Assembly (NCBI GenBank): GCA_964484125.1
Contig: CAZAEK010000008.1
Span: 24,868 to 88,867 of the forward strand
DNA: 64,000 nt
Direction of reading: 5' to 3'
Source: an uncultured Ignavibacterium sp.
GTDB lineage: Bacteria; Bacteroidota; Ignavibacteria; Tepidaquicellales; Tepidaquicellaceae
A program made the position numbers and the translations under genes. A model generated the notes under the pieces. That model saw only the letters and a program-made list of their open reading frames with translations. It searched no databases and had not been told where the DNA came from. The first letter of the stretch is position 1; the number at the start of each line of letters is the position of its first letter. Below, one piece after another: positions 1-64,000 of this stretch.

Positions 1-1533
1 TCCGTCAATTCCGTGAATGTGTGGTAAGGTTTCTATACATCCGTTTTCGGATACAACCCTCTTATCCACAAAATCCGAGGCATTTTCAAGTTCAAATTCA
101 GGGTGTGATTCTAAAAAGTTTTTTACAATCTCGTAATTTTCTTCCGGCTCTATTGTACAGGTACTGTAAACCAAAACTCCGCCTGTTTTAAGATATTTCA
201 CTGAGCTTTCAAGAATTTCCATTTGAATTTTCTGAAGTTGATATAAATCCTCGGGTTCTCTTTTCCATTTTATATCGGGTTTCTTTGAAAACACTCCGAA
301 ACCTGAACATGGTGCATCAACAAGAAGTTTATCTGCTTTTCCGATTAGTTTTGTTTTCATTGCTTCTGTCTTAGGGTCAGAAACATCGTCGTGAATAGCA
401 GTAACATTATTATATCCCAAACGTTTGAAATTACTGTTCATTTTTTCTGCTTTCAGTAAATACTTATCAATTGAAACAACCTCAGCTTTATCTCCTGAGA
501 GCTCGATTATATGAGAAGATTTTCCGCCCGGTGCAGCACAAACATCGAGTATTACTTCTCTTTCTTTTGGGTCTAAAAGATGTGAAATCAATCCTGCACT
601 TTCATCCTGAATGGAAAAAAATCCATTCTTAAACATTTCATCATCATAAAGTTTTGAGAAAGTTCTCACCGTATAAAATTCACTTAGATAAATTGATTTT
701 GCAAAGTTTATATTTTTACTGCTCAGATAATTTTCAAACTCTTCATTTGTTGTTTTTAGTTTGTTGATTCTGATATTTATTCCGGGACGTCTGTTGTTTG
801 CCTCGCAAAGTTTAACAGTATTATCAAATCCATATCTCGAAATCCATCTCCTGACTATCCAGTTCGGATGTGATTGTACTATACCGAGATAATTTACTTC
901 ATCAATTTCCCTTGTAGGCCAGACTAATGCATCAAGAGTTCTTAAAATAGTTCTCAGCAATCCGTTAACAACACCGGCATGCTTTTCTCCATGAATAGTT
1001 TTTATAAACTCAACTGCTTCATTAACTGCTGCAGAGTATGGTATCTTGTTAAGGAATAAAATCTGATAGAGAGCAACTCTCATGGCATTTTTGATTTCAG
1101 GAACGCATTTCTCATAATTGCCCCTGTAAAATCCATTCAGAAACCAGTCAAGTCTTCTCATCCATCTAACGACTCCGTTAGCGAGTTCATTTAAAAGTGA
1201 TTTATCAAAATCATTAAGATTTTTATTTGTTCTGATTTCATTATCAATCAGTCTCTCAAGTTTTGAATCAGACCTCTCATACCTGCAAATAATTTTAACC
1301 GCGCAGGAACGTGCATCTTTATAAATAAATTTATTATAATCCATTAAATTTAATTCTTTCGGGTAATAATCAACAACGGAAAATTTTTTATCTTCAGATG
1401 GAACCTCAAATCCGGTTTCTATCTGAAAACCGCCTTCTGTATTTATATCGTTTTCAGAATCTGAATAATTATATGAATTTTTATTGTCTGAATCTTCGTT
1501 TGTATTTTTATCTGTTTTATTATTTTCTTCCAT
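1..1533 (-). CDS. rsmB: 16S rRNA (cytosine-C5) methyltransferase, RsmB/Sun (NOL1/NOP2) family; the 3' end runs off the window; absent from the supplied ORF track
   Basis: My own minus-strand translation starts at the ATG (complement of 1531-1533), with an in-frame TGA five codons upstream. It stays open for 511 codons to position 1. Motifs read: ...ILDVCAAPGGKSSHI... (SAM site), ...KLLVDAPCSGFGVF..., ...GGVLVYSTCTIEPEEN... There is a NusB-like N-terminal region after an Asn/Asp-rich extension. Confidence 0.85.
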   Translation of the reverse strand, partial: MEENNKTDKNTNEDSDNKNSYNYSDSENDINTEGGFQIETGFEVPSEDKKFSVVDYYPKELNLMDYNKFIYKDARSCAVKIICRYERSDSKLERLIDNEIRTNKNLNDFDKSLLNELANGVVRWMRRLDWFLNGFYRGNYEKCVPEIKNAMRVALYQILFLNKIPYSAAVNEAVEFIKTIHGEKHAGVVNGLLRTILRTLDALVWPTREIDEVNYLGIVQSHPNWIVRRWISRYGFDNTVKLCEANNRRPGINIRINKLKTTNEEFENYLSSKNINFAKSIYLSEFYTVRTFSKLYDDEMFKNGFFSIQDESAGLISHLLDPKEREVILDVCAAPGGKSSHIIELSGDKAEVVSIDKYLLKAEKMNSNFKRLGYNNVTAIHDDVSDPKTEAMKTKLIGKADKLLVDAPCSGFGVFSKKPDIKWKREPEDLYQLQKIQMEILESSVKYLKTGGVLVYSTCTIEPEENYEIVKNFLESHPEFELENASDFVDKRVVSENGCIETLPHIHGIDG

Positions 1534-1578
1534 AAAGGAAGATAGTCAATCTGCTTTATATATTAAATGTAATAGAAA

Positions 1579-3600
1579 TTACTCATATAATTCATCTGAA
1601 ATACCATCTGAGTCAATTAATATTACGGGGCATTTTTCAAGAGCATTGATAAAGTGTTTACCGTATGTTTTTGTAATTACTCTTGTATCCAAAATAGCAA
1701 TAATTCCCTTATCATTTTTATTTCTGATTAATCTTCCGGCACCCTGCCTGAATTTGAAAATTGCTTCCGGTAGCTGATAATCCATAAAGCTATTTCCTCC
1801 GTTTGCATCAATATATTCAATTCTTGCCTGTACTAAAGGATGTTCAGGGACAAGAAATGGTAACCTTGTTATTATTAAACTGCTTAGGGCTTCTCCCGGA
1901 ACATCAACTCCGAGCCAGAAACTATCGAGTCCGAAAAGTACTGAATTAATGTTTTCTTTGAATGTTTCAAGCATATTCATCCGCGATATACCTTCGCCCT
2001 GAACAAGCACTTTAATTCCAGTTTCTTCAAGTAATGGTTTTAATCTTCCGGCAACATATTTCATCAGAACTGAATTTGTGAAAAGAACAAGCGCCTTCCC
2101 TTTGTTTAAATTAATAAAATATTCAATTTTTCCGGTGATAATGTTTTTATACTCTTCAGAATTTTCTTTTTGAGGAGGAGGAATATCTTTAGGAATATAA
2201 ATCTTAACCTGTTCCTGAAAATTAAAAAGTGTAGGAAGAGCTAGTGAATCAGCTTTTTCCGCTCCAAGTCTTTTCTGTAAATATTCGAAATTTCCTTTTA
2301 ATGACATTGTTGCACTTGTCATAATACAGGTATTATTTTCTTTAAAAATATTTTCCCTGAAATAATCTGATAAATCAATTGATGATTTACAAAGAGAAAT
2401 ATTAGCATCGGGCTTTTGAGACGATTTTTCAACCCAGTAAATAATCTTCGGGTCTGATTCACGTTGTTCGAGAAATGAATCTATCAGGTCATCTATTAAT
2501 GAGAATTTTGTAATAAAATCATTTAGTTCATTTTCCTGAAGTTCACTTTTACAATTATTCCTGAGTTTTTTCAGGTTATCAACTAATTCTGTTATTGCAG
2601 TTTTTAAATGGTTTGTAACAATATTTTTTTCATATACTCTTATTGCGAGTCTATTTCTGTTATTTTCGCTGGTATTGAAAACAGTTTCTTTTATCTGTTC
2701 AAAGAAAAAATTATTCAGTTCAAGGAGATTATCAAGAACTGGAATTATATGCAGCATAGGAAAAGTAACAAGAAATCCTTTTTTGGTTTTTGGATTGTAT
2801 ATCCTGAGTATATGATATTTAATCATTTCCCTTGTAACCTGAGGCATAAGTTGTTCCGCCGCAACCTGTTCGACTGTATGTGCTTCGTCAAATATTAAAA
2901 AATCATTGTGATAAAGATATCCGTCTTCTTCCGGGTCAGAACTATATCCAAAAAGTGTGAAAAATAAATAGTGATTAAGAATCAGTAAATTGGCTTCTGA
3001 TGCTTTCTTTTTAGCTCTCTGGAAAAAACATTCAGTTGTATCTGGATTACCACAGGTTTTATTTGTACATATACCCTGCTCTGCACATACGTTGTTCCAG
3101 ATATTGCTGCTTATCTGAAAATCGAGATCTGAAAGGGTTCCATCACTTGTTTGTGTAGCCCAGCGATATAATTTATCAAGTTGTTTTTTTTCATCAGTTT
3201 CAAAAAGAGTGTTAGAGTACTCAATAGCTTTTTTAAGTCTTTTCGGGCATAAGTAATTATTCTTACCCTTTAGCAGAGCATACTTAAATTCAACAGGAAG
3301 AAGTTTCTTCAGTGCTGGAATATCCTTGTTTATGAGCTGTTCCTGAAGATTAATTGTATGAGTTGAAATTACTGCTCTTTTTTCGTTATCTACTGCGTAC
3401 AGAATCGCAGGAACAAGATATGCATAACTTTTACCTATACCTGTCGGAGCTTCAATAAGAATATGTTTCTTTTTCTGAAGAGTATTGTATATTGCAATTG
3501 CCATATCACTTTGAGACTTCCTGAACTCAAATCCATCGAAAGCGTTTGAAAGTAATCCGCTTTCCGAGAAAAAACCGGTAATAAATTCTTTTCTTCCCAT
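1579..3600 (-). CDS. dinG: ATP-dependent helicase, DinG/Rad3 (XPD-like) family
   Basis: Walker A is APTGIGKSYAY and the DEAH box is FDEAHTVEQ. A Cys cluster lies between them (CPKRL, CAEQGIC, CGNPDTTEC), consistent with the Fe-S domain. The C-terminal motif is FRQGAGRLIR. 673 aa. Confidence 0.8.
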   Translation of the reverse strand: MGRKEFITGFFSESGLLSNAFDGFEFRKSQSDMAIAIYNTLQKKKHILIEAPTGIGKSYAYLVPAILYAVDNEKRAVISTHTINLQEQLINKDIPALKKLLPVEFKYALLKGKNNYLCPKRLKKAIEYSNTLFETDEKKQLDKLYRWATQTSDGTLSDLDFQISSNIWNNVCAEQGICTNKTCGNPDTTECFFQRAKKKASEANLLILNHYLFFTLFGYSSDPEEDGYLYHNDFLIFDEAHTVEQVAAEQLMPQVTREMIKYHILRIYNPKTKKGFLVTFPMLHIIPVLDNLLELNNFFFEQIKETVFNTSENNRNRLAIRVYEKNIVTNHLKTAITELVDNLKKLRNNCKSELQENELNDFITKFSLIDDLIDSFLEQRESDPKIIYWVEKSSQKPDANISLCKSSIDLSDYFRENIFKENNTCIMTSATMSLKGNFEYLQKRLGAEKADSLALPTLFNFQEQVKIYIPKDIPPPQKENSEEYKNIITGKIEYFINLNKGKALVLFTNSVLMKYVAGRLKPLLEETGIKVLVQGEGISRMNMLETFKENINSVLFGLDSFWLGVDVPGEALSSLIITRLPFLVPEHPLVQARIEYIDANGGNSFMDYQLPEAIFKFRQGAGRLIRNKNDKGIIAILDTRVITKTYGKHFINALEKCPVILIDSDGISDELYE

Positions 3601-3698
3601 AACCTTAAACTAATCATAATAAATAATTTAAAAAGCAGAAAAAAGGATACTGAAAAAAAATAATAAATAATTTAATTTGAAATATTAAAATACACTAT

Positions 3699-4235
3699 AT
3701 GAGAAAACTGACACATGCTGAAATAAAAGCAACAAGAAAAACGGCTGGAAATATAAACGACGAAGAAAGAAATCCTGTATATGTTTTATGTGATAACATC
3801 AGGAGCATATATAATGTGGGCTCTATATTCAGAACATCAGATGCCGCACTAATAAAAAAGCTTTTTTTAACTGGTTATACTCCTTATCCTCCAAGAAAGG
3901 AAATTGATAAAGTTGCACTTGGAGCAACCTTAACAGTACCCTGGGAATATTACAAAAACCCTTCAGATATAATTTTTAAATTAAAATCAGAAGGTGTTAA
4001 AATAGGAGTTCTTGAAATTACAGATTCAAAAAATTTAATATGGAATTTTAATAAAAGCGATTTACCGGTTTGCCTTATTCTTGGCAATGAAATTTCCGGA
4101 GTATCCAAAGAGTTGATTGATTTAGCTGATTTGTCATACGAAATTCCTATGTATGGTATGAAACAATCACTCAATGTATCTGTATCTTATGGAATTGCAA
4201 TTTTTGAAATTATCAGAAAAATTGTAAGTATATAA
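3699..4235 (+). CDS. SpoU/TrmH-family RNA 2'-O-methyltransferase
   Basis: 178 aa. The C-terminal knot motifs LGNEISGVS...IPMYGMKQSLNVSVSYGIAIFE are typical of SpoU methylases. Confidence 0.7.
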   Translation: MRKLTHAEIKATRKTAGNINDEERNPVYVLCDNIRSIYNVGSIFRTSDAALIKKLFLTGYTPYPPRKEIDKVALGATLTVPWEYYKNPSDIIFKLKSEGVKIGVLEITDSKNLIWNFNKSDLPVCLILGNEISGVSKELIDLADLSYEIPMYGMKQSLNVSVSYGIAIFEIIRKIVSI

Positions 4236-4363
4236 TATTATGTTATTTATAAAAAATTTTAATAATTTTTTGATATAATTTTATATTGCTTATAATAAAA
4301 TTATTTATTAAAATGCATATAAAGAACTATTTTAATTAACTAATCTAAACAAAAGGAGAAATA

Positions 4364-6418
4364 ATGAAATCTAAATTTCTTGCTTTAATTCCAGTAGCAT
4401 TAATCGGATTATTATTAGCCGGTTTTGCTTACGTCCAGATCGGCGACCCAAATGCCGATGTTTCACCTACAGTAAATAATGAATTCGTTTCAAACGAAGC
4501 GGATACAATTCCTCCTCCGGGATTCCCTTATCCAACAGTGTTCAATTTTAACTATAGCTTAATAGGCGGAATGAACGGCGGTACAGTTGGTGCAATGTGG
4601 CTAAACGGAAAATACTATTTCAACAGATGGAATGGTACTATGATTTACAGATATAACGATAACGGTCCAGGTGGCGGTCCCGGTACACTTGCTGACTCTA
4701 TTACTTATGTCGGTTCATGCAGAGACCTTGCAACAGACGGTACTTATCTTTATGGCGGTCCGGCATCAACAGTTCTTTACAGACTGGATCCAAACACCGG
4801 TGCAACACTTAAGACCTTCTCCCTTGCAGGCGGCTCAACAAGAGCATTAGCATGGGATCCGAACAGAAAAGGTTTCTGGAACACAAACTTTGGCGGAAAC
4901 ATTTTCTTCCACGATACCAATGGTGTTTTAAAACAAACTATCACTTCGACCCTGACTGCAAAGTATGGTATGGGATTTGACTCAACCTCTTCACCAGACT
5001 CCGCATTCTTATGGGTATGGAATCAGGGTACAGGAAGTACTACAAATGAATTATACAAAATTCATATCCAATCAGGTATTGTAAAAGCTTCCTATATCTT
5101 TACATTAACAGGTATTTCAGTTGGTATCGCAGGCGGCGCAGAAGTACTGGTAAAAGACAATAAACTTATGCTTCTTTTAAACTTCCAGAACCAGGCATTA
5201 GTAGGAAAGAAGTTAAAAGATTTAGCTCCTCCGGCACCCTCAGTATGGTCTGAGCAGACCTCACCTTTAACTACAGCTTTATATTCAGTATCCGCAGTTG
5301 ATGATTTTGTAGCATGGGCTTGCGGTGCTGCTGGTAAAGTTTTAAGAACAACAAACAAAGGTGTTAACTGGGTAAACGTCAGTGGTAACATACCGGCATC
5401 TGGCGACTTATACAATATTTTTGCTCTTAACAGTACAACAGCTCTTGTAACATCTTCTCCTGCTGCAGGAACTTATATTTATCTAACAACAAACGGAGGA
5501 GCAAACTGGACTCAGACTCTCTTCCAGGCAGGTGGCTTCTGTAATGCATTATGGATGACTGACGCAAACAATGCTTATGCAGTGGGTGATCCTGTAGGCG
5601 GAAACTGGTTCCTGAAGAGGTCAACCAATGGCGGACTTAACTGGTCAGACTGGGGCACAGTACCTTCAACACAGGCAGGATGGAACAACTCTCTTATGAT
5701 AATCGGAACTAATGTCTGGTTTGGAACAAATGCCAATTACATAATGTATTCTTCCAATATGGGAGCTAACTGGTCACAGCAGACAACAACCTTTACAAAC
5801 CAATATGCAGTATGGTTCAACAGCGCAACAGTTGGTTTAGCAGGATACAATGCACTTAACGTTACAACTAATGGTGGTGCAAACTGGTCAGCTCTTACTT
5901 CCCCAGTAACAACTAACGTTGGCGGTATTACCGGAAGCGGCAGTGACTGGTGGGTTGCAACACAGAATACAACAATCCATTATTCATCAAACAACGGTGC
6001 AAACTGGTCAACCCAATACACTGCTCCCAATGGTGTTTGGTATCACATTAATAAATCAAGAAGCGGCAACACAATCTGGGCAGTCAGAAATAATGGAAAG
6101 ATTGCAAGATATGGAACTGCTTTAAGTGTTACACCTATCGGTACAACAACACCAACAGAATTCTCATTATCACAGAACTATCCGAATCCTTTCAACCCTT
6201 CAACAAGTATCAATTTCTCAATTCCAAAGAGCGGATTGGTAACAATGAAGGTATTTGATATTCTCGGAAAAGAAGTTGCCACACTTGTAAATGGTAATTA
6301 CAATGCCGGCAGCTACACTGTTGATTTCAATGCTTCAAATCTTGCTTCAGGTGTTTATTTCTACAGAATAGAAGTAAATGGCTTCAGCGAAGTTAAGAGA
6401 ATGATGTTAGTAAAATAA
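4364..6418 (+). CDS. Secreted BNR/Ycf48-like beta-propeller repeat protein with T9SS C-terminal sorting domain
   Basis: It has a signal/anchor segment and six repeats of the type (T/S)(T/S)N-G-(G/A)-NW-(S/T). The C-terminus is SQNYPNPFNPSTSINF...GVYFYRIEVNGFSEVKRMMLVK (Por secretion tail-like). An AAGGAGA SD lies upstream. Confidence 0.7.
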   Translation: MKSKFLALIPVALIGLLLAGFAYVQIGDPNADVSPTVNNEFVSNEADTIPPPGFPYPTVFNFNYSLIGGMNGGTVGAMWLNGKYYFNRWNGTMIYRYNDNGPGGGPGTLADSITYVGSCRDLATDGTYLYGGPASTVLYRLDPNTGATLKTFSLAGGSTRALAWDPNRKGFWNTNFGGNIFFHDTNGVLKQTITSTLTAKYGMGFDSTSSPDSAFLWVWNQGTGSTTNELYKIHIQSGIVKASYIFTLTGISVGIAGGAEVLVKDNKLMLLLNFQNQALVGKKLKDLAPPAPSVWSEQTSPLTTALYSVSAVDDFVAWACGAAGKVLRTTNKGVNWVNVSGNIPASGDLYNIFALNSTTALVTSSPAAGTYIYLTTNGGANWTQTLFQAGGFCNALWMTDANNAYAVGDPVGGNWFLKRSTNGGLNWSDWGTVPSTQAGWNNSLMIIGTNVWFGTNANYIMYSSNMGANWSQQTTTFTNQYAVWFNSATVGLAGYNALNVTTNGGANWSALTSPVTTNVGGITGSGSDWWVATQNTTIHYSSNNGANWSTQYTAPNGVWYHINKSRSGNTIWAVRNNGKIARYGTALSVTPIGTTTPTEFSLSQNYPNPFNPSTSINFSIPKSGLVTMKVFDILGKEVATLVNGNYNAGSYTVDFNASNLASGVYFYRIEVNGFSEVKRMMLVK

Positions 6419-6420
6419 TA
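6321..6420 (+). repeat. Copy 1 of a roughly 100-nt near-identical segment (3' end of the T9SS CTD coding region)
   Basis: By eye it differs from 8391-8490 at only 2 positions. The last 32 aa of both proteins are identical. Confidence 0.85.
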
Positions 6421-6443
6421 TAGCATTTTATTAATTTTATACT

Positions 6444-6481
6444 GCCTCTGCCGTGAAAACGGCAGGGGCTTTTTTTTTTTA
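6444..6481 (+). terminator. Rho-independent terminator
   Basis: Stem is GCCTCTGCCG-tgaaaa-CGGCAGGGGC (10 bp, one G-U), followed by a T run of at least 10. Confidence 0.8.
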
Positions 6482-6496
6482 AAAATACAAAATAAC

Positions 6497-6525
6497 TTGA
6501 TGAATTTATGAATTTTTGTTATAAT
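6497..6525 (+). promoter_or_regulatory. Sigma-70-like promoter candidate for the Kelch/T9SS gene
   Basis: TTGATG, a 17-nt spacer, then TATAAT (6520-6525), about 35 nt upstream of the ATG at 6560. Confidence 0.4.
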
Positions 6526-6559
6526 AGAAAAACATTTCTTAATAAAATAAGGAGCAAAC

Positions 6560-8488
6560 ATGACACGTAACAAAACAATTCTACTTAGTTCCGTTTTTGT
6601 TCTTTTGCTTGGTGTAACATTGGGATTTATTATGCAAGATCCTTTTGGTTCAAAAACACCTGCAAATTCAGATCAAAAACCTTATGTCAGCAATGGGTCA
6701 GGTATTCAAACTGATGGTACCCCAATTTATACCGACAACTTTGATGGCAATAATGATACAACTGCCTTAAGGTCAAGAGGATATTTGATTTATCAAATGT
6801 CAACCCCAAGAGGTTCTACGTTCTGGTTTCAGGGAAATTCAGGAGTTTTCGCTGCATATAACGGACCAACAACCGGATATGTAGGTGCTAACTTCAATGC
6901 AACTACTGGTGTAGGTCAAATTGATGTCTGGATGGTAACACCTAAAATCAGTGGTGGTTTAATTGCCGGCGATTCACTTTATTTCTGGTCAAGATCCCCC
7001 AATGCCAGTACTTATCCTGATTCTATCAGAGTTATGTATTCAGTCAGTGACTCAACTCCTTCCGGAACCTGGACTGAACTCGGCAGATTTAAGGTCAGTA
7101 CCTCTGGATGGTTACTTAAAGGATTCAGAGCACCAACAGCAAGTGCAAACGGAAGATTTGCAATCAGATATAATGTTGCAAATGGCGGTCCTTTAGGTTC
7201 AAACAGCGATTATATTGGTATTGACGCTTTAAATATTATCAGAACAAGCGGACCTACTTCTACTATTTTCGCTTCAGTCTGGTGTCCCTTAAATACATAT
7301 CCTGTATTACCAGCAGCAACATATTTCCAGGCAGCAGCATGGCTTGGTGATACATTATATGTACAGGCACCCTCAACAACCGGCGCTGCTCAGACAACAA
7401 TCTATAGATACAAAATCGGTGGAACCTGGACAACAGGTGTTCCATGCTTAGTAGGTGTAACAGGTGCAACCTTAACAGCAGCAAACGGGAAATTATATCT
7501 GATTGGTGGCGGTACAACTTCAGTAACAACCGGCTCAAACAACGTACAGGAATACAATCCTGCAACAGGGACCTGGACAGCCAAAGCACCATTACCAGCG
7601 GCACTTTCCGCACATGGAACAGTAAACTGGGGTGATAGCGTACTGTTTGTAGTAGGCGGTCCATATACCGGTTCAAACACAAACCAGGCAGTTCACTATT
7701 ACAGAATAGCGTCAAATACCTGGGGTACACTGGCAACATCATTACCTGCAGGTCAGGGCAGACGCTCACAAGCAACTGGAATAGTAGGTAATAAAATCAT
7801 CATAGCTGCCGGATATAATACAGCATTTTTAAAGAATATGTATATCGGTACAATCGGTAGCGATGCAACACAATTGACATGGACTGCAGGTCCGGATGTA
7901 CCAACTCCATGGACAGGAATTTCAAGAACCGGCGGTGCAGGATATTACCCGTTGTTTTATCTTGTAGGCGGTGAAAGAGGTGGAGTAGGCGGATACAGCG
8001 ATTCCACATTCGTATTCAACACATTAACTAATACGTGGCAATTAGCAGTAGATAATAAACCTGTAGCAGTGTCAAATATATGGGCAGGCGTTGCAATAAA
8101 GAAAATAAATGATACAGTGAAAGTATTTGTACCTGGCGGATATAATGGAACTCCAAGTGCAACATTTGATGTACTTGGTTGCGGCGGAACAATAACAGAA
8201 GTAAAGAATATAAGCACTGTACCGGCAGATTATTCGTTAAGCCAGAACTATCCGAATCCGTTTAACCCTACAACAAAGATTAACTTCTCAATTCCGAAGA
8301 ACGGTATCGTAACTCTTAAAGTTTATGATATTCTTGGAAAAGAAGTAGCAACACTTGTTAACGGCGAGAAAACAGCTGGTTCTTATATTGTTGATTTCAA
8401 CGCTTCAAATCTTGCTTCAGGTGTTTATTTCTACAGAATAGAAGTAAATGGCTTCAGCGAAGTTAAGAGAATGATGTTGGTAAAATAA
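6560..8488 (+). CDS. Secreted Kelch-repeat protein with N-terminal adhesin-like domain and T9SS C-terminal sorting domain
   Basis: It has a signal/anchor segment. Kelch-like repeats include GKLYLIGG, VLFVVGGPY, KIIIAAGYN, LFYLVGGERG and VFVPGGYNG. The C-terminus is SQNYPNPFNPTTKINF...YFYRIEVNGFSEVKRMMLVK. Confidence 0.7.
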   Translation: MTRNKTILLSSVFVLLLGVTLGFIMQDPFGSKTPANSDQKPYVSNGSGIQTDGTPIYTDNFDGNNDTTALRSRGYLIYQMSTPRGSTFWFQGNSGVFAAYNGPTTGYVGANFNATTGVGQIDVWMVTPKISGGLIAGDSLYFWSRSPNASTYPDSIRVMYSVSDSTPSGTWTELGRFKVSTSGWLLKGFRAPTASANGRFAIRYNVANGGPLGSNSDYIGIDALNIIRTSGPTSTIFASVWCPLNTYPVLPAATYFQAAAWLGDTLYVQAPSTTGAAQTTIYRYKIGGTWTTGVPCLVGVTGATLTAANGKLYLIGGGTTSVTTGSNNVQEYNPATGTWTAKAPLPAALSAHGTVNWGDSVLFVVGGPYTGSNTNQAVHYYRIASNTWGTLATSLPAGQGRRSQATGIVGNKIIIAAGYNTAFLKNMYIGTIGSDATQLTWTAGPDVPTPWTGISRTGGAGYYPLFYLVGGERGGVGGYSDSTFVFNTLTNTWQLAVDNKPVAVSNIWAGVAIKKINDTVKVFVPGGYNGTPSATFDVLGCGGTITEVKNISTVPADYSLSQNYPNPFNPTTKINFSIPKNGIVTLKVYDILGKEVATLVNGEKTAGSYIVDFNASNLASGVYFYRIEVNGFSEVKRMMLVK

Positions 8489-8490
8489 TA
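8391..8490 (+). repeat. Copy 2 of the roughly 100-nt near-identical CTD segment
   Basis: See 6321-6420. Confidence 0.85.
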
Positions 8491-8514
8491 TATATCAAAA
8501 TATTTTTTTTAGAA

Positions 8515-8546
8515 AAGTGCGACTCGATGGGGTCGCACTTTTTTTG
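8515..8546 (+). terminator. Rho-independent terminator
   Basis: Stem is GTGCGAC-tcgatgg-GGTCGCAC, followed by TTTTTTT. Confidence 0.8.
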
Positions 8547-8566
8547 TTTTATTATAATGATTTCTG

Positions 8567-8634
8567 CTACAAACATTAAACCCCTAAGGGGTTTATGCAT
8601 ACGAAACGACTCCATAGGAGTCGTATGTTTGTAG
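8567..8634. other. 68-nt structured element (three-way junction) between convergent genes; possibly tandem terminators for the minus-strand operon
   Basis: The outer perfect 10-bp stem CTACAAACAT/ATGTTTGTAG encloses two hairpins: AAACCCC-taa-GGGGTTT and ACGACTCC-ata-GGAGTCGT. Confidence 0.4.
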
Positions 8635-8643
8635 AAAGGAATT

Positions 8644-9609
8644 TTAGAACTCTCTTGCTGAAACAAAATTTAGCAATGAAAGCATACTGCTTTTAACGTC
8701 GGAATCAGAAAAAATGTTCAGTGATTCTTTTGCTCTTGTGCAATACTCCTCAGTTTTTTGAGCAGTATAATCAATTCCCCCAAACTCTGTTACAAAATAA
8801 TATACCTCTTCAAATTTCTTTTTCTCATCTCCTTTAATAAGTTTCATTATTTCTGAAGCACGTTTTTTAGGAGCATTATTAAGAGAATAAATAAGAGGTA
8901 ATGTAAACTTTTTTTCCTTTAAATCATTACCTGTGGATTTACCGAGCAAGCTTTTTCTGCCCGTATAATCAAGCGCATCATCCCGGAGTTGAAATGCAAT
9001 GCCAAGATTTTCACCGAAATCAGACAAAGCTTCTATTAGATTATTATTATTTGTTGTGCTGATAGCTCCAAGTTTACAACATGATTTAATAAGCGATGCT
9101 GTTTTATCTGAAATTACTTTGAAATATGTTTCTTCAGTTGCATCAAAGTTTCTTGCTTTCTGAATTTGTAAAAGTTCGCCCTCGCTCATTCTTCTTACTG
9201 CTTCAGAAGTTGCGTGAAGAAAGTCATATTCTTTATTATCAAGAGAAATAAGCAATCCCTGTGAAAGTAAATAATCCCCAATCAAAACAGCTGCCTTATT
9301 TTTCCAAACTGCGTTAATTGACGCAAGACCTCTTCTTGTCTTTGCGTCATCAACGACGTCATCATGAATTAATGTGGCAGCATGTAAAAGTTCAACTAGA
9401 TTAGCCGCTATATAGCTTCTATGATTTATCTTACCGCAGAGTTTGGCACTTAGTAAAACTAACACAGGCCTGATTTTTTTACCCTTTTGTTTTAAAATAT
9501 ATTTCATTATTAAATCAAGCAGAGCAACCTTTGACTTCAAAACAGAAGCAAATTGCTTTTGAAATTCCTCCAACTCCGATTGTATAGGTGCTATTATTTC
9601 TTTATTCAT
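8644..9609 (-). CDS. Polyprenyl diphosphate synthase (trans-IPPS, octa/heptaprenyl type)
   Basis: First Asp-rich motif is LIHDDVVDD and the second is FQLRDDALD. 321 aa. Confidence 0.8.
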   Translation of the reverse strand: MNKEIIAPIQSELEEFQKQFASVLKSKVALLDLIMKYILKQKGKKIRPVLVLLSAKLCGKINHRSYIAANLVELLHAATLIHDDVVDDAKTRRGLASINAVWKNKAAVLIGDYLLSQGLLISLDNKEYDFLHATSEAVRRMSEGELLQIQKARNFDATEETYFKVISDKTASLIKSCCKLGAISTTNNNNLIEALSDFGENLGIAFQLRDDALDYTGRKSLLGKSTGNDLKEKKFTLPLIYSLNNAPKKRASEIMKLIKGDEKKKFEEVYYFVTEFGGIDYTAQKTEEYCTRAKESLNIFSDSDVKSSMLSLLNFVSAREF

Positions 9610-10312
9610 TTTTCTTTTGTGAATATTTACAAATCAGAATACTAAACTCATACAGCAGGAATAAAGGTATCCCGAGCAAGAGCTGACTGGCAATATCCGG
9701 TCCGGGTGTTAAAATTCCTGCAAGAATTAAAATTACAACAATTGCATGTCTTCTGTATTTCCTCATAAATTCAGGTTTCAGAATTCCAAGCTTGGAAAGG
9801 AAAAAAGAAACCATCGGTAGCTCGAAAACAATTCCGCCTGCGAGAAGAAGCGAAATAACAAAACTCATATACTCTTCTGCGGCAATCTGGTTTTCAATAA
9901 CAGAGGAGCCAAAAGTCGCGAAAAATCCAAGCGAAGTTGGAAGTAATACAAAATAGACAAACGCAATACCTGAAAGAAAACAAACCGAAGAGAAAAATAC
10001 TATTCCTACTATATATTTTCTTTCGTTTTCCTTTAGGGCAGGTTCAATAAATTTCCAGAATTGATAAAGAACATTAGGTAAGCTTAGTATTATACCTCCT
10101 ACTAAAATTACTTCAAAGTAAAGTGTAAGTTGTCCGAAAGGTTTAAGGTTTATAATCATCAGAGGCGGATTAGTATTTTTTGCCGGAGCGAACAGAACAT
10201 CTGTTATTACCCAATCAATAAAAATTCCTACTATAATTCCGCCTAAGACGATACCAATCAGAGATTTAATTACTCTCCATCTGAATTCTTCAAGATGGTC
10301 GAGAAAATTCAT
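9602..10312 (-). CDS. tatC: Twin-arginine translocase subunit TatC
   Basis: Six predicted TM segments with an N-terminus of MNFLDHLEEFRWRVI, typical of TatC. I prefer this internal ATG (10312) over the track start at 10357, which overlaps glyA by 20 nt. Confidence 0.75.
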   Translation of the reverse strand: MNFLDHLEEFRWRVIKSLIGIVLGGIIVGIFIDWVITDVLFAPAKNTNPPLMIINLKPFGQLTLYFEVILVGGIILSLPNVLYQFWKFIEPALKENERKYIVGIVFFSSVCFLSGIAFVYFVLLPTSLGFFATFGSSVIENQIAAEEYMSFVISLLLAGGIVFELPMVSFFLSKLGILKPEFMRKYRRHAIVVILILAGILTPGPDIASQLLLGIPLFLLYEFSILICKYSQKKNE

Positions 10313-10337
10313 CTCTGCTTCTTTATTTTGTTCACCT

Positions 10338-11627
10338 TTACCAGGCATACATTCCAAACTGAGAAGTCAATTTTAAAACTGCATCGCTAATTTCTGCTTT
10401 CACTTTTTCATCTGCAGGATTTGCTACAACCTTGTTTATAAATTCAGCAATCATTTCCATTTCTTTCTCTTTCATACCGCGGGTTGTCAATGCTGGAGTG
10501 CCAAGTCTTATACCACTTGTAATTAATGGACTCTTATCATCAAATGGAACAGAATTCTTATTGCATGTAATACCTACTGAATCCAGTGCTTCCTGTGCGG
10601 CTTTTCCTGTGATATTTTTATTTCTCAGGTCAATTAGCATAAGGTGATTATCTGTACCGCCTGAAATAATATTAAAATCAAATTCGATTAATTTTGCGGC
10701 AAGTGCTTTTGCATTTTTTATAACTTGTTTACCATATTCTTCAAAAGACGGCTGTAAGTCTTCTTTAAATGCAACTGCTTTTGCAGCAATTATGTGCATC
10801 AAAGGTCCGCCCTGAACACCGGGAATTACCATAGAATCAAACAGTTCACTCATCATCTTAGTTCTGCCGGTTTTAGGTGCTTTCAGCCCGAATGGATTTT
10901 CAAAATCTTTTCCCATTAAAATTAATCCGCCTCTCGGGCCTCTCAGAGTTTTATGTGTAGTTGTCGCAACTACGTGGCAATGTGGCATCGGGTCATTCAA
11001 TAATTTTTTTGCAATAAGTCCTGCAGGGTGTGCAATATCGGCAAAAAGAAATGCTCCGACTTTATCTGCAATTTCCCTGAAAATTTTATAGTCAATATTT
11101 CTTGAATATGCACTGGCTCCGACTGTAATTAATTTCGGCTTTTCTTTCATTGCAACCTCTTCAACATTGTTGTAATCAATATAGCCGGTTTCAGGGTCAA
11201 CACCATAACTTACGAAATTATAAAGCTGACCTGAAAAATTTACAGGTGAACCGTGAGTAAGGTGACCGCCGTGAGATAAATTCATTCCAAGAACTTTATC
11301 ACCGGGTTTTACCAGAACAAAATATACAGCCATATTTGCCTGACTGCCGGAATGTGGCTGTACATTTGAATATTCAGCACCAAAAAGTTCTTTTGCCCTG
11401 TCTCTTGCAATATTTTCTGCTACATCAACCCATTCACAACCGCCATAATATCTCTTACCCGGATATCCCTCTGCATATTTATTCGTCATTACACAACTCA
11501 TTGCCTCTCTTACCTCCGGAGATACAAAATTTTCAGATGCAATTAGTTCAAGTTTTTCTGCCTGTCTTTTTGTCTCATTTTGAATTGCTTCAAATATTTC
11601 TTTGTCTTTTTTTTCTAATAAGTTCAT
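10338..11627 (-). CDS. glyA: Serine hydroxymethyltransferase
   Basis: 429 aa. Motifs read: ELIASENF, the PLP-Lys region [13 protein letters not shown], and [12 protein letters not shown]. Confidence 0.95.
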
Positions 11628-11663
11628 AACTTTTACAAAATTTAAAATATTTAAAAATTTAAT

Positions 11664-12101
11664 TTACTTTATATTGTTTAATTTATTTATTCTTCTTTCG
11701 TGTCTCTCGCCGCCTTCAAATTCTGTTGAAATAAAAATATCAAAATATTTTAAAGCAGTTTCTTTATCTATAAAATCAGCACCAAAACAAATTATTCTTG
11801 CATCATTATGTTTTCTTGACATCTTTGCCATATTTTCATTCGTTGCATTTACTGCCCTGGCACCCTTAACTTTATTAGCGGCAATGCTTACACCTATTCC
11901 GCTTCCGCATATTGCAATGCCATAATCTGCCTTCCCCGAAACAACACTCCCCGCAACACTTTCTGCATAATCGGGATAGTCAACGCTTGCATCGGAATCA
12001 GTTCCAAAATCAATTACCGTATAATTTCTGGATTTTAATTCCTTTATTAATTCTTCTTTAAGACGAAAGCCTCTGTGGTCAGAGCCTATTGAAATTATCA
12101 T
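11664..12101 (-). CDS. rpiB: Ribose-5-phosphate isomerase B
   Basis: 145 aa. Motifs IGSDHRGF, ICGSGIG and GGERHERR are typical of the RpiB/LacAB family. Confidence 0.9.
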   Translation of the reverse strand: MIISIGSDHRGFRLKEELIKELKSRNYTVIDFGTDSDASVDYPDYAESVAGSVVSGKADYGIAICGSGIGVSIAANKVKGARAVNATNENMAKMSRKHNDARIICFGADFIDKETALKYFDIFISTEFEGGERHERRINKLNNIK

Positions 12102-12121
12102 TGTTTATTATTTTATTGAGT

Positions 12122-13378
12122 TTATTTATCTTCATCTTTAGGTCTGAGAAACCAAAGTTCTCCAAAATTTATACCAAATGAAATTCTAAATAAGTCATCT
12201 TTCAGAAGTCCGTTAGAAGTTTTTCCCCTTGTCTGGTAACTCAAAGCGATATCAATTGAATTTAATTGATTTAAGGGTATTCCAATACCAATACTTGCAC
12301 CATATCCATCAACACCTTCTCCGTTTACATTATAAAGACTCTTATCATAAAAAACGCCAAACCTGTATGCATTTTTTAAAATAAATGGCCGGTCAGCCCT
12401 TGTATTTGGTAATATTTCAAGTCCTAATCCCACTCTCATTGAATTTCGAAGATTCGGATCTGTAGCTCCGTTGGATTTATAGTTAGCCCATTGCTGGAAA
12501 ACTACATCACCTGAAAGCAAGTATTTATCACCGAATTTATTCGTAATTCCAAAACCAAACATTTCAGGAATTTCAATATCGCCTCCTGGTATCTGTGTAG
12601 TATCATTTCCGGTGCTTGTTCCATAAATATTATCGACAGATGTAGTCAGTTTCAGTTTTGTCTGATATAAAAAACCAATTGATAGTTCGTCTGCCTGAAG
12701 TTCTTTAAATATTCTTCCAATATTAATTAACAAACCACCCTTAATAAAAGAGCCGCCTATATCAGTTTCTCTTCTTTTATAAGTACTTACAATATTCGGA
12801 TTAGTAAAATCAAGCACTGCAAGTTTTTTAACATTGCCGAAGGAATAATTATATTCAAAACCGAGACTCAGATTTTTCAAGGGTGAGTATGAAAGCCCAG
12901 CATTAATTCTTGTTAATCCTCCGTTGCCTGCATAAATATGGGTAACTTCTTCTCCAAGTTGGGTACTTAGCCGCGTTATTTTATAATTAATAAGATACTG
13001 CGGGTTAAAACCAATATTTAATACCATTCCCCAGTCTTTTTGTAAAGGTATTCCGAAATTAAAACCCGAAATGTTTGCATCTGTATTATCAGATTTACTT
13101 GATTCACTTTTTGTTCTTAAAAAATTGTATCTGAATCCAAAAGCCAGCTCAGTGTGTAAAAGTCTGTAGTTTGCAGCCGGGTTAAAATTTGTTACATTAT
13201 CTCCAGTCAGTGCTATACCCATAACGGACATACCTTCAGTTCTGTTGTTCGAATAATATAAATTATCTCCCAAACCGAAAATTGTATATGGAGAACCGCC
13301 GTTAAAATCTTCCTGTGCGAAACTATCAGCAGAAGCTATTGCAAATATTGAAAGAAATGTAAATATAATTTTATTCAT
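12122..13378 (-). CDS. Uncharacterised outer-membrane beta-barrel protein
   Basis: Signal peptide MNKIIFTFLSIFAIASADSFAQ. The protein is Gly/aromatic-rich with an alternating strand pattern throughout. No specific family recognised. Confidence 0.45.
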   Translation of the reverse strand: MNKIIFTFLSIFAIASADSFAQEDFNGGSPYTIFGLGDNLYYSNNRTEGMSVMGIALTGDNVTNFNPAANYRLLHTELAFGFRYNFLRTKSESSKSDNTDANISGFNFGIPLQKDWGMVLNIGFNPQYLINYKITRLSTQLGEEVTHIYAGNGGLTRINAGLSYSPLKNLSLGFEYNYSFGNVKKLAVLDFTNPNIVSTYKRRETDIGGSFIKGGLLINIGRIFKELQADELSIGFLYQTKLKLTTSVDNIYGTSTGNDTTQIPGGDIEIPEMFGFGITNKFGDKYLLSGDVVFQQWANYKSNGATDPNLRNSMRVGLGLEILPNTRADRPFILKNAYRFGVFYDKSLYNVNGEGVDGYGASIGIGIPLNQLNSIDIALSYQTRGKTSNGLLKDDLFRISFGINFGELWFLRPKDEDK

Positions 13379-13394
13379 TATAATGATTTCGTTT

Positions 13395-14576
13395 TTAATT
13401 TCTTGGAGTATATCTAATCTTGATACGTGGCCTTAAGGATAAATTGTTATAATTAATACCGTATAAATAGAACTGATCAAGTCCCTGAAAGTCATAAACA
13501 TAATAAATCATAAATCCGTAATTGGTCAGTGTTCCGAGATTCCACTTCTGAACAGTTGGAGTTATTCTGAATGAATATTTCTGAGAATCGGCTATACTGC
13601 CAAGATATTCAATCCCTGTAGTTAAATTAGCGGAATCAGTAATTTCGGCGAGAATTAAACGGTTCTCAGCCATTTTTGAAAAAGTTAATGATTTGTCAAG
13701 ATAAAAATCTATAGTTGCGTCATTTATAGATACTTTCCCTCCGAGTTTGGATAAATCGAAGCTGAATTTAGATCTGTAAGCAACTCCGCTCTGTACGAAT
13801 ATTCTGTCAGAAGGAGGTGTAATATTCCCGGAATTTGTAAGGGTAACAGTCTCGGAAGAATTAAAAACCAGAGTATCAATATCATTCTTTAAAGATACAA
13901 TTGCCTTTATAAAAGGTTTCAGGGAATCTGAATTTCTTGAAGTAAAGAATCCCTTTATTGTAGTTGAATTTGCATTAGGAGTAATTGCAACGCCATTATT
14001 TGCAAAGGGGTGATTCGGATTTGCGGCTTTCCAAATCCATTGTTTCACTGTCTCATTATCGAACGGAATACTGATTACTGAGGAATCAAGAGGATTTCCG
14101 CTATATGAAGCAAGCACGGTATTACCGATAACAGACTGATTAAAAGTACCGAAGTTTATAGTTGAGAGCCCTACAGTATCAGTAAGGGTATAGATATTGA
14201 AGGAAGTCTGTCCCGAAGAATCTTTGAAAAAGTAATTTGCATATCTGAAATTCAAAGTTGCAGAGATAACGGTGCAGCTGTCGTATGAAGCAGTAATGTC
14301 ATTAAACTTTAATAAAGTTTTAGATTCAAATCCCTGATATTTTCCGACAAGAAAATACTGAGATGAATAAGTATTTAGATATTTAACAAAACCAGAAGAC
14401 ACTTGCAGGATAGTATCAACCTGGGAATCAATAATTTTAGTGCCTAGAGTATCTCCGGAATTAATATAATTAAGCCCTAAATCGCTCGGGTTTTTTTCAC
14501 ATCCGTTAGTTATTATCAGAAATGCTGATAATAAGAAAATCAAATTTACGGATTTTAGTAATTTAATTTTATTCAT
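13395..14576 (-). CDS. Lipoprotein, DUF4270-like (conserved next to glycogen synthase in Bacteroidota)
   Basis: Lipobox ...IITNGC. Its position directly downstream of a glgA-like gene matches the synteny I recall for DUF4270. The family assignment is not verifiable here. Confidence 0.4.
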   Translation of the reverse strand: MNKIKLLKSVNLIFLLSAFLIITNGCEKNPSDLGLNYINSGDTLGTKIIDSQVDTILQVSSGFVKYLNTYSSQYFLVGKYQGFESKTLLKFNDITASYDSCTVISATLNFRYANYFFKDSSGQTSFNIYTLTDTVGLSTINFGTFNQSVIGNTVLASYSGNPLDSSVISIPFDNETVKQWIWKAANPNHPFANNGVAITPNANSTTIKGFFTSRNSDSLKPFIKAIVSLKNDIDTLVFNSSETVTLTNSGNITPPSDRIFVQSGVAYRSKFSFDLSKLGGKVSINDATIDFYLDKSLTFSKMAENRLILAEITDSANLTTGIEYLGSIADSQKYSFRITPTVQKWNLGTLTNYGFMIYYVYDFQGLDQFYLYGINYNNLSLRPRIKIRYTPRN

Positions 14577-14668
14577 TTAATTGTTTATAAATCGTCAAAG
14601 CATTTAAAATAACATAATAAAATATAATAATCCAAACACTAAGTAAAAACAAAATAAAAAACGAAATA

Positions 14669-15250
14669 TTAGTTGTCTGGAACAGAATTATTTAGTATAA
14701 ACGAAGCCGCTTCAATTAAATTATCAGCGGGGCATTCAATAATAATATTTTCGTCGAGACATTTTTTAAAATCTCTTTTTCCATATCCGGTCATCATCAT
14801 TATTTTTTTCAACTTTGCATTTGCAGCACATTTCATGTCTGTATAAGAATCGCCAACAAAAAATGATTCTTTTAAATTAATATTATATTTAGCAGTTGCT
14901 TTTTCAATCAATCCAATATCCGGTTTTCTGTCACGATGTTCAACCTTAAATTTTTCAACTATTCCATCAATGTGATAAGGTGAATAAAAAATATCGTCAA
15001 TCAGAATTTTTCCATTTTTGTTAAGTCTGTTAAAAAATTCATTATGAATAGATTCAAGTTCCTCAATAGAAAGCAATCCTCTTGCAACGGCAGATTGATT
15101 AGTAATAATTATATTTAAAAACCCGGCTTCTTTAAGCATTACAAGTGCTTCTGTAAGTCCGGGCATAAATTCAATATCTTCCTTTTTTATCAGATAATTA
15201 ACTTCTTTGTTGATAGTACCGTCTCTGTCAAAAAAAACAGCTTTTTTCAC
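14669..15250 (-). CDS. gmhB: HAD-IIIA phosphatase, D,D-heptose 1,7-bisphosphate phosphatase-like
   Basis: Motifs FFDRDGTIN, ITNQSAVARG, RKPDIG and FFVGDSYTD. Confidence 0.7.
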   Translation of the reverse strand: MKKAVFFDRDGTINKEVNYLIKKEDIEFMPGLTEALVMLKEAGFLNIIITNQSAVARGLLSIEELESIHNEFFNRLNKNGKILIDDIFYSPYHIDGIVEKFKVEHRDRKPDIGLIEKATAKYNINLKESFFVGDSYTDMKCAANAKLKKIMMMTGYGKRDFKKCLDENIIIECPADNLIEAASFILNNSVPDN

Positions 15251-15263
15251 AACTGAACCGAAA

Positions 15264-16745
15264 TCATTTACCTGTTAGAGATTTATAAAGCTCCATATAC
15301 TTCCTGGCAGATGTTTTCCAGGAAAAGTCAAGTGACATACCGTTTCTGATTAATGAATACCATTTATCTTTTTTATTCTGATATACATTTAATGCTGTTT
15401 TGATTGTTTTAAGAAAATCTGTTGCATTAAATTTGTCGAATAAAAATCCTGTTCCATCAGGTCTGCTCCAGTCATTAATTGTATCCGATAATCCGCCTGT
15501 ATTTCTTACAACAGGGATTGTGCCGTAACTAAGACTATAGAGCTGATTATAACCACATGGTTCGTAAAGCGAAGGCATAAGTAACATATCTGCTCCTGCT
15601 TCAATGTAATGAGCAAGCTCTTCATCGAAACCAATATTTACTATAAGTTTATCAGCATACAATTTTTTGGCTTTTAGGAAATACTTCTGATATTTTTCTT
15701 CACCGACTCCGAGAATTATCATCTGAACATTTTCTTTCATAAGTTTTGGAAGTATTTCCACAAGCAGGTCAATGCCTTTGTGTTGCACCATTCTTGAAAT
15801 AACGCCTATGAGCGGAATGTTTTCATCGTATCTGAATTTGAATCGGTTCAGTAGTTCTCTTTTATTTTCATACTTCAGAGGAATTTCCTGATAAGTATAT
15901 CTGTAAGGTATAATTCTGTCAACACTCGGATTCCATATTGTATAATCAATACCGCTTAATATTCCAATTATATCTTTTTTCCTTTTTTGAAAAACATCGT
16001 CTAAACCTTTATTGAGCACTTTGTCAGAGATAATTTCCTTTGCATACGTTTCGCTTACAGTAGTAATTTTATCTGCATAAATTAAACCTGTTTTTAAGAA
16101 ATTTATTCTACCCGATTGTCCGTGAATTTGCTCTTCAAAAACTTTTTCAGGAAGTCCCGTTTTGTTAAAAGTTGATTTCGGGAAAACACCCTGATTTTCA
16201 AGGTTGTGAATTGTTAAAACGGTCTTAATATCCCTGATATGCGCATTATTCTTATATACTGTTTTTAATAGAGCCGGTATGAGAGCTGTTTGCCAGTCAT
16301 TGCAGTGAATTACATCAGGTTTCCATTGTAATATTTCAAGAATTTCAAGCACAGCTTTAGAAAAAAACAAAAATCTCTCATCGTTATTCGAAAATTCTTT
16401 TTTTGTTCTCGGGTTAAAATAAACTCCTTTGTTTTTGAAAAAATCCTGATTTTCGAGAAGATAAATCTGTGCCTTAGTGTTTTTTCCGTGTATAAACGAA
16501 GATTTTATACTGAATTTTGTTGCTTTTCCATTTATTGAAATCTTAAGGTCTTTTAAACGCTTAATCTCATGAATCTGAAGTTTTCTTTCGTCTAATGGAC
16601 CGTATTTAGGAGATATAATTCTGACCTCATTTCCAAGTGAATTCAGAGCTTGTGGTAATGAATTTGATACATCAGCTAAACCGCCAGTTTTTGAATATGG
16701 AAGAACTTCGCTTGTTACAAACAGAACATTAAAACCTTTTTTCAT
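15264..16745 (-). CDS. glgA: Glycogen/starch synthase (GT5)
   Basis: The N-terminal motif SEVLPYSKTGGLADV is the diagnostic KTGGL motif. 493 aa. Confidence 0.85.
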   Translation of the reverse strand: MKKGFNVLFVTSEVLPYSKTGGLADVSNSLPQALNSLGNEVRIISPKYGPLDERKLQIHEIKRLKDLKISINGKATKFSIKSSFIHGKNTKAQIYLLENQDFFKNKGVYFNPRTKKEFSNNDERFLFFSKAVLEILEILQWKPDVIHCNDWQTALIPALLKTVYKNNAHIRDIKTVLTIHNLENQGVFPKSTFNKTGLPEKVFEEQIHGQSGRINFLKTGLIYADKITTVSETYAKEIISDKVLNKGLDDVFQKRKKDIIGILSGIDYTIWNPSVDRIIPYRYTYQEIPLKYENKRELLNRFKFRYDENIPLIGVISRMVQHKGIDLLVEILPKLMKENVQMIILGVGEEKYQKYFLKAKKLYADKLIVNIGFDEELAHYIEAGADMLLMPSLYEPCGYNQLYSLSYGTIPVVRNTGGLSDTINDWSRPDGTGFLFDKFNATDFLKTIKTALNVYQNKKDKWYSLIRNGMSLDFSWKTSARKYMELYKSLTGK

Positions 16746-16846
16746 CTAAGATTTTATTTTTAAAGAAGATACTTATTTATCAAAGGAAATTCAATACAAA
16801 TTGTAATGACTATGTTCCAGTTAAAAGTAACAGTGTATAATTTCAA

Positions 16847-16866
16847 GTGTGGAATAATTCCTCATG
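16847..16866. promoter_or_regulatory. Dyad motif GTGTGGAATAATTCCTCATG upstream of the sigma-54 activator gene (candidate activator binding site or autoregulation site)
   Basis: It contains the perfect palindrome GGAAT-A-ATTCC. Related copies lie at 18267-18284 and, inverted, at 25568-25587. Confidence 0.3.
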
Positions 16867-16884
16867 TTTATATATCTTTAATGT

Positions 16885-18228
16885 ATGAAAGAAAAAATAA
16901 AAATATTACTGGTTGATGACGAATTAAATTCAACTCAGATTCTTGGAAAAGTTCTCAGAAAAAAAGGATTTGATGTATATGAGGAAAATAGCAGCGTTAA
17001 TGCGAAAGAGCTTATCAAAAAGAATTTTTATGATATAATAATATCAGATTTGCAGATGCCAAATGTTTCAGGAATGGACTTGCTCGAAATTAAACCCGAA
17101 CATAGTTTATTTATAATGATAACAGGGTATGGTTCAGTATTATCTGCAGTGGAATCAATGAAAAAAGGAGCATTCGATTATGTGAACAAGCCATTTAATC
17201 TTGACGAATTCATTTTAAAAGTAGAAAAAGCGGCAGAAAAGGTTACGATGCAGACTGAACTTAATAAGTTAAAAGATATTGTTGAGAATGAAAACAATTT
17301 TTATGGAATAATCGGAAAAAGCCAGGAAATGCTTGATATATTTGATTTAATAAGAAATGTATCAAAAGTAAATATAAATTCACTGATTTATGGAGAAAGC
17401 GGAACAGGTAAAGAATTGATAGCCAGAGCAATACATAATTTAAGTGACAGAAACACAAAGCCATTCGTAGCAATAAACTGCAGTGCAATACCTGAAAACC
17501 TTCTGGAGAGTGAGCTTTTCGGACACACAAAGGGTGCATTTACTGGTGCAATTGATTCTCAAAAAGGAGTTTTTGAACAGGCAGATGGAGGCACTTTATT
17601 TTTAGATGAGATAGGTGATATGCCTTATAACCTTCAGGCAAAACTATTAAGAGTTTTAGAAAATTTCGAAGTTAAGCCGCTCGGAAGTGATAAAGTAAAG
17701 AAAATTGATATAAGATTAATATCAGCTACAAATCAAAATCTTGAAGAATTAATAAATGAAAAAAAATTTCGCGATGATTTATACTATAGAATAGCTACAA
17801 TCAAGATTAATCTTCCTCCATTAAGAGCAAGGAGAAGTGATATACCTTTAATAGCATACAATTATCTGAAAAAACTAGCTATTAAATTCGGAAGCGAATA
17901 TGAAATAACACCTGAGGCAATGGAAGCAATTACAAATTATGAATGGAAGGGAAACGTAAGAGAGCTTGAGAATGCTCTTGATATGGCTGCAATAAAAAGC
18001 TCAAATAAAATTATAGACATAACTTCTTTGCCTTTTAAGGGTGACGGAGGTTTTTCTATAAAAGAAATAACAACAGATAATACAAAGCCACAGACCTTAC
18101 TGGAAGTTGAAAAGTCTTATATAAAGCGAATCCTCGAATCTACCGGGGGAAATAAGCAAAAAGCAGCAGAAATCTTACAAATTGACAGAAAAACGCTGTA
18201 TAAAAAAATTAAAGACTATAACCTGTAA
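16885..18228 (+). CDS. Sigma-54-dependent response regulator (NtrC family: REC + AAA+ + Fis-type HTH)
   Basis: REC domain with LLVDDE and IIISDLQMP. AAA+ domain with GESGTGKE, ESELFGHTKGAFTGA (the GAFTGA loop) and LFLDEIG. The C-terminal HTH is GNKQKAAEILQIDRKTLYKK. Confidence 0.9.
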   Translation: MKEKIKILLVDDELNSTQILGKVLRKKGFDVYEENSSVNAKELIKKNFYDIIISDLQMPNVSGMDLLEIKPEHSLFIMITGYGSVLSAVESMKKGAFDYVNKPFNLDEFILKVEKAAEKVTMQTELNKLKDIVENENNFYGIIGKSQEMLDIFDLIRNVSKVNINSLIYGESGTGKELIARAIHNLSDRNTKPFVAINCSAIPENLLESELFGHTKGAFTGAIDSQKGVFEQADGGTLFLDEIGDMPYNLQAKLLRVLENFEVKPLGSDKVKKIDIRLISATNQNLEELINEKKFRDDLYYRIATIKINLPPLRARRSDIPLIAYNYLKKLAIKFGSEYEITPEAMEAITNYEWKGNVRELENALDMAAIKSSNKIIDITSLPFKGDGGFSIKEITTDNTKPQTLLEVEKSYIKRILESTGGNKQKAAEILQIDRKTLYKKIKDYNL

Positions 18229-18266
18229 AACAAGAATGTAGATTAATTCCTCATTCTACAACAATG

Positions 18267-18284
18267 TGTAATAATTCCCCACTT
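18267..18284. promoter_or_regulatory. Candidate upstream activator site, about 50 nt upstream of the -24 element
   Basis: GTGTAATAATTCCCCACT resembles the motif at 16847-16866. The adjacent TGTAGA-N12-TCTACA dyad at 18238-18261 also contains TTAATTCCTCA. Confidence 0.25.
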
Positions 18285-18332
18285 AAATGTTTATTATTTA
18301 TTAGTTTAAATTAATTATTGAACCTATCTTTT

Positions 18333-18348
18333 TGGCACGATAATTGCT
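18333..18348 (+). promoter_or_regulatory. Sigma-54 (-24/-12) promoter
   Basis: TGGCAC-gataa-TTGCT is an exact match to the TGGCAC-N5-TTGCW consensus. It lies immediately downstream of the sigma-54 activator gene. Confidence 0.75.
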
Positions 18349-18353
18349 GAAAA

Positions 18354-18731
18354 ATGAACGTGAAAAAAGTATTAAAAATATTGGTTTTCAGTTTAAATCC
18401 TGAGATGTGTAAATTAATGAAAAAATTTTTTGCAAAATTTGATTACAAATTTGATTGTGTGAAAATAGAAATTGACTCAGACTGGCGAAATCAAATTTTT
18501 GATAAAGAAATAGACTGCATCATTCTTGACACTAATATTAATTCCAGAGTGCAGGTAGAAATAAGGCAAAAATTCAGCAAAGCTATTTTTATTCTGATTC
18601 CCTCCTTCTCAAGTGAACCATATCCTGATTCAAATTCAGCTGATTTAATTCCTGAACCTTTTAAATTCAGTGAACTTGAAAAAGCATTATCTGAAATATA
18701 TAAATCAAAAGCTACTTCTGATGCGCTTTAA
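18354..18731 (+). CDS. Receiver-like (pseudo-REC) protein, first ORF of the cytochrome operon; start codon uncertain
   Basis: The pattern is CheY-like: KILVFSL (the DD acidic pair is replaced), DCIILD (Asp kept), AIFILIPS, and PEPFKFSELEKAL (the conserved Lys in KPF is replaced by Glu). The stop overlaps the next gene's ATG. Confidence 0.45.
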   Translation: MNVKKVLKILVFSLNPEMCKLMKKFFAKFDYKFDCVKIEIDSDWRNQIFDKEIDCIILDTNINSRVQVEIRQKFSKAIFILIPSFSSEPYPDSNSADLIPEPFKFSELEKALSEIYKSKATSDAL

Positions 18732-20586
18732 AACACTGATTTCAATATTGTATTTATTAATTTTTTTTGTTTTAATAATATTCATTGTTTCTTCATCTGT
18801 ACAGGTTAAGGCAAAATATTCAGACGATTGTCTTGCATGTCACGAAGATAAAGACCTTATAATGGAGAAAAACGGGAGAAAAATTTCACTTTATGTAAAT
18901 CCTTCAGTTTATAAAGCATCAGTTCACGGAGGTGCTGATTGTAAAGATTGTCATCAGGGTTACAATCCTGAAGAAATACCTCATAATCCGAAAAGTAAAG
19001 GTGTTAATTGTAATGAATGTCATGATATAAAAAAGAACACTTCCTCTGTTCATAATAATGTAAAGTGTTATTCCTGCCACGGTTATCATGACGTTGTTAC
19101 TGCAAAAGAATTTGCCAAGTCAGATAATTGTATAAATTGCCATAATACAAAAAGCATAACTTCATTCAAACAATCAGTTCATTTCAGAAAAAATATTTCC
19201 TGTGATAAATGTCATAAAGGTGGGCATGAAGTAATAAAAATTTCAAAGTCAGAATCAACAAGACTATGCTCTCAATGTCATAGAAATGCATTTAACGAAG
19301 TAAATAACAGTGTACACAAGCAGGCAAGCGGAAAAGGGCAAACGCCTGTATGCGTTGACTGTCATGGATATCACAGTATAAATACAAACAGACTTAGCAT
19401 AGAAGCACAGTCGTGCTATAAATGCCACCTCAATGAAAAAATGTTCCCCGGTAAAGAAAAGGGTTCTGCAGATTTTGTAGCACAATACGAAAAAAGTGTT
19501 CATAATTCAGTAAGAAAAAACGGAATCCCTGCGGCTTCATGTACAGATTGTCATGGAGACCATTTGATTAAGGGTTCAAAAGACTTAGAGACTAAAGATG
19601 GAATTCTGGAGTCATGTATAAGATGCCATGATAAAGCAGTAAAAGAATTCAGGATGTCAAAACACGGCAATAATGTTGAAAAAAGTCCGGGAAATCCGTT
19701 TGAATGTACTGATTGTCATGGAGAGCACGGAATTTTAGCCGTTAAACTCGATAGTAAACTTTCGAAACTTATGCAAACCGATATGTGTCTTGAATGTCAT
19801 AAAGACAATAAGTTTCAATCGAAATTTAAACCCGGAACGGAATTACACATTAACGATTATTTGAATAGTGCACACTATATAAAGCTGAGAGAAGGAAATC
19901 CAAATGCCGCATCTTGTACCGATTGTCATGGCTCGCATGCGATGTTAAATGCACTTGATCCCAATTCTCCAATAAATCCTAAAAACATTTCCTCAACTTG
20001 CGGACAAAGTAATTGTCATAATAAAATATATAATGAATATAAAGGTTCAATACACGATGTCTCAGTTCAGACGAAAGAAAAATCTGATGCTCCGACTTGC
20101 GTAAATTGTCACGGTAGTCACGGACTTCTTAAAAAAGATGACCCGGCTAATCCTTTAGCAAAACCAAATGGAGTTGTGCAGTTATGTTCTGATTGTCATG
20201 CTTCGGTCAGGATTGTAGAAAATAATAATCTTCCAAAAGGTATAGTAACAGACTTTAATTCAAGTTTCCATGGACTCGCATTAAGAGGTGGTTCACAGGA
20301 GGCAGCAGATTGCGGAAGTTGTCACGGTGTTCACAATGTTCGTCCGTCTTCAGATCCTATGTCAAGTATTCACGATAATAACTTACCGCAGACCTGTGGT
20401 AAATGCCATCCTGGTGCAACACTTGCAACGTTTAAGACTCCTATACACCTTGTAGAAAGTGCAGAAGAAAATGTTATACTAAAATGGGTTAAAATATTAT
20501 ATACATTTTTAATAATTGCAATAATTGGATTTATGGTATTACATAATATTTTTGATTTTATTAAGAAATTAAGGACTAAACATTAA
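18721..20586 (+). CDS. Membrane-anchored multihaem cytochrome c (18 CXXCH + 1 CX4CH)
   Basis: I counted 18 CXXCH motifs plus CGQSNCH. Seven occur as CxxCHGxH, alternating with SVH...CxxCH units. The N-terminal signal/anchor is MRFKTLISILYLLIFF... and the C-terminal TM is ILYTFLIIAIIGFMVL. The ATG at 18721 is preferred over the GTG at 18670. Confidence 0.85.
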   Translation: MRFKTLISILYLLIFFVLIIFIVSSSVQVKAKYSDDCLACHEDKDLIMEKNGRKISLYVNPSVYKASVHGGADCKDCHQGYNPEEIPHNPKSKGVNCNECHDIKKNTSSVHNNVKCYSCHGYHDVVTAKEFAKSDNCINCHNTKSITSFKQSVHFRKNISCDKCHKGGHEVIKISKSESTRLCSQCHRNAFNEVNNSVHKQASGKGQTPVCVDCHGYHSINTNRLSIEAQSCYKCHLNEKMFPGKEKGSADFVAQYEKSVHNSVRKNGIPAASCTDCHGDHLIKGSKDLETKDGILESCIRCHDKAVKEFRMSKHGNNVEKSPGNPFECTDCHGEHGILAVKLDSKLSKLMQTDMCLECHKDNKFQSKFKPGTELHINDYLNSAHYIKLREGNPNAASCTDCHGSHAMLNALDPNSPINPKNISSTCGQSNCHNKIYNEYKGSIHDVSVQTKEKSDAPTCVNCHGSHGLLKKDDPANPLAKPNGVVQLCSDCHASVRIVENNNLPKGIVTDFNSSFHGLALRGGSQEAADCGSCHGVHNVRPSSDPMSSIHDNNLPQTCGKCHPGATLATFKTPIHLVESAEENVILKWVKILYTFLIIAIIGFMVLHNIFDFIKKLRTKH

Positions 20587-21284
20587 TGAATACTTCATCC
20601 GGGAAAAAATATTTAAGAATGTCATTAAATGAAAGAATACAGCATATTCTTTTATTAACTACATTTATTACATTAGTTATTACAGGTTTCGGTTTACTTT
20701 ATCCTGAAGCTTTTTGGGTAAAATGGATAGTAGCTATTGTAGGGCAAAATGCATTTGAGGCAAGAGGTGTTGTTCATAGAATTGCAGCAGTTGTTATGGT
20801 TATAGCTTCAGTTTATCATATTTTATATGTAGTATTTACTAAAAGAGGCAGAAGGTTTGTAATTGATATGTGGTTTAAAATTCAGGATATCAAAGATATG
20901 TTTTCATACCTGAAATACATTGTTGGATTATCAAAAGAAAAACCGAAATTCGGAAGGTTCAGCTATATTGAAAAAATGGAGTATTGGGCAGTTGTATGGG
21001 GTACAGTAGTTATGGGTGCTACAGGCGGAGTACTATGGTTTGAAAATGAATTTCTACCGATAATCGGAATGGATGGAATGTACATAGCAACAGCAATACA
21101 TCTTTACGAAGCAATACTCGCATCATTGGCAATACTTGTCTGGCATTTTTATTTTATTTTTATAAATCCTGATGTATTTCCGATGAATAAGGCATGGATA
21201 ACAGGTTACCTCACACATGAGCAAATGAAACACGAGCATCCTTTGGAACTTGAACAAATTGAATCTGGTAACATAAAAAATTAA
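20586..21284 (+). CDS. Membrane b-type cytochrome, FdnI/HydC/PhsC-like (4 TM, conserved His pairs)
   Basis: Four hydrophobic helices carry His residues (RIQHILLL, VHRIAAV...YHILY, AIHLYEA...VWHFYF). The TAATG junction overlaps the upstream cytochrome c gene. Confidence 0.65.
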   Translation: MNTSSGKKYLRMSLNERIQHILLLTTFITLVITGFGLLYPEAFWVKWIVAIVGQNAFEARGVVHRIAAVVMVIASVYHILYVVFTKRGRRFVIDMWFKIQDIKDMFSYLKYIVGLSKEKPKFGRFSYIEKMEYWAVVWGTVVMGATGGVLWFENEFLPIIGMDGMYIATAIHLYEAILASLAILVWHFYFIFINPDVFPMNKAWITGYLTHEQMKHEHPLELEQIESGNIKN

Positions 21285-21356
21285 CTTAATTTTACACTTG
21301 AATATAAAGATAAAAATATCTTATTTTCCATTAACCAAATTAACTAAAAAACTCCT

Positions 21357-21914
21357 ATGAAGGGCAAACAAACACTATTGACAATCACTGTAGTTGCGGC
21401 TATCGTACTTTCCTTCTCTGCATTTAATTTCTACCATGGTGTGGGACAGTTTAAATACGTTGGCGTGACAAAATGTGTGGGCGCATGTCATAAAACAGAC
21501 GCTCAGGGAAAACAGCTTGATATCTGGAAGAACTCAAAACATTCAATGGCATACAAAACCCTTGAAACTCCTGAAGCAGATAAGATTGCAAAGGAAAAGG
21601 GTTTTGAAACTAAAGCAGCCGAAACTCCAAACTGTCTTAAATGTCACGTACTCGGTAAAGATATGGACCCCTCAGAATTTACAGAGACATTTGATAAAAA
21701 AGATGGAGTTCAGTGTGAAAGCTGTCATGGTCCCGGCTCTGAGTATAAGACAATGTCAATTATGAAAGACAAACAAAAATCAATTGAAAATGGACTTATT
21801 GTCCACACAGAAAAAGAAGCTTTTTGCACAAACTGTCATAATGCAGAGAGCCCAACTTTTAAAGGATTTGAGTACGACAAGATGTGGGATGCAATAAAAC
21901 ATCCAAAGCCGTAA
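21357..21914 (+). CDS. Small periplasmic multihaem cytochrome c (3 CXXCH + 1 CX3CH), cytochrome c554-family-like
   Basis: It has a signal peptide and the motifs CVGACH, CLKCH, CESCH and CTNCH. 185 aa. Confidence 0.7.
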   Translation: MKGKQTLLTITVVAAIVLSFSAFNFYHGVGQFKYVGVTKCVGACHKTDAQGKQLDIWKNSKHSMAYKTLETPEADKIAKEKGFETKAAETPNCLKCHVLGKDMDPSEFTETFDKKDGVQCESCHGPGSEYKTMSIMKDKQKSIENGLIVHTEKEAFCTNCHNAESPTFKGFEYDKMWDAIKHPKP

Positions 21915-21941
21915 TTTATTTTTGATAGTTAATAAGTCATT

Positions 21942-21966
21942 CCCGTTCCGGGAAAGCCGGAACGGG
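21942..21966 (+). other. Intra-operon GC-rich hairpin (attenuator or RNA-stability element)
   Basis: CCCGTTCCGG-gaaag-CCGGAACGGG is a perfect 10-bp stem with no clear T tract after it. Confidence 0.4.
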
Positions 21967-21993
21967 TAAATTATTAAAAACCGTATTATAAAT

Positions 21994-23298
21994 ATGATGA
22001 GAAAATTTATCTACTTTTTAATTCCTCTTTTTGTGGTTCTCTTCACTTCTACAGGTTTATATTCTCAAACTGTTAATGCAAGGTTCAGCACTTCTTTTTA
22101 TACCTGGGAAAGATATGACTCAATCGGTTCTGAATCTTCCACTAAACATTTGAGGGCATACCAGAATATTCTGCTTGATGTCTCGCAGAAAAAATGGTCT
22201 TTCAATACCAATGCTCAGCTTGAAGGGGATATAATAGAAAAATCCGGAAGAGGATTTAGCTACAGATTTTATAGTCTGTATATTAAAGGGTCAAACCTGT
22301 TTGATGTAATGGATGTCAGACTCGGAAGGCAATATGTCTCAGCCGGTGTTGGCAGGGGATATATTGACGGAGCACATCTGAAATTCAAACTCGGTAAAAG
22401 TAAAGAGTATCAACTTACTGCATACGGAGGCGGACTTTCACCACTCTCATACGATTTCGATTATGGAGAAAAATATCAATTAAAAGATAATTTTTCCATT
22501 GGTGCGATGTTTCAGTATTACGGTGTAAAAGACTTAATGCTTGGTGTAAGTTATTATAACAAACACAGAGCCGTACCGAGTTACTATGCCCCAAGACTTG
22601 ACAGCGCTCTTTTTACAAAGATTGTTGAAATTCAAACTGAGCCATTTGCTGATCAACTCGCAGGATTTGATTTTTCTTTTTTCAAGCCATCTTATCAGGC
22701 AATGGGAAAGGTTTACTATGATATAAACCTTAAAAAACTTTACAGGGCTGATTTGAATGCGGGTTTTAATGTTGCCGAAAATCTGCGTTTTAATTTCGGA
22801 TTTTTATATCGCGAACCACAGATAAGCTATAATACCATTTTCTGGGTTTTTCAGCATAAGCCGCTTTCCGAATTTGAAGCAGGATTGGATTATACACTTC
22901 TTAAAAAATATAATATATATTTCAAGGTTTCTGACGTGATGTATGATAACGATAATTCTGCAAAATTCTCATTTGGCTTTTCACATGCAAACTATGGAAT
23001 TTCATTTGTAAAATATACTGGTTATGCAGGAGAGTCTGACGGAGCATTTGGTTATTTCAATTATGAGTTGCTGAGGTCAAAACTTGCAATAACATCAGGT
23101 CTTAATTATTCCAACTATAGTATTAAAAATTATTCTGAAGATAAAGTAAGTGCGTTTTCAGGAATTCTCGGATTAGTTTACAGGCCTGTTGACCATTTCA
23201 CCATTGATTTACAGGGACAGATTATTACGAACAAAATTTATAAGACGGATACAAGAATATTGCTTGGTTTTAATTACTGGTTATTTAAGAAATTTTAA
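21994..23298 (+). CDS. Outer-membrane beta-barrel (porin-like) protein of the cytochrome locus
   Basis: Signal peptide MMRKFIYFLIPLFVVLFTSTGLYSQ. Strands are amphipathic and Tyr/Gly-rich throughout. The C-terminus ...GFNYWLFKKF ends in Phe (OMP signature). Confidence 0.65.
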   Translation: MMRKFIYFLIPLFVVLFTSTGLYSQTVNARFSTSFYTWERYDSIGSESSTKHLRAYQNILLDVSQKKWSFNTNAQLEGDIIEKSGRGFSYRFYSLYIKGSNLFDVMDVRLGRQYVSAGVGRGYIDGAHLKFKLGKSKEYQLTAYGGGLSPLSYDFDYGEKYQLKDNFSIGAMFQYYGVKDLMLGVSYYNKHRAVPSYYAPRLDSALFTKIVEIQTEPFADQLAGFDFSFFKPSYQAMGKVYYDINLKKLYRADLNAGFNVAENLRFNFGFLYREPQISYNTIFWVFQHKPLSEFEAGLDYTLLKKYNIYFKVSDVMYDNDNSAKFSFGFSHANYGISFVKYTGYAGESDGAFGYFNYELLRSKLAITSGLNYSNYSIKNYSEDKVSAFSGILGLVYRPVDHFTIDLQGQIITNKIYKTDTRILLGFNYWLFKKF

Positions 23299-23309
23299 AA
23301 TTCAACATT

Positions 23310-24569
23310 ATGAGAATTATGAAATTTTACACTTTGCTGATTACATGTCTGACTTTTTTCGTTACTATAACTGCCTATAATTTTTATTCGGGCGGGACAG
23401 TTACCTCAAAAAGTATTTTTACAAAACACGTAATAGCAAAGGACAATCCTGATAACAGGACAATTATCAAATTCAATCACTCTAAACATCTGAAAGACGC
23501 AGGGGTACAATGTACTGATTGTCATACTAAAGCTCCAAATTCTGTTAATGCCCTCGAAAGTCTTGTCCCGGTAAAAGCTGCCTGTGCAAACTGTCATGAT
23601 GTTGAAAATAAAAATGAATGCAGTCTATGTCATTTTGAAGGAGTTTTTAAAAAGCTTGTTCCAACTCTCAAGGAATTACATTTCAGCCATAAGAAACATG
23701 TAAAAGACAGTAAAATGCAATGCCTTGATTGCCATAGAAATATGCCCGAGTATAAATATTCAAGTGATAATCCTCAAAAATATCCGGAAATGGAAATATG
23801 TGCCAAATGTCATAACGATGTAGAAGCGACAATGAGCTGTGAGAAATGTCATACAAATCTGACTAATCTGAAACCGATGAATCATCTTCAGTCAAACTTT
23901 CTCAATGAGCATAAATGGGTATTTGAAGCTTCAAATGAAAAAAATAATTGTATGATGTGCCATTCGGATAATTTCTGTCAGGTTTGCCACAGTGCCGGGA
24001 AATATAACGGTTCGAATACAAAAAAAGATTTTTATGCCCCTTATTGGACAAAGAATTCAGGTACAAGAATTGACAGAGCGGAATTACAAAAACTAAATAC
24101 AGTTCATACTCTTAATTACCTTTATACTCACGGAATAGAAGCATTACATAAATCTTATGAGTGTAAAACCTGTCATGATCCGGTAGAGTTCTGTTCTGCC
24201 TGCCATAAGACGGGCGGTAATCTTGTAACTGGTTTCATGCCCAAAAGCCATCTTGTACCAAATTTCAAAACTTTCGGTGTAGGAACAGGTGGCGGATTAC
24301 ACGCTGAACTTGCAAGAAAGGATATTGAATCATGTCAGGCATGTCATGATGTGAACGGCGGTGATCAGATCTGTATAAAGTGTCATTTCGATAATGATGG
24401 AGTGAAAGGTACGAATCCCAGAACACATGAATGGGGATTTATGAAAGATGAAAAAGGAATCTGGCACGAAACACAGGGAGCTATTTGTTTCAGATGCCAT
24501 ACTGATGCAAATGCAAGACCAAATGGAATAGCCGGAATAGGATTCTGTGGCTATTGCCATGGTAAATAA
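23310..24569 (+). CDS. Multihaem cytochrome c (14 CXXCH)
   Basis: I counted 14 CXXCH motifs. It has an N-terminal hydrophobic signal/anchor. 419 aa. Confidence 0.85.
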   Translation: MRIMKFYTLLITCLTFFVTITAYNFYSGGTVTSKSIFTKHVIAKDNPDNRTIIKFNHSKHLKDAGVQCTDCHTKAPNSVNALESLVPVKAACANCHDVENKNECSLCHFEGVFKKLVPTLKELHFSHKKHVKDSKMQCLDCHRNMPEYKYSSDNPQKYPEMEICAKCHNDVEATMSCEKCHTNLTNLKPMNHLQSNFLNEHKWVFEASNEKNNCMMCHSDNFCQVCHSAGKYNGSNTKKDFYAPYWTKNSGTRIDRAELQKLNTVHTLNYLYTHGIEALHKSYECKTCHDPVEFCSACHKTGGNLVTGFMPKSHLVPNFKTFGVGTGGGLHAELARKDIESCQACHDVNGGDQICIKCHFDNDGVKGTNPRTHEWGFMKDEKGIWHETQGAICFRCHTDANARPNGIAGIGFCGYCHGK

Positions 24570-24609
24570 ATAAAATTAATAATAAAAGTTAATTGAATAT
24601 TTAGTCAAT

Positions 24610-25482
24610 ATGAAAAAAAATAATCTTTTATATCTTCTTTTAATACCTGTGGTTATAATAATAATTACTTTATATAGCTGCAGTAAACTGGAAGATAATC
24701 TTGTAAATGCTCCTAAGGCAGGAATACATCCCGAGGGCTGGACCAACCCTGTAAATGAAAATTTTCACGGAAAGTATTTTTACTCGAATAAATGGGATTT
24801 TAAATTTTGTACACAATGTCACGGTGCTGATTATAATGGAGGTAACACGGGTAAAAGCTGTAATGATCCTGCATGCCATGGAAGTTCAACACCTGAAGAT
24901 TGCAGACTATGCCATGGAGACAGGAGTACTACAATTTTCCCGCCTGTTGGACTAAATGGCTCAACCTCAGTTACTTATATTGGTGTTGGTACTCATAACA
25001 CACATTTGAACAAAGATAGTACTCTCAGGAATTCAGCAAGAGTAAGATGTGTTTCATGCCACCCTTCTATAACAGGTTTTTATGACCCGAAACATATTGG
25101 TACGAATCCGGATAACATTGCTGATGTTGTATTTGATTCTCTTTCCAAAACCTCAACAGACGGAATAACTCCAAACCCTGTCTGGAATAGAAATAATCCA
25201 CAGTCATGCTCAGAGACTTATTGTCATGGAAATTTCAAAAATGGAAATTACAGACTAAATCCTGCTTCAATGATTAATCCTTCCTGGACAGATCCTAATT
25301 CTGTATATTGTGGTACCTGCCATGGAAATCCGGGAACAGGAAATCCTCTGCCGGGCGGTACACACCTGCAGGGATTTACAATTTATAATTGCTATTTCTG
25401 CCATGGTTCGGTTATCAGCAATACAGGAAATATTATAAATAAATCAAAACATATAAACGGAATCGTTAATATGAATCAGTAA
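24610..25482 (+). CDS. Lipoprotein multihaem cytochrome c (5 CXXCH + 2 CX4CH; CxxxxCH...CxxCH paired units)
   Basis: Lipobox ...ITLYSC. The units CNDPACH-x7-CRLCH and CSETYCH-x26-CGTCH resemble the Geobacter CxxxxCH/CxxCH domain (TIGR01904, recalled from memory). Confidence 0.75.
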   Translation: MKKNNLLYLLLIPVVIIIITLYSCSKLEDNLVNAPKAGIHPEGWTNPVNENFHGKYFYSNKWDFKFCTQCHGADYNGGNTGKSCNDPACHGSSTPEDCRLCHGDRSTTIFPPVGLNGSTSVTYIGVGTHNTHLNKDSTLRNSARVRCVSCHPSITGFYDPKHIGTNPDNIADVVFDSLSKTSTDGITPNPVWNRNNPQSCSETYCHGNFKNGNYRLNPASMINPSWTDPNSVYCGTCHGNPGTGNPLPGGTHLQGFTIYNCYFCHGSVISNTGNIINKSKHINGIVNMNQ

Positions 25483-25511
25483 ATATATATTTCATCAAGA
25501 TTTAATTAAAA

Positions 25512-25541
25512 AGAGGTTGCCCAAAAGTAGCCTCTTTTTTT
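25512..25541 (+). terminator. Rho-independent terminator candidate
   Basis: AAGAGGTT-10 nt-AGCCTCTT, followed by a T run. Confidence 0.5.
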
Positions 25542-25567
25542 ATTAAATTTTATATACCTTATTAAAC

Positions 25568-25587
25568 ACGGGGTATTTTTCCACACA
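25568..25587. promoter_or_regulatory. Candidate upstream activator site (inverted copy of the 16847 motif)
   Basis: The reverse complement GTGTGGAAAAATACCCCGTG matches GTGTGGAATAATTCCTCATG at 16 of 20 positions. It lies about 80 nt upstream of the second -24 element. Confidence 0.3.
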
Positions 25588-25664
25588 AAGAAAATTTATT
25601 GTCCAAATATACCCATAAAAAGTAAACCTGAATTTTATTTCTTTAAAAAATTATAAATTTAATT

Positions 25665-25680
25665 TGGCACAAAAATTGAT
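25665..25680 (+). promoter_or_regulatory. Sigma-54 (-24/-12) promoter
   Basis: TGGCAC-aaaaa-TTGAT has one mismatch at -12. It lies about 45 nt upstream of the ATG at 25725, which has a GGAGG SD. Confidence 0.6.
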
Positions 25681-25724
25681 ATGTATGTCTAAAATTATCT
25701 TTTAAAAATAAACGGAGGTCACTA

Positions 25725-27119
25725 ATGAAAAGATATTTTTCGTTTTTTTTGATAGTTTCAATAATCTTCATTTCTGAGTCTCTATTCTCGCAGTCAACAA
25801 GTTTTCATATGTTGAGAAAAGGACATGCAAATTTTTATGCTTCAACAAATGGTGGATTTGAAACTATATCAAATATTCCGATTAATGCTCTGCGCTGTTT
25901 GAAATGTCATCCGGGCAAATTGGCAAATAATACACCAATTGATACTGCAACTTATGCACCTTCCTGCAATGATTGCCATAATTTTTCTGCAGGAACTTCA
26001 GTGCCAGATACAATATGTCTGAGATGTCACAGCAGGCAAAAAGTTGAAAGAGCAAATTTCACAGACAAACACAGATCTGCAGGAATGACTTGCGTAACCT
26101 GTCATATTAAGGATGAACTACATGCAGATGCAACTCCTTATTTTTCAGGGTTCGATACTATTCAGGGTAAAACATGTACAACAGTTGGTTGTCATAACAA
26201 CGTCCCTGTAACTCCTGACGATTCACTTGCTCACGCAATTCACAACAGCAAGCTCGAATGTGCCACATGCCATGCAAGGTCTCAGATAACCTGTTACAAC
26301 TGCCACTTTGAAACAGAAATCTGGCAGGGAATGAGAGGATTTAAAAGACCAATTGGCCAATATAAAGGTTTCATAATGCTCGGAAGATATACCAAAACCG
26401 GAAAGGTAGGTATTGTCAATTATCAGTCAATTATCTATCAGGGCAATAAAACATTTAATGCATGGGGTCCGTATTATCCTCATACGATAATGCCAAAGGA
26501 TTCAACACGCGGCTGCTCCGAATGTCACAACGCTCCAACTATTCAGGAATACAATACAACAACAAAAATCGTTGTTGCAAAATGGGATTCTACTCTTACA
26601 CCAAAGAAAATAGTTCACACTCAGGGAATGATTCCTGTTCCACCTGATTATTTAACTTCTTTGGTTTTTGATTTTGCAAACTATATTGGCAGAGTTGATA
26701 CAACATATACAGACCCGACCAAATGGGTATATGCCAAAACCGGTTTAACAGGAAATCAGATGCTATCGAGATATGTAATGCCTTTAACTGCGGCACAGAT
26801 GACGGCACTTGGCTCAACTATCGGTATCACACCAATCAGCACCGAGGTACCAGGTAATTTTGAATTATTCCAAAACTATCCAAATCCGTTCAACCCGAGC
26901 ACAGTTATCAAATTTAATATTGCAAAGACTGCAAACGTTTCGATAAATGTATATAATTCACTTGGTAAACTTGTTACAACATTAGTATCGCAGAAATTGA
27001 ATTCGGGTACATATCAGGTTGATTTTGATGGCAAAGAACTTTCCAGTGGTATTTATTTCTACACAATGAATATTGACGGAAAGGTATCAGCTGCTAAAAA
27101 GATGCTGTTGGTAAAGTAA
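25725..27119 (+). CDS. Multihaem cytochrome c (7 CXXCH + 1 CX4CH) with T9SS C-terminal sorting domain
   Basis: It has a signal peptide and the motifs CLKCH, CNDCH, CLRCH, CVTCH, CTTVGCH, CATCH, CYNCH and CSECH. The C-terminus is FQNYPNPFNPSTVIKFNI...GIYFYTMNIDGKVSAAKKMLLVK. Confidence 0.85.
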   Translation: MKRYFSFFLIVSIIFISESLFSQSTSFHMLRKGHANFYASTNGGFETISNIPINALRCLKCHPGKLANNTPIDTATYAPSCNDCHNFSAGTSVPDTICLRCHSRQKVERANFTDKHRSAGMTCVTCHIKDELHADATPYFSGFDTIQGKTCTTVGCHNNVPVTPDDSLAHAIHNSKLECATCHARSQITCYNCHFETEIWQGMRGFKRPIGQYKGFIMLGRYTKTGKVGIVNYQSIIYQGNKTFNAWGPYYPHTIMPKDSTRGCSECHNAPTIQEYNTTTKIVVAKWDSTLTPKKIVHTQGMIPVPPDYLTSLVFDFANYIGRVDTTYTDPTKWVYAKTGLTGNQMLSRYVMPLTAAQMTALGSTIGITPISTEVPGNFELFQNYPNPFNPSTVIKFNIAKTANVSINVYNSLGKLVTTLVSQKLNSGTYQVDFDGKELSSGIYFYTMNIDGKVSAAKKMLLVK

Positions 27120-27148
27120 GATTGAACATTTTTTCATATTTTTAAAAA

Positions 27149-27189
27149 GAGACCGGTTCCGATATTTGTCGGGACCGGTCTCAGTTTTT
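27149..27189 (+). terminator. Strong rho-independent terminator
   Basis: GAGACCGGTTCCG-atatttgt-CGGGACCGGTCTC is a 13-bp stem with one G-U, followed by AGTTTTT. Confidence 0.8.
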
Positions 27190-27364
27190 AGGAATATTAC
27201 AAATTATTCTGTTATTTTAACAAAAAAACAAATCAGAATTATTAATAAAGTATTTTTGTTTAGTATTTTGAATAAGATATATACAAATTTGTTTTCTAAT
27301 TGTTTATTATATTTGCTAAAAAAATTATTTTAAGTATATTTATCGCAATAAAAATTTAATATAG

Positions 27365-27826
27365 ATGAAATATTTAACATTACTTACTATTATTCTGGTT
27401 TTTATAGCTGGTTGTTCAAAAATGGAAGAAAAAAAAGAAACAACAGGCAATAAAACAATGCCCCCGGTAACAAAAGACGGAATGAATAATCCACATTCAG
27501 ACATGCCGGGAATGCAGAATAATTCAGATTCCAAAGGAAATGAACAAGCTTTAAAATTATCACAGGAAGCGTTTGAGTTTGAGAAAATTTATGAGAAAAA
27601 TAAAGACGAGAAGACTAAAAAACAGCTTATTGAAAAGCATCTTGCAGCTGCAAAAGAACTCTCTCCCTCTACCAATCCTGAACATATGAATAAGGAGACA
27701 ATCAGAACATCTTTAAAACATTTTAAAAGAGTTCTTGAACTTGAGCCGGATAATGCAGATGCAAAAGCAGGAAAGGAAGAAATAGTTCAGATGTATGAAA
27801 TGATAGGAGTTCCTTTACCGGAATAA
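27365..27826 (+). CDS. Lipoprotein with Met/His-rich N-terminal segment and helical (TPR-like) C-terminal part
   Basis: Lipobox LVFIAGC, then MPPVTKDGMNNPHSDMPGMQNN. No family recognised. Confidence 0.4.
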   Translation: MKYLTLLTIILVFIAGCSKMEEKKETTGNKTMPPVTKDGMNNPHSDMPGMQNNSDSKGNEQALKLSQEAFEFEKIYEKNKDEKTKKQLIEKHLAAAKELSPSTNPEHMNKETIRTSLKHFKRVLELEPDNADAKAGKEEIVQMYEMIGVPLPE

Positions 27827-27828
27827 TT

Positions 27829-27864
27829 AGTTTATAAAGTTTATAAAGTTCATAAAGTATAGAA
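27829..27864 (+). repeat. Four tandem 9-nt units directly upstream of ccmC
   Basis: AGTTTATAA AGTTTATAA AGTTCATAA AGTATAGAA, followed directly by the TTG start at 27865. Confidence 0.7.
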
Positions 27865-28524
27865 TTGAATATAATTTATAAATCTGCCGTTTTTATCATC
27901 ATAACAGGAGTGTTACTGGCTGCATTCTTATCGCCAATTCCAAATATACCTGCTCTTGGCGAGAAAGCAAGGATAATTTTCCTTCATGTTCCGACTGCAT
28001 GGCTTAGCGTAGTAGCTTTTTTAATTTCTATGATATATTCAGTCATATATCTTAAAAAAAGAGATATATTCGCTGATATAAAAGCATTTGCCTCGGCTGA
28101 GATCGGATTTTTATTTTGTATTCTTGCAACAGTTACAGGTTCAGTTTGGGCAAAATTCAGTTGGGGTTCTTTCTGGAACTGGGATCCGAGGGAGACTTCA
28201 ATTTTTATCCTTTTGCTTATTTATGGAGCTTATTTCTCATTAAGGTCAGCTATAGATAATCCGGAACAAAAAGCTAAACTCGCATCTGTATATTCCATTA
28301 TTGCTTTTATAACTGTACCTTTTTTCATATTTATAATGCCGCGTCTTGTTGAGACGCTTCACCCTGACCCGATTATTAACGACAGGGGCAAAATAAATAT
28401 GTCACCGAATATGCAGATAATATTTTTCAGTTCATTAGCTGGATTTACTATGCTTTTTTTCTGGATGTTAAATGTTAAGGTACGATTGGAAAATCTAAGA
28501 ATTAAAAAAATTAATATAAACTAA
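27865..28524 (+). CDS. ccmC: Haem exporter/haem-handling protein CcmC (System I cytochrome c maturation)
   Basis: Trp-rich WWD motif WGSFWNWDPRETS, flanking His residues (FLHVPTAW, ETLHPDP) and 6 TM segments. It has a TTG start. Confidence 0.8.
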   Translation: MNIIYKSAVFIIITGVLLAAFLSPIPNIPALGEKARIIFLHVPTAWLSVVAFLISMIYSVIYLKKRDIFADIKAFASAEIGFLFCILATVTGSVWAKFSWGSFWNWDPRETSIFILLLIYGAYFSLRSAIDNPEQKAKLASVYSIIAFITVPFFIFIMPRLVETLHPDPIINDRGKINMSPNMQIIFFSSLAGFTMLFFWMLNVKVRLENLRIKKININ

Positions 28525-28534
28525 AGAATAATTT

Positions 28535-28648
28535 ATGAATGATATCTATGTTGTTTTAATTATCGCTTTAATAATCTGGTTTGGATTGTTTATTTATTTA
28601 TTTATGATTGACAAAAGATTAAAAAAACTTGAAGATGAAAACAAATAA
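28535..28648 (+). CDS. ccmD: CcmD-like small membrane protein (37 aa; below the ORF-track cut-off)
   Basis: My own translation is MNDIYVVLIIALIIWFGLFIYLFMIDKRLKKLEDENK. It is a single TM followed by a basic tail, placed between ccmC and ccmE as in canonical ccm operons. Confidence 0.6.
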   Translation: MNDIYVVLIIALIIWFGLFIYLFMIDKRLKKLEDENK

Positions 28649-28654
28649 AATTTT

Positions 28655-29041
28655 ATGAATAACAGAATTAAAATAATTATAGGGGTTGTTATTGTTCTTG
28701 TCTTTGTATCCATTGGCTTTTTTAAGTTTATGGATACAAAAATTGAATACGTCAATTTTCAGGAGGCAACTGCTAAGTCAAAAGTCGTTGAAGTTAAAGG
28801 CGTATGGCTTAAAGACAAGGAAACAAAATTTGATCCTGAAAAAGCAACTTTTGAATTCTTTATGAAAGATGATTATAATACTGAAATGAAGGTAATTTAC
28901 CAGGGAGGAAAACCTAATAACTTTGAAGTTGCAGATGCAATAGTTGTTAAAGGTCAGGTAAAAAACGGCTCGTTTCATGCAAAAGAAATTCTGACAAAAT
29001 GCCCGTCTAAATACGAAGGCGACGGACAGGATGTAAAATAA
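28655..29041 (+). CDS. ccmE: Haem chaperone CcmE, CxxxY variant
   Basis: It has an N-terminal TM anchor and an OB-fold-length body. The C-terminal LTKCPSKYEG sits where HxxxY is found in canonical CcmE. Confidence 0.75.
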   Translation: MNNRIKIIIGVVIVLVFVSIGFFKFMDTKIEYVNFQEATAKSKVVEVKGVWLKDKETKFDPEKATFEFFMKDDYNTEMKVIYQGGKPNNFEVADAIVVKGQVKNGSFHAKEILTKCPSKYEGDGQDVK

Positions 29042-29067
29042 TATTTCACCATAATTTTAATCTTAAT

Positions 29068-31353
29068 ATGATAGGAAAAATTCTCGTTTATATAACATTA
29101 GCCGCAAGTTTTATATCAATTATCGGCTATGCGTTAACTTATTTCAGAAAAAATAATCTTCTTAAGATATCAAGATTATTTTTTCACATTACAGTTATAA
29201 GTGTACTGTTCGCTTCGGCTTACTTATTAAGTCTGATTTTATCTCATCAGTTCCAGTATTCCTATGTCTGGGAATATAGCAGCCGTTCACTCGGAACACC
29301 ACTTCTGATTTCCACTTTCTACGCAGGACAGGAAGGAAGTTTTTTACTCTGGGCACTTTTTGCATCAATTATCGGAATATTTCTGATAAATAATGTCTCG
29401 AAAAATTCTGATTTTGAAGCACCTGTAATGATGATTTATACATTAGTAATAGCATTCCTTGCAGTGCTTTTAGTACTGAAATCACCCTTTACTACTATCT
29501 GGGAAGCATTCCCGGGACAGGTAAAAGAAAATTATATGCCTGAGGATGGAAGAGGGCTAAACCCGATATTACAGAACTTCTGGATGGTAATACACCCGCC
29601 TATTTTATTTATCGGCTTTGCTTCACTTGCAGTACCATTTTCTTTTGCACTTGCAACCCTGTTTAATAAAAAATACAGGGAATGGGTTTACTATGTAATG
29701 CCATGGATGCTATTTGCTTCAGCTACTTTAGGCCTTGGTATTATTCTCGGAGGATATTGGTCTTATGGTGTTCTCGGCTGGGGCGGATATTGGGCATGGG
29801 ATCCGGTAGAAAATTCATCTCTGATTCCATGGCTCGTTTCAGTTGCGGCTTTGCATACTCTTATTGGTCAGAAAGCAACAGAAGGATATAAAAAAACAAA
29901 TATTATTTTATCAATTATTGCTTATCTGCTTGTACTTTATTCTACTTTTCTTACAAGAAGCGGAATACTTCAGGATGCTTCTGTTCATTCCTTTGTTAAG
30001 CCCGGAATGGAAGTATATATAGCACTTGTCCTTTTCATCTCTTCATTTGCATTAATATCTGCTATTGCGATTGCAGTAAGATTTAAGTCTCTGAGTGAAG
30101 TTGCAAAAAAAGATGCGAAAGTAAATATTCTTTCAAGAGAAGCGGTTTTGTATATCGGGGCACTGATTATTCTTGCATCAGGTGCTATTATCATTGCAGG
30201 AACAAGTTTACCTATTTTCTCCAAAAGCACAGTAGATATCAGTTTCTATAACCAGATGAATATGCCAATTGCAATTGTAATGCTCGTTTTTGCAGCAATA
30301 GCTTTTTTCCTTGATTGGAGATCAACTGACACTAAAAAGTTTCTAAATAAATTAATTACTCCGGCTGCACTTGCGCTTGTTACAACCATTATCCTTGCTA
30401 TATTTGCAATTAATGAATTAGTATATATAATATTTACATTTGTTATATTTTTTGCTTTCTTTTCCGGTTTAATAAAACTCGGAAATGTTTTCAAGGCAAA
30501 GAAATTAACTTTTGGTGCCGCAGTTGCACATATCGGACTTGCACTTTTCTTCCTCGGAATTATTGCATCTTCAAAATACAGTGAAGAAGTAAAGTTATCA
30601 CTTGAAATGGGTAAACCTGCAGAAGCTTTTGGATATTTATTCACCTATACAGGAGCAGAGCCGTTTGACGACCCTCAAAATCCAAACGATGAAAAATATT
30701 ATTTTAACATACTCGTTGAAAAAGATAATAAAGAAATGGTATTAAAGCCGGTGATGTATTTCAGTAGTTTCAATGAAGGCCTTATGAAAAATCCTGATAT
30801 AGCAAGTTTTGTTACTAAAGATATTTATCTCTCTCCGATAGAATTAATTGCTCCCCAGAAATTCAACCCCAAAGATGAACAAGCAATTGGTCAAAATGAA
30901 GAAAAAGAAATCAATGGTGTAAAAATAAAATTTATTGATTTTGACCTGAGCCAGGCACCAATGGGAAATCAGGCGGAAATGACAGATTATTCTATTTTTG
31001 CTAATGTCAGCACTACTTATAACGGAAAAACTAATCCTTTAAAACTCGAATTGAAATATGTTGGAGGAGTGCCTGAACCTGTAGAAATTAATCTTCCGCA
31101 GGATGAAAAAATTACATTAATGTTTACAGGTATGAATGTAAAAAATGAACAGAACCCGGTATCATCAGCAAAAATAGTTGTTGCAACCGAAGAAACTAAA
31201 TCAAAATTTAAAAAGCAGGAAGAAATGATGATAGCAAGTGTTGCTATAAAACCATTTATCGGAGTTTTATGGCTTGGTGCTTTTATAATGATTTTTGGTT
31301 TCTTCTATTCAATTATAAAAAGAGTCAGGGATTTGAAAAAGGTAAATAATTAA
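29068..31353 (+). CDS. ccmF: Cytochrome c haem lyase subunit CcmF
   Basis: 761 aa and polytopic, with the WWD motif WGGYWAWDPVENSSLIPW. Confidence 0.85.
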   Translation: MIGKILVYITLAASFISIIGYALTYFRKNNLLKISRLFFHITVISVLFASAYLLSLILSHQFQYSYVWEYSSRSLGTPLLISTFYAGQEGSFLLWALFASIIGIFLINNVSKNSDFEAPVMMIYTLVIAFLAVLLVLKSPFTTIWEAFPGQVKENYMPEDGRGLNPILQNFWMVIHPPILFIGFASLAVPFSFALATLFNKKYREWVYYVMPWMLFASATLGLGIILGGYWSYGVLGWGGYWAWDPVENSSLIPWLVSVAALHTLIGQKATEGYKKTNIILSIIAYLLVLYSTFLTRSGILQDASVHSFVKPGMEVYIALVLFISSFALISAIAIAVRFKSLSEVAKKDAKVNILSREAVLYIGALIILASGAIIIAGTSLPIFSKSTVDISFYNQMNMPIAIVMLVFAAIAFFLDWRSTDTKKFLNKLITPAALALVTTIILAIFAINELVYIIFTFVIFFAFFSGLIKLGNVFKAKKLTFGAAVAHIGLALFFLGIIASSKYSEEVKLSLEMGKPAEAFGYLFTYTGAEPFDDPQNPNDEKYYFNILVEKDNKEMVLKPVMYFSSFNEGLMKNPDIASFVTKDIYLSPIELIAPQKFNPKDEQAIGQNEEKEINGVKIKFIDFDLSQAPMGNQAEMTDYSIFANVSTTYNGKTNPLKLELKYVGGVPEPVEINLPQDEKITLMFTGMNVKNEQNPVSSAKIVVATEETKSKFKKQEEMMIASVAIKPFIGVLWLGAFIMIFGFFYSIIKRVRDLKKVNN

Positions 31354-31461
31354 TATTTATCTGTAATTTTGACTTTAACAATTTACCTAAGTTGTTTATT
31401 TTTCAATATGTTTTTATTTCAGGATTCTCACTTTTGAATATTAATTTTAACTTTTCATTTT

Positions 31462-32346
31462 ATGTTTAATTCCATTGTATTAGTTAAGCAGGTTCCCGAT
31501 ACCACAAATATTACCGGACAGGTAATGAAAGAGGATGGTACGGTAAACAGAGCTAAACTGCCTGCTATTTTTAATTTTGAGGATAAAGTTGCACTTGAAC
31601 TTGCGTTGAGAATAAAAGATGAATATGGAGGGAAGGTAACAGCAATAACAATGGGACCTCCGAGAGCTTCAGATATTTTAAGAGAATGTCTTTATATGGG
31701 AGCCGATGAAGTATATGCAATAAGCGACAGAAAATTTGCCGGAGCTGATACATTGGCAACGTCTTATGTACTGAGTGAAGCAATAAAAAAAATCGGTCAG
31801 TATGATTTTATATTTGCAGGCAGACAGGCAATAGACGGAGATACTGCTCAGGTTGGACCACAGACAGCAGAAAAACTTGGAATACCACAGGTAACTTATG
31901 TAGAAGAAATACTCGGGCTTTCGGAAGGTAAAGCTAAAATCAGAAAAAAAATAGACGGAGGTTTTGAAATAGTTGAAGTAAAACTACCTGTATTATTAAC
32001 GGTTATCAAGGAAGCCGCTGAGCCAAGACCTTACAGCGCCAAAAGGGTAATGCAATACAAGGGGGCTAAATCATTAATGGATTTGGAAAAACTTACTGAA
32101 GGAAATCCTTTGCTTTATATTGATTCACTTCAGCACGAATATGAAAAAAGAAATTTATTTATCCCGACACTCACAACAGATGATTTACCTGTTGACCTTT
32201 CGAGGATAGGTATAAAAGGTTCGCCTACAAAAGTTTACAAAATCGAATCTGTTGTTTTAGCAGGCGGAAATAAAGAAATAATAGAGCCGACCAAAAAGGG
32301 AATAGGTGAGCTGATAGATAAATTAATTGATGACCATATATTTTAA
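31462..32346 (+). CDS. etfB: Electron transfer flavoprotein beta subunit
   Basis: The N-terminus IVLVKQVPDT... and ...GRQAIDGDTAQVGPQ... are typical of EtfB. Confidence 0.85.
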   Translation: MFNSIVLVKQVPDTTNITGQVMKEDGTVNRAKLPAIFNFEDKVALELALRIKDEYGGKVTAITMGPPRASDILRECLYMGADEVYAISDRKFAGADTLATSYVLSEAIKKIGQYDFIFAGRQAIDGDTAQVGPQTAEKLGIPQVTYVEEILGLSEGKAKIRKKIDGGFEIVEVKLPVLLTVIKEAAEPRPYSAKRVMQYKGAKSLMDLEKLTEGNPLLYIDSLQHEYEKRNLFIPTLTTDDLPVDLSRIGIKGSPTKVYKIESVVLAGGNKEIIEPTKKGIGELIDKLIDDHIF

Positions 32347-32382
32347 TTTTTTATAATCAAGGTAACATAAAGAATTTATAAA

Positions 32383-33417
32383 ATGAGTAATAGCGGAACA
32401 AAAAATAAGCCATCTGAAGTTTGGGTATTCATTGAACAAAGAGAAGGTAAACCTGCAGATGTGAGTTTTGAGCTTTTAAGCAAGGGAAGGAAACTTGCAG
32501 ATAATATGAACGGGCTTCTGAAAGCAATAGTGATAGGGGATAACGTTTCCGGAATTGCAAAAGAATCATTCAGGTTCGGCGCAAACGAAGCTTATCTTAT
32601 TCAGCATCCTGAACTTAAACATTACAGAACTTTGCCTTATGCAAGGATACTTAATGAACTTATAGAGAAAGAAAATCCGAGGATTGTACTTTTTGGAGCT
32701 ACAATTATCGGGAGAGATCTTGCTCCAAGGGTTGCATCACATACAAAAAGCGGGCTGACAGCTGACTGCACAGATTTAAAAATTGCAGATATAACTTATC
32801 TTAACAAAGATTACAGGGAACTGCTTCTGCAGATCAGACCTGCATTTGGCGGTAATATCGTTGCAACTATTATTACTCCGGACGTATATGTTCAGATGGC
32901 AACTGTAAGAGAAGGCGTAATGGAAATGCATCAATATGAAAATCCTTTTGAAGTAAAGATTACTGAAATACCTTATGTACCGAATGAAATTGATAACCTA
33001 GTAACATTTATTGAACAGCATAGAGAAGAATCAAAAATTAATTTAAAAGCCGCACCAATAATAGTAGCAGGGGGTTACGGACTCGGAACGAAAGAGAATT
33101 TTAATTTAATATTTGAACTTGCTCATACACTCGGAGCTGAAGTCGCCGGAAGCCGTGCCGCAGTTGATGCGGGATTTATTCCACACGAAAGACAGGTAGG
33201 TCAAACAGGCGTTACCGTTCGTCCAAAGTTATACATTGCAGTTGGTATTTCCGGTGCAATTCAACACAGAGCAGGTATGCAGGAAGCTAATAAAATAATA
33301 GCAATAAACAATGACCCTGATGCACCGATCTTTGAAATTGCACATTATGGAATAGTAGGAGATGCAACAGAAATAATACCGACATTTATCGAAACTTATA
33401 AAAGTAAATTGAAATAA
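32383..33417 (+). CDS. etfA: Electron transfer flavoprotein alpha subunit
   Basis: The C-terminal FAD motif is ...GSRAAVDAGF...QVGQTG..V.PKLYIAVGISGAIQH. Confidence 0.85.
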   Translation: MSNSGTKNKPSEVWVFIEQREGKPADVSFELLSKGRKLADNMNGLLKAIVIGDNVSGIAKESFRFGANEAYLIQHPELKHYRTLPYARILNELIEKENPRIVLFGATIIGRDLAPRVASHTKSGLTADCTDLKIADITYLNKDYRELLLQIRPAFGGNIVATIITPDVYVQMATVREGVMEMHQYENPFEVKITEIPYVPNEIDNLVTFIEQHREESKINLKAAPIIVAGGYGLGTKENFNLIFELAHTLGAEVAGSRAAVDAGFIPHERQVGQTGVTVRPKLYIAVGISGAIQHRAGMQEANKIIAINNDPDAPIFEIAHYGIVGDATEIIPTFIETYKSKLK

Positions 33418-33423
33418 AATAAT

Positions 33424-35145
33424 ATGCCAAATTTTTTCACAGACAATAAAGACCTGATTTTTCAATTTGAAAGACTTGACCTTAAGGAAGTTGTGCAGAT
33501 AGCGGAAAATAATTACGAGGAATCAAAGAAATATCCTTATGCACCAACGAACTATGAAGATGCAATGGAAAATTACCGCAAAGTTCTTGAGGTAGTTGGA
33601 GATATAGCCGGAAATTATATTGATGCAAGAGCAGGAGAGGTTGATACAGAGGGTGCCCATTATAAAAACGGAGAAGTGAATTATGCTTCCGGCACTGTTG
33701 AGAATTTAAAGCAACTTTCAAAGGCAGACCTTATGGGCATGGTACTTCCGAGAAGATTTGGAGGTCTGAATTTTCCGACATCAATATATATGATGGCAAC
33801 AGAAATAATAGCCCGTGCAGATGCATCGCTTATGAATATTTTTGGTTTGCAGGATATTGGTGAGATGATTAATAAATTTGGAGATGAAAGCCAGAGGGAA
33901 GAATTTCTGCCAAAGTTCTGTACAGGCGAATATACCGGAGCTATGGCATTGACAGAACCCGATGCCGGCTCTGATTTACAGGCAGTAAAATTAACAGCAT
34001 ATCAGGATGAGAAAGGTCAGTGGTTTTTAAAAGGTGTGAAAAGATTTATTACAAACGGAAATGCCGATGTTCACCTTGTACTTGCCCGTTCTGAACCCGG
34101 TACAAAAGACGGAAGAGGTTTAAGTATGTTTGTATGTTACAGAGATAAATCTGTTGTAATCAGGCGAATTGAAAATAAACTTGGCATACACGGCTCACCC
34201 ACATGTGAACTGCAGTTTAATGACACTCCTGCATGGCTTGTTGGCAAAAGAAAATTCGGATTGATAAAATATGTTTTTGATTTAATGTTTCGTGCAAGAC
34301 TCGGAGTTTCTGCACAGGCACTTGGTATATCGCAGGCAGCTTATGAAGAAGCCCTGAAATATGCAAAAGACAGGGTTCAGTTCGGAAAGTCAATATATAA
34401 CATTCCTGCCGTAACAAACATACTGCTTGATATGAGAACTACACTCGAAACAAACCGTACTTTAATGTATGCGGCAGGTACTGCTGTTGATATAAAAGAG
34501 AAACTTGAGGAATTAGTAGAAAAGAACAAGGCAGAAGGGAAAAATGATACTGAGTTAAATGAAAGACTTAAATCAGTAACAAAGTTTGCAAATTTTGTAA
34601 CACCTCTTGCAAAATATATTTTAACCGAAAGTGCAAATAAGATAACATACGATGCACTTCAGATTCACGGAGGAACAGGATATATGAAGGAGTTCAGAGT
34701 TGAAAGACTCGCCCGTGATGCACGAATAACAAATATTTATGAAGGGACTTCACAGCTTCAGATAGTAGCGGCAATAGGTGGAGTTCTTGGTGATATATTA
34801 AAAGATATGTTTGATAAAAAGGAGAAGAAAGAATATCCCGGCGGACTTGCAAGACTCTCTGAAATACTAAAGGAAATCCGTGTAATATTTTATGACAGTT
34901 TGAAATATGTTGTGGATAAAAAAGATGTCAGTTTTCAGGATGTTGCAGCGAAAGATCTTGTTGAGCTTTATAGCTATATTTATACCGGCTGGCTGCTACT
35001 CGATGAAGCCGAAGTAAACGAAAGAAAGAAATTTATTGCAAACAGATATATAATTGAATCACTTGCAAATGCGAGAAAAAATGCAGAAAATATCAAAAAC
35101 GAACTTTTCTCTGATATACTGCATGCAGATAAAATATTAATATAA
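33424..35145 (+). CDS. Large acyl-CoA dehydrogenase (573 aa)
   Basis: Motifs read: ALTEPDAGSD, FITNG, the GIHGSPTCEL region, and QIHGGTGYMKEFRVERLARDARITNIYEGTSQLQ. Confidence 0.85.
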   Translation: MPNFFTDNKDLIFQFERLDLKEVVQIAENNYEESKKYPYAPTNYEDAMENYRKVLEVVGDIAGNYIDARAGEVDTEGAHYKNGEVNYASGTVENLKQLSKADLMGMVLPRRFGGLNFPTSIYMMATEIIARADASLMNIFGLQDIGEMINKFGDESQREEFLPKFCTGEYTGAMALTEPDAGSDLQAVKLTAYQDEKGQWFLKGVKRFITNGNADVHLVLARSEPGTKDGRGLSMFVCYRDKSVVIRRIENKLGIHGSPTCELQFNDTPAWLVGKRKFGLIKYVFDLMFRARLGVSAQALGISQAAYEEALKYAKDRVQFGKSIYNIPAVTNILLDMRTTLETNRTLMYAAGTAVDIKEKLEELVEKNKAEGKNDTELNERLKSVTKFANFVTPLAKYILTESANKITYDALQIHGGTGYMKEFRVERLARDARITNIYEGTSQLQIVAAIGGVLGDILKDMFDKKEKKEYPGGLARLSEILKEIRVIFYDSLKYVVDKKDVSFQDVAAKDLVELYSYIYTGWLLLDEAEVNERKKFIANRYIIESLANARKNAENIKNELFSDILHADKILI

Positions 35146-35170
35146 TTATAAACTATATAATAAAATTAAA

Positions 35171-35368
35171 ATGTTTTATTACAGAATTTTTGACGATAAA
35201 GACGAACTAAACTTTTTTAAGAGTTCATTTGAGTATGAGAAGATTGTTGAATTAATGCAACAATACGAGAAAGAACATCAGGAGTATTTAAACTGTGAGT
35301 TCATAGATTTTCTTAAGAAAAGGGATTCTGAGGCGGAGATTATTGAAGTAACGAATATTTATTATTAA
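35171..35368 (+). CDS. Hypothetical small acidic protein (65 aa)
   Basis: This is an ORF only. It is compactly placed after the ACAD gene and before a bidirectional terminator. Confidence 0.3.
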   Translation: MFYYRIFDDKDELNFFKSSFEYEKIVELMQQYEKEHQEYLNCEFIDFLKKRDSEAEIIEVTNIYY

Positions 35369-35374
35369 AGTATA

Positions 35375-35405
35375 AAAAGGACTGCTTTTAAAGGCAGTCC
35401 TTTTA
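35375..35405. terminator. Bidirectional terminator between convergent genes
   Basis: AAAAGGACTGC-ttttaaag-GCAGTCCTTTT, with A and T runs on either side. Confidence 0.7.
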
Positions 35406-35418
35406 ATAATTTTAATAT

Positions 35419-35787
35419 TTATTGTTTAGACCAAAGACCAATTAAATTATTATCAAGGTCTCTGAACAGTCCAAAGTATCCGGCTGATTCGCTTATAAGG
35501 GTTTTATGTTCTTCTATTTTACCTCCTAATTCAACTGCTTTTTTCAGGGTTTCTTCTATATCTTCAACCTCAATATATATTATAATTGACTGACCTGTAC
35601 TTTCGAGTTCTCTTCTTGTAAAACCGCCTCCGACTGAATTCTCCCCTGTATAGATATTCCAGTATATTGTTTTTGATGCCTGTGATAACTTAAACTCCCA
35701 GTTAAAAAGCTTAGAATAAAAATTTTTTGCTCTTTCAAAATCGCTTACTTTTATCTCAAACCATCCTATTGGGTTTTTAGACGACAT
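35419..35787 (-). CDS. VOC/glyoxalase-family protein
   Basis: 122 aa with the pattern WFEIKVSD...AKNFY...GGxF...IYIEVEDIEETLKKAVELGG, typical of the glyoxalase/bleomycin-resistance fold. Confidence 0.65.
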   Translation of the reverse strand: MSSKNPIGWFEIKVSDFERAKNFYSKLFNWEFKLSQASKTIYWNIYTGENSVGGGFTRRELESTGQSIIIYIEVEDIEETLKKAVELGGKIEEHKTLISESAGYFGLFRDLDNNLIGLWSKQ

Positions 35788-35942
35788 TTTTATTATCTCC
35801 TTTTTTATTTATAATATAAAACCAAAATATTGATTTTTTAATTCTATTTCTATGTATTTTTTTAATGGTAGTAAAATTAATCATTTATTTAATTATTTTT
35901 TTTTATACTTTCATAAGAATTTTTAACCTAAATTTTAAAAAT

Positions 35943-36866
35943 ATGAAAAAATTTTTACTCCTTCTTTTTTTATTATCAATGCCGGTTTTAGCTTTTTCCC
36001 AATACTACTCTGAAGGGTTTGAAGCTTACGATTCACTGACAATTCCTCCTGACTGGAAAGTTGTTAATAATGCAGGTTTTCCAATTGATCCATTTGCAAA
36101 CTGGACTATTCGCGATTCAGGGAAAGCATTACCAAACATTACGTACAGCATTGAAAAACGTTCAAGAGCTTATAACAGCTTAAAAGCTTTTGATATTACA
36201 TGGGGCGCCGGTATTGATACAGTTTCCGGGACACCTTCCATTAGTGATGCATGGCTTATCACAAAAAAATTTAATTACATTCCGACTGATGCTTTGTTTT
36301 CTTTTTATGCATGTGGTGGTTCTGCTTCGTATCTTGATAGCTTACAGATTTGGCTTAGCCCTACCGGTGATACAGCGCTATCAAGCTTTACAGTAAAACT
36401 ATCTACAATAGTATGGACTCCGCCTGTAGTTTATGGTAACTTTACAAATTATTTTAACGACTTATCAGCTTATGCCGGTTTAAATGTAAGATTAGCATTC
36501 AGATATTATATGAATGTTACGGTTGATGGATATGTAGTAATGCTTGACCAGGTTGAGATGTTTGGTACAATTGGCGTTAACCCCATTGGCTCGAATATTC
36601 CAAAAGAATATGCATTGCATCAAAACTATCCTAATCCGTTCAACCCGCAAACAACTATCAAATTTGATCTGGCAAAAGCTTCAAATGTAAAATTAGAAGT
36701 GTTTAATTCGCTTGGTCAGCTTGTACAGACAATTTACAATGGATTTAAACCCGCCGGCTATTATGAGGCAACTTTCAATGCGGCTTCGCTTACAAGCGGA
36801 ATTTATTTCTATAGATTAACAACCGATAATTTTGTACAGACTAAAAAAATGTCTGTTGTAAAATAA
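35943..36866 (+). CDS. Secreted protein with T9SS C-terminal sorting domain (N-terminal domain resembles that of 6560-8488)
   Basis: The internal ATG at 35943 gives the signal peptide MKKFLLLLFLLSMPVLAFSQ. The C-terminus is HQNYPNPFNPQTTIKF...GIYFYRLTTDNFVQTKKMSVVK. Confidence 0.7.
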   Translation: MKKFLLLLFLLSMPVLAFSQYYSEGFEAYDSLTIPPDWKVVNNAGFPIDPFANWTIRDSGKALPNITYSIEKRSRAYNSLKAFDITWGAGIDTVSGTPSISDAWLITKKFNYIPTDALFSFYACGGSASYLDSLQIWLSPTGDTALSSFTVKLSTIVWTPPVVYGNFTNYFNDLSAYAGLNVRLAFRYYMNVTVDGYVVMLDQVEMFGTIGVNPIGSNIPKEYALHQNYPNPFNPQTTIKFDLAKASNVKLEVFNSLGQLVQTIYNGFKPAGYYEATFNAASLTSGIYFYRLTTDNFVQTKKMSVVK

Positions 36867-36887
36867 AAAGTTTCAACTATTTAAAAA

Positions 36888-36917
36888 GGTCAGAAGAATT
36901 TCTTCTGACCTTTTTTA
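36888..36917 (+). terminator. Rho-independent terminator
   Basis: GGTCAGAAGA-att-TCTTCTGACC, followed by TTTTTT. Confidence 0.8.
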
Positions 36918-36955
36918 TTTAATGAATAAATTTATTTTACAGTAAAATAACAATT

Positions 36956-37465
36956 ATGTATAATATAGAAATCAAAGCAAGGTGCAATAGAACTGATGAA
37001 ATCAGAAGAATTTTGCTTGATGAAAATGCTGATTACAAGGGAACTGATTTTCAAACCGATACATATTTTATAGTCAAAGAAGGCAGATTAAAACTCAGAC
37101 ATGGCAATATCGAGAATTCGCTTATCTACTACAAGCGTGAAAATATTTCCGGTTCTAAGAAGTCATCTGTTATATTATATAACACTACTCCTGATTCAAA
37201 ACTGAAAGAAATTCTGACTCAAACTCTTGGAATACTTGTCGAAGTAAAAAAGAAGAGGGAAATATATTTTATTGAAAATGTGAAATTCCATATTGATGAA
37301 GTTGAATCACTCGGCTCCTTTGTTGAGATTGAAGCCATTAGTTCGGTTCCAGATAAAGAAGAGATATTTTTCCGCAACCAATGCGAAAAATATATCTCTC
37401 TTTTAAAAATCAATAAAGATGATTTAATTTCAATTTCCTACAGCGATATGCTGCTGCAAAAATAA
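36956..37465 (+). CDS. CYTH-domain protein (class IV adenylate cyclase / triphosphate tunnel metalloenzyme-like)
   Basis: 169 aa. The N-terminal NIEIKAR is ExExK-like with the first Glu replaced by Asn. The length and beta-strand pattern are typical of CyaB-like proteins. Confidence 0.55.
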   Translation: MYNIEIKARCNRTDEIRRILLDENADYKGTDFQTDTYFIVKEGRLKLRHGNIENSLIYYKRENISGSKKSSVILYNTTPDSKLKEILTQTLGILVEVKKKREIYFIENVKFHIDEVESLGSFVEIEAISSVPDKEEIFFRNQCEKYISLLKINKDDLISISYSDMLLQK

Positions 37466-38470
37466 TTACATCTCAAGTACTGCTCTGTAACGGATTGTGT
37501 TGTTCCGTACTTTTTCTATAGCTTTGTTTACATCTGCTACTTTGAACAGCTCGGTCTTCGCTTTTATTCTGTTTCTTGCGGCAAAATCCAGCATCTCTTT
37601 AATAATCGCAATACCGCCAATAACGCTTCCGCCTACAATTTTCTGCCCGAGTACAAGAGCCATAGGAGGGATTTCAATATTACCGGGAGAGGCACCGACA
37701 AAAATAAGTTTTCCGTTTGGCCTCAATACGTTCACGTAGTCCATCCAGTTCAAGTGAGCTGTAACAGTTGAAAGTATAAAATCAAGTTTTCCTGTCATTT
37801 CCTGCATTTGCTTTTCGTCTTTTGAATTTACGAAATTATGTGCGCCAAAGCTTTTTGCCTCTGCTTCTTTATCTGCTGATGTTGAAAAAGCAGTTACTTC
37901 GCAGCCCATCGCTCTGGCAAACTGAAGGGCAAGATGACCAAGACCGCCAATGCCTATTACTCCAACTTTATGGCTTGGTTTTACCTGGTAATTTTTTAAT
38001 GGTGAATAGACTGTTATTCCTCCACAAAGCAAGGGTGCCGCATTTTCTGAGTCAAGTGCTTCCGGAATTGGAAAAGCAAATCTGCTGTCTGTTACAATAT
38101 GGTCTGCAAATCCTCCATACTTTCCTACACATGTTGCTACTGATTTAGCACAAAGATTTTCCTGACTTGTTGTACACCATTCACATTCATGGCAGGCACC
38201 TGATTGCCAACCAACACCAACCCTGATTCCGGGTTTTAAATCTATTACATCTTTTCCAACTTTTGTTACTATGCCAATTATCTCGTGCCCCGGCACAAGA
38301 GGATATTGTGATATCATCCAATCATTATCAATAAGATGTATATCGCTGTGGCAAATTCCGCAATGTGTAATTTTTATTTCGACTTCCTTCCCTTCCGGAA
38401 TTTTGGAATCGTATTTGAATTCTTTTAGATTTTCTTTTGGCTGATATGCTGCATAAGCATTTACCTGCAT
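37466..38470 (-). CDS. Zn-dependent NAD(P) alcohol dehydrogenase (cinnamyl-ADH/YahK-like)
   Basis: Motifs read: CGICHSDIH, GHEIIGIV, the structural Zn Cys cluster CHECEWCTTSQENLC, and GIGGLGH. Confidence 0.85.
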   Translation of the reverse strand: MQVNAYAAYQPKENLKEFKYDSKIPEGKEVEIKITHCGICHSDIHLIDNDWMISQYPLVPGHEIIGIVTKVGKDVIDLKPGIRVGVGWQSGACHECEWCTTSQENLCAKSVATCVGKYGGFADHIVTDSRFAFPIPEALDSENAAPLLCGGITVYSPLKNYQVKPSHKVGVIGIGGLGHLALQFARAMGCEVTAFSTSADKEAEAKSFGAHNFVNSKDEKQMQEMTGKLDFILSTVTAHLNWMDYVNVLRPNGKLIFVGASPGNIEIPPMALVLGQKIVGGSVIGGIAIIKEMLDFAARNRIKAKTELFKVADVNKAIEKVRNNTIRYRAVLEM

Positions 38471-38648
38471 AAAATATTCTCCTTAATTTTATTTATATAA
38501 ATTAAAAACAATATTTTATATTAAAAAGTCACGGAATTATTTTGAATATTCTGTAATTGTCAGTAAATAATTAATTAATTAATTAAAAACACAATGAATT
38601 GAAATAAAACAAATCAAAAACTATTTTACTTTAATTAAAAATAATAAT

Positions 38649-39758
38649 ATGATAAAATCTTTATTAAAAACTTTTTTATCCGTAATATTTCTTCTTGTAA
38701 TTTCTAACATACTTTATTCACAAGAACTTGAAAATGTTAAGTTACTTCCTCACACAGGCGTAAAAGACCAGGCAATGAGCGGTACTTGCTGGTGTTTTTC
38801 TGTGATTTCTATTATAGAATCCGAATTAATCAAAAAGGGGATTGAATATCCAGACCTTTCGGAAATGTTTGTAGTAAGAAATGTATATTTCGATAAAGCG
38901 CAGAATTATATTTTAAGGCAGGGCTTTACGCGTTTCTCAGAGGGAGCATTTACTCACGATGTTATTCCCGCGATTGAAAAATATGGAATAGTTCCGCAAT
39001 CAGTTTACCCTAATTCCGCTGGTGGTAAAATCAATCACATGGGATTTGATACGAAACTTAAAAAATTTTTAGACAGTGTTATTGCTAAAACTCCGATTTC
39101 ACCTGACTGGAAGATTAATTTCAATAAAATGCTTGATGATAAATTCGGGGAATTACCTGTAACATTTACTTATGAAGGAAAAGAATATACTCCCAAAAGA
39201 TTTGCAGATGAGATTTTACAATTTAAATCATCGGATTTTGTCGGTTTAACATCATTCACTCATCATCCGTTTTATAAACCATTTAATGTTGAGGTGCCAG
39301 ATAACTATTCAGGTGGTTTATTTTATAATGTTCCAGTTGACGAGCTAATTGAAATTACAAAAGATGCAGTTTTAAATGGTTATACAGTTGGATGGGATGC
39401 TGATGTATCGAATAATTTCTTCAATCAAAATGCAGGTTTTGCAATGATTCCCGTGAATAAAAAGAATCTCAGTGGAGAAATTAATCCTGATGACGAAGAA
39501 GTTACATATACACAACAATCAAGACAGGAACTATTTGAAAATCTGGAAACTCAGGATGACCACCTTATGCATCTTGTAGGGCTTAAAAAATCAAAAGGCG
39601 GAAAAATTTTCTTTTATGTAAAAAACTCATGGGGAGAAATAGGACCTTTCAGAGGATTTATTAATGTTTCTGAGACTTATTTCGGAATAAATACGATTAC
39701 TATAGTTCTTCCCGTTAGTTCGCTTAAATCTGAAGTCCGCTCTAAACTTGGATTGTAA
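38649..39758 (+). CDS. Secreted C1-family cysteine peptidase (aminopeptidase C/bleomycin hydrolase-like)
   Basis: It has a signal peptide, the catalytic Cys context QAMSGTCWCFS, and a downstream DHLMHLVG (His). Confidence 0.65.
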   Translation: MIKSLLKTFLSVIFLLVISNILYSQELENVKLLPHTGVKDQAMSGTCWCFSVISIIESELIKKGIEYPDLSEMFVVRNVYFDKAQNYILRQGFTRFSEGAFTHDVIPAIEKYGIVPQSVYPNSAGGKINHMGFDTKLKKFLDSVIAKTPISPDWKINFNKMLDDKFGELPVTFTYEGKEYTPKRFADEILQFKSSDFVGLTSFTHHPFYKPFNVEVPDNYSGGLFYNVPVDELIEITKDAVLNGYTVGWDADVSNNFFNQNAGFAMIPVNKKNLSGEINPDDEEVTYTQQSRQELFENLETQDDHLMHLVGLKKSKGGKIFFYVKNSWGEIGPFRGFINVSETYFGINTITIVLPVSSLKSEVRSKLGL

Positions 39759-39775
39759 TATCTGATAACCGCATA

Positions 39776-42586
39776 TTATTTATAGCATATCCCTGAATAC
39801 TCACACCAGGCACAGACTTTTTCATCGCTGGTCTGAATAAATGGTATATCAGGATTGCCTATTTCTTCTATATTATTTTTGAGCATATTTTCGAATTCTT
39901 TAATAGCGTCTGACGTAATATAATTTTCAGATATCGTGATTAATCCTTTCTTATTTCCCCGGAGGTAATACATTCCGGCATTTATAAGTTCTTTTGAACT
40001 TCCCTTTAAAAGATAGACATACATTAGTGCCTGTAAACTATGTTCCTTATCATTACTGCTCTTTAACAAACTGAAAAACTCATCTTTTTCTTTTTCTTTG
40101 TATTCCCTTATTTTTGCATTACCTGTTTTATAATCAATTATCATTATAACTCCGTCTTTTTTCTCTATCCTGTCAACAAAGCCCTTAATTCTGACTTCTA
40201 TTTCTTTATTATTAATATTTGCTTTTAAATTTCGCTCTAATTTTTTCTCGAGACCAATTATTTTAAAGGGTGATTTTTTACTGTCTTCATCGAGTGTATT
40301 TAAAACAAGTTCTTTTAATATTCTCTTATAAATTAAATTTTTCGGAAGATACTCCTGGCTTATGTTATTTTTATTATAAATATGCTTAATAGTTTCTGAA
40401 AATATATTGTCGTAATCCGAAATAAAAGCTTCTTTTATAATTTTAAAATCAGTTTCTGTTATTTCCTTATTAATAAAATCTTTATAAACGTAATTCATCA
40501 TATAATGATACGCAGAACCGAAATCCTTATCATCCATACTTTCCGTAACCTTTTTCCTGTCTTCAATACAGGCAATTTTACTAAAATAAAAAGCAAGAGA
40601 ACAACCGATATATTTATTTATGGAAGAAGCAGAATAGTTTGGAAGCTTTTCAATCTCAGATAAAATTTCTTCAGATTTATCTATTCTTATCGGTATTCTT
40701 TTCGTAAATGATATTTCCGGCGTCAGTAATAATTCTTTAATTTTTGCAGATTTGTTTGCTTTGCAGAGTTCATAATTTAATTGATATATAAATCTGCTTT
40801 TACCTTTAGAGCCGGTCTCAGTTTCCGTGTTATATAAAATATAAATATTTTTTGCCCTTTGAATTAACCTGTAAAAATAATAAGCCGTAATCGCAGATTC
40901 ATCATCATTAACAGGAATTCCAAAAGCTTTTCTCAGGGTGTAGGGGATATAACTGTTTTCAGTTCCGCCGGAAGGAAGAAAACCTTCATTGGCAGAAAGC
41001 AAAATTACGTTCTCGAAATCAATCTGTCTTGTTTCAAGCAAACCCATTACCTGCAAACCTTTTAGTGGCTCACCTGAAAAAGGTACTTTAAGTCCATGAA
41101 GTGCTTTTTCAATTATATTCCAGATTGTTTCATTTTTTATTTTAATATTAAATTCCCTGATTGAATCGGATATGAGATTAATACTTGTGTAAAAGTGATA
41201 TAAAAATTCGTTTTCAAATTTATCCCTTTGATTTTTCTCATCGGATATACTGACAATTATCTTTTTTATATATTCAAAAACATCATTGCATTCAGTGAAA
41301 ATATCTTCAATTAAATCCGGTTCGGTTAGTTTACGGTTTTCTGTTTTTGCAGGGTTCAGATAGGCAGTGTTGTTGTTTTTCATTTCTGCTATTAAGTCAA
41401 ACACAAATTTTGAATTACTGAATTTTATATATGGATGAAGCAATACTTTTTCTATATCCTTATGATTAAATAATAATATTCCATTCCTTTTAATCATATT
41501 TCTTTGTAATTCCCGAAGTATTTTGAATAAATTATAAACATGAGAAAATCTGAAAGGATAACCCATTGTTACATTGAACTCACCAGCTTCTTCCGGAATG
41601 GAATAAAGTACAGGTAGCAATAGATTTTCATCCGGTAAAACTATTGCAGTATTTGACTCATTAAATAGTCCTTTATCTATAAGCTCATTCACAAAAACAC
41701 CTGATGATTTTGCTATTCCTGCATTCAGTGCAGTGCCTGCTATTGTAATATTTTTTTCTTCATTTAACAGTGAATTAATAATAAACCTTCCTGATTCGGC
41801 TTTATCAAATATCTTCAGATTTTTTCTAATGAAATATCCTGCTTCCTGTTTATTGTCGCTTATGTAATATTCGTCAGCATCGAAGAATATTTCAGCTTTA
41901 CCGGTTTTCTTCAGTGATTCAAAAATATCTGATTCGCTTTTTGAAATTCCATTGAATCCTGCAAAAATAATTTTATCGAAGTTGCCGATGTTCTTTCCGT
42001 TTTTAAGTTCTTCAGCAAGTCTTCTGTAAGCCATCCCTTCATAGGAAAAGCCCATATCTGACAGTCTGGAATTAAATTCTCTATATACGTGTCCGAGTAT
42101 TTTCCAGTTTCTTAAAAATTCACCTTTTACTTCATCCTTACCGTTCAAAACAGATTTCCAGAATCTGATATATTCAACTGGTAATTCCTCTGCAAATCTC
42201 TCTTCTATTTCTTTTATATCTTCAATAGCCCTGAATAACTTTTCTGTATTAACCATAAATTTATCTACTATATCAAAATCGCTGATCATCATTTCACCCC
42301 ACTTGTAAAAATCATCAAATTCCTGTCTGTCATACTTTATATAGATTTCATATAATTCCAGCACTAATTTAATATCATCGAGAGGTTTTAAATTACCAAC
42401 CTCATAAACAAAGTCCTGCATTGAAAAGACTGACGGAGACCAACCCGGTTTACCAATGTTTTTTGCCAAACCACGTTTAAAAAATATTCCTGCACGTCTT
42501 GAAGGGAATACTACTGCAATTCTTTGAAGTTTGTTTGAATATTTATTTAAAGTATATCCTGCAAGTTCATTTAAAAAAGTATTCAT
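39776..42586 (-). CDS. AddB-like PD-(D/E)XK nuclease subunit with C-terminal Fe-S Cys cluster
   Basis: The C-terminus has GFVDRIEK...IIDYKTG (nuclease motif) and CAWCEYSGIC. I found no N-terminal Walker A. It overlaps the upstream helicase gene by 4 nt. Confidence 0.65.
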   Translation of the reverse strand: MNTFLNELAGYTLNKYSNKLQRIAVVFPSRRAGIFFKRGLAKNIGKPGWSPSVFSMQDFVYEVGNLKPLDDIKLVLELYEIYIKYDRQEFDDFYKWGEMMISDFDIVDKFMVNTEKLFRAIEDIKEIEERFAEELPVEYIRFWKSVLNGKDEVKGEFLRNWKILGHVYREFNSRLSDMGFSYEGMAYRRLAEELKNGKNIGNFDKIIFAGFNGISKSESDIFESLKKTGKAEIFFDADEYYISDNKQEAGYFIRKNLKIFDKAESGRFIINSLLNEEKNITIAGTALNAGIAKSSGVFVNELIDKGLFNESNTAIVLPDENLLLPVLYSIPEEAGEFNVTMGYPFRFSHVYNLFKILRELQRNMIKRNGILLFNHKDIEKVLLHPYIKFSNSKFVFDLIAEMKNNNTAYLNPAKTENRKLTEPDLIEDIFTECNDVFEYIKKIIVSISDEKNQRDKFENEFLYHFYTSINLISDSIREFNIKIKNETIWNIIEKALHGLKVPFSGEPLKGLQVMGLLETRQIDFENVILLSANEGFLPSGGTENSYIPYTLRKAFGIPVNDDESAITAYYFYRLIQRAKNIYILYNTETETGSKGKSRFIYQLNYELCKANKSAKIKELLLTPEISFTKRIPIRIDKSEEILSEIEKLPNYSASSINKYIGCSLAFYFSKIACIEDRKKVTESMDDKDFGSAYHYMMNYVYKDFINKEITETDFKIIKEAFISDYDNIFSETIKHIYNKNNISQEYLPKNLIYKRILKELVLNTLDEDSKKSPFKIIGLEKKLERNLKANINNKEIEVRIKGFVDRIEKKDGVIMIIDYKTGNAKIREYKEKEKDEFFSLLKSSNDKEHSLQALMYVYLLKGSSKELINAGMYYLRGNKKGLITISENYITSDAIKEFENMLKNNIEEIGNPDIPFIQTSDEKVCAWCEYSGICYK

Positions 42587-45500
42587 TTTACCTCCTTTAT
42601 AAAATAGTTGCTTCCTGATGCCGTATCAAGATATAACAGATATTTCCCTGTTACATTATAACCCATTTCAGTGAGTGTTGCAGCATATTTTTTCACCTGG
42701 GTGAAGTGAACCGTATTTTCCTTCCCGGTTTTATAATCTATTACTTTTGCTTCTTTTCCTTTTATTATAATCCTGTCAGGTCTTATGAAATTACCATCTG
42801 GAAGTAAAATATCTTTCTCATTCATAACTTCCCACTCAGGCGAAAACCAATCTGCGATTGTTTCGTTATCTAAAATATCCTTAAGACATTTAATGATCAT
42901 TTCTCTGTTAGTTTTTGTGAATTCACCTTTTTTCTCAGCTTGATAAATAACATTCTCCAGATCTTCAGATGTTTTCATACCTGAGAGAATACTGTGAACA
43001 AGATTTCCTGTGATTACCTCAGAAAAACTTTTATCCCATGGCTTTATTGAATAATTTTTTGGTTTGATAACTATTTTCGATTTCCAATTTGATGAAATGT
43101 GGTCAAATCTTATATTTGCTTTTATGTATTTATTTTTATCTTCTTTTGCTTTATATGATTTCTTTTCTCCTGTCTCAAAAATGTTTTTGTTAATTTTATC
43201 TTTAAAAACATCGCTCTCTGAAATTGCACTGTAAACTAAATTGCTGATTTTTTTATCCTGACTTAAAGGAACAAATGCGAAAAGCATATCCTCAGGCCTT
43301 GTAAATGCTACATAAAGAAGGTTCAGATTATCTATTCGAGTTAATTCGGATTCTTCAACATAATCATTATTAAAAAAAGTATTCTCCAGACCTTTTGAAG
43401 GATTAACCAGATATGCCGGATATTTATTGAAAGGATGTTCAGGAGAAGAAGCCCAGATATATCCCTTATTTGGCTCTAAATTTAAGACCCAGTCAACAAA
43501 AGGAACTATAACTATCTTGCTTTGTAATCCTTTTGCTTTGTGTATAGTCATAACCGCAACAGAATTCTCTGATTCTGAAACAGAAATTGATAATTTATCC
43601 TTATTTTTATCCCACCAATCAAGAAAGCTAACCACATCAGATTGCTTTCCGGAAGAAAATTCGTGAACTGAATTTAAAAACTTAATCAGATAAGCATCAG
43701 CGGATTTATCCATTCCTGTTATTTCTATAAGGCGTTCTGCAAGTTCGTAAACATTAAGACCGGGCAATTCACTATTAATTAATTTTTTAGTTTTATTATC
43801 TCTTGAAAATAGTTCCTGCGGTAAATCGTTATAAAATACCTGTTCGATAGAGTGAGGAGGGAATAACTTGTTGAAGCCGGTATTTTTTTCATTTAAATAT
43901 GCAGAATAATTCACAATTGCTTCTGATAAAGAAAGAATGTCTCCGGTGTTAATTACGAAACGCATTAAACTGATTAAAAGATTTACTTTTGGAGAACTCG
44001 ATACAAGAAGTGATTCAGATGAAACAACACTATATCCGCTTTCTACCAGGTAATTTGAAACTTCAACTCCTTCATTACGTGTTCTGACCAAAATCATAAT
44101 ATCAGAGTGGGAATAGCCAAGAGACAAAACATCCTCAATAAAAGAAGGAAGTTGTTTAAGAATCTTTACTTTTGCAATTTCTTCACCGGTATTTTCTTCT
44201 GCTTTATCGTCACGGATAAATTCAATCCTGACATATCCTCCTTTATTATTTTCAGAATAATCCTGCTTTAAATCTTCAAGATATGCTTTCTCTAATAATT
44301 CTTTTTGTCCTTCGTTATCAATCTGAATAATATTCTGTGCTTTCAAAAAAAAGTTATTGTTGAATTCTACAATTTCCTTTTTACTTCTGTAGTTATTTCC
44401 GAGATTTATCGTTTCAATTTCTTTATTAAAGTCTGCTAAATCGTCTTTTACCTGACTGAGAAGTAATTTCATATTTCCGCTCCGCCATCTGTATATAGAC
44501 TGTTTGACATCACCTACGATGATTGATTTATTGCCTTCGCTGAGTGAATTTATTATCAGAGGTTTCAGATTTTTCCATTGAAAGCTAGATGTATCCTGAA
44601 ATTCATCAATTAAAAAGTTTTTATACTTATTACCTGTTTTTTCGTAAATGAAAGGGGAATTATCTTCAGACATCAGATTAAGCAAAATATTATTGATATC
44701 GCTTTGAAGTAAAACGTTATTTTCCTTTCTGTAATCTCTGAGATTTGTAATTAAATCCGTGAAAATTCCGAGCACATAAATGGTCTTTAAAATCTCATTT
44801 GCAGTATAAAATGTTTTACTGTTTATGTCGTAGTAATCTCTTGCTGAAATAAGTGATTGCAGAAACCCATCGTTAATACATTTCTCCAGTTCAGTTTTTT
44901 TGTCAGATTTATTTTTTATTAACTTTGATTGGTCGTTTATTACATCTGATACTCTTGTACCGTAATTATATTCTTTATTCACAAGGATTTTATTTAATAA
45001 ATATCCCGCCGCACCGCTTTTACCGTAATTAAAATCTTCAATTTTTAAATTATATTTATTTGCAATTTCCTTAGCATTTAAAGCAAAGCTCTTCATATCG
45101 GCTTCGAATCTATCAGTTATTTCTTTTAGTTCGTTTATAAGATTTATAAAGTTTTCCCTGCTTTCCGGTGAAGTATTTCCGGATTTGTATTTTTTCTCCC
45201 AATATCTTTCTTTAAAAATTTCATACGAAATATCGGAAATATTTTTATCAATATTCCAGCCGGAGTTTTTACTGACTCTGTCCCTGATATAATCAACAAT
45301 ATAATTTAAAAGTTCTTCATCATTTCCTGTTTGTTTCCAGAGTTTTTCCGTGATTTCCTCAAGTACTTCATCAGTGTCAAGTTGAATCTCGAAACCGGCA
45401 GGAATCTTTAATTCTTTTGCAAAAGCTCTTACAATTTTATTAAAAAAACTATCAATTGTGCTTATAGAAAAATCAGAAAAACCGTGCAGGATTCCCTCTA

Positions 45501-45783
45501 AAACTCTCTTCGCATTTATACTGATTTCTTCCGGCGAAGTATTGTTATCACAAAGTTGTTTTTTTAAATCTATAAATTTACTGTTACTGTCATCTTCACT
45601 CAGTTTTTCAAGATATTCTATAATTCTGTTTTTCATCTCTTCTGTCGCCTTGTTTGTAAAGGTAATAGCGAGGATATTTCTGAACCTTTCAGGACTCTTA
45701 AATGCAATCTTAAGATATTCCTTTACCAAGGTGTGGGTTTTTCCTGAACCGGCTGAAGATTTATAAATTAATAAATTCCCCAT
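42583..45783 (-). CDS. UvrD/AddA-like ATP-dependent helicase-nuclease
   Basis: Walker A is SAGSGKTH. UvrD motifs include ITFTNKAT and LIDEFQDTS. The C-terminal VIDYKTGKE is nuclease-like. 1066 aa. Confidence 0.8.
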   Translation of the reverse strand: MGNLLIYKSSAGSGKTHTLVKEYLKIAFKSPERFRNILAITFTNKATEEMKNRIIEYLEKLSEDDSNSKFIDLKKQLCDNNTSPEEISINAKRVLEGILHGFSDFSISTIDSFFNKIVRAFAKELKIPAGFEIQLDTDEVLEEITEKLWKQTGNDEELLNYIVDYIRDRVSKNSGWNIDKNISDISYEIFKERYWEKKYKSGNTSPESRENFINLINELKEITDRFEADMKSFALNAKEIANKYNLKIEDFNYGKSGAAGYLLNKILVNKEYNYGTRVSDVINDQSKLIKNKSDKKTELEKCINDGFLQSLISARDYYDINSKTFYTANEILKTIYVLGIFTDLITNLRDYRKENNVLLQSDINNILLNLMSEDNSPFIYEKTGNKYKNFLIDEFQDTSSFQWKNLKPLIINSLSEGNKSIIVGDVKQSIYRWRSGNMKLLLSQVKDDLADFNKEIETINLGNNYRSKKEIVEFNNNFFLKAQNIIQIDNEGQKELLEKAYLEDLKQDYSENNKGGYVRIEFIRDDKAEENTGEEIAKVKILKQLPSFIEDVLSLGYSHSDIMILVRTRNEGVEVSNYLVESGYSVVSSESLLVSSSPKVNLLISLMRFVINTGDILSLSEAIVNYSAYLNEKNTGFNKLFPPHSIEQVFYNDLPQELFSRDNKTKKLINSELPGLNVYELAERLIEITGMDKSADAYLIKFLNSVHEFSSGKQSDVVSFLDWWDKNKDKLSISVSESENSVAVMTIHKAKGLQSKIVIVPFVDWVLNLEPNKGYIWASSPEHPFNKYPAYLVNPSKGLENTFFNNDYVEESELTRIDNLNLLYVAFTRPEDMLFAFVPLSQDKKISNLVYSAISESDVFKDKINKNIFETGEKKSYKAKEDKNKYIKANIRFDHISSNWKSKIVIKPKNYSIKPWDKSFSEVITGNLVHSILSGMKTSEDLENVIYQAEKKGEFTKTNREMIIKCLKDILDNETIADWFSPEWEVMNEKDILLPDGNFIRPDRIIIKGKEAKVIDYKTGKENTVHFTQVKKYAATLTEMGYNVTGKYLLYLDTASGSNYFIKEVK

Positions 45784-45825
45784 ATAATTGTTTATTATTA
45801 TTCATTATTTTTTTCAAATATACAA

Positions 45826-45877
45826 AATCCATATTTAAAAATATTCTCACAAAATGAGAAAAAACTAAATATGGATT
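45826..45877 (-). terminator. Long imperfect hairpin downstream of the Lys-rich protein gene
   Basis: The 12-bp perfect arms AATCCATATTTA/TAAATATGGATT enclose an inner TTCTCA/TGAGAA pair. A moderately U-rich tail follows on the minus strand. Confidence 0.4.
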
Positions 45878-45963
45878 CTTTTTATATTATAGCAAGGTTA
45901 AATACTCTACCAGAGTATGATTTGATGAAAGATAAAAATATTTCTTTTAATTTAATCCTTCTT

Positions 45964-46326
45964 TTACGCAGGAGAATTATATGTTTCTGTAATTATCTCC
46001 GGAATATCTTTTTTTATCAGACTGTTTTTAACATCCATTACTAAAGTAACAACCCTGTTCATTACGTGAAAAACATTATCTACGTATAATCTTACAGCTT
46101 CAACATCTCTCGGATCCGGTTTATTGGCAATTAATTCAAACAAATCATTCTGAGCGGCATCAAGCATTCCAATTTCAAATTCAAATACTTTCTTTCCAGA
46201 AACCAGAGATACTTTTTTCGATGTTTTTTTTGTTTTTTTCGTTTGCTTCTTTGTTGTTACTGCTTTTTTCACCGGTTTTTTTGTTTTCACCGGTTCTTTT
46301 TTTGTTTTTTTTGTTGTTTTCGGCAT
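45964..46326 (-). CDS. Protein with histone H1-like Lys-rich N-terminal tail and unknown C-terminal domain
   Basis: The N-terminus is MPKTTKKTKKEPVKTKKPVKKAVTTKKQTKKTKKTSKK, followed by a non-repetitive domain of about 80 aa. Confidence 0.45.
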   Translation of the reverse strand: MPKTTKKTKKEPVKTKKPVKKAVTTKKQTKKTKKTSKKVSLVSGKKVFEFEIGMLDAAQNDLFELIANKPDPRDVEAVRLYVDNVFHVMNRVVTLVMDVKNSLIKKDIPEIITETYNSPA

Positions 46327-46531
46327 ATCAAAATCCTGTAATTTTTTTATTTAAAGATACTAAATTTTTTCCGGAAAATTTTCTTGTTTTTCTGAGAGGT
46401 TTTTAAAATTGAGTTTAAAAAACATTAAATTTGTTTTGATAACTTATTACAAAAATGAATAAATATTTTTAAATTTTAAAGTCAATATACTTACTGAAAC
46501 GAACAAAGTTATTTTCGTTGAAAACTTAAAT

Positions 46532-47917
46532 TTATACCGGCAAGGTTATTTTAAATGTAGTTCCGGGGTTATCTTCGTCTCCTATCTTTGAGGGGCTTTC
46601 AAAATATATCTCTCCATTATGTTGTTCTATAATCTGCTTTACTATGTTTAATCCCATACCAGTTCCTTCGAATCCCTTGCTTTTTGCATTAGATGCTCTG
46701 AAAAAATCCGTAAATATTCTGGCGCGGTCTTTTTCCGGTATTCCTATTCCGTTATCCGATATAGTTATAGTTAATCTGTCCTTTTCCTTTTTATTTATGG
46801 CTATTTCAACTTTCCCGCCTTTATTTGTGTATTTCAGTGCATTACCAATTAAATTCGAAAAAGCAAGTTCAAGTAAAGAAAAATCTGCATTAATTACATC
46901 ATTATCAGGAGTTTCTTCTATTAGCTTTAGTTCTATTTTTTTTGATTCGGCGGTTGAAGATTTCTGGTTTACAATTTTATTAAGTAATTCTTTAATATTT
47001 ACAGGGGATTTTGATATCTTATTCAAAAGCTTTAACTTTGAAATATTAAGCACATCATTTATAATCTGAACGGCTTCTTCTGTTCTGGCTCTTGCACGCT
47101 TAAGCTTTGATTCAACAGGTTCAGATATCGGACCTGCATATTTTCCCAGAACGAGGTCTATATATGATTGTACTGCCACAATAGGGGATTTAATTTCGTG
47201 TACGATACCCATTGTATATTTTTGTTTGATTTTTTCTGCTTCACTCAGATTATCTAAAGCAATACGCAATTCCTGCTCTCGCTTATACAGACCTGTTGCA
47301 AGTGAATCTGCGAAATAAATTCCCAAATACAACATTATAACCAAAGAAATAATCGTCAGAAACAAAAATCCCAATTCACTATGAGTTCCCGGATGTATAA
47401 ATCCCTGTATGTCGAAATGAGGTATCACAGAAAAATATTCAAGTATATTACTAGCAATGAATATTATATTTACAATTGTGCATATTGTATATACTATCCA
47501 GCCGGGCAGAATCATACTTCCGATAATCATATGAAAAATAAAGAAAACAATAAATGGACTTTCAACATTTCCGGTCAAATAGGTTATCATTAGTAGAGAA
47601 CTCAGGTCGAAAATAATTTGTAATAAGGAAATATGAAGATGATTAAATTTTTCAGGTGATTCTTTTACGAGTTCTGTTTCTGATATGTATTTAAACAATA
47701 AATTATATACCAGTATTGACAGGGAAACTAATATTAAAGCAATAAACTGATTATCAGTTAATCCAAGCCCGGGTATGAATTTTAGTGCAACTGCCAACAA
47801 TAAAGATGAAGTACCAGCAATAAACCTTAACTTTACAAACCATTTGTTCCTACTCTTTATTGTGAACCATAATTGCTCTAAGTTATAAGTGCTTGAAGGT
47901 ATTAAATTTATCATCAA
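46532..47917 (-). CDS. Membrane sensor histidine kinase
   Basis: There are about 6 N-terminal TM segments. The H box is HEIKSPI, with GNALKYT, DNGIGIP and GTGMGL boxes. Confidence 0.85.
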   Translation of the reverse strand: MMINLIPSSTYNLEQLWFTIKSRNKWFVKLRFIAGTSSLLLAVALKFIPGLGLTDNQFIALILVSLSILVYNLLFKYISETELVKESPEKFNHLHISLLQIIFDLSSLLMITYLTGNVESPFIVFFIFHMIIGSMILPGWIVYTICTIVNIIFIASNILEYFSVIPHFDIQGFIHPGTHSELGFLFLTIISLVIMLYLGIYFADSLATGLYKREQELRIALDNLSEAEKIKQKYTMGIVHEIKSPIVAVQSYIDLVLGKYAGPISEPVESKLKRARARTEEAVQIINDVLNISKLKLLNKISKSPVNIKELLNKIVNQKSSTAESKKIELKLIEETPDNDVINADFSLLELAFSNLIGNALKYTNKGGKVEIAINKKEKDRLTITISDNGIGIPEKDRARIFTDFFRASNAKSKGFEGTGMGLNIVKQIIEQHNGEIYFESPSKIGDEDNPGTTFKITLPV

Positions 47918-48008
47918 TAATCATTTTGTATATGCAAATTAATTATTAATTGATGTTATTTGAAATACAAAAATTAATACTTATATTACATATTAAGTAT
48001 TTCAGGAA

Positions 48009-49109
48009 ATGAAAATAATAAGACTTTTTATAATAATTTTATTAACTTCAGGATTTTATTGCGGGGATAAGGAAAAAAGTAATATCAGCGCAGATACTGT
48101 TAGTGTAGTTAATCAGGTAAAGGATACCGTTTCAGAGTATATTTCTGTTATCGGAGTTGGTGATATTATGCTCGGCTCAAATTATCCTACATCCTCTTCG
48201 CTTCCTCCAAATGACGGGGAAACTATTCTTGATGATGTTAAAAATATTCTTTCAGATGCAGATATTACAACCGGTAATCTGGAAGGATGCTTTCTTGACA
48301 AAGGCGGAACACCAAAAGATTGCGGGGGAACAGGAGAAAATTGTCATTCATTTCGTATGCCGACTCACTATGCGGGATATCTGAAAAATGCAGGTTTCGA
48401 TTATATGTCAGTTGCAAATAATCACAGCGGTGATATGGGTAAAACAGGAAGGGAATCAACATACAATACATTGAAAGAATATGGAATTGCATTTTCAGGT
48501 ACTGATGATTATCCACATACCATAATTGAGTCTAAAGGAAAGAAAATCGGAATTGCAGGATTTGCCCCTAACAGAGGATGTATTGATCTGCGGAAAATTA
48601 ATGAAGCAAAAGAAATAATTTCTGAACTTAAATCGAAAACAGATATTGTAATAGTATGGTTTCACGGCGGTGCAGAGGGTTCGGGAGCACAGCATATAAC
48701 AAAAAAGCCGGAAACATATATGAATGAAAATCGTGGTAATGTTTATGAGTTTGCTCATTCTGTAATTGATGCCGGTGCTGATCTGGTATTCGGCTCTGGT
48801 CCACACGTAACAAGAGCTGTAGAGCTGTATAAAGGAAAATTTATTGCATATAGTCTTGGAAATTTTTGTACTTACGGAAAATTCGGCTTAAGCGGGCAAC
48901 TTGGTATAGCTCCTGTAATCAAAGTATATATCAACAATAAAGGCGAATTTGTGAAAGCAGAAGTAACATCTGTCAAACAAATTAACCGGGGATTTCCGGT
49001 TATTGACGAAACAGGAAAAGCTTTTTCAACATTAAAAAAGTTAACAGAAACAGATTTCCCTGAAACAGGATTGACATTCGAAGAAAATGCAATAAAAAAT
49101 AGATATTAA
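48009..49109 (+). CDS. CapA/PGA_cap-family metallophosphatase-like lipoprotein
   Basis: Lipobox SGFYC. Motifs GVGDIMLG, NLEG, ANNHSGD and WFHGGAEG are typical of CapA. Confidence 0.7.
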   Translation: MKIIRLFIIILLTSGFYCGDKEKSNISADTVSVVNQVKDTVSEYISVIGVGDIMLGSNYPTSSSLPPNDGETILDDVKNILSDADITTGNLEGCFLDKGGTPKDCGGTGENCHSFRMPTHYAGYLKNAGFDYMSVANNHSGDMGKTGRESTYNTLKEYGIAFSGTDDYPHTIIESKGKKIGIAGFAPNRGCIDLRKINEAKEIISELKSKTDIVIVWFHGGAEGSGAQHITKKPETYMNENRGNVYEFAHSVIDAGADLVFGSGPHVTRAVELYKGKFIAYSLGNFCTYGKFGLSGQLGIAPVIKVYINNKGEFVKAEVTSVKQINRGFPVIDETGKAFSTLKKLTETDFPETGLTFEENAIKNRY

Positions 49110-49222
49110 AAAAATTAATAACTGATTATATTAGTTAATTATTTATTGAACTTATCAGCGCTTAAATTACTTTAATATTTATTTTGTCTGAAAAAACTTA
49201 ATTAAACCCTTTTAATTTTAAC

Positions 49223-51721
49223 ATGAGGGAGAAAGATCAGAAATACAGTTATTTTCTTGAGCATAGTTATGAAGGAATAACTTACATAGAATTTGAAAAC
49301 AGTATTGATATTTCACTTCCTGTTTCAGAGCAGATAAAACAGATTTACAGAGAAGGATTTATTTCATCATGCAACCCTTCATTTATGAAAATGTATGGAT
49401 TTACCTCCAACTCAGAAATATTAGGCAAAAGACTTATAGAACTCCATGGTGGGGATAACGTTAAAGAAAATGTTGAAGCATTTAAAAATTTTATAGAAAG
49501 TGATTATAATGTTCTTAACGTTGAAACACTTGAAGTTGATAAGAACGGAAACAAGCTCTATTTTCTGAATAATTCTGTTGGAGTAATTAAGAATAACAGA
49601 TTGCTTGGTATATGGAGTGCACAGATAGATATTACAAAAAGGAAGAAAGAGGAAATTCTCAGAGACGCGATATACAGGATATCACAGTCTGTTCACAGCA
49701 CTGAAAATCCGGAAGAATTATATGAACAGATTCATAAAATACTTGAAACAATTATTCCGGCAAAAAATATTTATATAGCAATCTATGACAGCAAAAAAGA
49801 TCTGATCAGATTTCCTTATTTTAAAGACGAATCAGGATTTATTATTACGGAGAAAAAACCGGGAAAAGGATTGACAGAATATGTAATTCAAACCGGGAAA
49901 CCTCTGCTTGCAACTCCTGAAATCTTTAATGAGCTTGTCAGATCAGGCAAGGTTGAACTAATCGGTGAGGACTCTATAGATTGGCTTGGTGTTCCGCTGA
50001 AAAAAGGTAAAAAAACATTCGGAGTTCTTGCAGTACAATCTTATGATAAAAATGTAAGATATAAAGAGGAAGATAAGGAAATGCTGACATTTGTTTCCGA
50101 GCAGATTGCATTTTCAATAGATAAAAAGCAAACGGAAGAAGCATTAATTCTCAGCGAGAGCAAGTACAGGAATTTTATAGAAAGAGGACTTGAAGGAGTA
50201 TATTATGTAGAATATAGGGAGCCGATAAATATAAAAAAAGATTTTGAAGAACAGGCAATTCTAATGTATAATACCGGAGTTTTGGTTGAGTGCAATGATT
50301 TTCATGCGAAAATGTACGGTTATAAAAAGAAAGAAGAAATAATAGGCAAAGAGCTTAAGGAGCAATACGGATATCAATTTAGTGAAGAAAACAGGAAGGC
50401 ATTTATAGAATTTGCAAAATCAGGATATCAAATTAAGAATCTTGAAACAAGGGAAGTTGATAAATATGGCAATGAAAAATATTTTATCAATAATGTAGTC
50501 GGAGTTATAGAAAACGGATATCTTGTAGGGAATTGGGGAACACAGTTGGATATTACCGAAAGGAAAAAGTTTGAAGCTGAATTAATAACTGCAAAAGAGA
50601 AAGCCGAGGAGATGAGCAAGGTAAAATCCAATTTTCTCTCAAACATGAGCCATGAATTGCGAACCCCACTTCATGGAATTATGGGCTTTGCACAGTTATT
50701 AAAAGAATCACTGGATGGTGAAAATGGTGAAATGGCTGATATTATATACAAAAGCGGTAAAAGGTTAATGGAAACTCTGAATCTGATTTTAAATTTTTCA
50801 AAAGCTGAAGCAGAAAAGATTATTATAAATAAGAAAAATATCAGCATTAAAAAGATTATTAACGAAGTATATAATCTTTTTGAAATTAATGCAAAAGATA
50901 AAGGTCTTAATTTTGAAAAAATAATTAAACCTGATGAAATAATTGCAAAAACAGATGAAAAACTTTTGCTTGATATTTTAAACAATATTGTAAATAATGC
51001 TATAAAATTTACTGAAAGAGGTTTTGTAAGAATTGAAGCATTTGCAAAAAACAATGATCTGGTAATAAAAGTCAGGGATACAGGGATTGGAATTTCAAAG
51101 CAGGGCAAAGATTTAATATTTGAGGAATTCAGACAGGAAAGTGAGGGTTTAAGCAGGAGCTTTGAAGGAACAGGGCTTGGGCTTACAATATCGAAAAAAT
51201 ATACAAAAATTCTCGGGGGCGAAATATCTCTTGAAAGTGAACTTGGGAAAGGTTCGACTTTTATTCTGACTTTCCCGGACTCGGTTTGTAAACTAAAACC
51301 CGAAAAAGTTATAACTCGTTATGAAATTGAATCAGAAAACGAAGAATGTAATAATCCAAGAATAAAAAAGATTTTAATTGTAGAAAATGATGTAATAAGT
51401 GTAGAACTGATTAAAGCAATTGTAAAAGATTCAGCAGAAATTGATTTTGCAACAGATGGGGTAAGGGCAATTGAAAAGGTGAAAGAATCGAAATACGATT
51501 TGATTTTTATGGATATTAATTTAGGCGAAGGATTAACAGGAGTAGAAGTAACTAAAAAAATAAGAAAACTTAAAGATTATAAAGATATACCAATAGTTGC
51601 AATTACTGCATTTGCGATGGATGGTGACAGAGAAGAATTTATAAATGCAGGATGTACTCATTATCTCTCAAAACCGTTTAAGAAATCTGAGTTTGTAAAA
51701 ATGTATAATGAAATATCTTAG
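49223..51721 (+). CDS. Hybrid sensor histidine kinase (PAS-like, GAF, PAS-like, HisKA, HATPase, REC)
   Basis: The H box is SHELRTPLH, with G boxes DTGIGIS and GTGLGL. The C-terminal REC has ILIVENDV, LIFMDINL and SKPF. Two paralogous PAS-like modules flank a GAF-like segment. Confidence 0.85.
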   Translation: MREKDQKYSYFLEHSYEGITYIEFENSIDISLPVSEQIKQIYREGFISSCNPSFMKMYGFTSNSEILGKRLIELHGGDNVKENVEAFKNFIESDYNVLNVETLEVDKNGNKLYFLNNSVGVIKNNRLLGIWSAQIDITKRKKEEILRDAIYRISQSVHSTENPEELYEQIHKILETIIPAKNIYIAIYDSKKDLIRFPYFKDESGFIITEKKPGKGLTEYVIQTGKPLLATPEIFNELVRSGKVELIGEDSIDWLGVPLKKGKKTFGVLAVQSYDKNVRYKEEDKEMLTFVSEQIAFSIDKKQTEEALILSESKYRNFIERGLEGVYYVEYREPINIKKDFEEQAILMYNTGVLVECNDFHAKMYGYKKKEEIIGKELKEQYGYQFSEENRKAFIEFAKSGYQIKNLETREVDKYGNEKYFINNVVGVIENGYLVGNWGTQLDITERKKFEAELITAKEKAEEMSKVKSNFLSNMSHELRTPLHGIMGFAQLLKESLDGENGEMADIIYKSGKRLMETLNLILNFSKAEAEKIIINKKNISIKKIINEVYNLFEINAKDKGLNFEKIIKPDEIIAKTDEKLLLDILNNIVNNAIKFTERGFVRIEAFAKNNDLVIKVRDTGIGISKQGKDLIFEEFRQESEGLSRSFEGTGLGLTISKKYTKILGGEISLESELGKGSTFILTFPDSVCKLKPEKVITRYEIESENEECNNPRIKKILIVENDVISVELIKAIVKDSAEIDFATDGVRAIEKVKESKYDLIFMDINLGEGLTGVEVTKKIRKLKDYKDIPIVAITAFAMDGDREEFINAGCTHYLSKPFKKSEFVKMYNEIS

Positions 51722-51753
51722 AAAAAATATTTCATTGCATTTATCAAATACAT

Positions 51754-52524
51754 TTAAAATACAAGACTTGTCAATACGCTATAAATCAGAAAAACCGAAA
51801 TTAAAATTATCATAACCGGCATAGTTTTTACCTTTCCTGCTTTCGCAATTCCTATTGAAATAACAATATAAAACCAGATATAAAACACATCAAGTTTTGT
51901 AAAGAAAGCAAATAGTTTAGCTCCGACAGAATCTTCATCGAAAAACAAAGCAGGGCTTACTCCGGATAATTTACCCAGTACAATTGCTAATACAGTACCG
52001 ATAATTACTCCAATTGCGATTATTACATTTCCAAGTCCAATCGCATTTAGAAGTCCCTGAAAGTTTGCATTACCTTTAAGAATTTTTAATATCAAAAGAG
52101 CGATTAAACTTAGAATCAGAAGAAGTAAAAACGGACCTATTACTGCCATTGCGTAACCGATAATTTGAAAGAATACACTTTTAGGGTTCATAAATTTTTC
52201 GGCAGATTCAATTGCTACGTTTGCATCTTCGCGGGTTATATCTCCCTTTTTTACCTTCTCTTCCATTTGCTCCCGCATTTGTTTTTTCTGTTTATCCATT
52301 ACCTGAGAAGTCAGCTCTTCATCTTGTATGAACAGGAATGTCCCAATTAAATTAGCTATAATTACTAACAGAACAGGAAATAACCAGTAATTTGTTTTAC
52401 TGAACCGACTTATGTTTTCATAAGTCCCTGATGGATCTGTAAGCACACCGGAAACTGCCTCAACCTTTGAAAGTTGTTCTGTTTCCGGCTGCGGCTCTGA
52501 ACTTGTGTTAAATGAATCCTGCAT
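51754..52524 (-). CDS. Yip1-domain membrane protein
   Basis: Five hydrophobic helices with an N-terminal GVLTDPSGTYENI, similar to Yip1-family bacterial proteins. Confidence 0.45.
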   Translation of the reverse strand: MQDSFNTSSEPQPETEQLSKVEAVSGVLTDPSGTYENISRFSKTNYWLFPVLLVIIANLIGTFLFIQDEELTSQVMDKQKKQMREQMEEKVKKGDITREDANVAIESAEKFMNPKSVFFQIIGYAMAVIGPFLLLLILSLIALLILKILKGNANFQGLLNAIGLGNVIIAIGVIIGTVLAIVLGKLSGVSPALFFDEDSVGAKLFAFFTKLDVFYIWFYIVISIGIAKAGKVKTMPVMIILISVFLIYSVLTSLVF

Positions 52525-52534
52525 AATAATTTTT

Positions 52535-53128
52535 TTAATTTCGTTTATATAAATTGTTTTTTTTAATATAGTCTTCTACTTCTGGAAGAATCTGATATTT
52601 AACTGATTTATTCTGATAAAGTAAATCTCTGATTTGTGTTGAAGAAATATCAATTGAAGGGACAGGAACATAAATAACACGTCTGACAAATTCATTTGTA
52701 ACTTTATCAATAAAATATCCGGGACGGTTAATTACTATTACTTCGCAAATCCCAAATAATTTTCCCGGTGTTTTCCATAAATGAAGGTCAATTAAGTTAT
52801 CCATTCCGATAATTAAAAATAATTTTACAAAGTCGTTTTTATATTTTTCACGGAGTTTTAAAAGAGTATCAATTGTATATGTCTTTTCTTCATTATTTAT
52901 GAGCTCAATATCAGATACCTCAAAATTTGGATCTCTTTCAAATGCAATTTTTGCCATGTTAAGTCTGTGCTCTGCTGAAACACTCACATCCTGCTTCAGC
53001 GGGGGATTCCCGGAAGGCACAAATATTACCTTATCAAGAGACATCTGTTCTCTGACGCTTTCGGCGTGAATAAGGTGAGCTATGTGCGGCGGATTGAAAG
53101 TTCCTCCGAAAATACCATATCGCTTCAT
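52535..53128 (-). CDS. nadD: Nicotinate-nucleotide adenylyltransferase
   Basis: Has the GGTFNPPHIAH motif and a C-terminal ISST-type motif (DISSTQIR). Confidence 0.85.
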   Translation of the reverse strand: MKRYGIFGGTFNPPHIAHLIHAESVREQMSLDKVIFVPSGNPPLKQDVSVSAEHRLNMAKIAFERDPNFEVSDIELINNEEKTYTIDTLLKLREKYKNDFVKLFLIIGMDNLIDLHLWKTPGKLFGICEVIVINRPGYFIDKVTNEFVRRVIYVPVPSIDISSTQIRDLLYQNKSVKYQILPEVEDYIKKNNLYKRN

Positions 53129-54219
53129 TTTGTATTATTAATTTTTTCTAAAATTTCCTTTAAACTGATAAAAACTTCTTCAACAGATATATTTTTCATA
53201 CATTCATGTGTACCTGTGTTGCATATAAATTCATTACCTTTATAATATGTTTTATTATTTCTGTCTATCGCTGTTTGCGGAGTGTAACAAGGACTGCATC
53301 CGGGCTGTTTCCATATATTTTTGTGTACTATTTCTTTTTTATAATTCAATGGTGCTACCAATCTCGGGTCAGAAGGACCGAATAGACCTATAGTATTAAT
53401 TCCGAAGGCGGCGGCTAAATGGAGTGCTCCTGTATCTGCAGAAATGAAAACATTACACGAATACATTAAATCGTTATCAATTATCGGATGAATTTTGATG
53501 TTGTCGTTTAATTTTATATCATTGTCAAATTTTTCGTCATCATGAGTACCCTCAAAAAGTATTATTGTATATTCAGGATATTCAGATAATATTATTTCGA
53601 TTAATTTAAAATAATTTTTTAAATCCCATCTCTTTATTTTCATTGTAGTACCCGGATTTATTCCACCAAAAGGGAAAATCCCAATAATCGCTGAATCAGC
53701 TTTTAAATCGTTTTTCGTTTTTACAGATTCAATGCTGCGTATTCTGTTTAATTTGGGTTCAGTCTCGGTTGTCTCAAGACCGTTTTCTTTGAGCACTTTT
53801 AAGTATCTTATTGTTTCGTGTACTGAATCATCGTATTCTGAATAATAATTTATAAATGAAGTATTCTTGAAACCAAGTCTGTAACGGATACCCGAAAGCA
53901 TTAATATAGTCCCAAAAGAAGAATCTCTATGGCATGATAGAGCGAGGTCGAATTTATCTTTTCTGATTAAACGGATTAATTTATAAGCAGATGAAATTTT
54001 ATCAATAAATCCACCTTTAAATGGCGGATCAAAAATGAGAAAATTATTTACATCAGGAATATATTTATAAATATTTTTAACCCATGAAGATGAGATAAGA
54101 GTAATTTTTGCCTCAGGGAAATTTTTTTTGAGATTTGCAATAGCCGGTAGAATAAAAACCATATCTCCGAGGCAACACAATTTTAAAACAAGTATTTTTT
54201 TTACGTTTTGAAAAATCAT
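53125..54219 (-). CDS. Glycosyltransferase family 9 (heptosyltransferase-like)
   Basis: ILVLKLCCLGDMVF...P is the GT9 N-terminal signature. The C-terminal motif is ISADTGALHLAAAFG. Confidence 0.7.
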   Translation of the reverse strand: MIFQNVKKILVLKLCCLGDMVFILPAIANLKKNFPEAKITLISSSWVKNIYKYIPDVNNFLIFDPPFKGGFIDKISSAYKLIRLIRKDKFDLALSCHRDSSFGTILMLSGIRYRLGFKNTSFINYYSEYDDSVHETIRYLKVLKENGLETTETEPKLNRIRSIESVKTKNDLKADSAIIGIFPFGGINPGTTMKIKRWDLKNYFKLIEIILSEYPEYTIILFEGTHDDEKFDNDIKLNDNIKIHPIIDNDLMYSCNVFISADTGALHLAAAFGINTIGLFGPSDPRLVAPLNYKKEIVHKNIWKQPGCSPCYTPQTAIDRNNKTYYKGNEFICNTGTHECMKNISVEEVFISLKEILEKINNTK

Positions 54220-55088
54220 TTTTTTAGTCCTGCAACAAGCAGTATTATTTTTAAATAAACCGTTTTAAAAGAAGTTAGGTAGCTGAATGAAAATTTCAAA
54301 AATAAATATAATCTTAACTTTAAAAGCTCAAATCCTGAGCGATGAATTTTATAATATAATAACTGAGATTGTTTTGAAAAATAATAATTTGAATTGATAA
54401 AATCATTGTTTGTATTTTCGCCTTTATGGTGAATTACCTTGAGAAAAGGATAATAATAATTTTTATTTCCTCCAAGAGATATTCTTTTGCATAGGTCAGA
54501 ATCTTCATAATACATAAAAAATCTTTCGTCAAATCCTTTAACTTTATTAAATACAAATCTTGATAAAAATAATGCCGCCCCGCTAACCCAGTCCACGGGA
54601 GTAATCTCAGAATATTGCATTTCAATTTTTTCAATAATATCACTGTTCCTGTCTTTGAAATATTTTTCAAGCTTTTTATTCCTGAATTCTCCTTTTATGT
54701 TAATTTCTTCTCCAAATGAAAGTTGTAGAGTTAAATCAGGATTAAGAATTTTAAATCCGAAACTTCCTGCATCTAACTGTTCATATATTTTAATTACGTT
54801 TTCAAAATCATCATTTACTATTGTAGTATCCGGATTAAGGAAAAGCAGATAATTCCCGTCTGAATTAACTGCTCCAAGATTACAGGCACTTGCAAATCCA
54901 CTGTTGGTGTTTTCATATATTTTCACATTATTCCTACCTGAAGAAATTTCGGAAATGTTTTCCTCCGGAGAGTTATTTATAACGATGACTTCAAAATTAC
55001 ATGATGATATCACATTATATAATGAGTTTATGCAATCTCTCAGATAGTTCAGACTATGGTAATTCACTATTATTACTGATAATGTCAT
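54216..55088 (-). CDS. Glycosyltransferase family 2
   Basis: Motifs LSVIIVNYHS, the NNSPE region, and LFLNPDT (DxD-like). Confidence 0.7.
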   Translation of the reverse strand: MTLSVIIVNYHSLNYLRDCINSLYNVISSCNFEVIVINNSPEENISEISSGRNNVKIYENTNSGFASACNLGAVNSDGNYLLFLNPDTTIVNDDFENVIKIYEQLDAGSFGFKILNPDLTLQLSFGEEINIKGEFRNKKLEKYFKDRNSDIIEKIEMQYSEITPVDWVSGAALFLSRFVFNKVKGFDERFFMYYEDSDLCKRISLGGNKNYYYPFLKVIHHKGENTNNDFINSNYYFSKQSQLLYYKIHRSGFELLKLRLYLFLKFSFSYLTSFKTVYLKIILLVAGLKK

Positions 55089-56128
55089 TTCCGGAATTCT
55101 ACAGTTCTCAGACCTGTTACTTTACAATAAAAAAACGAAATTTTATTAATAATATTTTCAAATCTGTTTTCACCATTAAAAATCTTACATGTAAGATATT
55201 TCAGAACATTATGATATTTTATTTTTATGAACGGCTTTATTTTTTTTCTCTCTTTCAATATAAAAACTGGATGTATAGAAAGCCATAAATGTGCTCGAAT
55301 AATTCCCAAAAGAGAATATTTCTTTTTAAAAAGAGATAGTAATATTTTTGATAATATATTAAAAATAAAATAAGGAATCAGCAAAATATGGAATGAAAAA
55401 GGAAAAAAAATCATAAAGTTAAGAATCCTGTTTCTTTCCTGATAATAATTAATAAAAGGCAATTTTGATTTCCTTGTAGTTGCACTTCCCTTATGATAAA
55501 CTATTGATTTTGCATTATGGTAGTTCTTAAATCCGCTAAAAAGACTGAAGAAGCTCAGGTATGTATCTTCTGAGTATAAAAAATACTCATCAGGAAATAT
55601 TTCTGCTTTATTTCCAAGAAGAGATTTTTTAAAAATCAGTGAAGCACCTCCTGCGAGGAAAATTTCTCCTTTGCCGTTTTCGTCTATTGGGAAAATTTCC
55701 ATAATATTATGCCCGAGGAAATTTACAGAACCATTTTTTTCGTAATATTTTTTTGGTATCCCATCTGTCAGCACAAGTGACTGAACAATCCCTGCATTTT
55801 CGAATGTTTCAATTCCTTTCACTAATTCCTCAAGCCAGTTTGGTTCGACTACTGTGTCGTTATTCAATAGTACTATATATTCACCGTCAGAATATTTGTA
55901 GCCGAGATTATTACCGCCTGTAAATCCGAGATTCTTTTCTGAGAATAAATATCTGAAATTATTTCTCGTTCCAAAAAGTAATTCTGTTATTTTCCCGCTG
56001 TTATCAGTGGAGCCGTTATCAACAAATATTACTTCAAAATCTTTGTAAGTCTGGTTAAAAACTGTTTTAAGACATGCTTCGTTAAATAATAATCCGTTAT
56101 AGTTTAATATTATAATTGAAACTTTCAT
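55085..56128 (-). CDS. Glycosyltransferase family 2 with C-terminal TM segments
   Basis: Motifs VSIIILNYNG, VDNGSTD and LLNNDT. Confidence 0.7.
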   Translation of the reverse strand: MKVSIIILNYNGLLFNEACLKTVFNQTYKDFEVIFVDNGSTDNSGKITELLFGTRNNFRYLFSEKNLGFTGGNNLGYKYSDGEYIVLLNNDTVVEPNWLEELVKGIETFENAGIVQSLVLTDGIPKKYYEKNGSVNFLGHNIMEIFPIDENGKGEIFLAGGASLIFKKSLLGNKAEIFPDEYFLYSEDTYLSFFSLFSGFKNYHNAKSIVYHKGSATTRKSKLPFINYYQERNRILNFMIFFPFSFHILLIPYFIFNILSKILLSLFKKKYSLLGIIRAHLWLSIHPVFILKERKKIKPFIKIKYHNVLKYLTCKIFNGENRFENIINKISFFYCKVTGLRTVEFRK

Positions 56129-57081
56129 TTGTAAAGCTTTAAAATACTCAATACCTCTTTGTCAGTAAGAAGCCTGTTTTTTTGAATTGTTTTTCTCTTA
56201 CTGAGACTTTTTCGAATTTCAGATAGTCCCATAAAATATCCGCCTAAAGCACTTGCAAACACAGCAAAAGAATTATTAATGAGCATTCTATAGTATCTTA
56301 AAAATCTTGCAATTATAAAAAATATTTCGAAACGAAGTAACAAAAAGAAAGGATAATTCTTTATTCGCAAAGCTATAAGATTTTTTTCGCAGTACTTAGT
56401 AGTCAGTCCTTTTGTTTTTGAAGATGTAGCTTCTCTTTTATGATAACAAATAGCTTTTGCATTATAATAACATTTAAATTTCATCAGCTGAAGCCGGAAT
56501 CCGATATCAACATCTTCGTAGTATGCAAAAAAATCCTCGTCGAACAAGCCAACTATTTCAAGTGCTTCTCTTCTATAGGCAGCCGCTCCTGCGCAAGCCG
56601 AAAATACAAATTCAGACTTATTAAATACTTCTGAATCTTTCATTTTATTTCCACGAGCTGTTGGTAAACCACGGCGGTTAAGAAAATCTCCTGCAGCATC
56701 TATCAGACTCCTGTCGTAATAGTTTAGCATTTTTGAGGCAACACTTCCTACATCATTACTGACAAAACCTTTTATCATCTCCTCAACAAAAAAATAATCA
56801 CACTCAACATCGTTATTTAATAAAATGAAATATTTTATTTGCTGACTTTTAAATCCTTCTTTGATGCCAATATTAACTGCTTTAGCAAAACCTGTATTAT
56901 TGGGCAATCTTATTAAATTTACATCTGGAAACTCTCTCTCAATAATTTCACAGGATTCGTCTGTTGAACCGTTATCAATAACAGTTATTCTGAAATTTTC
57001 TACCGATTGATTTTTCAATGATAAAAGGCAGTCTCTTATAAGGTCTTTTCCGTTATAATTCGGTATTATTATTTCTGTCAA
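56125..57081 (-). CDS. Glycosyltransferase family 2
   Basis: Motifs IIIPNYNG, IDNGSTD, LLNNDV and YYEDVD. Confidence 0.7.
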   Translation of the reverse strand: MTEIIIPNYNGKDLIRDCLLSLKNQSVENFRITVIDNGSTDESCEIIEREFPDVNLIRLPNNTGFAKAVNIGIKEGFKSQQIKYFILLNNDVECDYFFVEEMIKGFVSNDVGSVASKMLNYYDRSLIDAAGDFLNRRGLPTARGNKMKDSEVFNKSEFVFSACAGAAAYRREALEIVGLFDEDFFAYYEDVDIGFRLQLMKFKCYYNAKAICYHKREATSSKTKGLTTKYCEKNLIALRIKNYPFFLLLRFEIFFIIARFLRYYRMLINNSFAVFASALGGYFMGLSEIRKSLSKRKTIQKNRLLTDKEVLSILKLYK

Positions 57082-58058
57082 AATTTGAAATAATGATTTA
57101 AAAATAATTTTAAAAAATGTATATGCTTTTTTAGTCTGAATCTGTCATGCATCTTTAATGGTGATTTTAAAATTTCTATTGATATTATTAAAAATGAATT
57201 CAGCAAAGTGATAAATTTTAATATTATTGCCGATAATATATTATAATTGCAGTCAAAAAAAATATTCATACTCAGAATATAATTGCCAAATATTTCAGGA
57301 TTTTTGTTAATATTAAAACTAGCCCCTCCATAATGCATTACTCTGTTTTCACAATCTACAAGAATATTATATTTTTTCCCTATGCGGAATGAAATATCAA
57401 CATCCTCGAAAAACAAAAAATATTTTTCGTTTAAACCGCCGTATTCATTATATATTTCTCTTGTTGTGAAGAAAAAAGCACATGGAATCTGACTTACCGT
57501 GACCAAATCCTCCCTGCCTTCCAGTAAATCTTCGTTGTAAAGGAATTTTTTTCGCAGCTTAATATTATTTTTAAAATACTTCGTAAAAAATGAATGAAAA
57601 TAAATAAATTGCCTGACCGTTGGATATTTTTGGTAATAAGAAAATTGTAACTTTTCATCAACTCCCTCCAATAGTGGTGAAACTGCTCCATTATCTTTAA
57701 CTGCAAGAATATTTTTAAATTTTTCTATTATTGGTTCTTTCAGAACAATATCCGGATTAAGTATTAAAATATATTTCCCATCTGATAACTTTGCAGCGGA
57801 GTTATTTCCTTTAGCAAAACCTGTATTATTTTCATTCAAAATATATTTTATATTTGGATACTTGCCCGCAATAAGCTTTATAATTTCAGGTGAGCCATCC
57901 TGTGATGCCTGGTCAACAATAATTATTTCAAAGTTATCATTATTTTCAAACTTGTATATTGACTCAATGCATTTTATTAATAATTTCCCTGTGTTGAAAT
58001 TAACTATTAAAATCGAAGATTTATTTTCATTTGCAGATTGCACAGTTTCATCTTTCAT
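57078..58058 (-). CDS. Glycosyltransferase family 2
   Basis: Motifs ILIVNFNT, VDQASQDGS, ILNPDI and FFEDVD. Confidence 0.7.
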   Translation of the reverse strand: MKDETVQSANENKSSILIVNFNTGKLLIKCIESIYKFENNDNFEIIIVDQASQDGSPEIIKLIAGKYPNIKYILNENNTGFAKGNNSAAKLSDGKYILILNPDIVLKEPIIEKFKNILAVKDNGAVSPLLEGVDEKLQFSYYQKYPTVRQFIYFHSFFTKYFKNNIKLRKKFLYNEDLLEGREDLVTVSQIPCAFFFTTREIYNEYGGLNEKYFLFFEDVDISFRIGKKYNILVDCENRVMHYGGASFNINKNPEIFGNYILSMNIFFDCNYNILSAIILKFITLLNSFLIISIEILKSPLKMHDRFRLKKHIHFLKLFLNHYFKF

Positions 58059-60432
58059 TTTTTATAGAAGCATCAATTGTATTTCTAATAAACTTTCTGA
58101 TTGAAAAAACACACTTAAGTTTCCTCTTTATTCTATAACTTATTGGCAGACTAAGTTTTGCACTTTTATACTTATTTTTCAAAATTGATTCATATTCTGT
58201 GTTGTAATAGTCACCTGTTGCATGAAAAACTTTCAATCCTTCAAGAATCCCAACCTTAAAACCCCTACCAATTGTCCTGACTCCGTAATCTCCGTCTTCA
58301 GCAAAGAATACTCTATCGTTTAGTATAAGAAACTTTCCAACCTCATTATATACTTTGCGCGATATCAAAAAACACCACCCGCCTGTAGGTCCGATCATTA
58401 AATTGTAAGTACCTCCACAATATTTTTCTATCCGATAAAATTCCGGACCTGGTTTTGCTCCGTTTGTAAATTCATTTTGAATTACATCTGTTGCAAGATA
58501 GCCCATAAATGGGATACAATTATATGCATTAATCATCTCAATCGCCCAGTTCTCAGGAAAGTCCAGTACATCATCGTCAATACCGAATATGTAATCGCCT
58601 TTACATTCCTCTGCTGCTTTCCCTTTCCCGTTGACACCGGAATTTGTATTATCAAATACTACCCTTATTCTGTTATCAGTTTTGCATAGCTTTTCCAGGA
58701 ATTCTTTTGTTCCGTCAGTCGAAGCATTATCCCAGATTATAACCTCATAATTCATGTTTTTAATACTTCTAAGGAGTGCTTCAGAACATTTTTCAAGCAT
58801 TTTCAACCGATTATGAGTAACAATGAAAAAACTAACGAGTTCGTTTTTATACTTATTATTCAGCGGAGTTTTATATTTAGATAATACTTTTTGCGGGATG
58901 AATTTTGAAACAGTGCGAAATATTAAAAATTTATCGTCTTTATTTAAATATTTAAGAAGAAATACAGATAAGATAAAAACAATATTGTAAACCAATGCAG
59001 TAATCAATAGTAAATATAACGAGTTAATTCTGTTGATTGGCTCAATAAAATTTATCAATATGTTGTTATATAAAAAATAAGATATTAATGAAGAGAAAAA
59101 AACTGCTATAACGGGCTTGAAATATGTTTCCGAACTTAATGATTTCAAAGAAATTCTGAAATGTCTGCCTGATACAAAGAAAACATACAGAGAGGATGTA
59201 ATTGTAGCAAAAGCCCCCCCATAAGCGGCTCCAAGAACTCCAAACTTTAATATTAAAATTAAACTGATAATCAGATTTACACCAAGATGAATAAGACCTT
59301 CAAACATCTGGTATTTAGGGAAACCAATATTAGGAGTAATTGAATTACCCGGAGCAGAGAACAGTAAATTAACAGCTTGACCTATCATCAATATTCTGGT
59401 TATTTGAACCGCTATAGTATTATTACTTCCAATCCACGCTATAAAAATTAAATCCGAAAAAATGAAAATATATATTACAATTGGCAATGAAACTAAAGTT
59501 AAATATTTGCTAATATCCTTAAAAAGTTTTTTAAGTTTTTCTTCCTGATTTTTTGAATTTAATTCGGCTGCAACCGGAGCAACCTGGTTTACTATCTGCA
59601 TTGGGATAAATCTGCCAAATCTGCTTATTTTAACTGATAAGTTATAATACGTTACGCTCGAAAGCGAAGAAAAAATTCCAAGCAGTATTTCATCGTATTT
59701 TTCTGAAGCAAATGTTGATAATCTCGACATCTGCATCTGAGTTCCGAATTTCCCGATTTCTCGGAGTGTTTTTTTCTTAAAATATTTTATTCCGATTTTT
59801 ATTTCTGGTAAATACAAAAAGGTGAAGTATAACGGTGTGAATGACAAAATGCTGACAGTAATAAACTGACTCCACATCAAACCCTGTAATCCAAATCCTG
59901 AAGACAAAAAAATCAAAGTAAAAAAAATATTTGCTGTGGTTGATATAACAGTAATTATACTTATAATGTACATTCTTTGAATGCTAATAAGAACTGAAGT
60001 GAATACTAAAAAAGTATTTGAAACAAAAAATGTCAACAGAGAAATTCTAAATGCTGTTATACTGCTGTCAAATAAATAATCCGGAATACGAATCAAACTC
60101 AATATTTGCTTGGAGAAAAAAAATCCTGTAATTATTACAAAAGCAGATAAGAAAAAATAAAAGAATATTCCAGTATTAATAACAGAATTTAGTTCAGAAA
60201 ACTTTTTTTGGTTATAATATTTGGAAATAAAAACCACAAAAGATGTTGAAATGCTGAAATCAATCAACCCGATTGTGCCTGTTAAACCTAACAAAATTGC
60301 AAAAATACCAAAATTTTCTTCACCTATTTTTCCGATTATGAATGGAGTCAATAACAGAGGGGAAATAAATGTTGCAATCTGAGAGATAAAATTATATAGT
60401 GTATTTTTTATTACTTTATCTGTAAGTGACAT
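58048..60432 (-). CDS. Fusion protein: MOP/Wzx-type polysaccharide flippase (N-terminal, about 500 aa) + GT2 glycosyltransferase (C-terminal, about 280 aa)
   Basis: The N-terminal half is polytopic (at least 12 hydrophobic helices) with a polysaccharide-biosynthesis-protein-like start. The C-terminal half carries FFIVTHNR, WDNASTDGT and GIDDDV, which are GT2 motifs. Confidence 0.65.
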   Translation of the reverse strand: MSLTDKVIKNTLYNFISQIATFISPLLLTPFIIGKIGEENFGIFAILLGLTGTIGLIDFSISTSFVVFISKYYNQKKFSELNSVINTGIFFYFFLSAFVIITGFFFSKQILSLIRIPDYLFDSSITAFRISLLTFFVSNTFLVFTSVLISIQRMYIISIITVISTTANIFFTLIFLSSGFGLQGLMWSQFITVSILSFTPLYFTFLYLPEIKIGIKYFKKKTLREIGKFGTQMQMSRLSTFASEKYDEILLGIFSSLSSVTYYNLSVKISRFGRFIPMQIVNQVAPVAAELNSKNQEEKLKKLFKDISKYLTLVSLPIVIYIFIFSDLIFIAWIGSNNTIAVQITRILMIGQAVNLLFSAPGNSITPNIGFPKYQMFEGLIHLGVNLIISLILILKFGVLGAAYGGAFATITSSLYVFFVSGRHFRISLKSLSSETYFKPVIAVFFSSLISYFLYNNILINFIEPINRINSLYLLLITALVYNIVFILSVFLLKYLNKDDKFLIFRTVSKFIPQKVLSKYKTPLNNKYKNELVSFFIVTHNRLKMLEKCSEALLRSIKNMNYEVIIWDNASTDGTKEFLEKLCKTDNRIRVVFDNTNSGVNGKGKAAEECKGDYIFGIDDDVLDFPENWAIEMINAYNCIPFMGYLATDVIQNEFTNGAKPGPEFYRIEKYCGGTYNLMIGPTGGWCFLISRKVYNEVGKFLILNDRVFFAEDGDYGVRTIGRGFKVGILEGLKVFHATGDYYNTEYESILKNKYKSAKLSLPISYRIKRKLKCVFSIRKFIRNTIDASIKNER

Positions 60433-60437
60433 TATTT

Positions 60438-61445
60438 TTAATAGGGTCTGTTATTGCTATTTTGATTATATTTTAGCGATGCATCGTAAAACATACGCTT
60501 TATTGTGTATCTTAAATTCTCAACATCTGTTTCATAACTTTTTCTCGAAAATCCTGAAGTATTTTTCATCTGAAATTTTCTCAGTCCGAGCATAACCGCA
60601 GTTTTAACATATTCCTTCTGATTCACAAACTGAGGGCACCAGCCGTATTTGTATTTTTTGGTAACAAAAGGAATAAATTTCAGATGCTCCTGTGGAATTA
60701 ATCCCGATGAAGCTTCTTCGGTTAATTCACGCAAGATTGTCCTGCTTTCAAGATAAAGGGCAATCTGAAACACTGCAAGCAGTGCTATCAGATATGAAAA
60801 CATAAAGAAAAAACCTGCGGGTGCAGTTTCCTCAAAGCTTACAGTGAGATTCCATGAAAAGTGAAGAAAAACGGCAGCAAAATAACCTGTAGGTATTAGA
60901 ATAAATTTCAGAATTGCCGGCTTAAATTTACTGAAACCAATAAAACCTCCGAAGGTTGCCTGTGCCATTGCGTGCATAACGGCGGAAAAAAATGTTCTGA
61001 TAATAACAATCAACAACCAGTTATCAGAATATGAAACAAAATACATAAAATTTTCAGTCATTCCAAAACCCAGCCCGATTGCTCCGCCATATACAACACC
61101 GTCAACTATACCATCAAATTTTCTTGTTGAAGCCATTATCATTAAAAACAATCCTTTTGTAAATTCTTCAACAATTGGTGCTGTTATAACGGCTCCGGAT
61201 AAATGTATTAATTCTTCCGCATTGCCGTCATAAGAATTTGATATTAGTGTTGAAAGAGGTATCTGAAAAATCAGACTTCCGATAATTGCCAGAACTATCG
61301 CTCCTGTAGCTCCCCAGCCAAAATTCAAAAGCATCAGCCAGAGAGGTTCTCTTTCATTTCTATCCATCCACCATATCAGAAGCAGATAGATAAACATTGG
61401 TATAATTGCGGCTAAAAAAGAAGCAAAAATTAAAACTGCTGACAT
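60438..61445 (-). CDS. PrsW-family intramembrane metalloprotease
   Basis: It is polytopic. The EExxK motif (PIVEEFTKG) and the His-containing helix (SAVMHAMAQATFGG) are typical of PrsW. Confidence 0.6.
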   Translation of the reverse strand: MSAVLIFASFLAAIIPMFIYLLLIWWMDRNEREPLWLMLLNFGWGATGAIVLAIIGSLIFQIPLSTLISNSYDGNAEELIHLSGAVITAPIVEEFTKGLFLMIMASTRKFDGIVDGVVYGGAIGLGFGMTENFMYFVSYSDNWLLIVIIRTFFSAVMHAMAQATFGGFIGFSKFKPAILKFILIPTGYFAAVFLHFSWNLTVSFEETAPAGFFFMFSYLIALLAVFQIALYLESRTILRELTEEASSGLIPQEHLKFIPFVTKKYKYGWCPQFVNQKEYVKTAVMLGLRKFQMKNTSGFSRKSYETDVENLRYTIKRMFYDASLKYNQNSNNRPY

Positions 61446-61454
61446 AAAATAATT

Positions 61455-61991
61455 TTATTGAATAGGTTCTAATTTAATCAGTGTCTGTCCTTTATCAACA
61501 GGTTTTTTCTCTTCAACGAGAATTTTTGAAACTATCGCATCATTTGTTGCTTTTAGTTCGTTTTCCATCTTCATTGCCTCAAGGACTATAATAACCTGTC
61601 CTTTTTTAACAGTATCTCCTTCTTTCACATTTATTTTTACTATTGAACCCGGCATAGGAGAAATTAAATCTTTCTTGAATCCCTTATCTGCACGGCTTTT
61701 AGAGAATTTTTCAACAAGAATATCAAGTTCATTTTTACAGTTTACTTTGAACTGTTCAGATTCAAAATCAATCAGAAAATCTGAATTTTCAAGGTCTGTA
61801 TCTGCTTCGTTATCCCTTTCTACCTTGAGAACAAAATTCTTATTTTCAATGCGAAGCACAAGAACATTATTGGAAACAAACTTATATTCATAATACATTT
61901 CTATCCCGTTAAAAGAAAACCTGCTGTCACTCAGTACTTCAAGTTCCTGAGGTTTTGGTGAATTATTGATATTTATCAGATATTTTTTCAT
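61455..61991 (-). CDS. Biotin carboxyl carrier / biotinyl-domain protein
   Basis: The C-terminal biotinyl domain carries the EAMKMENE (AMKM) motif. It overlaps the upstream biotin carboxylase by 4 nt. Confidence 0.75.
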   Translation of the reverse strand: MKKYLININNSPKPQELEVLSDSRFSFNGIEMYYEYKFVSNNVLVLRIENKNFVLKVERDNEADTDLENSDFLIDFESEQFKVNCKNELDILVEKFSKSRADKGFKKDLISPMPGSIVKINVKEGDTVKKGQVIIVLEAMKMENELKATNDAIVSKILVEEKKPVDKGQTLIKLEPIQ

Positions 61992-63499
61992 TGGAATATT
62001 GAAAATCGTTTTTTAATCCAGTTACTTGAATTTTCTTTATTATCAGCTAATTTATTTGCGGAAGTCTGCGCCTCAACTTTTTCCTTATAGATAACACCTG
62101 CAAGCATTACTGCAAGAGCAGTACTGCTGTCAATTACTTTTTGTGTTTCTGAAAGACGCGGCAGAAATACTTTTTCAACATATTGAGTGTTGTAATTCCC
62201 TTCAACATACTCAGGTGAATTTAGCAAACTCAAAAGAAAATTTATATTTGTTTTCGGTCCTACAATTTTATAACTCTTCAAAGCTCTTTTCATTTTCTCT
62301 ATAGCTGATTTTCTGTCAGGTGCATACGCTATTAACTTTGCAATCATTGAATCATAATAAATTGAAATTTCGTTTCCTTGCTCTACTCCTGTATCTTCTC
62401 TCATCCCGTTTCCAAGTACTCTGCTTATGTAATCTATTTTACCTATTGAAGGCATAAAATTATTATCGCAATCTTCAGCATTGATTCTGCATTCAATCGC
62501 ATATCCTTTAAACAGAACATCATCCTGTGTGAATGATAATTTCTCTCCTGAGGCAATTTTTATCTGTTCTTTTACAAGGTCTAAACCGGTTCGCATTTCA
62601 GTTATAGGGTGTTCAACCTGCAATCTTGTATTTACTTCGAGGAAATAGAAATTTTTATCTTTGTCAACCATAAATTCCACAGTTCCTGCATTTGTATATC
62701 CTGATGCTAGAGCGATTGTTTTAGCACATTCGCCCATTCTATGTCTCAAATCTTCATCCATAATTACTGAGGGGGTTTCCTCTATTATCTTCTGATGTCT
62801 TCTTTGCATTGAACACTCTCTTTCACCAAGATGAACTGCATTTCCGTGCTCATCAAGCAATATCTGAAATTCAATATGTCTTGGTGAATCAACATACTTT
62901 TCTATGAAAACACTATCGTCGCCAAATGAAGAGCGGGCTTCGTTTTGAGCCATACGTAGTGAACTTTCAAGCTCTGCTTCTGATTTTACTACACGCATCC
63001 CCTTCCCGCCGCCTCCTGCAGAAGCTTTTATCATAACAGGATATCCTATGCTTTGAGCGATTTTCTTTACTTCTGCAATGTCAACTACTGCTTTATCCAT
63101 ACCAGCTACAACAGGCACTTTATTAGAAATAGCAAGCTGTTTGGCGTGGGTTTTACTTCCCAGTTTTTCAATTGCTTCTGCAGGCGGTCCGATAAATTTA
63201 ATTCCGTTATCTCTGCACATACGGGCAAATATTCCCCGTTCGGAAAGAAAACCATAACCCGGATGAATTGCATCTGCTCCGGATTTTTTTGCAACTTCAA
63301 TTATTCTCTCAGCAATCAGATAACTCTGAGATGCAGGTGATTCACCTATGTGATATGCCTCATCTGCAAGTTTTGTATAAAGAGAATACCTGTCAAAATC
63401 GGAATAAACTGCAACTGTTTTTATTCCCATTTCTTTTGCTGATGTTATAATCCTGACAGCAATTTCTCCTCTGTTCGCAATTAAAATTTTTTTAATCAT
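61988..63499 (-). CDS. accC: Biotin carboxylase (acetyl/propionyl-CoA carboxylase alpha-type)
   Basis: Motifs read: KILIANRGEIAVRI, GYPVMIKASAGGGGKGMR and EVNTRLQVEHPITE. Confidence 0.9.
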   Translation of the reverse strand: MIKKILIANRGEIAVRIITSAKEMGIKTVAVYSDFDRYSLYTKLADEAYHIGESPASQSYLIAERIIEVAKKSGADAIHPGYGFLSERGIFARMCRDNGIKFIGPPAEAIEKLGSKTHAKQLAISNKVPVVAGMDKAVVDIAEVKKIAQSIGYPVMIKASAGGGGKGMRVVKSEAELESSLRMAQNEARSSFGDDSVFIEKYVDSPRHIEFQILLDEHGNAVHLGERECSMQRRHQKIIEETPSVIMDEDLRHRMGECAKTIALASGYTNAGTVEFMVDKDKNFYFLEVNTRLQVEHPITEMRTGLDLVKEQIKIASGEKLSFTQDDVLFKGYAIECRINAEDCDNNFMPSIGKIDYISRVLGNGMREDTGVEQGNEISIYYDSMIAKLIAYAPDRKSAIEKMKRALKSYKIVGPKTNINFLLSLLNSPEYVEGNYNTQYVEKVFLPRLSETQKVIDSSTALAVMLAGVIYKEKVEAQTSANKLADNKENSSNWIKKRFSIFQ

Positions 63500-63509
63500 A
63501 AAAAGTTAT

Positions 63510-64000
63510 TTATTTCTTTGAGTCAGACTTACTCTTTTTTAAATAATATCCTCCTACGCCAACTACAAGCACTGCCAATATCAGCAGATTAGCTATAAGA
63601 GTAATATTTTTACTTGAATTGTAAGTATCTGATTCATATTTCATTTCAATCTTATGCTTTCCCTTTGGTACTATGATTCCTCTCTGTAAATAATTCGTTT
63701 TATAGATTTCAGTTTCGTTACCGTCTATGTAACATTTCCAGTCTTTCGGATAATACATTTCATTAAGAACAAGAAAATTATTTCCTGAAGCATTTACTTC
63801 ATAATCAATCTGATGAATTGAAAACCTGGTAATTTTTGCATAACAGGTTGAATCTGCAGGCTGGATATTTGCAGGAATCTGTACTTCAGTAAAAGCAGTT
63901 ACATTTGGATTAAACGTACCCTGTTGAATATTTCTGAGAATGTTTATCGGTTTTTCTGTTTTTACTTCGTTTACAAAAAATGCACGCGGCATAAAAAATT
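63510..64000 (-). CDS. C-terminal part of a large membrane protein (YfhO-like?), with the 5' end beyond the window
   Basis: The frame stays open upstream of the track ATG (63992) to the window edge. It has a beta-rich domain, then a terminal TM (LIANLLILAVLVVGVGGYY) and a basic tail. Confidence 0.4.
   Translation of the reverse strand, partial: FFMPRAFFVNEVKTEKPINILRNIQQGTFNPNVTAFTEVQIPANIQPADSTCYAKITRFSIHQIDYEVNASGNNFLVLNEMYYPKDWKCYIDGNETEIYKTNYLQRGIIVPKGKHKIEMKYESDTYNSSKNITLIANLLILAVLVVGVGGYYLKKSKSDSKK

Follow-up and report, generated by a model that had tools for sequence, protein, structure and literature searches.

In Ignavibacterium album JCM 16511, IALB_1840-1837 are described as a porin-cytochrome (pcc) cluster (Shi 2014, PMC4245776), and further examples of the four-gene pcc core are known from Ignavibacteria MAGs (PMC6137239, PMC7399161). 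For I. album, Shi 2014, citing Iino 2010, reports an inability to use Fe(III) or Mn(IV) oxides for growth (PMC4245776). On the quinol side, CbcBA/BccR of Geobacter is an experimentally characterised split bc quinol oxidase under the control of sigma-54 and an enhancer-binding protein; its cbcBA operon features a sigma-54 promoter, a response receiver and the activator BccR, CbcA being a 7-haem protein with a C-terminal TM His and CbcB a 4-TM protein (bioRxiv 10.1101/2021.04.15.440034). Members of the CbcL family carry 3-23 haems, and two of them are found in Ignavibacteriae. CbcL/MtoC/MtrH homologues occur in Fe(II) oxidisers as well as Fe(III) reducers, with no feature distinguishing the two (PMC6295460). 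Here we analyse a locus that is best interpreted as a candidate extracellular electron-transfer (EET) conduit; it lies within a 64,000-nucleotide stretch of DNA, referred to as the window.

Gene content and haem inventory

The locus comprises ten ORFs, all on the + strand, whose positions were confirmed as initially annotated (Table 1). Recounting protein by protein reproduced exactly the previously claimed 47 CXXCH and 5 variant haem motifs in five proteins. The variants count as genuine haem sites: they are either conserved across orthologues or aligned with canonical CXXCH there.

Table 1. Features of the locus, numbered from the first letter of the window.
Feature	Position	Strand	Remarks
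NtrC-type sigma-54 enhancer-binding protein, 447 aa	16885..18228	+	receiver, AAA+ with GAFTGA, Fis-type HTH
P1, predicted sigma-54 promoter, TGGCACGATAATTGCT	18333..18348	+	sole zero-mismatch site in the 64-kb window
orf125, conserved single-domain pseudo-receiver (predicted)	18354..18731	+	tblastn orthologues in 31 loci
cyt638, 19-haem c-type cytochrome, 621 aa from likely start ATG 18721	18721..20586	+	motif counts
cytb232, 4-TM dihaem b-type quinone-interacting subunit (FdnI/HydC family)	20586..21284	+	Pfam Ni_hydr_CYTB 2e-12
cyt185, predicted periplasmic tetrahaem cytochrome, c554 family	21357..21914	+	Pfam Cytochrome_C554 2e-16
GC-rich intercistronic hairpin without U tail	21942..21966	+	between cyt185 and barrel434; -23 kcal/mol, z -4.9
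barrel434, predicted outer-membrane beta-barrel	21994..23298	+	signal peptide, C-terminal Phe, 22-24 strands predicted
cyt419, 14-haem c-type cytochrome, signal peptide	23310..24569	+	candidate barrel-inserted/periplasmic wire
lipo290, predicted 7-haem lipoprotein cytochrome, GSu_C4xC__C2xCH domain	24610..25482	+	TIGR01904 6e-13
Intrinsic terminator after lipo290	25508..25540	+	13-bp stem and U7, -18.5 kcal/mol, z -6.0
P2, predicted sigma-54-type promoter, TGGCACAAAAATTGAT	25665..25680	+	one mismatch; -12 is GA, not GC
t9ss464, octahaem c-type cytochrome	25725..27119	+	signal peptide, beta-rich middle, T9SS type A C-terminal domain
Strong intrinsic terminator after t9ss464	27149..27182	+	15-bp stem, 9 GC pairs, -31.6 kcal/mol, z -8.3
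orf153, lipoprotein	27365-27826		precedes ccmC, ccmE, ccmF
ccmC, ccmE, ccmF (System I cytochrome c maturation)	27865..31353	+	Pfam Cytochrom_C_asm, CcmE, CcmF_C

At the core of the predicted inner-membrane quinol (cbc) module are cyt638 and cytb232. The count of 18 CXXCH and 1 CX4CH motifs in cyt638, a protein annotated with TM segments at both ends, proved exact, and these motifs are kept in 40 of 51 orthologues. An N-terminal signal or anchor is paired with a C-terminal TM helix bearing a conserved His-Asn, found as a 'GGMxLHN' helix in true cyt638 orthologues. The likely start codon implies an 11-nt overlap with orf125, and a further overlap of 1 nt joins the cyt638 stop to the cytb232 start, coupling the starts translationally. 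The assignment of cytb232 as a 4-TM b-type cytochrome was borne out by its Ni_hydr_CYTB/FdnI-like match: its family profile aligns over the full length with E. coli FdnI (1KQF_C, E 1e-5), the four haem-b His ligands of FdnI falling on H20, H64, H172 and H187, residues with at least 98% conservation across 53 sequences. The two proteins had been called conceptually like CbcL, an analogy that is stronger than stated, as fused proteins collinear with cyt638 plus cytb232 exist among the homologues and cyt638 is collinear with the N-terminal part of the fused c-b proteins P0366 and P0367. The pair represents the split version of a c-b fusion family built like CbcL/MtoC/MtrH.

The pcc module begins with cyt185, annotated as a soluble cytochrome of about four haems, for which we find 3 CXXCH and 1 CX3CH along with the Cytochrome_C554 match; its orthologue was recovered in 72 loci, and at the position of the CX3CH site orthologues have either this motif or CXXCH. 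In 29 of 58 loci the same position downstream of cyt185 is occupied by a hairpin at least as stable as -15 kcal/mol, with unrelated sequence. The claimed 434-aa beta-barrel ending in Phe was confirmed, and AlphaFold2 models a 22-24-strand barrel (22 long and 2 short strands, pLDDT 78.4). Pfam and NCBIfam assigned no family to barrel434, Foldseek retrieved generic large barrels only (porins, AlgE and ushers, TM 0.4-0.49), and none of the three provided a sequence or fold link to OmbB or MtrB; relatives are encoded in at least 117 Ignavibacteria species genomes. Separated from it by 11 nt, cyt419 contains 14 CXXCH motifs, a number shared by 75 of 78 orthologues, and shows weak similarity to c7, ACIII ActA and QrcA-type modules. 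For lipo290 the annotated 5 CXXCH and 2 CX4CH are likewise exact, and the lipoprotein assignment is backed by the orthologues: 72 of 73 have a Cys at the signal-peptide end whose preceding residue is small (usually Gly or Ser), and in 63 of these 72 an acidic stretch comes next. Pfam and NCBIfam searches detected no molybdopterin, FeS or sirohaem catalytic subunit in the locus.

Promoters, regulators and the T9SS cytochrome

The NtrC-type activator was recognised by Response_reg (4e-20), Sigma54_activat (1e-71), HTH_8 (1e-14) and GAFTGA, as initially proposed, while its best NCBIfam matches, NtrC, AtoC and ZraR, all scored under the equivalog cut-off. In 31 of 80 loci an orthologue is encoded ahead of the cbc module. 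The consensus -24/-12 promoter annotated behind it, P1, is a perfect match whose core is identical in the two closest relatives, L003 and L004. At least 14 loci have a site with at most one mismatch immediately before the orf125/cyt638 orthologues, and in total the gene strand carries about 34 such sites versus 6 on the opposite strand. Sigma-54 control of P1 is supported by this conservation. The description of orf125 as receiver-like holds by profile-profile comparison (hhalign against receiver domains, probability 90.8%, E 1.2e-6), in which the Asp column is retained but the acidic pair and conserved Lys are lost; Pfam matched no family. Translation of orf125 may instead begin at the conserved GTG at 18360. 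A fold search from P1 to 25508 revealed no terminator, the sole hairpin being the one at 21942; both annotated terminators, after lipo290 and t9ss464, fold strongly.

The second promoter claimed, P2, is present and conserved in L003 and L004, but its -12 element departs from the canonical one. A GGCA[CT]-N5-xTG element precedes the ATG of t9ss464 orthologues by 54-64 nt in L083, L085, L086 and L089, and is also found before TPR-cytochrome operons in L088 and L091. In total, a sigma-54-type promoter stands ahead of the T9SS cytochrome in 9 of 11 loci, which represent nine independent genomic contexts, seven of them with the element; for comparison, the background frequency of a site with at most one mismatch is 44 in 4264 windows of 350 nt each. 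Genes for PAS-sigma-54 activators are adjacent in L090 and L091 and lie about 2 kb upstream in L088. Sigma-54 control of t9ss464 is thereby supported by a position-conserved element at orthologues in unrelated genomic contexts.

The eight haem motifs of t9ss464 (7 CXXCH and 1 CX4CH) are invariant in 59 homologues. Its annotated T9SS C-terminal domain is supported by HMMs above cut-off (Por_Secre_tail 1.8e-11, TIGR04183 5.6e-10) as well as by fold, since the AlphaFold2 model (pLDDT 88.8) matches the C-terminal domains of PorU (6za2) and of RemA bound in the T9SS translocon (8gl6_D); a PDB structure search with the haem part returned no match. The octahaem family is widespread in Ignavibacteria, KSB1, Calditrichia and Kryptoniota, and our literature search found no paper linking the T9SS to multihaem cytochromes. 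Three further cargo proteins with a T9SS C-terminal domain are encoded in the window.

Synteny among relatives

Among 80 Ignavibacteria species loci, barrel, cyt419 and lipo290 occur together in 76, and ccmC follows lipo290 within 2.5 kb in 29. Both cbc and pcc modules are present in 48 loci, in 45 of which they lie on the same strand within 10 kb; the cbc module abuts cyt185 in only 4 of these 45 and is on the opposite strand in three relatives. Unlike most relatives, which have an NrfH-like multihaem gene between the modules, the window contains none there. The T9SS cytochrome occupies this position only in L003 and L004, orthologues elsewhere being mostly monocistronic in unrelated contexts, and in the KSB1 locus L088 a T9SS cytochrome is again found together with pcc-like cytochromes and a sigma-54 activator. 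The initial description as one same-strand block is therefore true of the window, but judging from these comparisons the arrangement is specific to this lineage and the modules are separable in evolution, so a physical or regulatory link between them is not required.

Candidate electron-export pathway and its alternatives

We consider it reasonably probable that the locus constitutes a sigma-54-regulated respiratory electron-export pathway of three separable modules. An unlinked kinase would phosphorylate the activator, which would open P1 for expression of orf125, cyt638 and cytb232. The FdnI-like cytb232 would exchange electrons with menaquinol and pass them to cyt638, held against it by the C-terminal helix with the conserved His. 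As no terminator intervenes, P1 transcription probably runs on into the pcc genes. Here cyt185 would act as periplasmic shuttle, and barrel434, the cyt419 wire and lipo290 at the surface would form a porin-cytochrome complex carrying electrons across the outer membrane. Driven separately by P2, t9ss464 would undergo maturation by the adjacent Ccm system in the periplasm and leave in folded form through the type IX secretion system, to serve as a further terminal electron carrier that either stays on the cell surface or is released from it. Possible acceptors are Fe(III)/Mn(IV) minerals, humics, sulfur species or a partner cell. FdnI-type b subunits of Fdh-N work in the quinone-reducing direction, so that flow in the locus may have either direction.

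The same hardware might run inward, the pcc complex and surface cytochromes taking electrons from Fe(II), a cathode or a syntrophic partner and cyt638/cytb232 reducing menaquinone as FdnHI does in Fdh-N. The full-length alignment of cytb232 with FdnI including all four ligands would fit this, as would the occurrence of CbcL/MtoC/MtrH homologues in Fe(II) oxidisers and Fe(III) reducers alike (PMC6295460) and the failure of I. album to reduce Fe/Mn oxides (PMC4245776). However, the nearest analogues that have been characterised and are regulated alike, CbcBA/BccR, are quinol oxidases during Fe(III) reduction (bioRxiv 10.1101/2021.04.15.440034), cultured Ignavibacteria are organoheterotrophs, with Melioribacter reducing Fe(III), and the surroundings of the locus showed no gene for carbon fixation or of Cyc2 type; inward flow is quite unlikely. 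Slightly less improbable, though still unlikely, is a mere cytochrome island beside the ccm genes, whose cbc, pcc and T9SS parts serve different respiratory branches and owe their adjacency in this lineage solely to deletions and insertions. The rare cbc-cyt185 abutment, the opposite-strand cases, the intervening NrfH-like quinol dehydrogenase cytochrome of most Ignavibacteria and the restricted placement of t9ss464, with its own promoter and terminators, speak for it; the tight same-strand linkage of cbc and pcc, the renewed combination in L088 and the sigma-54 type of both promoters speak against.

That barrel434 is an ordinary diffusion or export channel, with the cytochromes networked in the periplasm to reduce a soluble substrate entering there and no electrons crossing the outer membrane through the barrel, would agree with its lack of a family and its generic Foldseek matches, yet we judge this very improbable: no catalytic subunit is encoded, in the 76 loci the barrel gene keeps its place between two multihaem genes, the downstream cytochrome bears the acidic post-Cys stretch of a lipoprotein, and the predicted barrel lacks a plug domain and by far exceeds a diffusion porin in size. 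Against the conduit itself we weigh the reported absence of oxide growth in I. album despite its orthologous pcc cluster (PMC4245776), the separability of the modules, the GA of P2, the missing NrfH-like gene and the lack of a barrel link to OmbB/MtrB.

Module order, domain families and promoters are consistent with the complete EET conduit initially proposed, although the block is lineage-specific and the novelty claimed for the combined system was overstated. Much of this reading is not new, the pcc core having been published in 2014 (PMC4245776) and CbcBA/BccR having been characterised (bioRxiv 10.1101/2021.04.15.440034). The series cyt185-barrel434-cyt419-lipo290 matches the I. album cluster as published: cyt185 corresponds to IALB_1840, cyt419 to the description of IALB_1838 (400 aa, 14 haems) and lipo290 to IALB_1837 with its atypical motifs (PMC4245776). 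The suggested parallel with Geobacter ombB-omaB-omcB also holds for the order of barrel, 14-haem cytochrome and lipoprotein cytochrome, and activator, P1, orf125, cyt638 and cytb232 share the layout of Geobacter BccR/CbcBA.

The porin-cytochrome core and its conservation in Ignavibacteria

The initial annotation had read this stretch as a candidate extracellular electron-transfer (EET) conduit. Its inventory stood up well, as ten open reading frames lie on the + strand where it had placed them, a script count returned the same 47 CXXCH and five variant haem motifs, and HMM searches, the check it had proposed, bore out its domain assignments. These are receiver, Sigma54_activat and HTH_8 domains in the NtrC-type activator, Ni_hydr_CYTB (FdnI-like) in the dihaem b-type cytochrome cytb232, Cytochrome_C554 in the tetrahaem cytochrome cyt185 and TIGR01904 in the heptahaem lipoprotein lipo290. 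Both hairpins that it had called as terminators fold strongly, with −18.5 kcal/mol (z-score −6) for the one ahead of the T9SS-tagged cytochrome t9ss464 and −31.6 kcal/mol (z-score −8) for the one behind it.

Features of the locus and its surroundings, with haem-binding motifs
Feature	Position	Strand	Haem motifs
T9SS sorting-domain protein	4364-6418		
T9SS sorting-domain protein	6560-8488		
NtrC-type activator	16885-18228	+	
Promoter P1	18333-18348		
orf125, possible ATG start	18354	+	
orf125, possible GTG start	18360	+	
cyt638, likely ATG start	18721	+	18 CXXCH + 1 CX4CH
cytb232		+	
cyt185		+	3 CXXCH + 1 CX3CH
Hairpin between cyt185 and barrel434	21942-21966		
barrel434		+	
cyt419		+	14 CXXCH
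lipo290		+	5 CXXCH + 2 CX4CH
lipo290 region with the post-Cys stretch	24610-24700	+	
Terminator hairpin	25508-25540		
Palindrome copy	25571-25590		
Promoter P2	25665-25680		
t9ss464	25725-27119	+	7 CXXCH + 1 CX4CH
Terminator hairpin	27149-27182		
CcmE gene	28655-29041		
T9SS sorting-domain protein	35865-36866		
Histidine kinase	46532-47917	-	
Histidine kinase	49223-51721	+	

Judged from the alignments, the variant haem motifs are not noise. The CX4CH of the 19-haem cytochrome cyt638 and the second CX4CH of lipo290 are both conserved, the CX4CH at Cys84 of lipo290 is replaced by a canonical CXXCH at the same alignment position in most orthologues, and the CX3CH site of cyt185 alternates with CXXCH among orthologues. 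The CcmE encoded downstream ends in TKCPSKYEG and is presumably the Cys-type (CxxxY) variant of this haem chaperone, as opposed to the His-type of E. coli. The NtrC-type activator is an orphan without an adjoining kinase gene; the two histidine kinases of the window, one being a hybrid kinase with PAS, GAF and receiver domains, are candidate partners.

Synteny was assessed by tblastn of all window proteins against 80 Ignavibacteria loci, a set without the locus of the I. album JCM 16511 type strain. Adjacent genes for a barrel (barrel434), a periplasmic 14-haem cytochrome (cyt419) and a lipoprotein multihaem cytochrome (lipo290), the arrangement of porin-cytochrome (Pcc) systems, were found in 76 of them, mostly with cyt185 immediately 5′. 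Relatives of barrel434 are confined to Ignavibacteria-type genomes, where 184 protein clusters match and at least 117 species genomes encode one; the top matches (94% identity) are metagenome-assembled genomes (MAGs) labelled Ignavibacterium album or Ignavibacteriae. With this spread and with its intact order, the core comes close to a class-wide trait.

The barrel protein carries a signal peptide and a C-terminal Phe, and its AlphaFold2 model (pLDDT 78) shows 22 long and 2 short strands; Pcc barrels were described with about 20 predicted strands and as smaller than MtrB (Shi 2014, PMC4245776). No Pfam or NCBIfam family matched barrel434, and in place of MtrB, Foldseek searches of the PDB brought back generic large barrels only (AlgE, ushers, OprD family; TM 0.4-0.49). 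Of the 78 orthologues of its neighbour cyt419, 75 keep all 14 CXXCH motifs. The signal peptide of lipo290 is followed, in 72 of 73 orthologues, by a Cys with a small residue in front of it, usually Gly or Ser, and the conserved S-[EK]-x-[DK]-[DN]-[DN] stretch behind it, acidic in 63/72, appears to resemble a surface-lipoprotein export signal of Bacteroidetes, reportedly described by Lauber et al. in 2016. PDB sequence searches with the cytochromes retrieved short c7, NrfB, ActA or reaction-centre-like modules only, and nothing for lipo290 and t9ss464.

Between cyt185 and barrel434 lies a GC-rich hairpin with a 10-bp stem and no U tail (−23 kcal/mol). Hairpins of −15 kcal/mol or lower, unrelated in sequence, occupy the same intergenic spot in 29 of 58 loci (L003-L082), a recurrence that suggests a conserved attenuation or processing/stability point, which would favour the proposed periplasmic shuttle cyt185 over the downstream genes.

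The initial annotation had also described one same-strand block, which holds for the window and proved to be specific to its lineage. In 45 loci the module of activator, orf125, cyt638 and cytb232 shares the strand of the pcc core and lies upstream of it, in 3 it is found on the opposite strand, and in only 4 of the 45 does cytb232 abut cyt185 as it does here. An insert separates the two in others, of about 2.2 kb in 31 loci and of 5-7 kb in 10. Its content in one locus (L032, 7267-9288), as in about 31 others, is a gene for a 673-aa membrane-anchored multihaem cytochrome with an NrfH/NapC-type N-terminus, which would be a second, ImcH/CymA-like quinol dehydrogenase. This gene is absent from the window at 21285-21356, and the window lineage has lost it. 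The octahaem t9ss464 occupies its present position only here and in the two closest relatives (L003 and L004); elsewhere the small gene orf153 and ccmCEF come directly after lipo290.

A predicted split quinol module behind promoter P1

The first −24/−12 promoter of the initial annotation, P1 (TGGCACGATAATTGCT), was confirmed as a perfect TGGCAC-N5-TTGCW match with GG and GC ten bases apart, as required for sigma-54, and is the sole perfect site in 64 kb. It is identical in L003 and L004 although the flanks differ. Directly upstream of orf125/cyt638 orthologues, at least 14 loci have a site with one mismatch or none, and within 1.38 Mb the gene strand holds about 34 sites of this quality and the opposite strand 6. 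With its one activator and one promoter, the quinol module offers a testable handle on regulation.

Conserved in 31 loci, orf125 is a real gene. The receiver-like character ascribed to it holds at the level of fold, with hhalign relating it to receiver domains at 90.8% probability (E 1.2e-6), and goes no further: of the catalytic residues the phospho-acceptor Asp column alone is kept, the acidic pair is lost, the conserved Lys has become Glu, and a Pfam search with E up to 10 yielded nothing meaningful, PF00072 included. It is therefore best called a pseudo-receiver. The same type of search (E up to 10) gave nothing meaningful for orf153. The conserved N-terminal β-strand of orf125 needs either the ATG or the GTG start, which follow the −12 element of P1 by 5 and 11 nt, respectively, about where sigma-54 transcription should begin; L003 and L004 retain the GTG and lack the ATG. 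A start so near the promoter would give an mRNA that is leaderless or nearly so and possibly GUG-initiated.

From its likely start, chosen alike by gene callers on an identical public contig, cyt638 comprises 621 aa; it shares 11 nt with orf125 and, at its stop, 1 nt with the start of cytb232, which indicates translational coupling. A profile built from relatives of cytb232 matches E. coli FdnI (1KQF_C, E 1e-5) along its entire length, and the four haem-b ligands of FdnI correspond to H20, H64, H172 and H187, which are at least 98% conserved in 53 sequences. The protein is thus a membrane subunit of the FdnI/HydC type in which the bis-His ligands of both b haems are conserved. Upstream of it, the last segment of cyt638 is a TM helix whose GGMxLHN motif hardly varies, so that a multihaem c domain leads to the b domain through a TM helix with a conserved His.

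An exhaustive search of 1.84 billion representatives returned 2256 relatives of cytb232, and in many of the best ones the b domain forms the C-terminus of a 450-906-aa protein. Two of these follow cyt638 collinearly up to and including the HN helix, after which comes their b domain: P0366 (906 aa), whose cluster includes a 'cytochrome c3 family protein' from Ignavibacteria, and P0367 (653 aa) from Schekmanbacteria. These collinear homologues mark cyt638 and cytb232 as a split version of a fused c-b family whose architecture corresponds to published accounts of CbcL/MtoC/MtrH. Members of that family, two of them reported from Ignavibacteriae (PMC6295460), join a multihaem c N-terminal half with 3-23 haems to an FdnI/HydC-like membrane half. 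When the helices of the window pair are numbered in the order of the fused proteins, helices 1-3 have one His apiece and helix 5 has two, a pattern that would match CbcL as described by Joshi et al., the comparison being one with their text rather than between sequences. Cluster look-ups of cytb232 relatives in the direction of Geobacter CbcB and CbcL returned MAG names only.

Promoter P2 and the T9SS-tagged octahaem cytochrome

The second −24/−12 promoter claimed, P2 in front of t9ss464, departs from the sigma-54 consensus at the −12 C, with GA in place of GC, while its position is kept in orthologues. In the window and in L003, L004, L083, L085, L086 and L089, the ATG is preceded at a distance of 54-64 nt by a GGCA[CT]-N5-xTG element, with TTGAT as its downstream half in the window, L003 and L004, TTGTG in L083 and a perfect site in L085 (TGGCACATTGTTTGCG). 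Further consensus sites precede operons of TPR proteins and cytochromes in L088 (KSB1, TGGCACTGTCATTGCA) and L091 (Calditrichaceae), so that the full consensus is present in L085, L088 and L091. Genes for PAS-sigma-54 activators adjoin the T9SS cytochrome loci L090 and L091 and lie about 2 kb upstream in L088. Altogether the element is found in 9 of 11 T9SS cytochrome loci or, since the window, L003 and L004 share one context, in 7 of 9 independent contexts, against a background of roughly 1% of 350-nt windows having a site with at most one mismatch. This conservation across independent contexts makes P2 credible despite its non-canonical −12 element.

About 85 nt upstream of P2, L003 (~13580-13600) and L004 share the perfect palindrome TGTGGGATTTCTCCACA (TGTGG-N7-CCACA), which may be an activator binding site. 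A similar TGTGT-N7-CCCCA stands about 70 nt upstream of P1. As a shared upstream activator site the palindrome was not retained and is a lead only, its copy in the window being degenerate and the pattern TGTG-N9-CACA having no match anywhere in the window.

The C-terminal domain of t9ss464 scores above the cut-offs for PF18962 (Por_Secre_tail; 44.6 bits, cut-off 27) and TIGR04183 (39.1 bits, cut-off 23). In a confident AlphaFold2 model (pLDDT 88.8) it is an Ig-like β-sandwich, for which Foldseek retrieved the C-terminal domains of PorU (6za2, rmsd 2.7) and of RemA within the T9SS translocon (8gl6_D, TMt 0.62). An N-terminal Sec signal peptide, MKRYFSFFLIVSIIFISESLFS/QS, was recognised by inspection. 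For the haem-rich N-terminal part and the β-rich middle domain, Foldseek and PDB sequence searches found no solved relative. No T9SS machinery gene was identified within the 64-kb window; three more of its proteins carry T9SS sorting domains, namely a BNR-repeat protein, a Kelch-repeat protein and a 333-aa protein of unknown function, which indicates that the organism employs T9SS cargo broadly.

Nearly all of the top 120 matches to t9ss464 combine PF18962 with cytochrome c7/c3 modules, and the sources named among them are Ignavibacteria, KSB1, Calditrichia, Kryptoniota and Bacteroidetes. All eight haem motifs, the CX4CH included, are invariant in 59 homologues. Homologues of the octahaem domain that measure about 375 aa and have no T9SS domain occur in Acidobacteria (Blastocatellia) and in 'bacterium HR10' (P0340, P0355, P0356), which makes the sorting domain look like a module added in phyla that possess a T9SS. 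The T9SS cytochromes of KSB1, of Calditrichaceae and of one Ignavibacteria MAG are paired with a TPR protein of about 150 aa with a conserved EDCPC motif (L088 5561-8388, L091 4441-6434, L090 3056-7234). At 12-17% identity, orf153 was ruled out as this small TPR protein.

To our knowledge, T9SS cargo consists of proteases, adhesins and glycanases. A literature search of limited coverage returned no paper linking the T9SS with multihaem cytochromes, which is absence of evidence only.

Proposed electron path and comparison with known systems

We consider it probable that the locus encodes an outward conduit from menaquinol to an acceptor outside the cell. The phosphorylated NtrC-type activator would open P1, and cytb232/cyt638 would oxidise menaquinol and thereby load the 19-haem periplasmic domain. 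From there cyt185 would carry electrons to the 14-haem cyt419 sitting in barrel434, and lipo290 would take them up at the surface. Transcribed from a separate sigma-54 promoter, furnished with haem by the neighbouring Ccm proteins and exported by the T9SS, the octahaem t9ss464 would finally extend the path to the acceptor.

Several readings compete with the outward conduit. The modules might be independent and merely neighbours, which we regard as unlikely. In its favour, orthologues of t9ss464 stand mostly alone in unrelated neighbourhoods, and the synteny pattern across the 80 loci identifies the single block as a recent, lineage-specific arrangement of older, separable modules; against it, the pcc core is usually accompanied by a sigma-54-controlled CbcL/CbcBA-like quinol module. 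The same chain might also run inward for electron uptake, for which we see little chance. In its favour, growth of I. album on oxides of Fe(III) or Mn(IV) was not obtained according to Iino 2010 as cited in PMC4245776; against it, Geobacter CbcBA, the closest studied layout, is required for respiration near −0.21 V and shows BccR-dependent induction (Joshi, Chan & Bond 2021, bioRxiv 10.1101/2021.04.15.440034). A purely periplasmic network next to an ordinary porin is highly improbable in our view; the barrels retrieved with barrel434 are generic, which would suit this reading, whereas its predicted plug-less barrel should, by a geometric estimate from strand number only, be wide enough for a haem wire.

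The outward conduit agrees with the functional reading of the initial annotation, whose claim to novelty was overstated. As a whole, the locus is another member of the published Ignavibacteria pcc/CbcL-type kind, and what is new is its compaction into one block and, above all, the sigma-54-controlled, T9SS-tagged octahaem cytochrome. More tentatively, and with the odds somewhat against it, this protein could be the first noticed member of a widespread sigma-54-controlled, T9SS-exported multihaem family in Ignavibacteriota, KSB1, Calditrichota, Kryptoniota and some Bacteroidota. The family would constitute an undescribed route of the FCB group (Fibrobacterota-Chlorobiota-Bacteroidota) for placing haem wires on or beyond the cell surface, here recruited beside a porin-cytochrome cluster as terminal reductase.

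Ignavibacteria occur in large numbers in anode biofilms, iron-rich springs, aquifers and wastewater reactors, and what part they play in iron and humic cycling has been deduced nearly entirely from clusters such as this one. The T9SS-tagged octahaem cytochromes form a separate family, with sigma-54 control apparently common to several phyla. If they are exported as proposed, they would fill the role of the T2SS-dependent MtrC/OmcA or OmcS/OmcZ in Proteobacteria and Desulfobacterota, and export of folded multihaem cytochromes by the T9SS would widen the range of EET secretion routes. A multihaem domain joined to Por_Secre_tail would then be a simple sequence marker of electroactive FCB members, complementing the cbcBA-type markers proposed for Geobacter relatives.

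The nearest described cluster is that of I. album JCM 16511, IALB_1840-1839-1838-1837, predicted to encode a periplasmic cytochrome, a porin-like protein, a 14-haem cytochrome of about 400 aa (the largest Pcc periplasmic cytochrome found in that study) and an outer-membrane cytochrome with atypical CXnCH motifs (Shi, Fredrickson & Zachara 2014, PMC4245776). By this account it has the four genes in identical order in the same class of bacteria; the putative orthology draws on the description and on the core in 76/80 Ignavibacteria loci, and a sigma-54 activator, a cbc-like module and a T9SS cytochrome are not among its parts as described there. Later metagenomic papers again reported pcc clusters in Ignavibacteria (PMC6137239, PMC7399161), and a multi-omics study of Melioribacter roseus (PMC5492636), checked for expression, contains none of the words 'porin', 'multiheme' and 'ferrihydrite'.

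With Geobacter sulfurreducens OmbB-OmaB-OmcB, which was shown to move electrons across a membrane (Liu et al. 2014, as cited in PMC4245776), the putative conduit of the window shares the order porin, periplasmic multihaem and lipoprotein multihaem, a lipoprotein cytochrome with GSu_C4xC__C2xCH (TIGR01904) and a barrel that is, in the case of barrel434, predicted to be smaller than MtrB. The periplasmic and lipoprotein cytochromes have 14 and 7 haems, whereas OmaB and OmcB have 8 and 12, and barrel434 is without a detectable sequence-family link to OmbB, to which it may be related by architecture and literature.

Of the combination that the initial annotation had taken as uncharacterised, sigma-54 control of a split quinol module has a precedent in the experimentally studied Geobacter CbcBA/BccR. 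The cbcBA operon has a sigma-54 promoter, small hypothetical and receiver genes, the multihaem CbcA with a C-terminal TM His, the 4-TM CbcB and the neighbouring REC-AAA-HTH activator BccR, and homologous clusters were reported in Bacteroidetes and Calditrichaeota (bioRxiv 10.1101/2021.04.15.440034). The window likewise has a sigma-54 promoter with a REC-AAA-HTH activator beside the operon, a small receiver-type gene, a multihaem c with a His-bearing C-terminal TM helix followed by a separate 4-TM dihaem b, and an unusually well conserved b subunit. In contrast, CbcA has 7 haems and cyt638 has 19, CbcB was described with three ligands while cytb232 itself carries all four of the FdnI type, and the activator is divergent in Geobacter and co-directional here. 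The likeness to CbcBA (GSU0593/GSU0594) is one of layout and description, and the low-redox-potential role is that of CbcBA. CbcL/MtoC/MtrH proteins share the N-terminal multihaem c domain followed by a HydC/FdnI-like b domain, and fused homologues of 650-906 aa are collinear with the window pair, but they are fused where the window has two translationally coupled genes; the likeness to CbcL (GSU0274) is one of described architecture.

Shewanella MtrCAB also features a multihaem wire in a large barrel, capped by a surface lipoprotein cytochrome with a dedicated secretion system. It differs in its barrel, for which no sequence or fold match was retrieved with barrel434 (26 strands in MtrB, 22-24 predicted here), and in that its surface cytochrome is a T2SS-dependent lipoprotein, whereas the extra, predicted surface cytochrome of the window bears a T9SS C-terminal domain. 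In its Sec signal peptide and C-terminal Ig-like sorting domain, t9ss464 resembles T9SS type A cargo such as RgpB and PorU of P. gingivalis and RemA of F. johnsoniae, from which it is set apart by its passenger, an octahaem c-type cytochrome.

Follow-up and report, generated by a model that had tools for sequence, protein, structure and literature searches.

The window, by which is meant the whole 64,000-nucleotide stretch of DNA analysed here, carries two adjacent genes (the bc pair) that encode a multihaem c-type cytochrome (MHC) and a cytochrome b; these and all other features described below lie on the forward strand. The MHC gene (18721..20586) has an ATG start, with an in-frame GTG upstream at 18670, and encodes a protein of 621 aa with 18 CXXCH motifs and one CX4CH motif (CGQSNCH, residue 427), which fixes at exactly 19 a haem count that had been given as 18-19 in an earlier note on this DNA. 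All 38 Cys residues of the protein fall inside haem motifs. The motif CxxCHGxH occurs exactly seven times (residues 116, 211, 274, 329, 399, 460 and 531), each time preceded by S-x-H, and the seven modules can be aligned with one another, confirming the modular repeat that had been noticed previously. Since 115 of 120 homologues likewise have 18 CXXCH and one CX4CH, with every haem Cys and His invariant in the alignment, the haem count is not due to chance. A further 19 invariant His residues correspond to conserved distal His; judged from the alignment, all 19 haems are apparently bis-His and, as each has its conserved distal His, no open catalytic haem is apparent.

Hydrophobic stretches are found at both ends of the 19-haem MHC (residues 1-32 and about 584-615), and helices are placed at residues 3-26 and 585-620 by AlphaFold2. 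The C-terminal transmembrane (TM) helix carries the invariant residues M605, H608, N609 and D612, within an anchor-helix motif, GxMxxHNxxD, that is common to the split and fused forms of the system described below; sequence is conserved in this helix but not in the N-terminal one. Many homologues have (V/L/I/S)-x-A about 5 residues ahead of the first haem Cys (VKA|KY in the window protein), a pattern that fits signal-peptidase cleavage, and the N-terminal hydrophobic segment may be either a signal peptide that is cut off or an anchor. Anchoring at both ends had been proposed, of which the C-terminal TM helix stands whilst a permanent N-terminal anchor is no more than a possibility.

The second gene (20586..21284) encodes an FdnI-type four-helix, putative dihaem cytochrome b of 232 aa. 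Its ATG begins on the final base of the MHC stop codon, giving the junction CAT TAA TGA and bearing out the translational overlap (TAATG) already described. PF01292 matches residues 12-194 with 47.7 bits (cut-off 30.1), and the AlphaFold2 model (mean pLDDT 77) contains four TM helices (14-38, 56-84, 127-160 and 163-193). In a Foldseek search of this model against the PDB the sole significant match was E. coli FdnI (1kqf_C; E 6.5e-6, probability 1.00, TM 0.68/0.73, 226 columns), the next, HyaC (4gd3_A), not being significant. His residues are found at positions 20, 64, 78, 172 and 187, and H20, H64, H172 and H187 align with H18, H57, H155 and H169 of FdnI; these four are located in the membrane (one on TM1, one on TM2 and two on TM4), do not vary among 28 close homologues and show 99-100% conservation across 120 diverse representatives. 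Conserved, membrane-embedded His residues were what the earlier note had asked of its FdnI/HydC-like four-helix assignment, which is thereby upheld, as it is by the family score and the fold match. H64/H172 are predicted to ligate a haem on the periplasmic side and H20/H187 one on the cytoplasmic side, which would make the protein an FdnI/HydC-type dihaem cytochrome b. Two additional His residues, H78 (on TM2) and H218, are each 94% conserved, and the protein ends in a soluble conserved tail, EHPLELE.

The family to which the b subunit belongs is large, with more than 574 genome loci and, when clustered at 50% identity, 2256 clusters, and its members are mostly single MHC-cytochrome b fusions with 3-19 haems. 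Natural fusions of an MHC, an anchor helix and a cytochrome b make up 85 of the 149 best family representatives, which speaks for a joint function of the two proteins in the window. Co-occurrence of the two genes had been put forward as a check, and linkage of the cytochrome b to an MHC is indeed conserved in 79 of 80 loci. The two-gene form is found in eight independent genomes (L001-L008) and in more than 100 metagenomic proteins, so that no frameshift artefact accounts for the split. Among the fusions, those that measure 884-906 aa and have 18 or 19 CXXCH, encoded in Ignavibacteria, Kryptoniota and Bacteroidota MAGs (e.g. HEY9186614.1; loci L009, L017, L041, L054, L063 and L068), are colinear with the window pair (36-40% identity in the MHC, 55% in b); each is a single chain, its two parts linked by ~20-30 residues at the point of the TAATG in the window, and in some of them the fifteenth site is CXXCH, not CX4CH. 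The gene clusters of close relatives carry additional candidate quinol modules, namely a NapC/NirT-type 17-haem cytochrome and an MHC+NrfC+NrfD set, and the bc pair may therefore share its role as entry point in this lineage, or be the lesser one.

Upstream of the pair lies a gene for an NtrC-type sigma54-dependent response regulator (16885..18228) with REC, sigma54 AAA+ and Fis HTH domains (Pfam Sigma54_activat at 240 bits, Response_reg and HTH_8). It is the probable activator of the operon, and 27 of 80 related loci have a homologue close to their MHC/cytochrome b genes. A perfect sigma54 -24/-12 promoter motif, TGGCACGATAATTGCT, is found at 18333..18348, the sole perfect match in the 64-kb window (0.06 expected). 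In L001, L006 and L008, too, a perfect site precedes the MHC start by 388-393 nt, a distance equal to that in the window, and L005 has a one-mismatch site 415 nt upstream. A small conserved ORF of about 105-125 aa follows (18354..18731) and overlaps the MHC start by 11 nt; a Met further downstream is probably its real start. No Pfam family matches it; homologues with the conserved motifs D-x-(I/L)-(I/L)-(L/I/F)-D, LPS and SEPFKLSE lie directly 5' of the MHC gene in L001-L008, and its sequence resembles that of a receiver domain, degenerate and standing alone.

Downstream, a small c554-like periplasmic cytochrome with three CXXCH and one CX3CH (21357..21914; Pfam Cytochrome_C554, 61 bits), present in 28 of 80 related loci, is a candidate periplasmic carrier. 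The next gene (21994..23298) encodes a putative outer-membrane beta-barrel of a porin-cytochrome complex, with a signal peptide, no Cys and the C-terminus ...YWLFKKF; as this barrel protein has no Pfam or NCBIfam match, we infer the label 'porin' from its features and context. In 25 related loci the barrel gene is always followed by genes for 14-haem and lipoprotein cytochromes. In the window these are a 14-haem cytochrome with a signal peptide (23310..24569), presumed to be the periplasm-facing partner of the barrel, and a 7-haem lipoprotein with five CXXCH, two CX4CH and the lipobox LYSC (24610..25482), presumed to be its outer-face partner, which contains the Geobacter-type CxxxxCH/CxxCH domain (TIGR01904, 48.4 bits; cut-off 27). 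An 8-haem cytochrome follows (25725..27119; seven CXXCH and one CX4CH) with a type IX secretion (T9SS) C-terminal sorting domain (Por_Secre_tail, 44.6 bits; TIGR04183), and this is presumed to be a cell-surface terminal reductase. A weak, one-mismatch sigma54-like site at 25665-25680 is not significant alone. The cluster is closed by a strong intrinsic-terminator-like hairpin (27149..27182; 15-bp stem with nine GC pairs, T-rich tail), and the ccmC-, ccmE- and ccmF-like genes for System I cytochrome c maturation directly downstream (27865..31353; Pfam Cytochrom_C_asm, CcmE and CcmF_C) are context outside the bc module. Because the bc pair is followed by the c554-like cytochrome, the putative porin and the 14-haem, 7-haem lipoprotein and 8-haem T9SS cytochromes, the operon covers the whole cell envelope; this porin-cytochrome pathway and the sigma54 promoter were missing from the earlier note. 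Earlier papers describe Geobacter-like Pcc clusters from Ignavibacteria (PMC4245776, PMC7399161). Where the pair is fused, the c554-like and barrel genes follow in five of the six loci (not L054), and the 14-haem and lipoprotein genes are found too at L009, L041, L063 and L068.

The reading that we consider probable is that each gene of the pair supplies one of the two subunits of a menaquinol:multihaem-cytochrome c oxidoreductase in the inner membrane, which belongs in split form to the family in which an MHC is joined to an FdnI-like b, and most likely it connects the quinone pool to the adjacent outer-membrane porin-cytochrome conduit. The cytochrome b would sit in the membrane with both termini in the cytoplasm and its b haems towards the two faces as predicted above, and the C-terminal helix of the 19-haem subunit would pack against it, as the FdnH anchor does on FdnI, which would bring the last c haems (C559 motif, distal H576) to just above the periplasmic b haem. 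Quinol oxidation would take place on the b subunit, at a site that the likeness to FdnI would put near the cytoplasmic-side haem, and electrons would cross the membrane over the two b haems, pass along the 19 bis-His c haems and enter the periplasm. From there they could be handed by the c554-like cytochrome, the 14-haem cytochrome or both to the 7-haem lipoprotein, then to the 8-haem surface cytochrome exported by the T9SS, and would end on an acceptor outside the cell, for which Fe(III)/Mn(IV) minerals are an example. Control of the operon would probably lie with the neighbouring NtrC-type activator, working from the sigma54 promoter in the way that BccR switches on cbcBA in Geobacter (bioRxiv 10.1101/2021.04.15.440034). 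The conserved H78, H218 and anchor-helix His have no place in this scheme, which we count against it.

The same complex could run in reverse, taking in through the conduit electrons that originate beyond the cell (with Fe(II), reduced humics, a cathode or another cell as partner) and reducing menaquinone at a cytoplasmic-side site, so that an FdnI-style redox loop builds proton-motive force, as has been proposed for MtoC. Direction, which the earlier note had given as quinol-oxidising, is beyond what sequence can fix, and nothing in the genes imposes one: the closest match of the b subunit in both sequence and fold, FdnI, is a quinone reductase, and CbcL, MtoC and MtrH relatives, which occur in Fe(III) reducers and, for the MtoC type, in Fe(II) oxidisers, are thought to be reversible (PMC6295460). 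Against this, the genetically characterised CbcL and CbcBA act outward (bioRxiv 10.1101/2021.04.15.440034), the Ignavibacteria in culture are known to reduce Fe(III), As(V) or nitrate (PMC7399161), and a secreted surface cytochrome, as is typical of reducers, stands last in the cluster; these points are not decisive, and we regard reverse flow as unlikely but far from negligible. It is improbable that the 19-haem MHC is itself the quinol dehydrogenase, acting through an uncleaved NapC/NirT/NrfH-like N-terminal helix with its first haem next to the membrane, and that the cytochrome b is an accessory or second entry point. The first CXXCH does lie about 11-13 residues past the N-terminal hydrophobic helix, which has a long uncharged run (median 18 residues, maximum 23), but the NrfH match at residues 27-96 is weak (24.8 bits, E 1.8e-5; cut-off 134) and the NapC/NirT Pfam match falls at residues 191-235, away from the N-terminus. 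The cleavage-like pattern before haem 1, the lack of conservation in the N-terminal helix beside a conserved C-terminal one, and the separate, genuine NapC/NirT-type MHC of close relatives also argue against it.

Two further readings would place the proteins in other known enzymes. Membership of an Hmc/Tmc/Nhc-type or ACIII-like complex needing Fe-S and NrfD-type subunits, or a catalytic role for the MHC as reductase of a soluble periplasmic substrate, could be drawn from weak partial matches to HmcA, NrfB, HAO and ActA-type cytochromes and from the MHC+NrfC+NrfD genes in the L002 and L004 clusters. The HmcA match scores 32.7 bits against a cut-off of 400, however, and tblastn and Pfam found no NrfC/NrfD homologues in the window; the NrfCD module is likewise absent from L001, L003 and L005-L008, and where present has its own 15-haem cytochrome. 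With a conserved distal His on all 19 haems and no Fe-S genes in the cluster, these readings are very improbable, and membership of an Hmc/Nhc/Tmc-type complex, which the earlier note had named as a ground for refutation, is not borne out. That the cytochrome b is a true formate dehydrogenase (FDH) or hydrogenase gamma subunit that works with an enzyme whose genes lie in another place, its position beside the MHC being incidental, would agree with database names such as 'formate dehydrogenase subunit gamma' and with TIGR01583 as best NCBIfam match, but this equivalog match reaches 65.7 bits against a cut-off of 115.85 (NF007924, 42.4 against 341). Pfam searches found no FDH or hydrogenase genes near the pair, and no FdnG/FdnH-type, molybdopterin or Fe-S proteins are encoded among the 19 neighbouring ORFs scanned (13395-35145). 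The overlap of its start with the MHC stop, together with the MHC linkage and the prevalence of fusions set out above, effectively refutes this reading, to which we give almost no weight.

As an extension of the menaquinol oxidoreductase reading, one that we judge unlikely, the 19-haem subunit, held solely by its C-terminal helix, might be a rigid haem wire, long enough to bridge most of the periplasm, that plugs directly into the porin-cytochrome complex. The clade-specific conserved H78, anchor-helix His-Asn and H218 might in addition make up a site for quinone or protons, or hold a cofactor, of a kind absent from FdnI and CbcL. Judged from the 20-haem MtrCAB chain, such a wire could reach 15-18 nm and, if real, it would be a hard-wired quinone-to-surface circuit in which no diffusing carrier is needed.

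The closest published systems are the CbcL/MtoC/MtrH proteins, in which an MHC of 3-23 haems is fused to an FdnI-like b and among which 19-haem Ignavibacteria proteins have been included (PMC6295460); CbcL itself is GSU0274 of Geobacter sulfurreducens (Zacharoff 2016; Zhong & Shi 2018, PMC6295460). Like the window pair, this family combines periplasmic bis-His multihaem c, an anchor helix and an FdnI/HydC-like dihaem b, and is associated with outer-membrane cytochrome conduits. The haem spacings of the fused relatives (37, 21-23, about 30, 28, 42-43, 28, 30...) match the published tables (PAW67162.1, OGU58019.1), with which the window MHC has in common its first two spacings and the later 42-43/28-30 repeats, thereby following the modular CbcL/MtoC/MtrH pattern. 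A CbcL-like fragment, P0410, aligned with the family profile A2 (hhalign 99.7%, E 4.8e-27, 28% identity, 137 columns); it is 67% identical to GSU0274 fragments that were themselves machine-read from a paper supplement, and the homology to G. sulfurreducens CbcL rests on these and on Desulfuromonadales-type fragments found with them (the related P0412 is named for Desulfuromonas). CbcL-type b domains are thus homologous to the window cytochrome b (~28% identity by sequence) but form another clade, and no CbcL-like protein occurs among the best 150 family representatives. CbcL is one gene with 9 haems, whereas the window has two ORFs, an arrangement kept in L001-L008, and 19 haems, about twice as many, as had been estimated. 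The CbcL type has six TM helices within the C-terminal half of the protein (anchor plus five) and the window an anchor plus four; CbcL-like fragments end in a hydrophobic helix, the window cytochrome b in its soluble tail; and the window clade has HxYEA in place of HSDEA around the TM4 His, the extra conserved H78 and one CX4CH site. The earlier reading of a split CbcL-like module, a two-gene version of the fused b/c architecture, holds, because colinear fused forms precede the same downstream genes in sister lineages and CbcL-type b is homologous.

Two-gene b + c modules are also known, in CbcBA and other Geobacter Cbc clusters (bioRxiv 10.1101/2021.04.15.440034; PMC4245776). CbcBA (GSU0593-0594), described with BccR in G. 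sulfurreducens (Joshi et al. 2021, bioRxiv 10.1101/2021.04.15.440034), resembles the window in pairing a dihaem b with a multihaem c held by a His-bearing C-terminal TM helix, and in its sigma54 promoter, adjacent NtrC-type activator and small response-regulator-like gene within the operon. CbcA has 7 haems, however, and the gene order is b then c, and CbcB has been reported to supply three ligand His, the fourth coming from CbcA, and to have no sequence homology to CbcL-type b (bioRxiv 10.1101/2021.04.15.440034). Membership of the CbcBA type is unlikely, since homology to CbcL-type b was found here; compared by its published description, CbcB is probably a different b lineage. Both CbcL and CbcBA have been shown to be genetically required for the reduction of low-potential extracellular acceptors (bioRxiv 10.1101/2021.04.15.440034; PMC9129911). 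FdnI (PDB 1kqf chain C) shares with the window cytochrome b, at about 20% identity, the four-helix N-in/C-in fold and the four equivalent haem-ligand His, H78 and H218 being extra; FdnH, with its single C-terminal TM anchor, is encoded just upstream of FdnI, as the MHC is of the cytochrome b, but the partners of FdnI are the Fe-S/molybdopterin FdnGH and that of the window protein is a 19-haem cytochrome. A 2014 paper (PMC4245776) put forward the idea of quinone-pool cycling by a cytochrome c that has FDH-gamma-like membrane helices and whose gene adjoins a porin-cytochrome cluster; those proteins, likened to the window pair by this logic, are fused, have 8 (6 + 2 atypical) or about 11 haems and come from other phyla. 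With the CbcL/MtoC/MtrH fusions and the two-gene CbcBA already described, the 'new module' of the earlier note was overstated: the bc pair is a widespread, unstudied relative of the Geobacter CbcL-type cytochromes and not a new kind of system.

Of the steps of extracellular electron transfer, least is understood about the quinol:cytochrome modules of the inner membrane, and to our knowledge study has been confined to those of Geobacter and Shewanella. The gene pair considered here encodes a split member of a recognised kind of inner-membrane b/c cytochrome, and it belongs to an unstudied and very widespread clade. The first gene (18721-20586) encodes a 621-aa multihaem cytochrome c whose haem motifs comprise 18 CXXCH and one CGQSNCH, and the second (20586-21284, same strand) encodes a 232-aa cytochrome b subunit whose ATG starts on the final base of the cytochrome TAA stop codon (CATTAATGA). 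All 38 cysteines of the cytochrome lie inside haem motifs, and exactly 18 CXXCH motifs and one CX4CH motif are found in 115 of 120 homologues. The motif CxxCHGxH occurs seven times, each copy preceded by S-x-H, in modules that can be aligned with one another; an earlier note had described both this repeat and an 18-19-haem cytochrome coupled through TAATG to a b gene, and on both points it was borne out. Nineteen histidines outside the motifs are invariant (H69, 88, 111, 123, 154, 169, 199, 218, 261, 281, 315, 336, 385, 406, 445, 467, 517, 538 and 576), equivalent to one distal ligand per haem, which suggests that all of the haems are probably bis-His; a reading of the protein as a catalytic cytochrome was rejected, as a distal histidine is available for all 19 haems. 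The same note had the cytochrome anchored at both ends, and hydrophobic helices are indeed found at the N-terminus (residues 3-26) and the C-terminus (585-620) by hydropathy and AlphaFold2. The C-terminal anchor helix contains invariant M605, H608, N609 and D612, but many homologues carry (V/L/I/S)-x-A approximately five residues ahead of the first haem cysteine (VKA followed by KY in the window), so that what looks like a second anchor at the N-terminus may be a signal peptide that is cleaved off. In a fold search, the AlphaFold2 model of the 19-haem protein (pLDDT 78) matched MtrA marginally (E 0.01, TM 0.26/0.53) and beyond this gave only HAO-like noise, which speaks for a wire-like cytochrome but for nothing more specific. 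The top PDB sequence match in the N-terminal part, to residues ~34-175 (window ~18820-19245), is 28pb_A (E 5e-15 with a profile), a 278-aa chain titled 'Cytochrome c' with no further description, which may be a recently solved relative.

The b subunit is predicted to contain four long helices (hydropathy and AlphaFold2) and passes the Pfam cut-off for PF01292 (47.7 bits against 30.1). Its sole PDB sequence match is the E. coli formate dehydrogenase-N gamma subunit FdnI (E 0.011 from the sequence alone and 1.1e-7 from a profile), and FdnI is also the sole significant Foldseek match of its AlphaFold2 model (pLDDT 77; E 6.5e-6, TM 0.68/0.73). Residues H20, H64, H172 and H187 align with FdnI H18, H57, H155 and H169, respectively. 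Together with H78 (at the cytoplasmic end of TM2) and H218 (in the tail), these four are invariant in 28/28 Ignavibacteria homologues, and all six are 94-100% conserved across 120 diverse representatives. The K/R-rich N-terminus and TM2-TM3 loop indicate an FdnI-type topology with both termini inside. The FdnI/HydC-like assignment proposed from sequence therefore stands, on the basis of the Pfam family, the conserved FdnI-ligand histidines and the FdnI fold. A third b haem held by H78 and anchor-helix H608 was considered and rejected because no coupled loss was seen across fused relatives: both histidines are present in 45 of 65, H78 is kept where the anchor histidine is missing (Y/W/L or not alignable) in 18, and the reverse holds in two.

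Two known classes of complex were weighed for the pair. Thousands of public homologues are labelled 'formate dehydrogenase subunit gamma' or 'cytochrome c3 family protein', and the former label is a misannotation for this b-subunit clade: true formate dehydrogenase (FDH) gamma identity was rejected, as the subunit misses the FDH-gamma equivalog TIGR01583 (65.7 against a cut-off of 115.85) and there are no FDH genes nearby. Indeed, Pfam searches of the neighbours and tblastn revealed no genes for FDH, hydrogenase, NrfC or NrfD around the pair. An Hmc/Tmc-type complex was also rejected, because NrfC and NrfD genes are lacking from the cluster; membership of an Hmc/Nhc/Tmc-type complex had been named in the earlier note as something that would count against its reading.

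Relatives of the b subunit were sought among 1.84 billion representatives at E <= 1e-3, which gave 2256 related clusters. Among the best 149 representatives of these, 85 are single-protein fusions consisting of an N-terminal signal or TM segment, 3-19 CXXCH motifs, an anchor helix and a four-helix b domain, and the GxMxxHNxxD anchor motif of the window cytochrome is visible in most fused relatives. More than 574 loci of species-representative genomes carry a gene for a relative of the b subunit, and in 79 of the best 80 it is linked to a multihaem cytochrome. Within the best 80 loci, the nearest relatives (L001-L008; Ignavibacterium, Ignavibacteria and Kapaibacterium, 60-72% identity) have the two-gene form, Kryptoniota, Ignavibacteriales and Bacteroidota have fusions 884-906 aa long (for example HEY9186614.1), and 13-haem and 11-haem fusions prevail in Bacteroidota, Holophagales, Opitutaceae and Acidobacteriaceae. 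A 13-haem fusion is also found in the cultured Ignavibacterium album (L039). The 884-906-aa fusions are colinear with the window pair (36-40% identity over the multihaem cytochrome, 55% over b) and are followed by c554-like and barrel-protein genes in five of six loci, with the 14-haem and lipoprotein genes present too in four. The natural fusions argue that the two window proteins work as one unit. In six loci (L010, L033, L037, L060, L069 and L071, at ~10.7-13.6 kb in each), a separate cytochrome and b pair lies directly after a fused 13-haem gene; this suggests adjacent paralogous bc modules and that fission or fusion occurred more than once.

The pair lies within a compact gene cluster. 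Upstream is an NtrC-type sigma54 activator gene (16885-18228), and directly 3' of it, 388 nt ahead of the cytochrome gene, is a sigma54 -24/-12 promoter (18333-18348, + strand) that is the only perfect site in the 64-kb window (0.06 expected), an arrangement that parallels BccR/cbcBA in Geobacter. L001, L006 and L008 have perfect sites 388-393 nt ahead of their cytochrome genes, much as in the window, and L005 has a one-mismatch site at 415 nt. A small ORF between promoter and cytochrome gene (18354-18731, +) is kept in L001-L008 with the motifs DxxI(L/I)D, LPS and SEPFKLSE and resembles a stand-alone receiver domain that has degenerated; as its first ATG is 6 nt past the promoter, its true start is probably further downstream. 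A Pfam search at E <= 10 gave nothing meaningful for this 125-aa product or for the barrel protein. Downstream of the pair, in the same orientation and separated by short gaps, are genes for a c554-like small cytochrome (21357-21914, +; three CXXCH and one CX3CH, CVGACH) and for a 434-aa putative porin (the barrel protein; signal peptide, no cysteine, C-terminal Phe) with no family match. They are followed by genes for a 14-haem cytochrome, for a lipoprotein that has seven haems and a Geobacter-type CX4CH/CXXCH domain, and for an 8-haem cytochrome (25725-27119, +) whose type IX secretion (T9SS) C-terminal sorting domain implies export of a haem-loaded surface cytochrome. The c554-like protein also has a partial NCBIfam match to the C-terminal part of a UshA-like (seleno)protein model, and an unrelated ORF (35865-36866, +) ends in a similar NYPNPFNP... 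tail. A second sigma54 promoter ahead of the T9SS cytochrome (25665-25680) was rejected, as it has one mismatch, in the -12 GC, and is not significant (three such sites found, 1.4 expected). A strong terminator hairpin follows the 8-haem gene, and ccmC-, ccmE- and ccmF-like System I maturation genes (27865-31353, +) come directly after the cluster. Beyond these lie EtfB-like, EtfA-like and long acyl-CoA dehydrogenase genes (31462-35145, +), whose products may feed electrons into the quinone pool. In L002-L008 a NapC/NirT-type 17-haem membrane cytochrome gene lies between the b and c554-like genes, and L002 (10779-16050) and L004 (10827-16273) encode an extra 15-haem cytochrome with NrfC-like Fe-S and NrfD-like proteins; both sets are candidate further quinol modules. 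Both are absent from the window, which therefore has the minimal form of the cluster.

On balance, we favour a reading of the pair as a menaquinol:multihaem cytochrome c oxidoreductase that supplies electrons to the porin-cytochrome pathway next to it. If FdnI is a guide, quinone would be bound close to the haem on the cytoplasmic side (H20/H187); electrons would pass to the haem on the periplasmic side (H64/H172) and join the chain of c haems close to the anchor helix (C559 motif, H576). Cytoplasmic-side quinol oxidation with outward electron flow would dissipate membrane potential, in keeping with reports of low growth yields when Geobacter respires by way of CbcBA. In the main rival reading, the same complex would carry electrons inward, in the way proposed for MtoC, which we regard as rather unlikely. 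The operon combines regulator, promoter, bc module, carrier, porin complex and T9SS surface cytochrome, and could be expressed in another host as a pathway complete in itself. The clade spans hundreds of species-level genomes (Ignavibacteria, Bacteroidota, Acidobacteriota, Verrucomicrobiota, Calditrichota and others), and once it is recognised as a bc module of the CbcL-like kind, whether fused or split, the capacity to respire metals or electrodes would be better predicted from metagenomes. No current concept is overturned by the pair.

Geobacter-like porin-cytochrome clusters have been described from Ignavibacteria (PMC4245776; PMC7399161), and pcc/mtr clusters have been seen to lie next to genes for inner-membrane cytochromes whose helices are FDH-gamma-like (PMC4245776). 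Searches of the literature on Ignavibacteria or Melioribacter gave porin-cytochrome clusters and counts of ImcH/CbcL homologues, and no account of this two-gene module. Of the 'putative new module' put forward earlier, the structural reading is largely correct, but this kind of b/c cytochrome was already recognised: the CbcL/MtoC/MtrH family comprises fused proteins (416-1034 aa, 3-23 CXXCH, six TM in the C-terminal half), and 19-haem Ignavibacteria proteins are already in the published tables (Zhong & Shi, PMC6295460). The family shares its haem-spacing pattern (37, 21-23, ~30, 28, 42-45, 28, 30...) with the fused relatives of the window pair, and the first two spacings and later 42-43/28-30 repeats with the window cytochrome itself. 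No CbcL-like proteins occur among the best 150 representatives. A search with machine-read fragments of G. sulfurreducens CbcL (supplement of PMC9129911) yielded five short fragments of Desulfuromonadales type but no CbcL of full length; one fragment matches the family profile (hhalign 99.7%, E 4.8e-27, 28% identity), and such fragments suffice for profile-level homology, not for phylogeny. Both TM4 histidines are kept in this fragment, and at its end is a further hydrophobic helix, absent from the window b protein. From these sequence comparisons we conclude that the window pair belongs to the CbcL superfamily but to a different clade, marked by an anchor plus four TM helices, the extra H78 and one CX4CH. 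CbcBA, by its published description, resembles the window pair in its two genes, its C-terminal anchor helix with a histidine and its sigma54/NtrC regulation, but it has seven haems and the reverse gene order, and its b subunit is, according to its authors, unrelated in sequence to CbcL (bioRxiv 10.1101/2021.04.15.440034).

Follow-up and report, generated by a model that had tools for sequence, protein, structure and literature searches.

In this study, we analysed a window of 64 kb (the whole stretch of 64,000 nucleotides, from an uncultured Ignavibacterium sp.), and our analysis suggested that three adjacent genes probably encode a Pcc conduit of the Ignavibacteria type, which would carry electrons across the outer membrane, most likely outward. 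The three genes, coding for a beta-barrel, a 14-haem cytochrome and a lipoprotein cytochrome, are the core of a larger sigma-54-controlled operon (18333-27182). The triad is not new: it is a known kind of cluster that had already been reported for Ignavibacterium album in 2014 (PMC4245776), so that the novelty suggested by an earlier, sequence-only reading of this window was overestimated. The operon and its surroundings comprise the following features.

16885-18228, plus strand: NtrC-type sigma-54-dependent response regulator with receiver, AAA+ sigma-54 interaction domain and Fis HTH (Sigma54_activat 240, Response_reg 72, HTH_8 54 bits)
18333-18348, plus strand: sigma-54 -24/-12 promoter, TGGCACGATAATTGCT (consensus TGGCAC-N5-TTGCW)
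18354-18731, plus strand: small conserved ORF of 125 aa, first gene after the promoter, no Pfam family
18670-20586, plus strand: membrane-anchored 19-haem cytochrome c (by motif count 18 CXXCH and 1 CX4CH; Cytochrom_c3_2, Cytochrome_C7 and NapC/NirT-type Pfam matches)
20586-21284, plus strand: FdnI/HydC-type dihaem cytochrome b (PF01292 Ni_hydr_CYTB, 47.7 bits, cutoff 30.1)
21357-21914, plus strand: periplasmic c554-like tetrahaem cytochrome of 185 aa (3 CXXCH and 1 CX3CH; PF13435 Cytochrome_C554, 61 bits, cutoff 20.8), counterpart of IALB_1840
21994-23298, plus strand: outer-membrane beta-barrel of 434 aa, ending ...NYWLFKKF, counterpart of IALB_1839
23310-24569, plus strand: 14-haem cytochrome c of 416-419 aa (419 aa in the window), counterpart of IALB_1838
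24610-25482, plus strand: lipoprotein 7-haem cytochrome of 290 aa, counterpart of IALB_1837
25725-27119, plus strand: 8-haem cytochrome (7 CXXCH and 1 CX4CH), last gene of the operon, with signal peptide and C-terminal T9SS type A sorting domain (residues 385-460)
27149-27182, plus strand: intrinsic terminator hairpin (15-bp stem, 9 G-C pairs, T-run), closing the operon
27365-31353, plus strand: conserved lipoprotein (153 aa), then CcmC-like, CcmE and CcmF genes (Pfam Cytochrom_C_asm, CcmE, CcmF_C)

The sequence-only reading, whose observations all proved accurate, had described a 434-aa signal-peptide protein followed at 11 nt by a 14-haem gene, and the ORFs of the triad lie exactly where it placed them; motif counting gave 14 CXXCH in the 419-aa protein, and the lipobox read as LYSC on the third protein was recovered (LYS-C24). 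Its comparison with the Geobacter Pcc gene order, in a host outside the proteobacteria, was supported too, the host belonging to Ignavibacteria. With 0, 14 and 7 haem motifs, respectively, the three products correspond to the adjacent porin-like outer-membrane protein, periplasmic multihaem cytochrome and outer lipoprotein multihaem cytochrome that define a Pcc-type cluster. Synteny was counted over the best 80 genome loci among Ignavibacteria species-level genomes, all of Ignavibacteria type with 43-94% identity. The 14-haem gene followed the barrel in 78 of these loci and the lipoprotein cytochrome did so in 76, so the arrangement is far beyond chance.

The promoter was the sole match to TGGCAC-N5-TTGCW in the window, where 0.06 would be expected by chance, and it lies just 3' of the sigma-54 activator gene, whose product is the likely activator of the operon. 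An orthologue of this response regulator was found upstream in 32/80 loci, the exact consensus stood at the equivalent position in 7 loci, and a relaxed form (TGGYAY-N5-YTGCW) was present in 26/46. Homologues of the 125-aa ORF, with 28-39% identity, occupied the same position in 32/80 loci; its ATG follows the -12 element at only 6 nt, so the ORF may truly begin further downstream. Likewise, the real start of the 19-haem cytochrome is probably the ATG at 18721, giving 621 aa, and another annotation also assigns it 621 residues. This protein has hydrophobic helices at both the N- and C-terminus, and the first base of the cytochrome b gene is the last base of its own gene; each of the two genes was observed in 56/80 loci. 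The cytochrome b also scored 65.7 bits with TIGR01583 (formate-DH gamma-like), below the cutoff of that profile. Judged from their domains, the 19-haem protein and cytochrome b appear to be a split CbcL-like quinol:cytochrome c module. CbcL, the inner-membrane quinol oxidase of Geobacter, likewise combines multihaem c and HydC/FdnI-type dihaem b domains (PMC6295460), but it is one fused protein with 9 haems, whereas the window has two translationally coupled genes (19 haems plus cytochrome b). The c554-like gene was directly upstream of the barrel in 75/80 loci. At the other end, the hairpin located 3' of the T9SS cytochrome was the strongest terminator-like site in 16600-32500, and beyond it CcmF fell within the locus in 50/80 and the 153-aa lipoprotein in 45/80.

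Shi, Fredrickson and Zachara (2014) described a four-gene pcc cluster in I. album, IALB_1840 to IALB_1837 (PMC4245776), and later papers treat the pcc clusters of Ignavibacteria as established (PMC6137239, PMC7399161). By that published description, the window shares the four-gene architecture. A periplasmic cytochrome associated with the pcc genes comes first and a porin-like protein second; the third protein, of about 400 aa, is called the 'largest Pcc periplasmic cytochrome' and has 14 haem motifs, and the fourth is an outer-membrane cytochrome whose CXnCH (CX>2CH) motif is atypical and takes the form CX4CH in the window lipoprotein (PMC4245776). Each element was found here, as a c554-like 4-haem protein (185 aa), the barrel, the 14-haem protein (416-419 aa) and the CX4CH lipoprotein. 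Among the genome loci nearest to the window, with 94% identity in the barrel, is one from a MAG labelled I. album; the type-strain locus is not one of the 80. The window differs in being another genome, a MAG of the same class, in having a second CX4CH created by a 2-residue insertion in the lipoprotein, and in holding a T9SS-tailed 8-haem cytochrome in the operon. In the part of the 2014 paper that covers this cluster, neither sigma-54 control nor a T9SS cytochrome is described, and IALB_1840 is the sole pcc-associated cytochrome named, with no inner-membrane module (PMC4245776).

Analysis of the cytochromes of the triad revealed strong conservation. Among orthologues of the 14-haem cytochrome, 75 of 76 also had 14 CXXCH; c7/c3-type Pfam matches were detected, and the NCBIfam profile search listed no match to the DmsE-family TIGR03508. 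The final haem motif, GFCGYCHGK, lies at the extreme C-terminus and is kept in distant phyla. The signal sequence of this protein (..ITA/YN) could be an uncleaved anchor, which counts against the conduit model. The 290-aa lipoprotein has 5 CXXCH (C67, C98, C147, C234, C261) and 2 CX4CH (CNDPACH at 84, CSETYCH at 200), 7 haem sites in all, and each CX4CH precedes the CXXCH with which it had been paired (CNDPACH...CRLCH and CSETYCH...CGTCH). The Geobacter CxxxxCH/CxxCH domain named for these pairs proved genuine once: searching with TIGR01904, as had been proposed, placed a single domain at residues 188-252 (48.4 bits, cutoff 27), and PF09698 also matched (28.1 bits, cutoff 21.7). The second CX4CH...CXXCH unit alone scored 45.9 bits, above the TIGR01904 threshold, while the first reached 14.3, below the cutoff of 27, so that the two-unit signature did not hold. 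The CX4CH of the first unit arises from a two-residue insertion ('DP') confined to the window and its two closest relatives. Other family members have CXXCH at this position, and 66/73 orthologues have 6 CXXCH and 1 CX4CH; across the aligned orthologues, the 'two paired units' thus appear as a lineage-specific local quirk and not as a family feature. The public annotation of the family is 'CxxxxCH/CxxCH domain-containing protein'.

The lipobox Cys24 was conserved in 100% of lipoprotein orthologues, and the lipobox Cys together with all haem Cys and His residues in 97-100%. At least 2 acidic residues occurred at +2 to +6 in 49/73 orthologues, a motif that resembles the Bacteroidota export signal (PMC5080379); the neighbouring ccm-associated lipoprotein looks alike after its Cys (CSKMEEKKE), so the motif does not discriminate for surface export. 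The model of the lipoprotein was poor (pLDDT 66), and a fold search with it returned no match. Surface exposure of this cytochrome is thus a prediction, which counts among the points against a conduit.

The closest characterised systems are those of Geobacter. OmbB-OmaB-OmcB and OmbC-OmaC-OmcC of G. sulfurreducens have the same order of porin, periplasmic cytochrome and outer lipoprotein multihaem cytochrome, and constitute an experimentally shown trans-outer-membrane conduit (PMC4245776, PMC6148476). They differ in haem number (8 and 12 in OmaB/OmcB-type proteins, 14 and 7 in the window), in regulation, which is described as OrfR/OrfS there (PMC4245776) and involves a sigma-54 activator here, and in host phylum. 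In published comparisons, the I. album porin is 19-20% identical to OmbB/OmbC, and the periplasmic and outer cytochromes of I. album reach no more than 19% and 16% identity, respectively, with Geobacter proteins; we count this very low similarity to characterised components against the conduit. Among published matches to IALB_1837, the closest is GSU2724 of Geobacter (16% identity), in which a haem motif is also atypical. The Geobacter ExtEFG/ExtABCD conduits share a barrel, a 12-haem periplasmic cytochrome and small lipoprotein cytochromes (5-12 haems), but differ in gene order and in the number of lipoprotein cytochromes, and no family-level sequence match to them was detected. Shewanella MtrCAB has the same working principle, and its solved structure contains a decahaem wire in a barrel touching a surface lipoprotein cytochrome; the window barrel is about 270 residues shorter, and no MtrB_PioB match was obtained for it. 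Membership in the MtrCAB/MtoAB/PioAB group was rejected, as neither the window barrel nor 53 relatives matched MtrB_PioB and TIGR03508 was not listed for the 14-haem protein.

Our analysis shows the gene content, the motifs, the barrel fold, the conserved synteny, the promoter and the terminator. The Ignavibacteria-type family is known from sequence, and we therefore infer the complex, its topology and the direction of flow by analogy, and the acceptor likewise, which counts against the model. First, the 19-haem membrane-anchored cytochrome and FdnI-type cytochrome b would oxidise menaquinol at the inner membrane, and the c554-like tetrahaem cytochrome would bridge the periplasm. Second, the 434-aa protein would form a wide plug-less channel in the outer membrane, and the 14-haem cytochrome, exported to the periplasm, would thread its lumen as an insulated haem wire, with the invariant GFCGYCH C-terminal haem facing outwards. 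Third, the 7-haem lipoprotein on the outer face would pass electrons from that haem to an external acceptor, and the T9SS-tailed 8-haem cytochrome, which probably reaches the cell surface by secretion, would be the outermost carrier. The adjacent ccm genes would mature all cytochromes of the operon. Flow would most likely be outward, with the cell respiring electrodes, humics or insoluble oxides of Fe(III)/Mn(IV). In support, genetic work has shown that Geobacter needs its Pcc/Ext clusters to reduce metals and electrodes (PMC6148476), Ignavibacteria that have pcc clusters are known from anode communities and from communities that reduce Fe(III), and Fe(III) is also reduced by the related Melioribacter roseus (PMC6137239, PMC7399161). 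Against it, I. album itself is described as a chemoheterotroph, and the part of the 2014 paper dealing with it cites no extracellular electron transfer phenotype (PMC4245776).

The same conduit might run in reverse, feeding the quinone pool with electrons drawn from a cathode, a syntrophic partner or Fe(II) outside the cell, as in MtoAB/PioAB. The direction cannot be read from sequence, modules that combine a CbcL/MtoC-type cytochrome b with multihaem components are known from Fe(II) oxidisers as well as from Fe(III) reducers (PMC6295460), and one Ignavibacteriales MAG has been scored with an 'mto-like' system (PMC6137239). However, an outer lipoprotein cytochrome plus an extra secreted cytochrome is typical of reducers of solids, the outer cytochrome is usually missing from Mto/Pio systems (the criterion used in PMC6137239), and Fe(III) is reduced by cultured relatives that carry pcc clusters; we consider reversed flow unlikely. 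Slightly less probable again is an extracellular or surface acceptor other than metal oxides, such as sulfur/polysulfide, selenite/tellurite, arsenate or humic substances. Pcc clusters are indeed reported from sulfur-, selenate- and nitrate-respiring bacteria (PMC4245776), NCBIfam names the Geobacter ExtHIJKL family a selenite/tellurite reduction operon, and a rhodanese gene is directly upstream of the barrel in a KSB1 relative, but Pfam and NCBIfam searches of the window operon turned up neither a rhodanese nor a molybdopterin gene, nor any other gene for a terminal reductase; its components are all plain multihaem cytochromes.

AF2 gave a confident beta-barrel for the 434-aa protein (pLDDT 84.4, pTM 0.74), with 24 strand elements over 293 residues, two of them short (197-202, 208-213), so that the strand number, which the earlier reading had left to prediction, is 22-24. 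These strands take up about 71% of the mature chain, leaving no room for a plug; in the model, the protein is thus a wide 22-24-strand barrel without plug domain. Published predictions are 18-22 strands for Pcc porins versus 28 for MtrB; the window barrel is at or slightly above the former range and, like the Geobacter Omb barrel, much smaller than MtrB. Its most conserved motif, REPQISYNTIFWVF (residues 271-286), falls in a loop predicted to be extracellular, for which AF2 yields no usable model; it may be a cytochrome docking site. The family comprises 438 clusters at 50% identity, and the OmbB HMM of Arbour et al. picked up Ignavibacteria porins.

That this protein is instead an ordinary diffusion or phosphate-type porin merely lying beside cytochrome genes, the cytochromes acting in the periplasm, is very improbable. 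PhoU and PHO4 phosphate-transport genes directly follow the barrel in one distant Handelsmanbacteria-type member, which UniRef names an 'alginate export domain' protein, and the fold search returned generic large barrels only, OprP and AlgE among them. Yet in that very locus a 14-haem 'GFCGYCHGAK' cytochrome and a CX3CH/CX4CH lipoprotein come after the two inserted genes, and the barrel adjoins a cytochrome gene in 78/80 loci and in 5/6 distant relatives. The TM-score to OprP was 0.31 (TMq), and MtrB was not among the top 50 fold matches. FadL and phosphate-selective porins, the families that would have undone the sequence-only reading, were not detected: the window barrel had no Pfam or NCBIfam match at E<=0.1 and no PDB sequence match, and none of 53 family members matched FadL, OprP, Porin_O_P, Alginate_exp or MtrB_PioB, with weak LptD matches in 4 of the 53.

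Six distant barrel relatives were sampled, from KSB1, Handelsmanbacteria-type and unclassified bacteria. All six had a 12-14-haem 'GFCGYCH'-type cytochrome downstream of the barrel, and five also had a lipoprotein with CXnCH haem motifs (PF09698 in two), which suggests that the barrel family is dedicated to cytochrome partnership. Barrel divergence correlated with CcmF divergence (rho 0.66, p 4e-7), and the GC of the cluster was 0.35-0.37 compared with 0.333 for the window. The TIGR01904 domain and the gene order common to Geobacter clusters would fit a recent lateral acquisition of the triad from Desulfuromonadales, but this is exceedingly improbable given that all best 80 loci are of Ignavibacteria type, that the near-universal triad has diverged together with CcmF and has ordinary GC, and that no published identity to Geobacter proteins exceeds 20%. 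The convergent assembly or lateral acquisition offered by the sequence-only reading is therefore disfavoured, at least as a recent event; either an ancient transfer or shared ancestry may account for the triad.

The T9SS-sorted cytochrome is the sole part of the operon that we did not find discussed in the literature searched, in which no paper linked T9SS sorting domains with multihaem cytochromes. Its tail scored 44.6 bits with PF18962 (cutoff 27) and 39.1 with TIGR04183 (cutoff 23); together with a signal peptide read by eye, MKRYFSFFLIVSIIFISESLFSQ, this gives it the features of T9SS type A cargo. Four T9SS-tailed proteins are encoded in the window, indicating that the pathway is in use. 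At this position the cytochrome was present only in the two closest relatives and absent from 77/80 loci; the family is nonetheless widespread, with at least 120 clusters at 90% identity, and carries no annotation beyond 'T9SS type A sorting domain-containing protein'. The operon could, as a tentative reading that we hold at somewhat below even confidence, encode the whole path from the inner membrane to the exterior, with the 8-haem cytochrome delivered by T9SS as its outermost carrier. In Shewanella, type II secretion displays or releases cytochromes. If the reading is true, T9SS would fill that role in Ignavibacteria, KSB1, Kryptoniota and Calditrichia, as a dedicated means for the display or release of cytochromes that are already folded and loaded with haem.

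The barrel, 14-haem cytochrome and lipoprotein cytochrome at 21994-25482 form the core of a larger unit, an ordinary porin-cytochrome operon of Ignavibacteria, for which the analysis shows the genes and their motifs, the modelled barrel fold, the conserved gene order and the regulatory signals. Eight genes lie between a sigma-54 element (18333) and a terminator (27182):

16885-18228, plus strand: NtrC-type sigma-54 activator gene (Pfam)
18333-18348, plus strand: sigma-54 -24/-12 element, TGGCACGATAATTGCT, a perfect match
gene 1: conserved small ORF, function not known
gene 2: 19-haem cytochrome with terminal hydrophobic helices
gene 3: FdnI/HydC-type cytochrome b, its start overlapping the end of gene 2 by one base
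gene 4: c554-like cytochrome
gene 5, 21994-23298, plus strand: barrel, 434 aa, with an N-terminal signal sequence and the C-terminus ...NYWLFKKF
gene 6, 23310-24569, plus strand: 14-haem cytochrome, 419 aa, 14 CXXCH
gene 7, 24610-25482, plus strand: lipoprotein cytochrome, 290 aa, lipobox LYS-C24, five CXXCH and two CX4CH
gene 8, 25725-27119, plus strand: 8-haem cytochrome carrying a C-terminal sorting domain of T9SS type A
27149-27182, plus strand: terminator with a 15-bp stem, the strongest in the region, 3' of gene 8

The sequence-only reading had placed the three central ORFs exactly (with 11 nt between the barrel and 14-haem genes), and the 14 CXXCH motifs, the lipobox and the pairs CNDPACH...CRLCH and CSETYCH...CGTCH were all found. 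Its observation is confirmed, and its interpretation is partly supported.

The element TGGCACGATAATTGCT lies directly downstream of the NtrC-type activator gene; no other site in the 64 kb matches the sigma-54 consensus in this way, against a chance expectation of 0.06 matches. Of 46 related loci, 26 have a relaxed form of the consensus in the corresponding place. The Geobacter omcB clusters differ in the control that this predicts, OrfR/OrfS regulation having been reported for them. The listed start of gene 2 is a GTG, from which the ORF overlaps the preceding one by 62 nt (18670-18731); the true start is probably the ATG at 18721 (MRFKTLISIL...), giving 621 aa as in an independent gene call. 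The operon is followed by ccmC/E/F genes and a conserved lipoprotein of 153 aa (CSKMEEKKE...; 27365-27826, plus strand), which was present in 45 of the best 80 of 120 loci and in most cases separates ccmC from the pcc genes. This lipoprotein has no clear family, its sole matches being weak and TPR-like, and it may assist cytochrome maturation as an accessory protein. Directly 3' of ccmF, at 31462-35145 (plus strand), lie the beta and alpha subunits of an electron-transfer flavoprotein and an acyl-CoA dehydrogenase; the beta-subunit orthologue was downstream of the ccm genes in all six loci where it was detected. Four related loci (L012, L016, L024 and L006) carry a 2-7 kb insert between the cytochrome b and c554-like genes. 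Such inserts in other Ignavibacteria encode additional cytochromes of 15-20 haems, another cytochrome b, membrane subunits and further proteins lacking haem motifs; the window holds the compact form with no insert at this point. The upstream gene at 15264-16745 (minus strand), considered as a histidine kinase, was assigned by Pfam to glycogen/starch synthase. Scanning the window for tRNAs and Rfam families gave no hit.

At E ≤ 0.1, neither Pfam nor NCBIfam has a family that matches the barrel. Among 5.8 billion proteins searched, 184 homologues were found; those with an organism name were labelled Ignavibacteria/Ignavibacteriae, and the sole product name was "hypothetical protein". An AlphaFold2 model built on 53 homologues (pLDDT 84.4, pTM 0.74) was essentially all beta, with 24 strand elements covering 293 residues, approximately 71% of the mature chain. 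Because two of these elements are short, the model is read as a 22-24-strand barrel without a plug domain. Foldseek against the PDB matched the model with generic large barrels alone (OprD/Occ, AlgE and the 24-strand ushers FimD/PapC), of 18 to 24 strands, with TM scores of 0.3-0.5 and identity of at most 12%; therefore, no family can be assigned from the fold. The sequence profile had no match in the PDB. It had been considered that the barrel might belong to a well-defined unrelated family such as FadL or a phosphate-selective porin. None of the 53 family members matched FadL, the phosphate-porin family, Alginate_exp or MtrB_PioB, which argues against such membership; four of the 53 matched LptD weakly. 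The most conserved motif of the barrel is REPQISYNTIFWVF (residues 271-286; window 22804-22851), in which P275, N280, F283 and F286 are invariant. Residues 278-287 (pLDDT <50) fall inside the only segment that AlphaFold2 cannot model, which overlaps the motif and is predicted by strand parity to be an extracellular loop. Because the conserved motif falls in this predicted loop, it is a candidate cytochrome docking site, or it may be a lumen-lining element.

The lipoprotein cytochrome scored 48.4 bits against TIGR01904 (cutoff 27) and 28.1 against PF09698 (cutoff 21.7), and its family is already annotated publicly as "CxxxxCH/CxxCH domain-containing protein". Two paired CX4CH...CXXCH units had been described for this protein; both motifs are present, but only the second is a real TIGR01904 domain, since that unit alone (residues 188-252) scored 45.9 bits, whereas the first alone scored 14.3. 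An alignment of 74 orthologues showed that the first CX4CH (CNDPACH, residues 84-90, window 24859-24879) results from a two-residue "DP" insertion confined to the window and to L001 and L002, the two relatives closest to it, the site being CXXCH across the rest of the family. The second (CSxxYCH) is invariant, and the family norm is six CXXCH and one CX4CH (66 of 73 orthologues), with the haem Cys/His and the lipobox Cys each conserved at 97-100%. At least two acidic residues follow the Cys at +2 to +6 in 49 of 73 orthologues, with the conserved stretch S-[EK]-x-[DEK]-[DN], which resembles the Bacteroidota export signal (PMC5080379) and weakly suggests surface exposure. We gave this stretch little weight because the neighbouring ccm-linked lipoprotein looks alike. 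AlphaFold2 modelled the lipoprotein cytochrome poorly (pLDDT 66, and <50 across the TIGR01904 unit), and the model had no structural match, a result that is uninformative rather than indicative of a new fold. Its sequence had no match in the PDB, and the 14-haem protein showed weak c7/ActA-type similarity and nothing else among PDB sequences.

Lateral acquisition had been raised by the sequence-only reading; as a recent event it was rejected because of how the genes are distributed, their co-divergence and their GC content. Among 185,579 species-representative genomes scanned there were 120 barrel relatives, of which the best 80 loci were counted; all were Ignavibacteria-type MAGs, a few labelled Bacteroidetes, Chlorobi or Kapaibacterium. 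Among these 80, the 14-haem gene followed the barrel in 78, the lipoprotein cytochrome was found in 76, the c554-like tetrahaem cytochrome preceded the barrel in 75, the 19-haem cytochrome and cytochrome b were found in 56 and CcmF in 50. All 14 haem motifs were kept in 75 of 76 orthologues of the 14-haem protein. Divergence of the barrel was correlated with that of CcmF (rho 0.66, p 4e-7), the 14-haem protein (rho 0.47) and the lipoprotein (rho 0.45), and the GC content of the genes is 0.35-0.37, against 0.333 for the window. Such patterns are those of a triad inherited vertically together. At greater distance, an exhaustive profile search (E ≤ 0.001) gave 438 clusters at 50% identity, the distant members including proteins of Handelsmanbacteria, of candidate division KSB1 and of unclassified bacteria. 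Five of six distant relatives sampled had a 12-14-haem cytochrome immediately downstream. At the sixth locus (Handelsmanbacteria-type; L085, 6001-11610, and L086), PhoU-like and PHO4 phosphate-transporter genes split the barrel from a 14-haem cytochrome that ends in GFCGYCHGAK, an odd break in an otherwise fixed triad. Most of the distant 12-14-haem cytochromes carry GFCGYCH/CGYCH at or a few residues from the C-terminal end, as does the window protein, and at two distant loci the next gene encodes a lipoprotein cytochrome with PF09698 and three CX4CH sites. Because distant relatives keep this partner, the triad is an old, coherent module reaching beyond Ignavibacteria.

The I. album pcc cluster described by Shi, Fredrickson and Zachara (2014, PMC4245776) comprises a periplasmic cytochrome (IALB_1840), a porin (IALB_1839), a second periplasmic cytochrome of about 400 aa with 14 haem motifs (IALB_1838) and an outer cytochrome with an atypical motif (IALB_1837), and by that published description has the same architecture as the window triad plus the c554-like gene. 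The window genome is a MAG rather than the I. album type strain, whose locus was absent among the best 80 of 120 loci; the closest of those 80 were 94% identical, including one labelled I. album. Resemblance to Geobacter Pcc is known through the I. album proteins in the published tables rather than from the window sequences: IALB_1839 shares 19-20% identity with OmbB/OmbC and 11-12% with other Pcc porins, and the two cytochromes at most 19% and 16% (PMC4245776). Later work takes Ignavibacteria pcc clusters as established (PMC6137239, PMC7399161). Since a bioinformatic description of this kind of cluster dates from 2014, one more orthologue in the window changes little, and its value lies in its context.

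The part that may be new is the 8-haem cytochrome, which has seven CXXCH and one CX4CH and a sorting domain scoring 44.6 bits for PF18962 (cutoff 27) and 39.1 for TIGR04183 (cutoff 23). Its family is large (~465 aa), occurs in Ignavibacteria, KSB1, Kryptoniota and Calditrichia, and is annotated by the sorting domain alone; some homologues of ~370-380 aa, one from Acidobacteria, show no sorting domain. Three more Por_Secre_tail proteins lie on the plus strand of the window (4364-6418, 6560-8488 and 35865-36866), making four T9SS cargo genes in 64 kb; one of the three has BNR repeats, another Kelch repeats, and the remaining one, of 333 aa, matches no other Pfam family. Their presence indicates that the T9SS pathway is in routine use. 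The literature searched contained no paper connecting T9SS sorting domains with multihaem cytochromes, an absence that is not proof of novelty. Display of the terminal 8-haem cytochrome via T9SS is proposed tentatively.

Taking the Geobacter Pcc complex and MtrCAB as analogues, we propose an electron path through the operon. First, menaquinol would be oxidised by the cytochrome b/19-haem cytochrome pair. Second, the c554-like protein would carry electrons over the periplasm to the 14-haem wire sitting in the barrel, whose C-alpha diameter, estimated from simple barrel geometry rather than with a tool, is ~40 Å, with room for a cytochrome chain. Third, electrons would exit via the C-terminal haem of the 14-haem protein to the surface lipoprotein cytochrome, and thence to the secreted 8-haem cytochrome or straight to a solid acceptor. 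The physical complex, its topology, the flow direction and the acceptor are likewise proposed from these analogues. The direction of flow is the weakest part of this proposal, since modules of the CbcL/MtoC type run both ways (PMC6295460); outward flow is favoured, given the outer cytochromes and the fact that Ignavibacteria live on anodes and in communities that reduce Fe(III) (PMC6137239, PMC7399161).

Taken together, the Ignavibacteria-type triad proves to be a coherent, vertically inherited family reaching KSB1, Handelsmanbacteria-type and unclassified bacteria; its 12-14-haem wire is fixed and ends in GFCGYCH, and its barrel is compact, with 22-24 predicted strands. Iron-rich sediments, aquifers, anammox granules and anode biofilms commonly harbour Ignavibacteria. 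The sigma-54 operon, running from a putative quinol oxidase to a putatively T9SS-secreted cytochrome, offers a concrete, testable model of how they may exchange electrons with minerals or electrodes.
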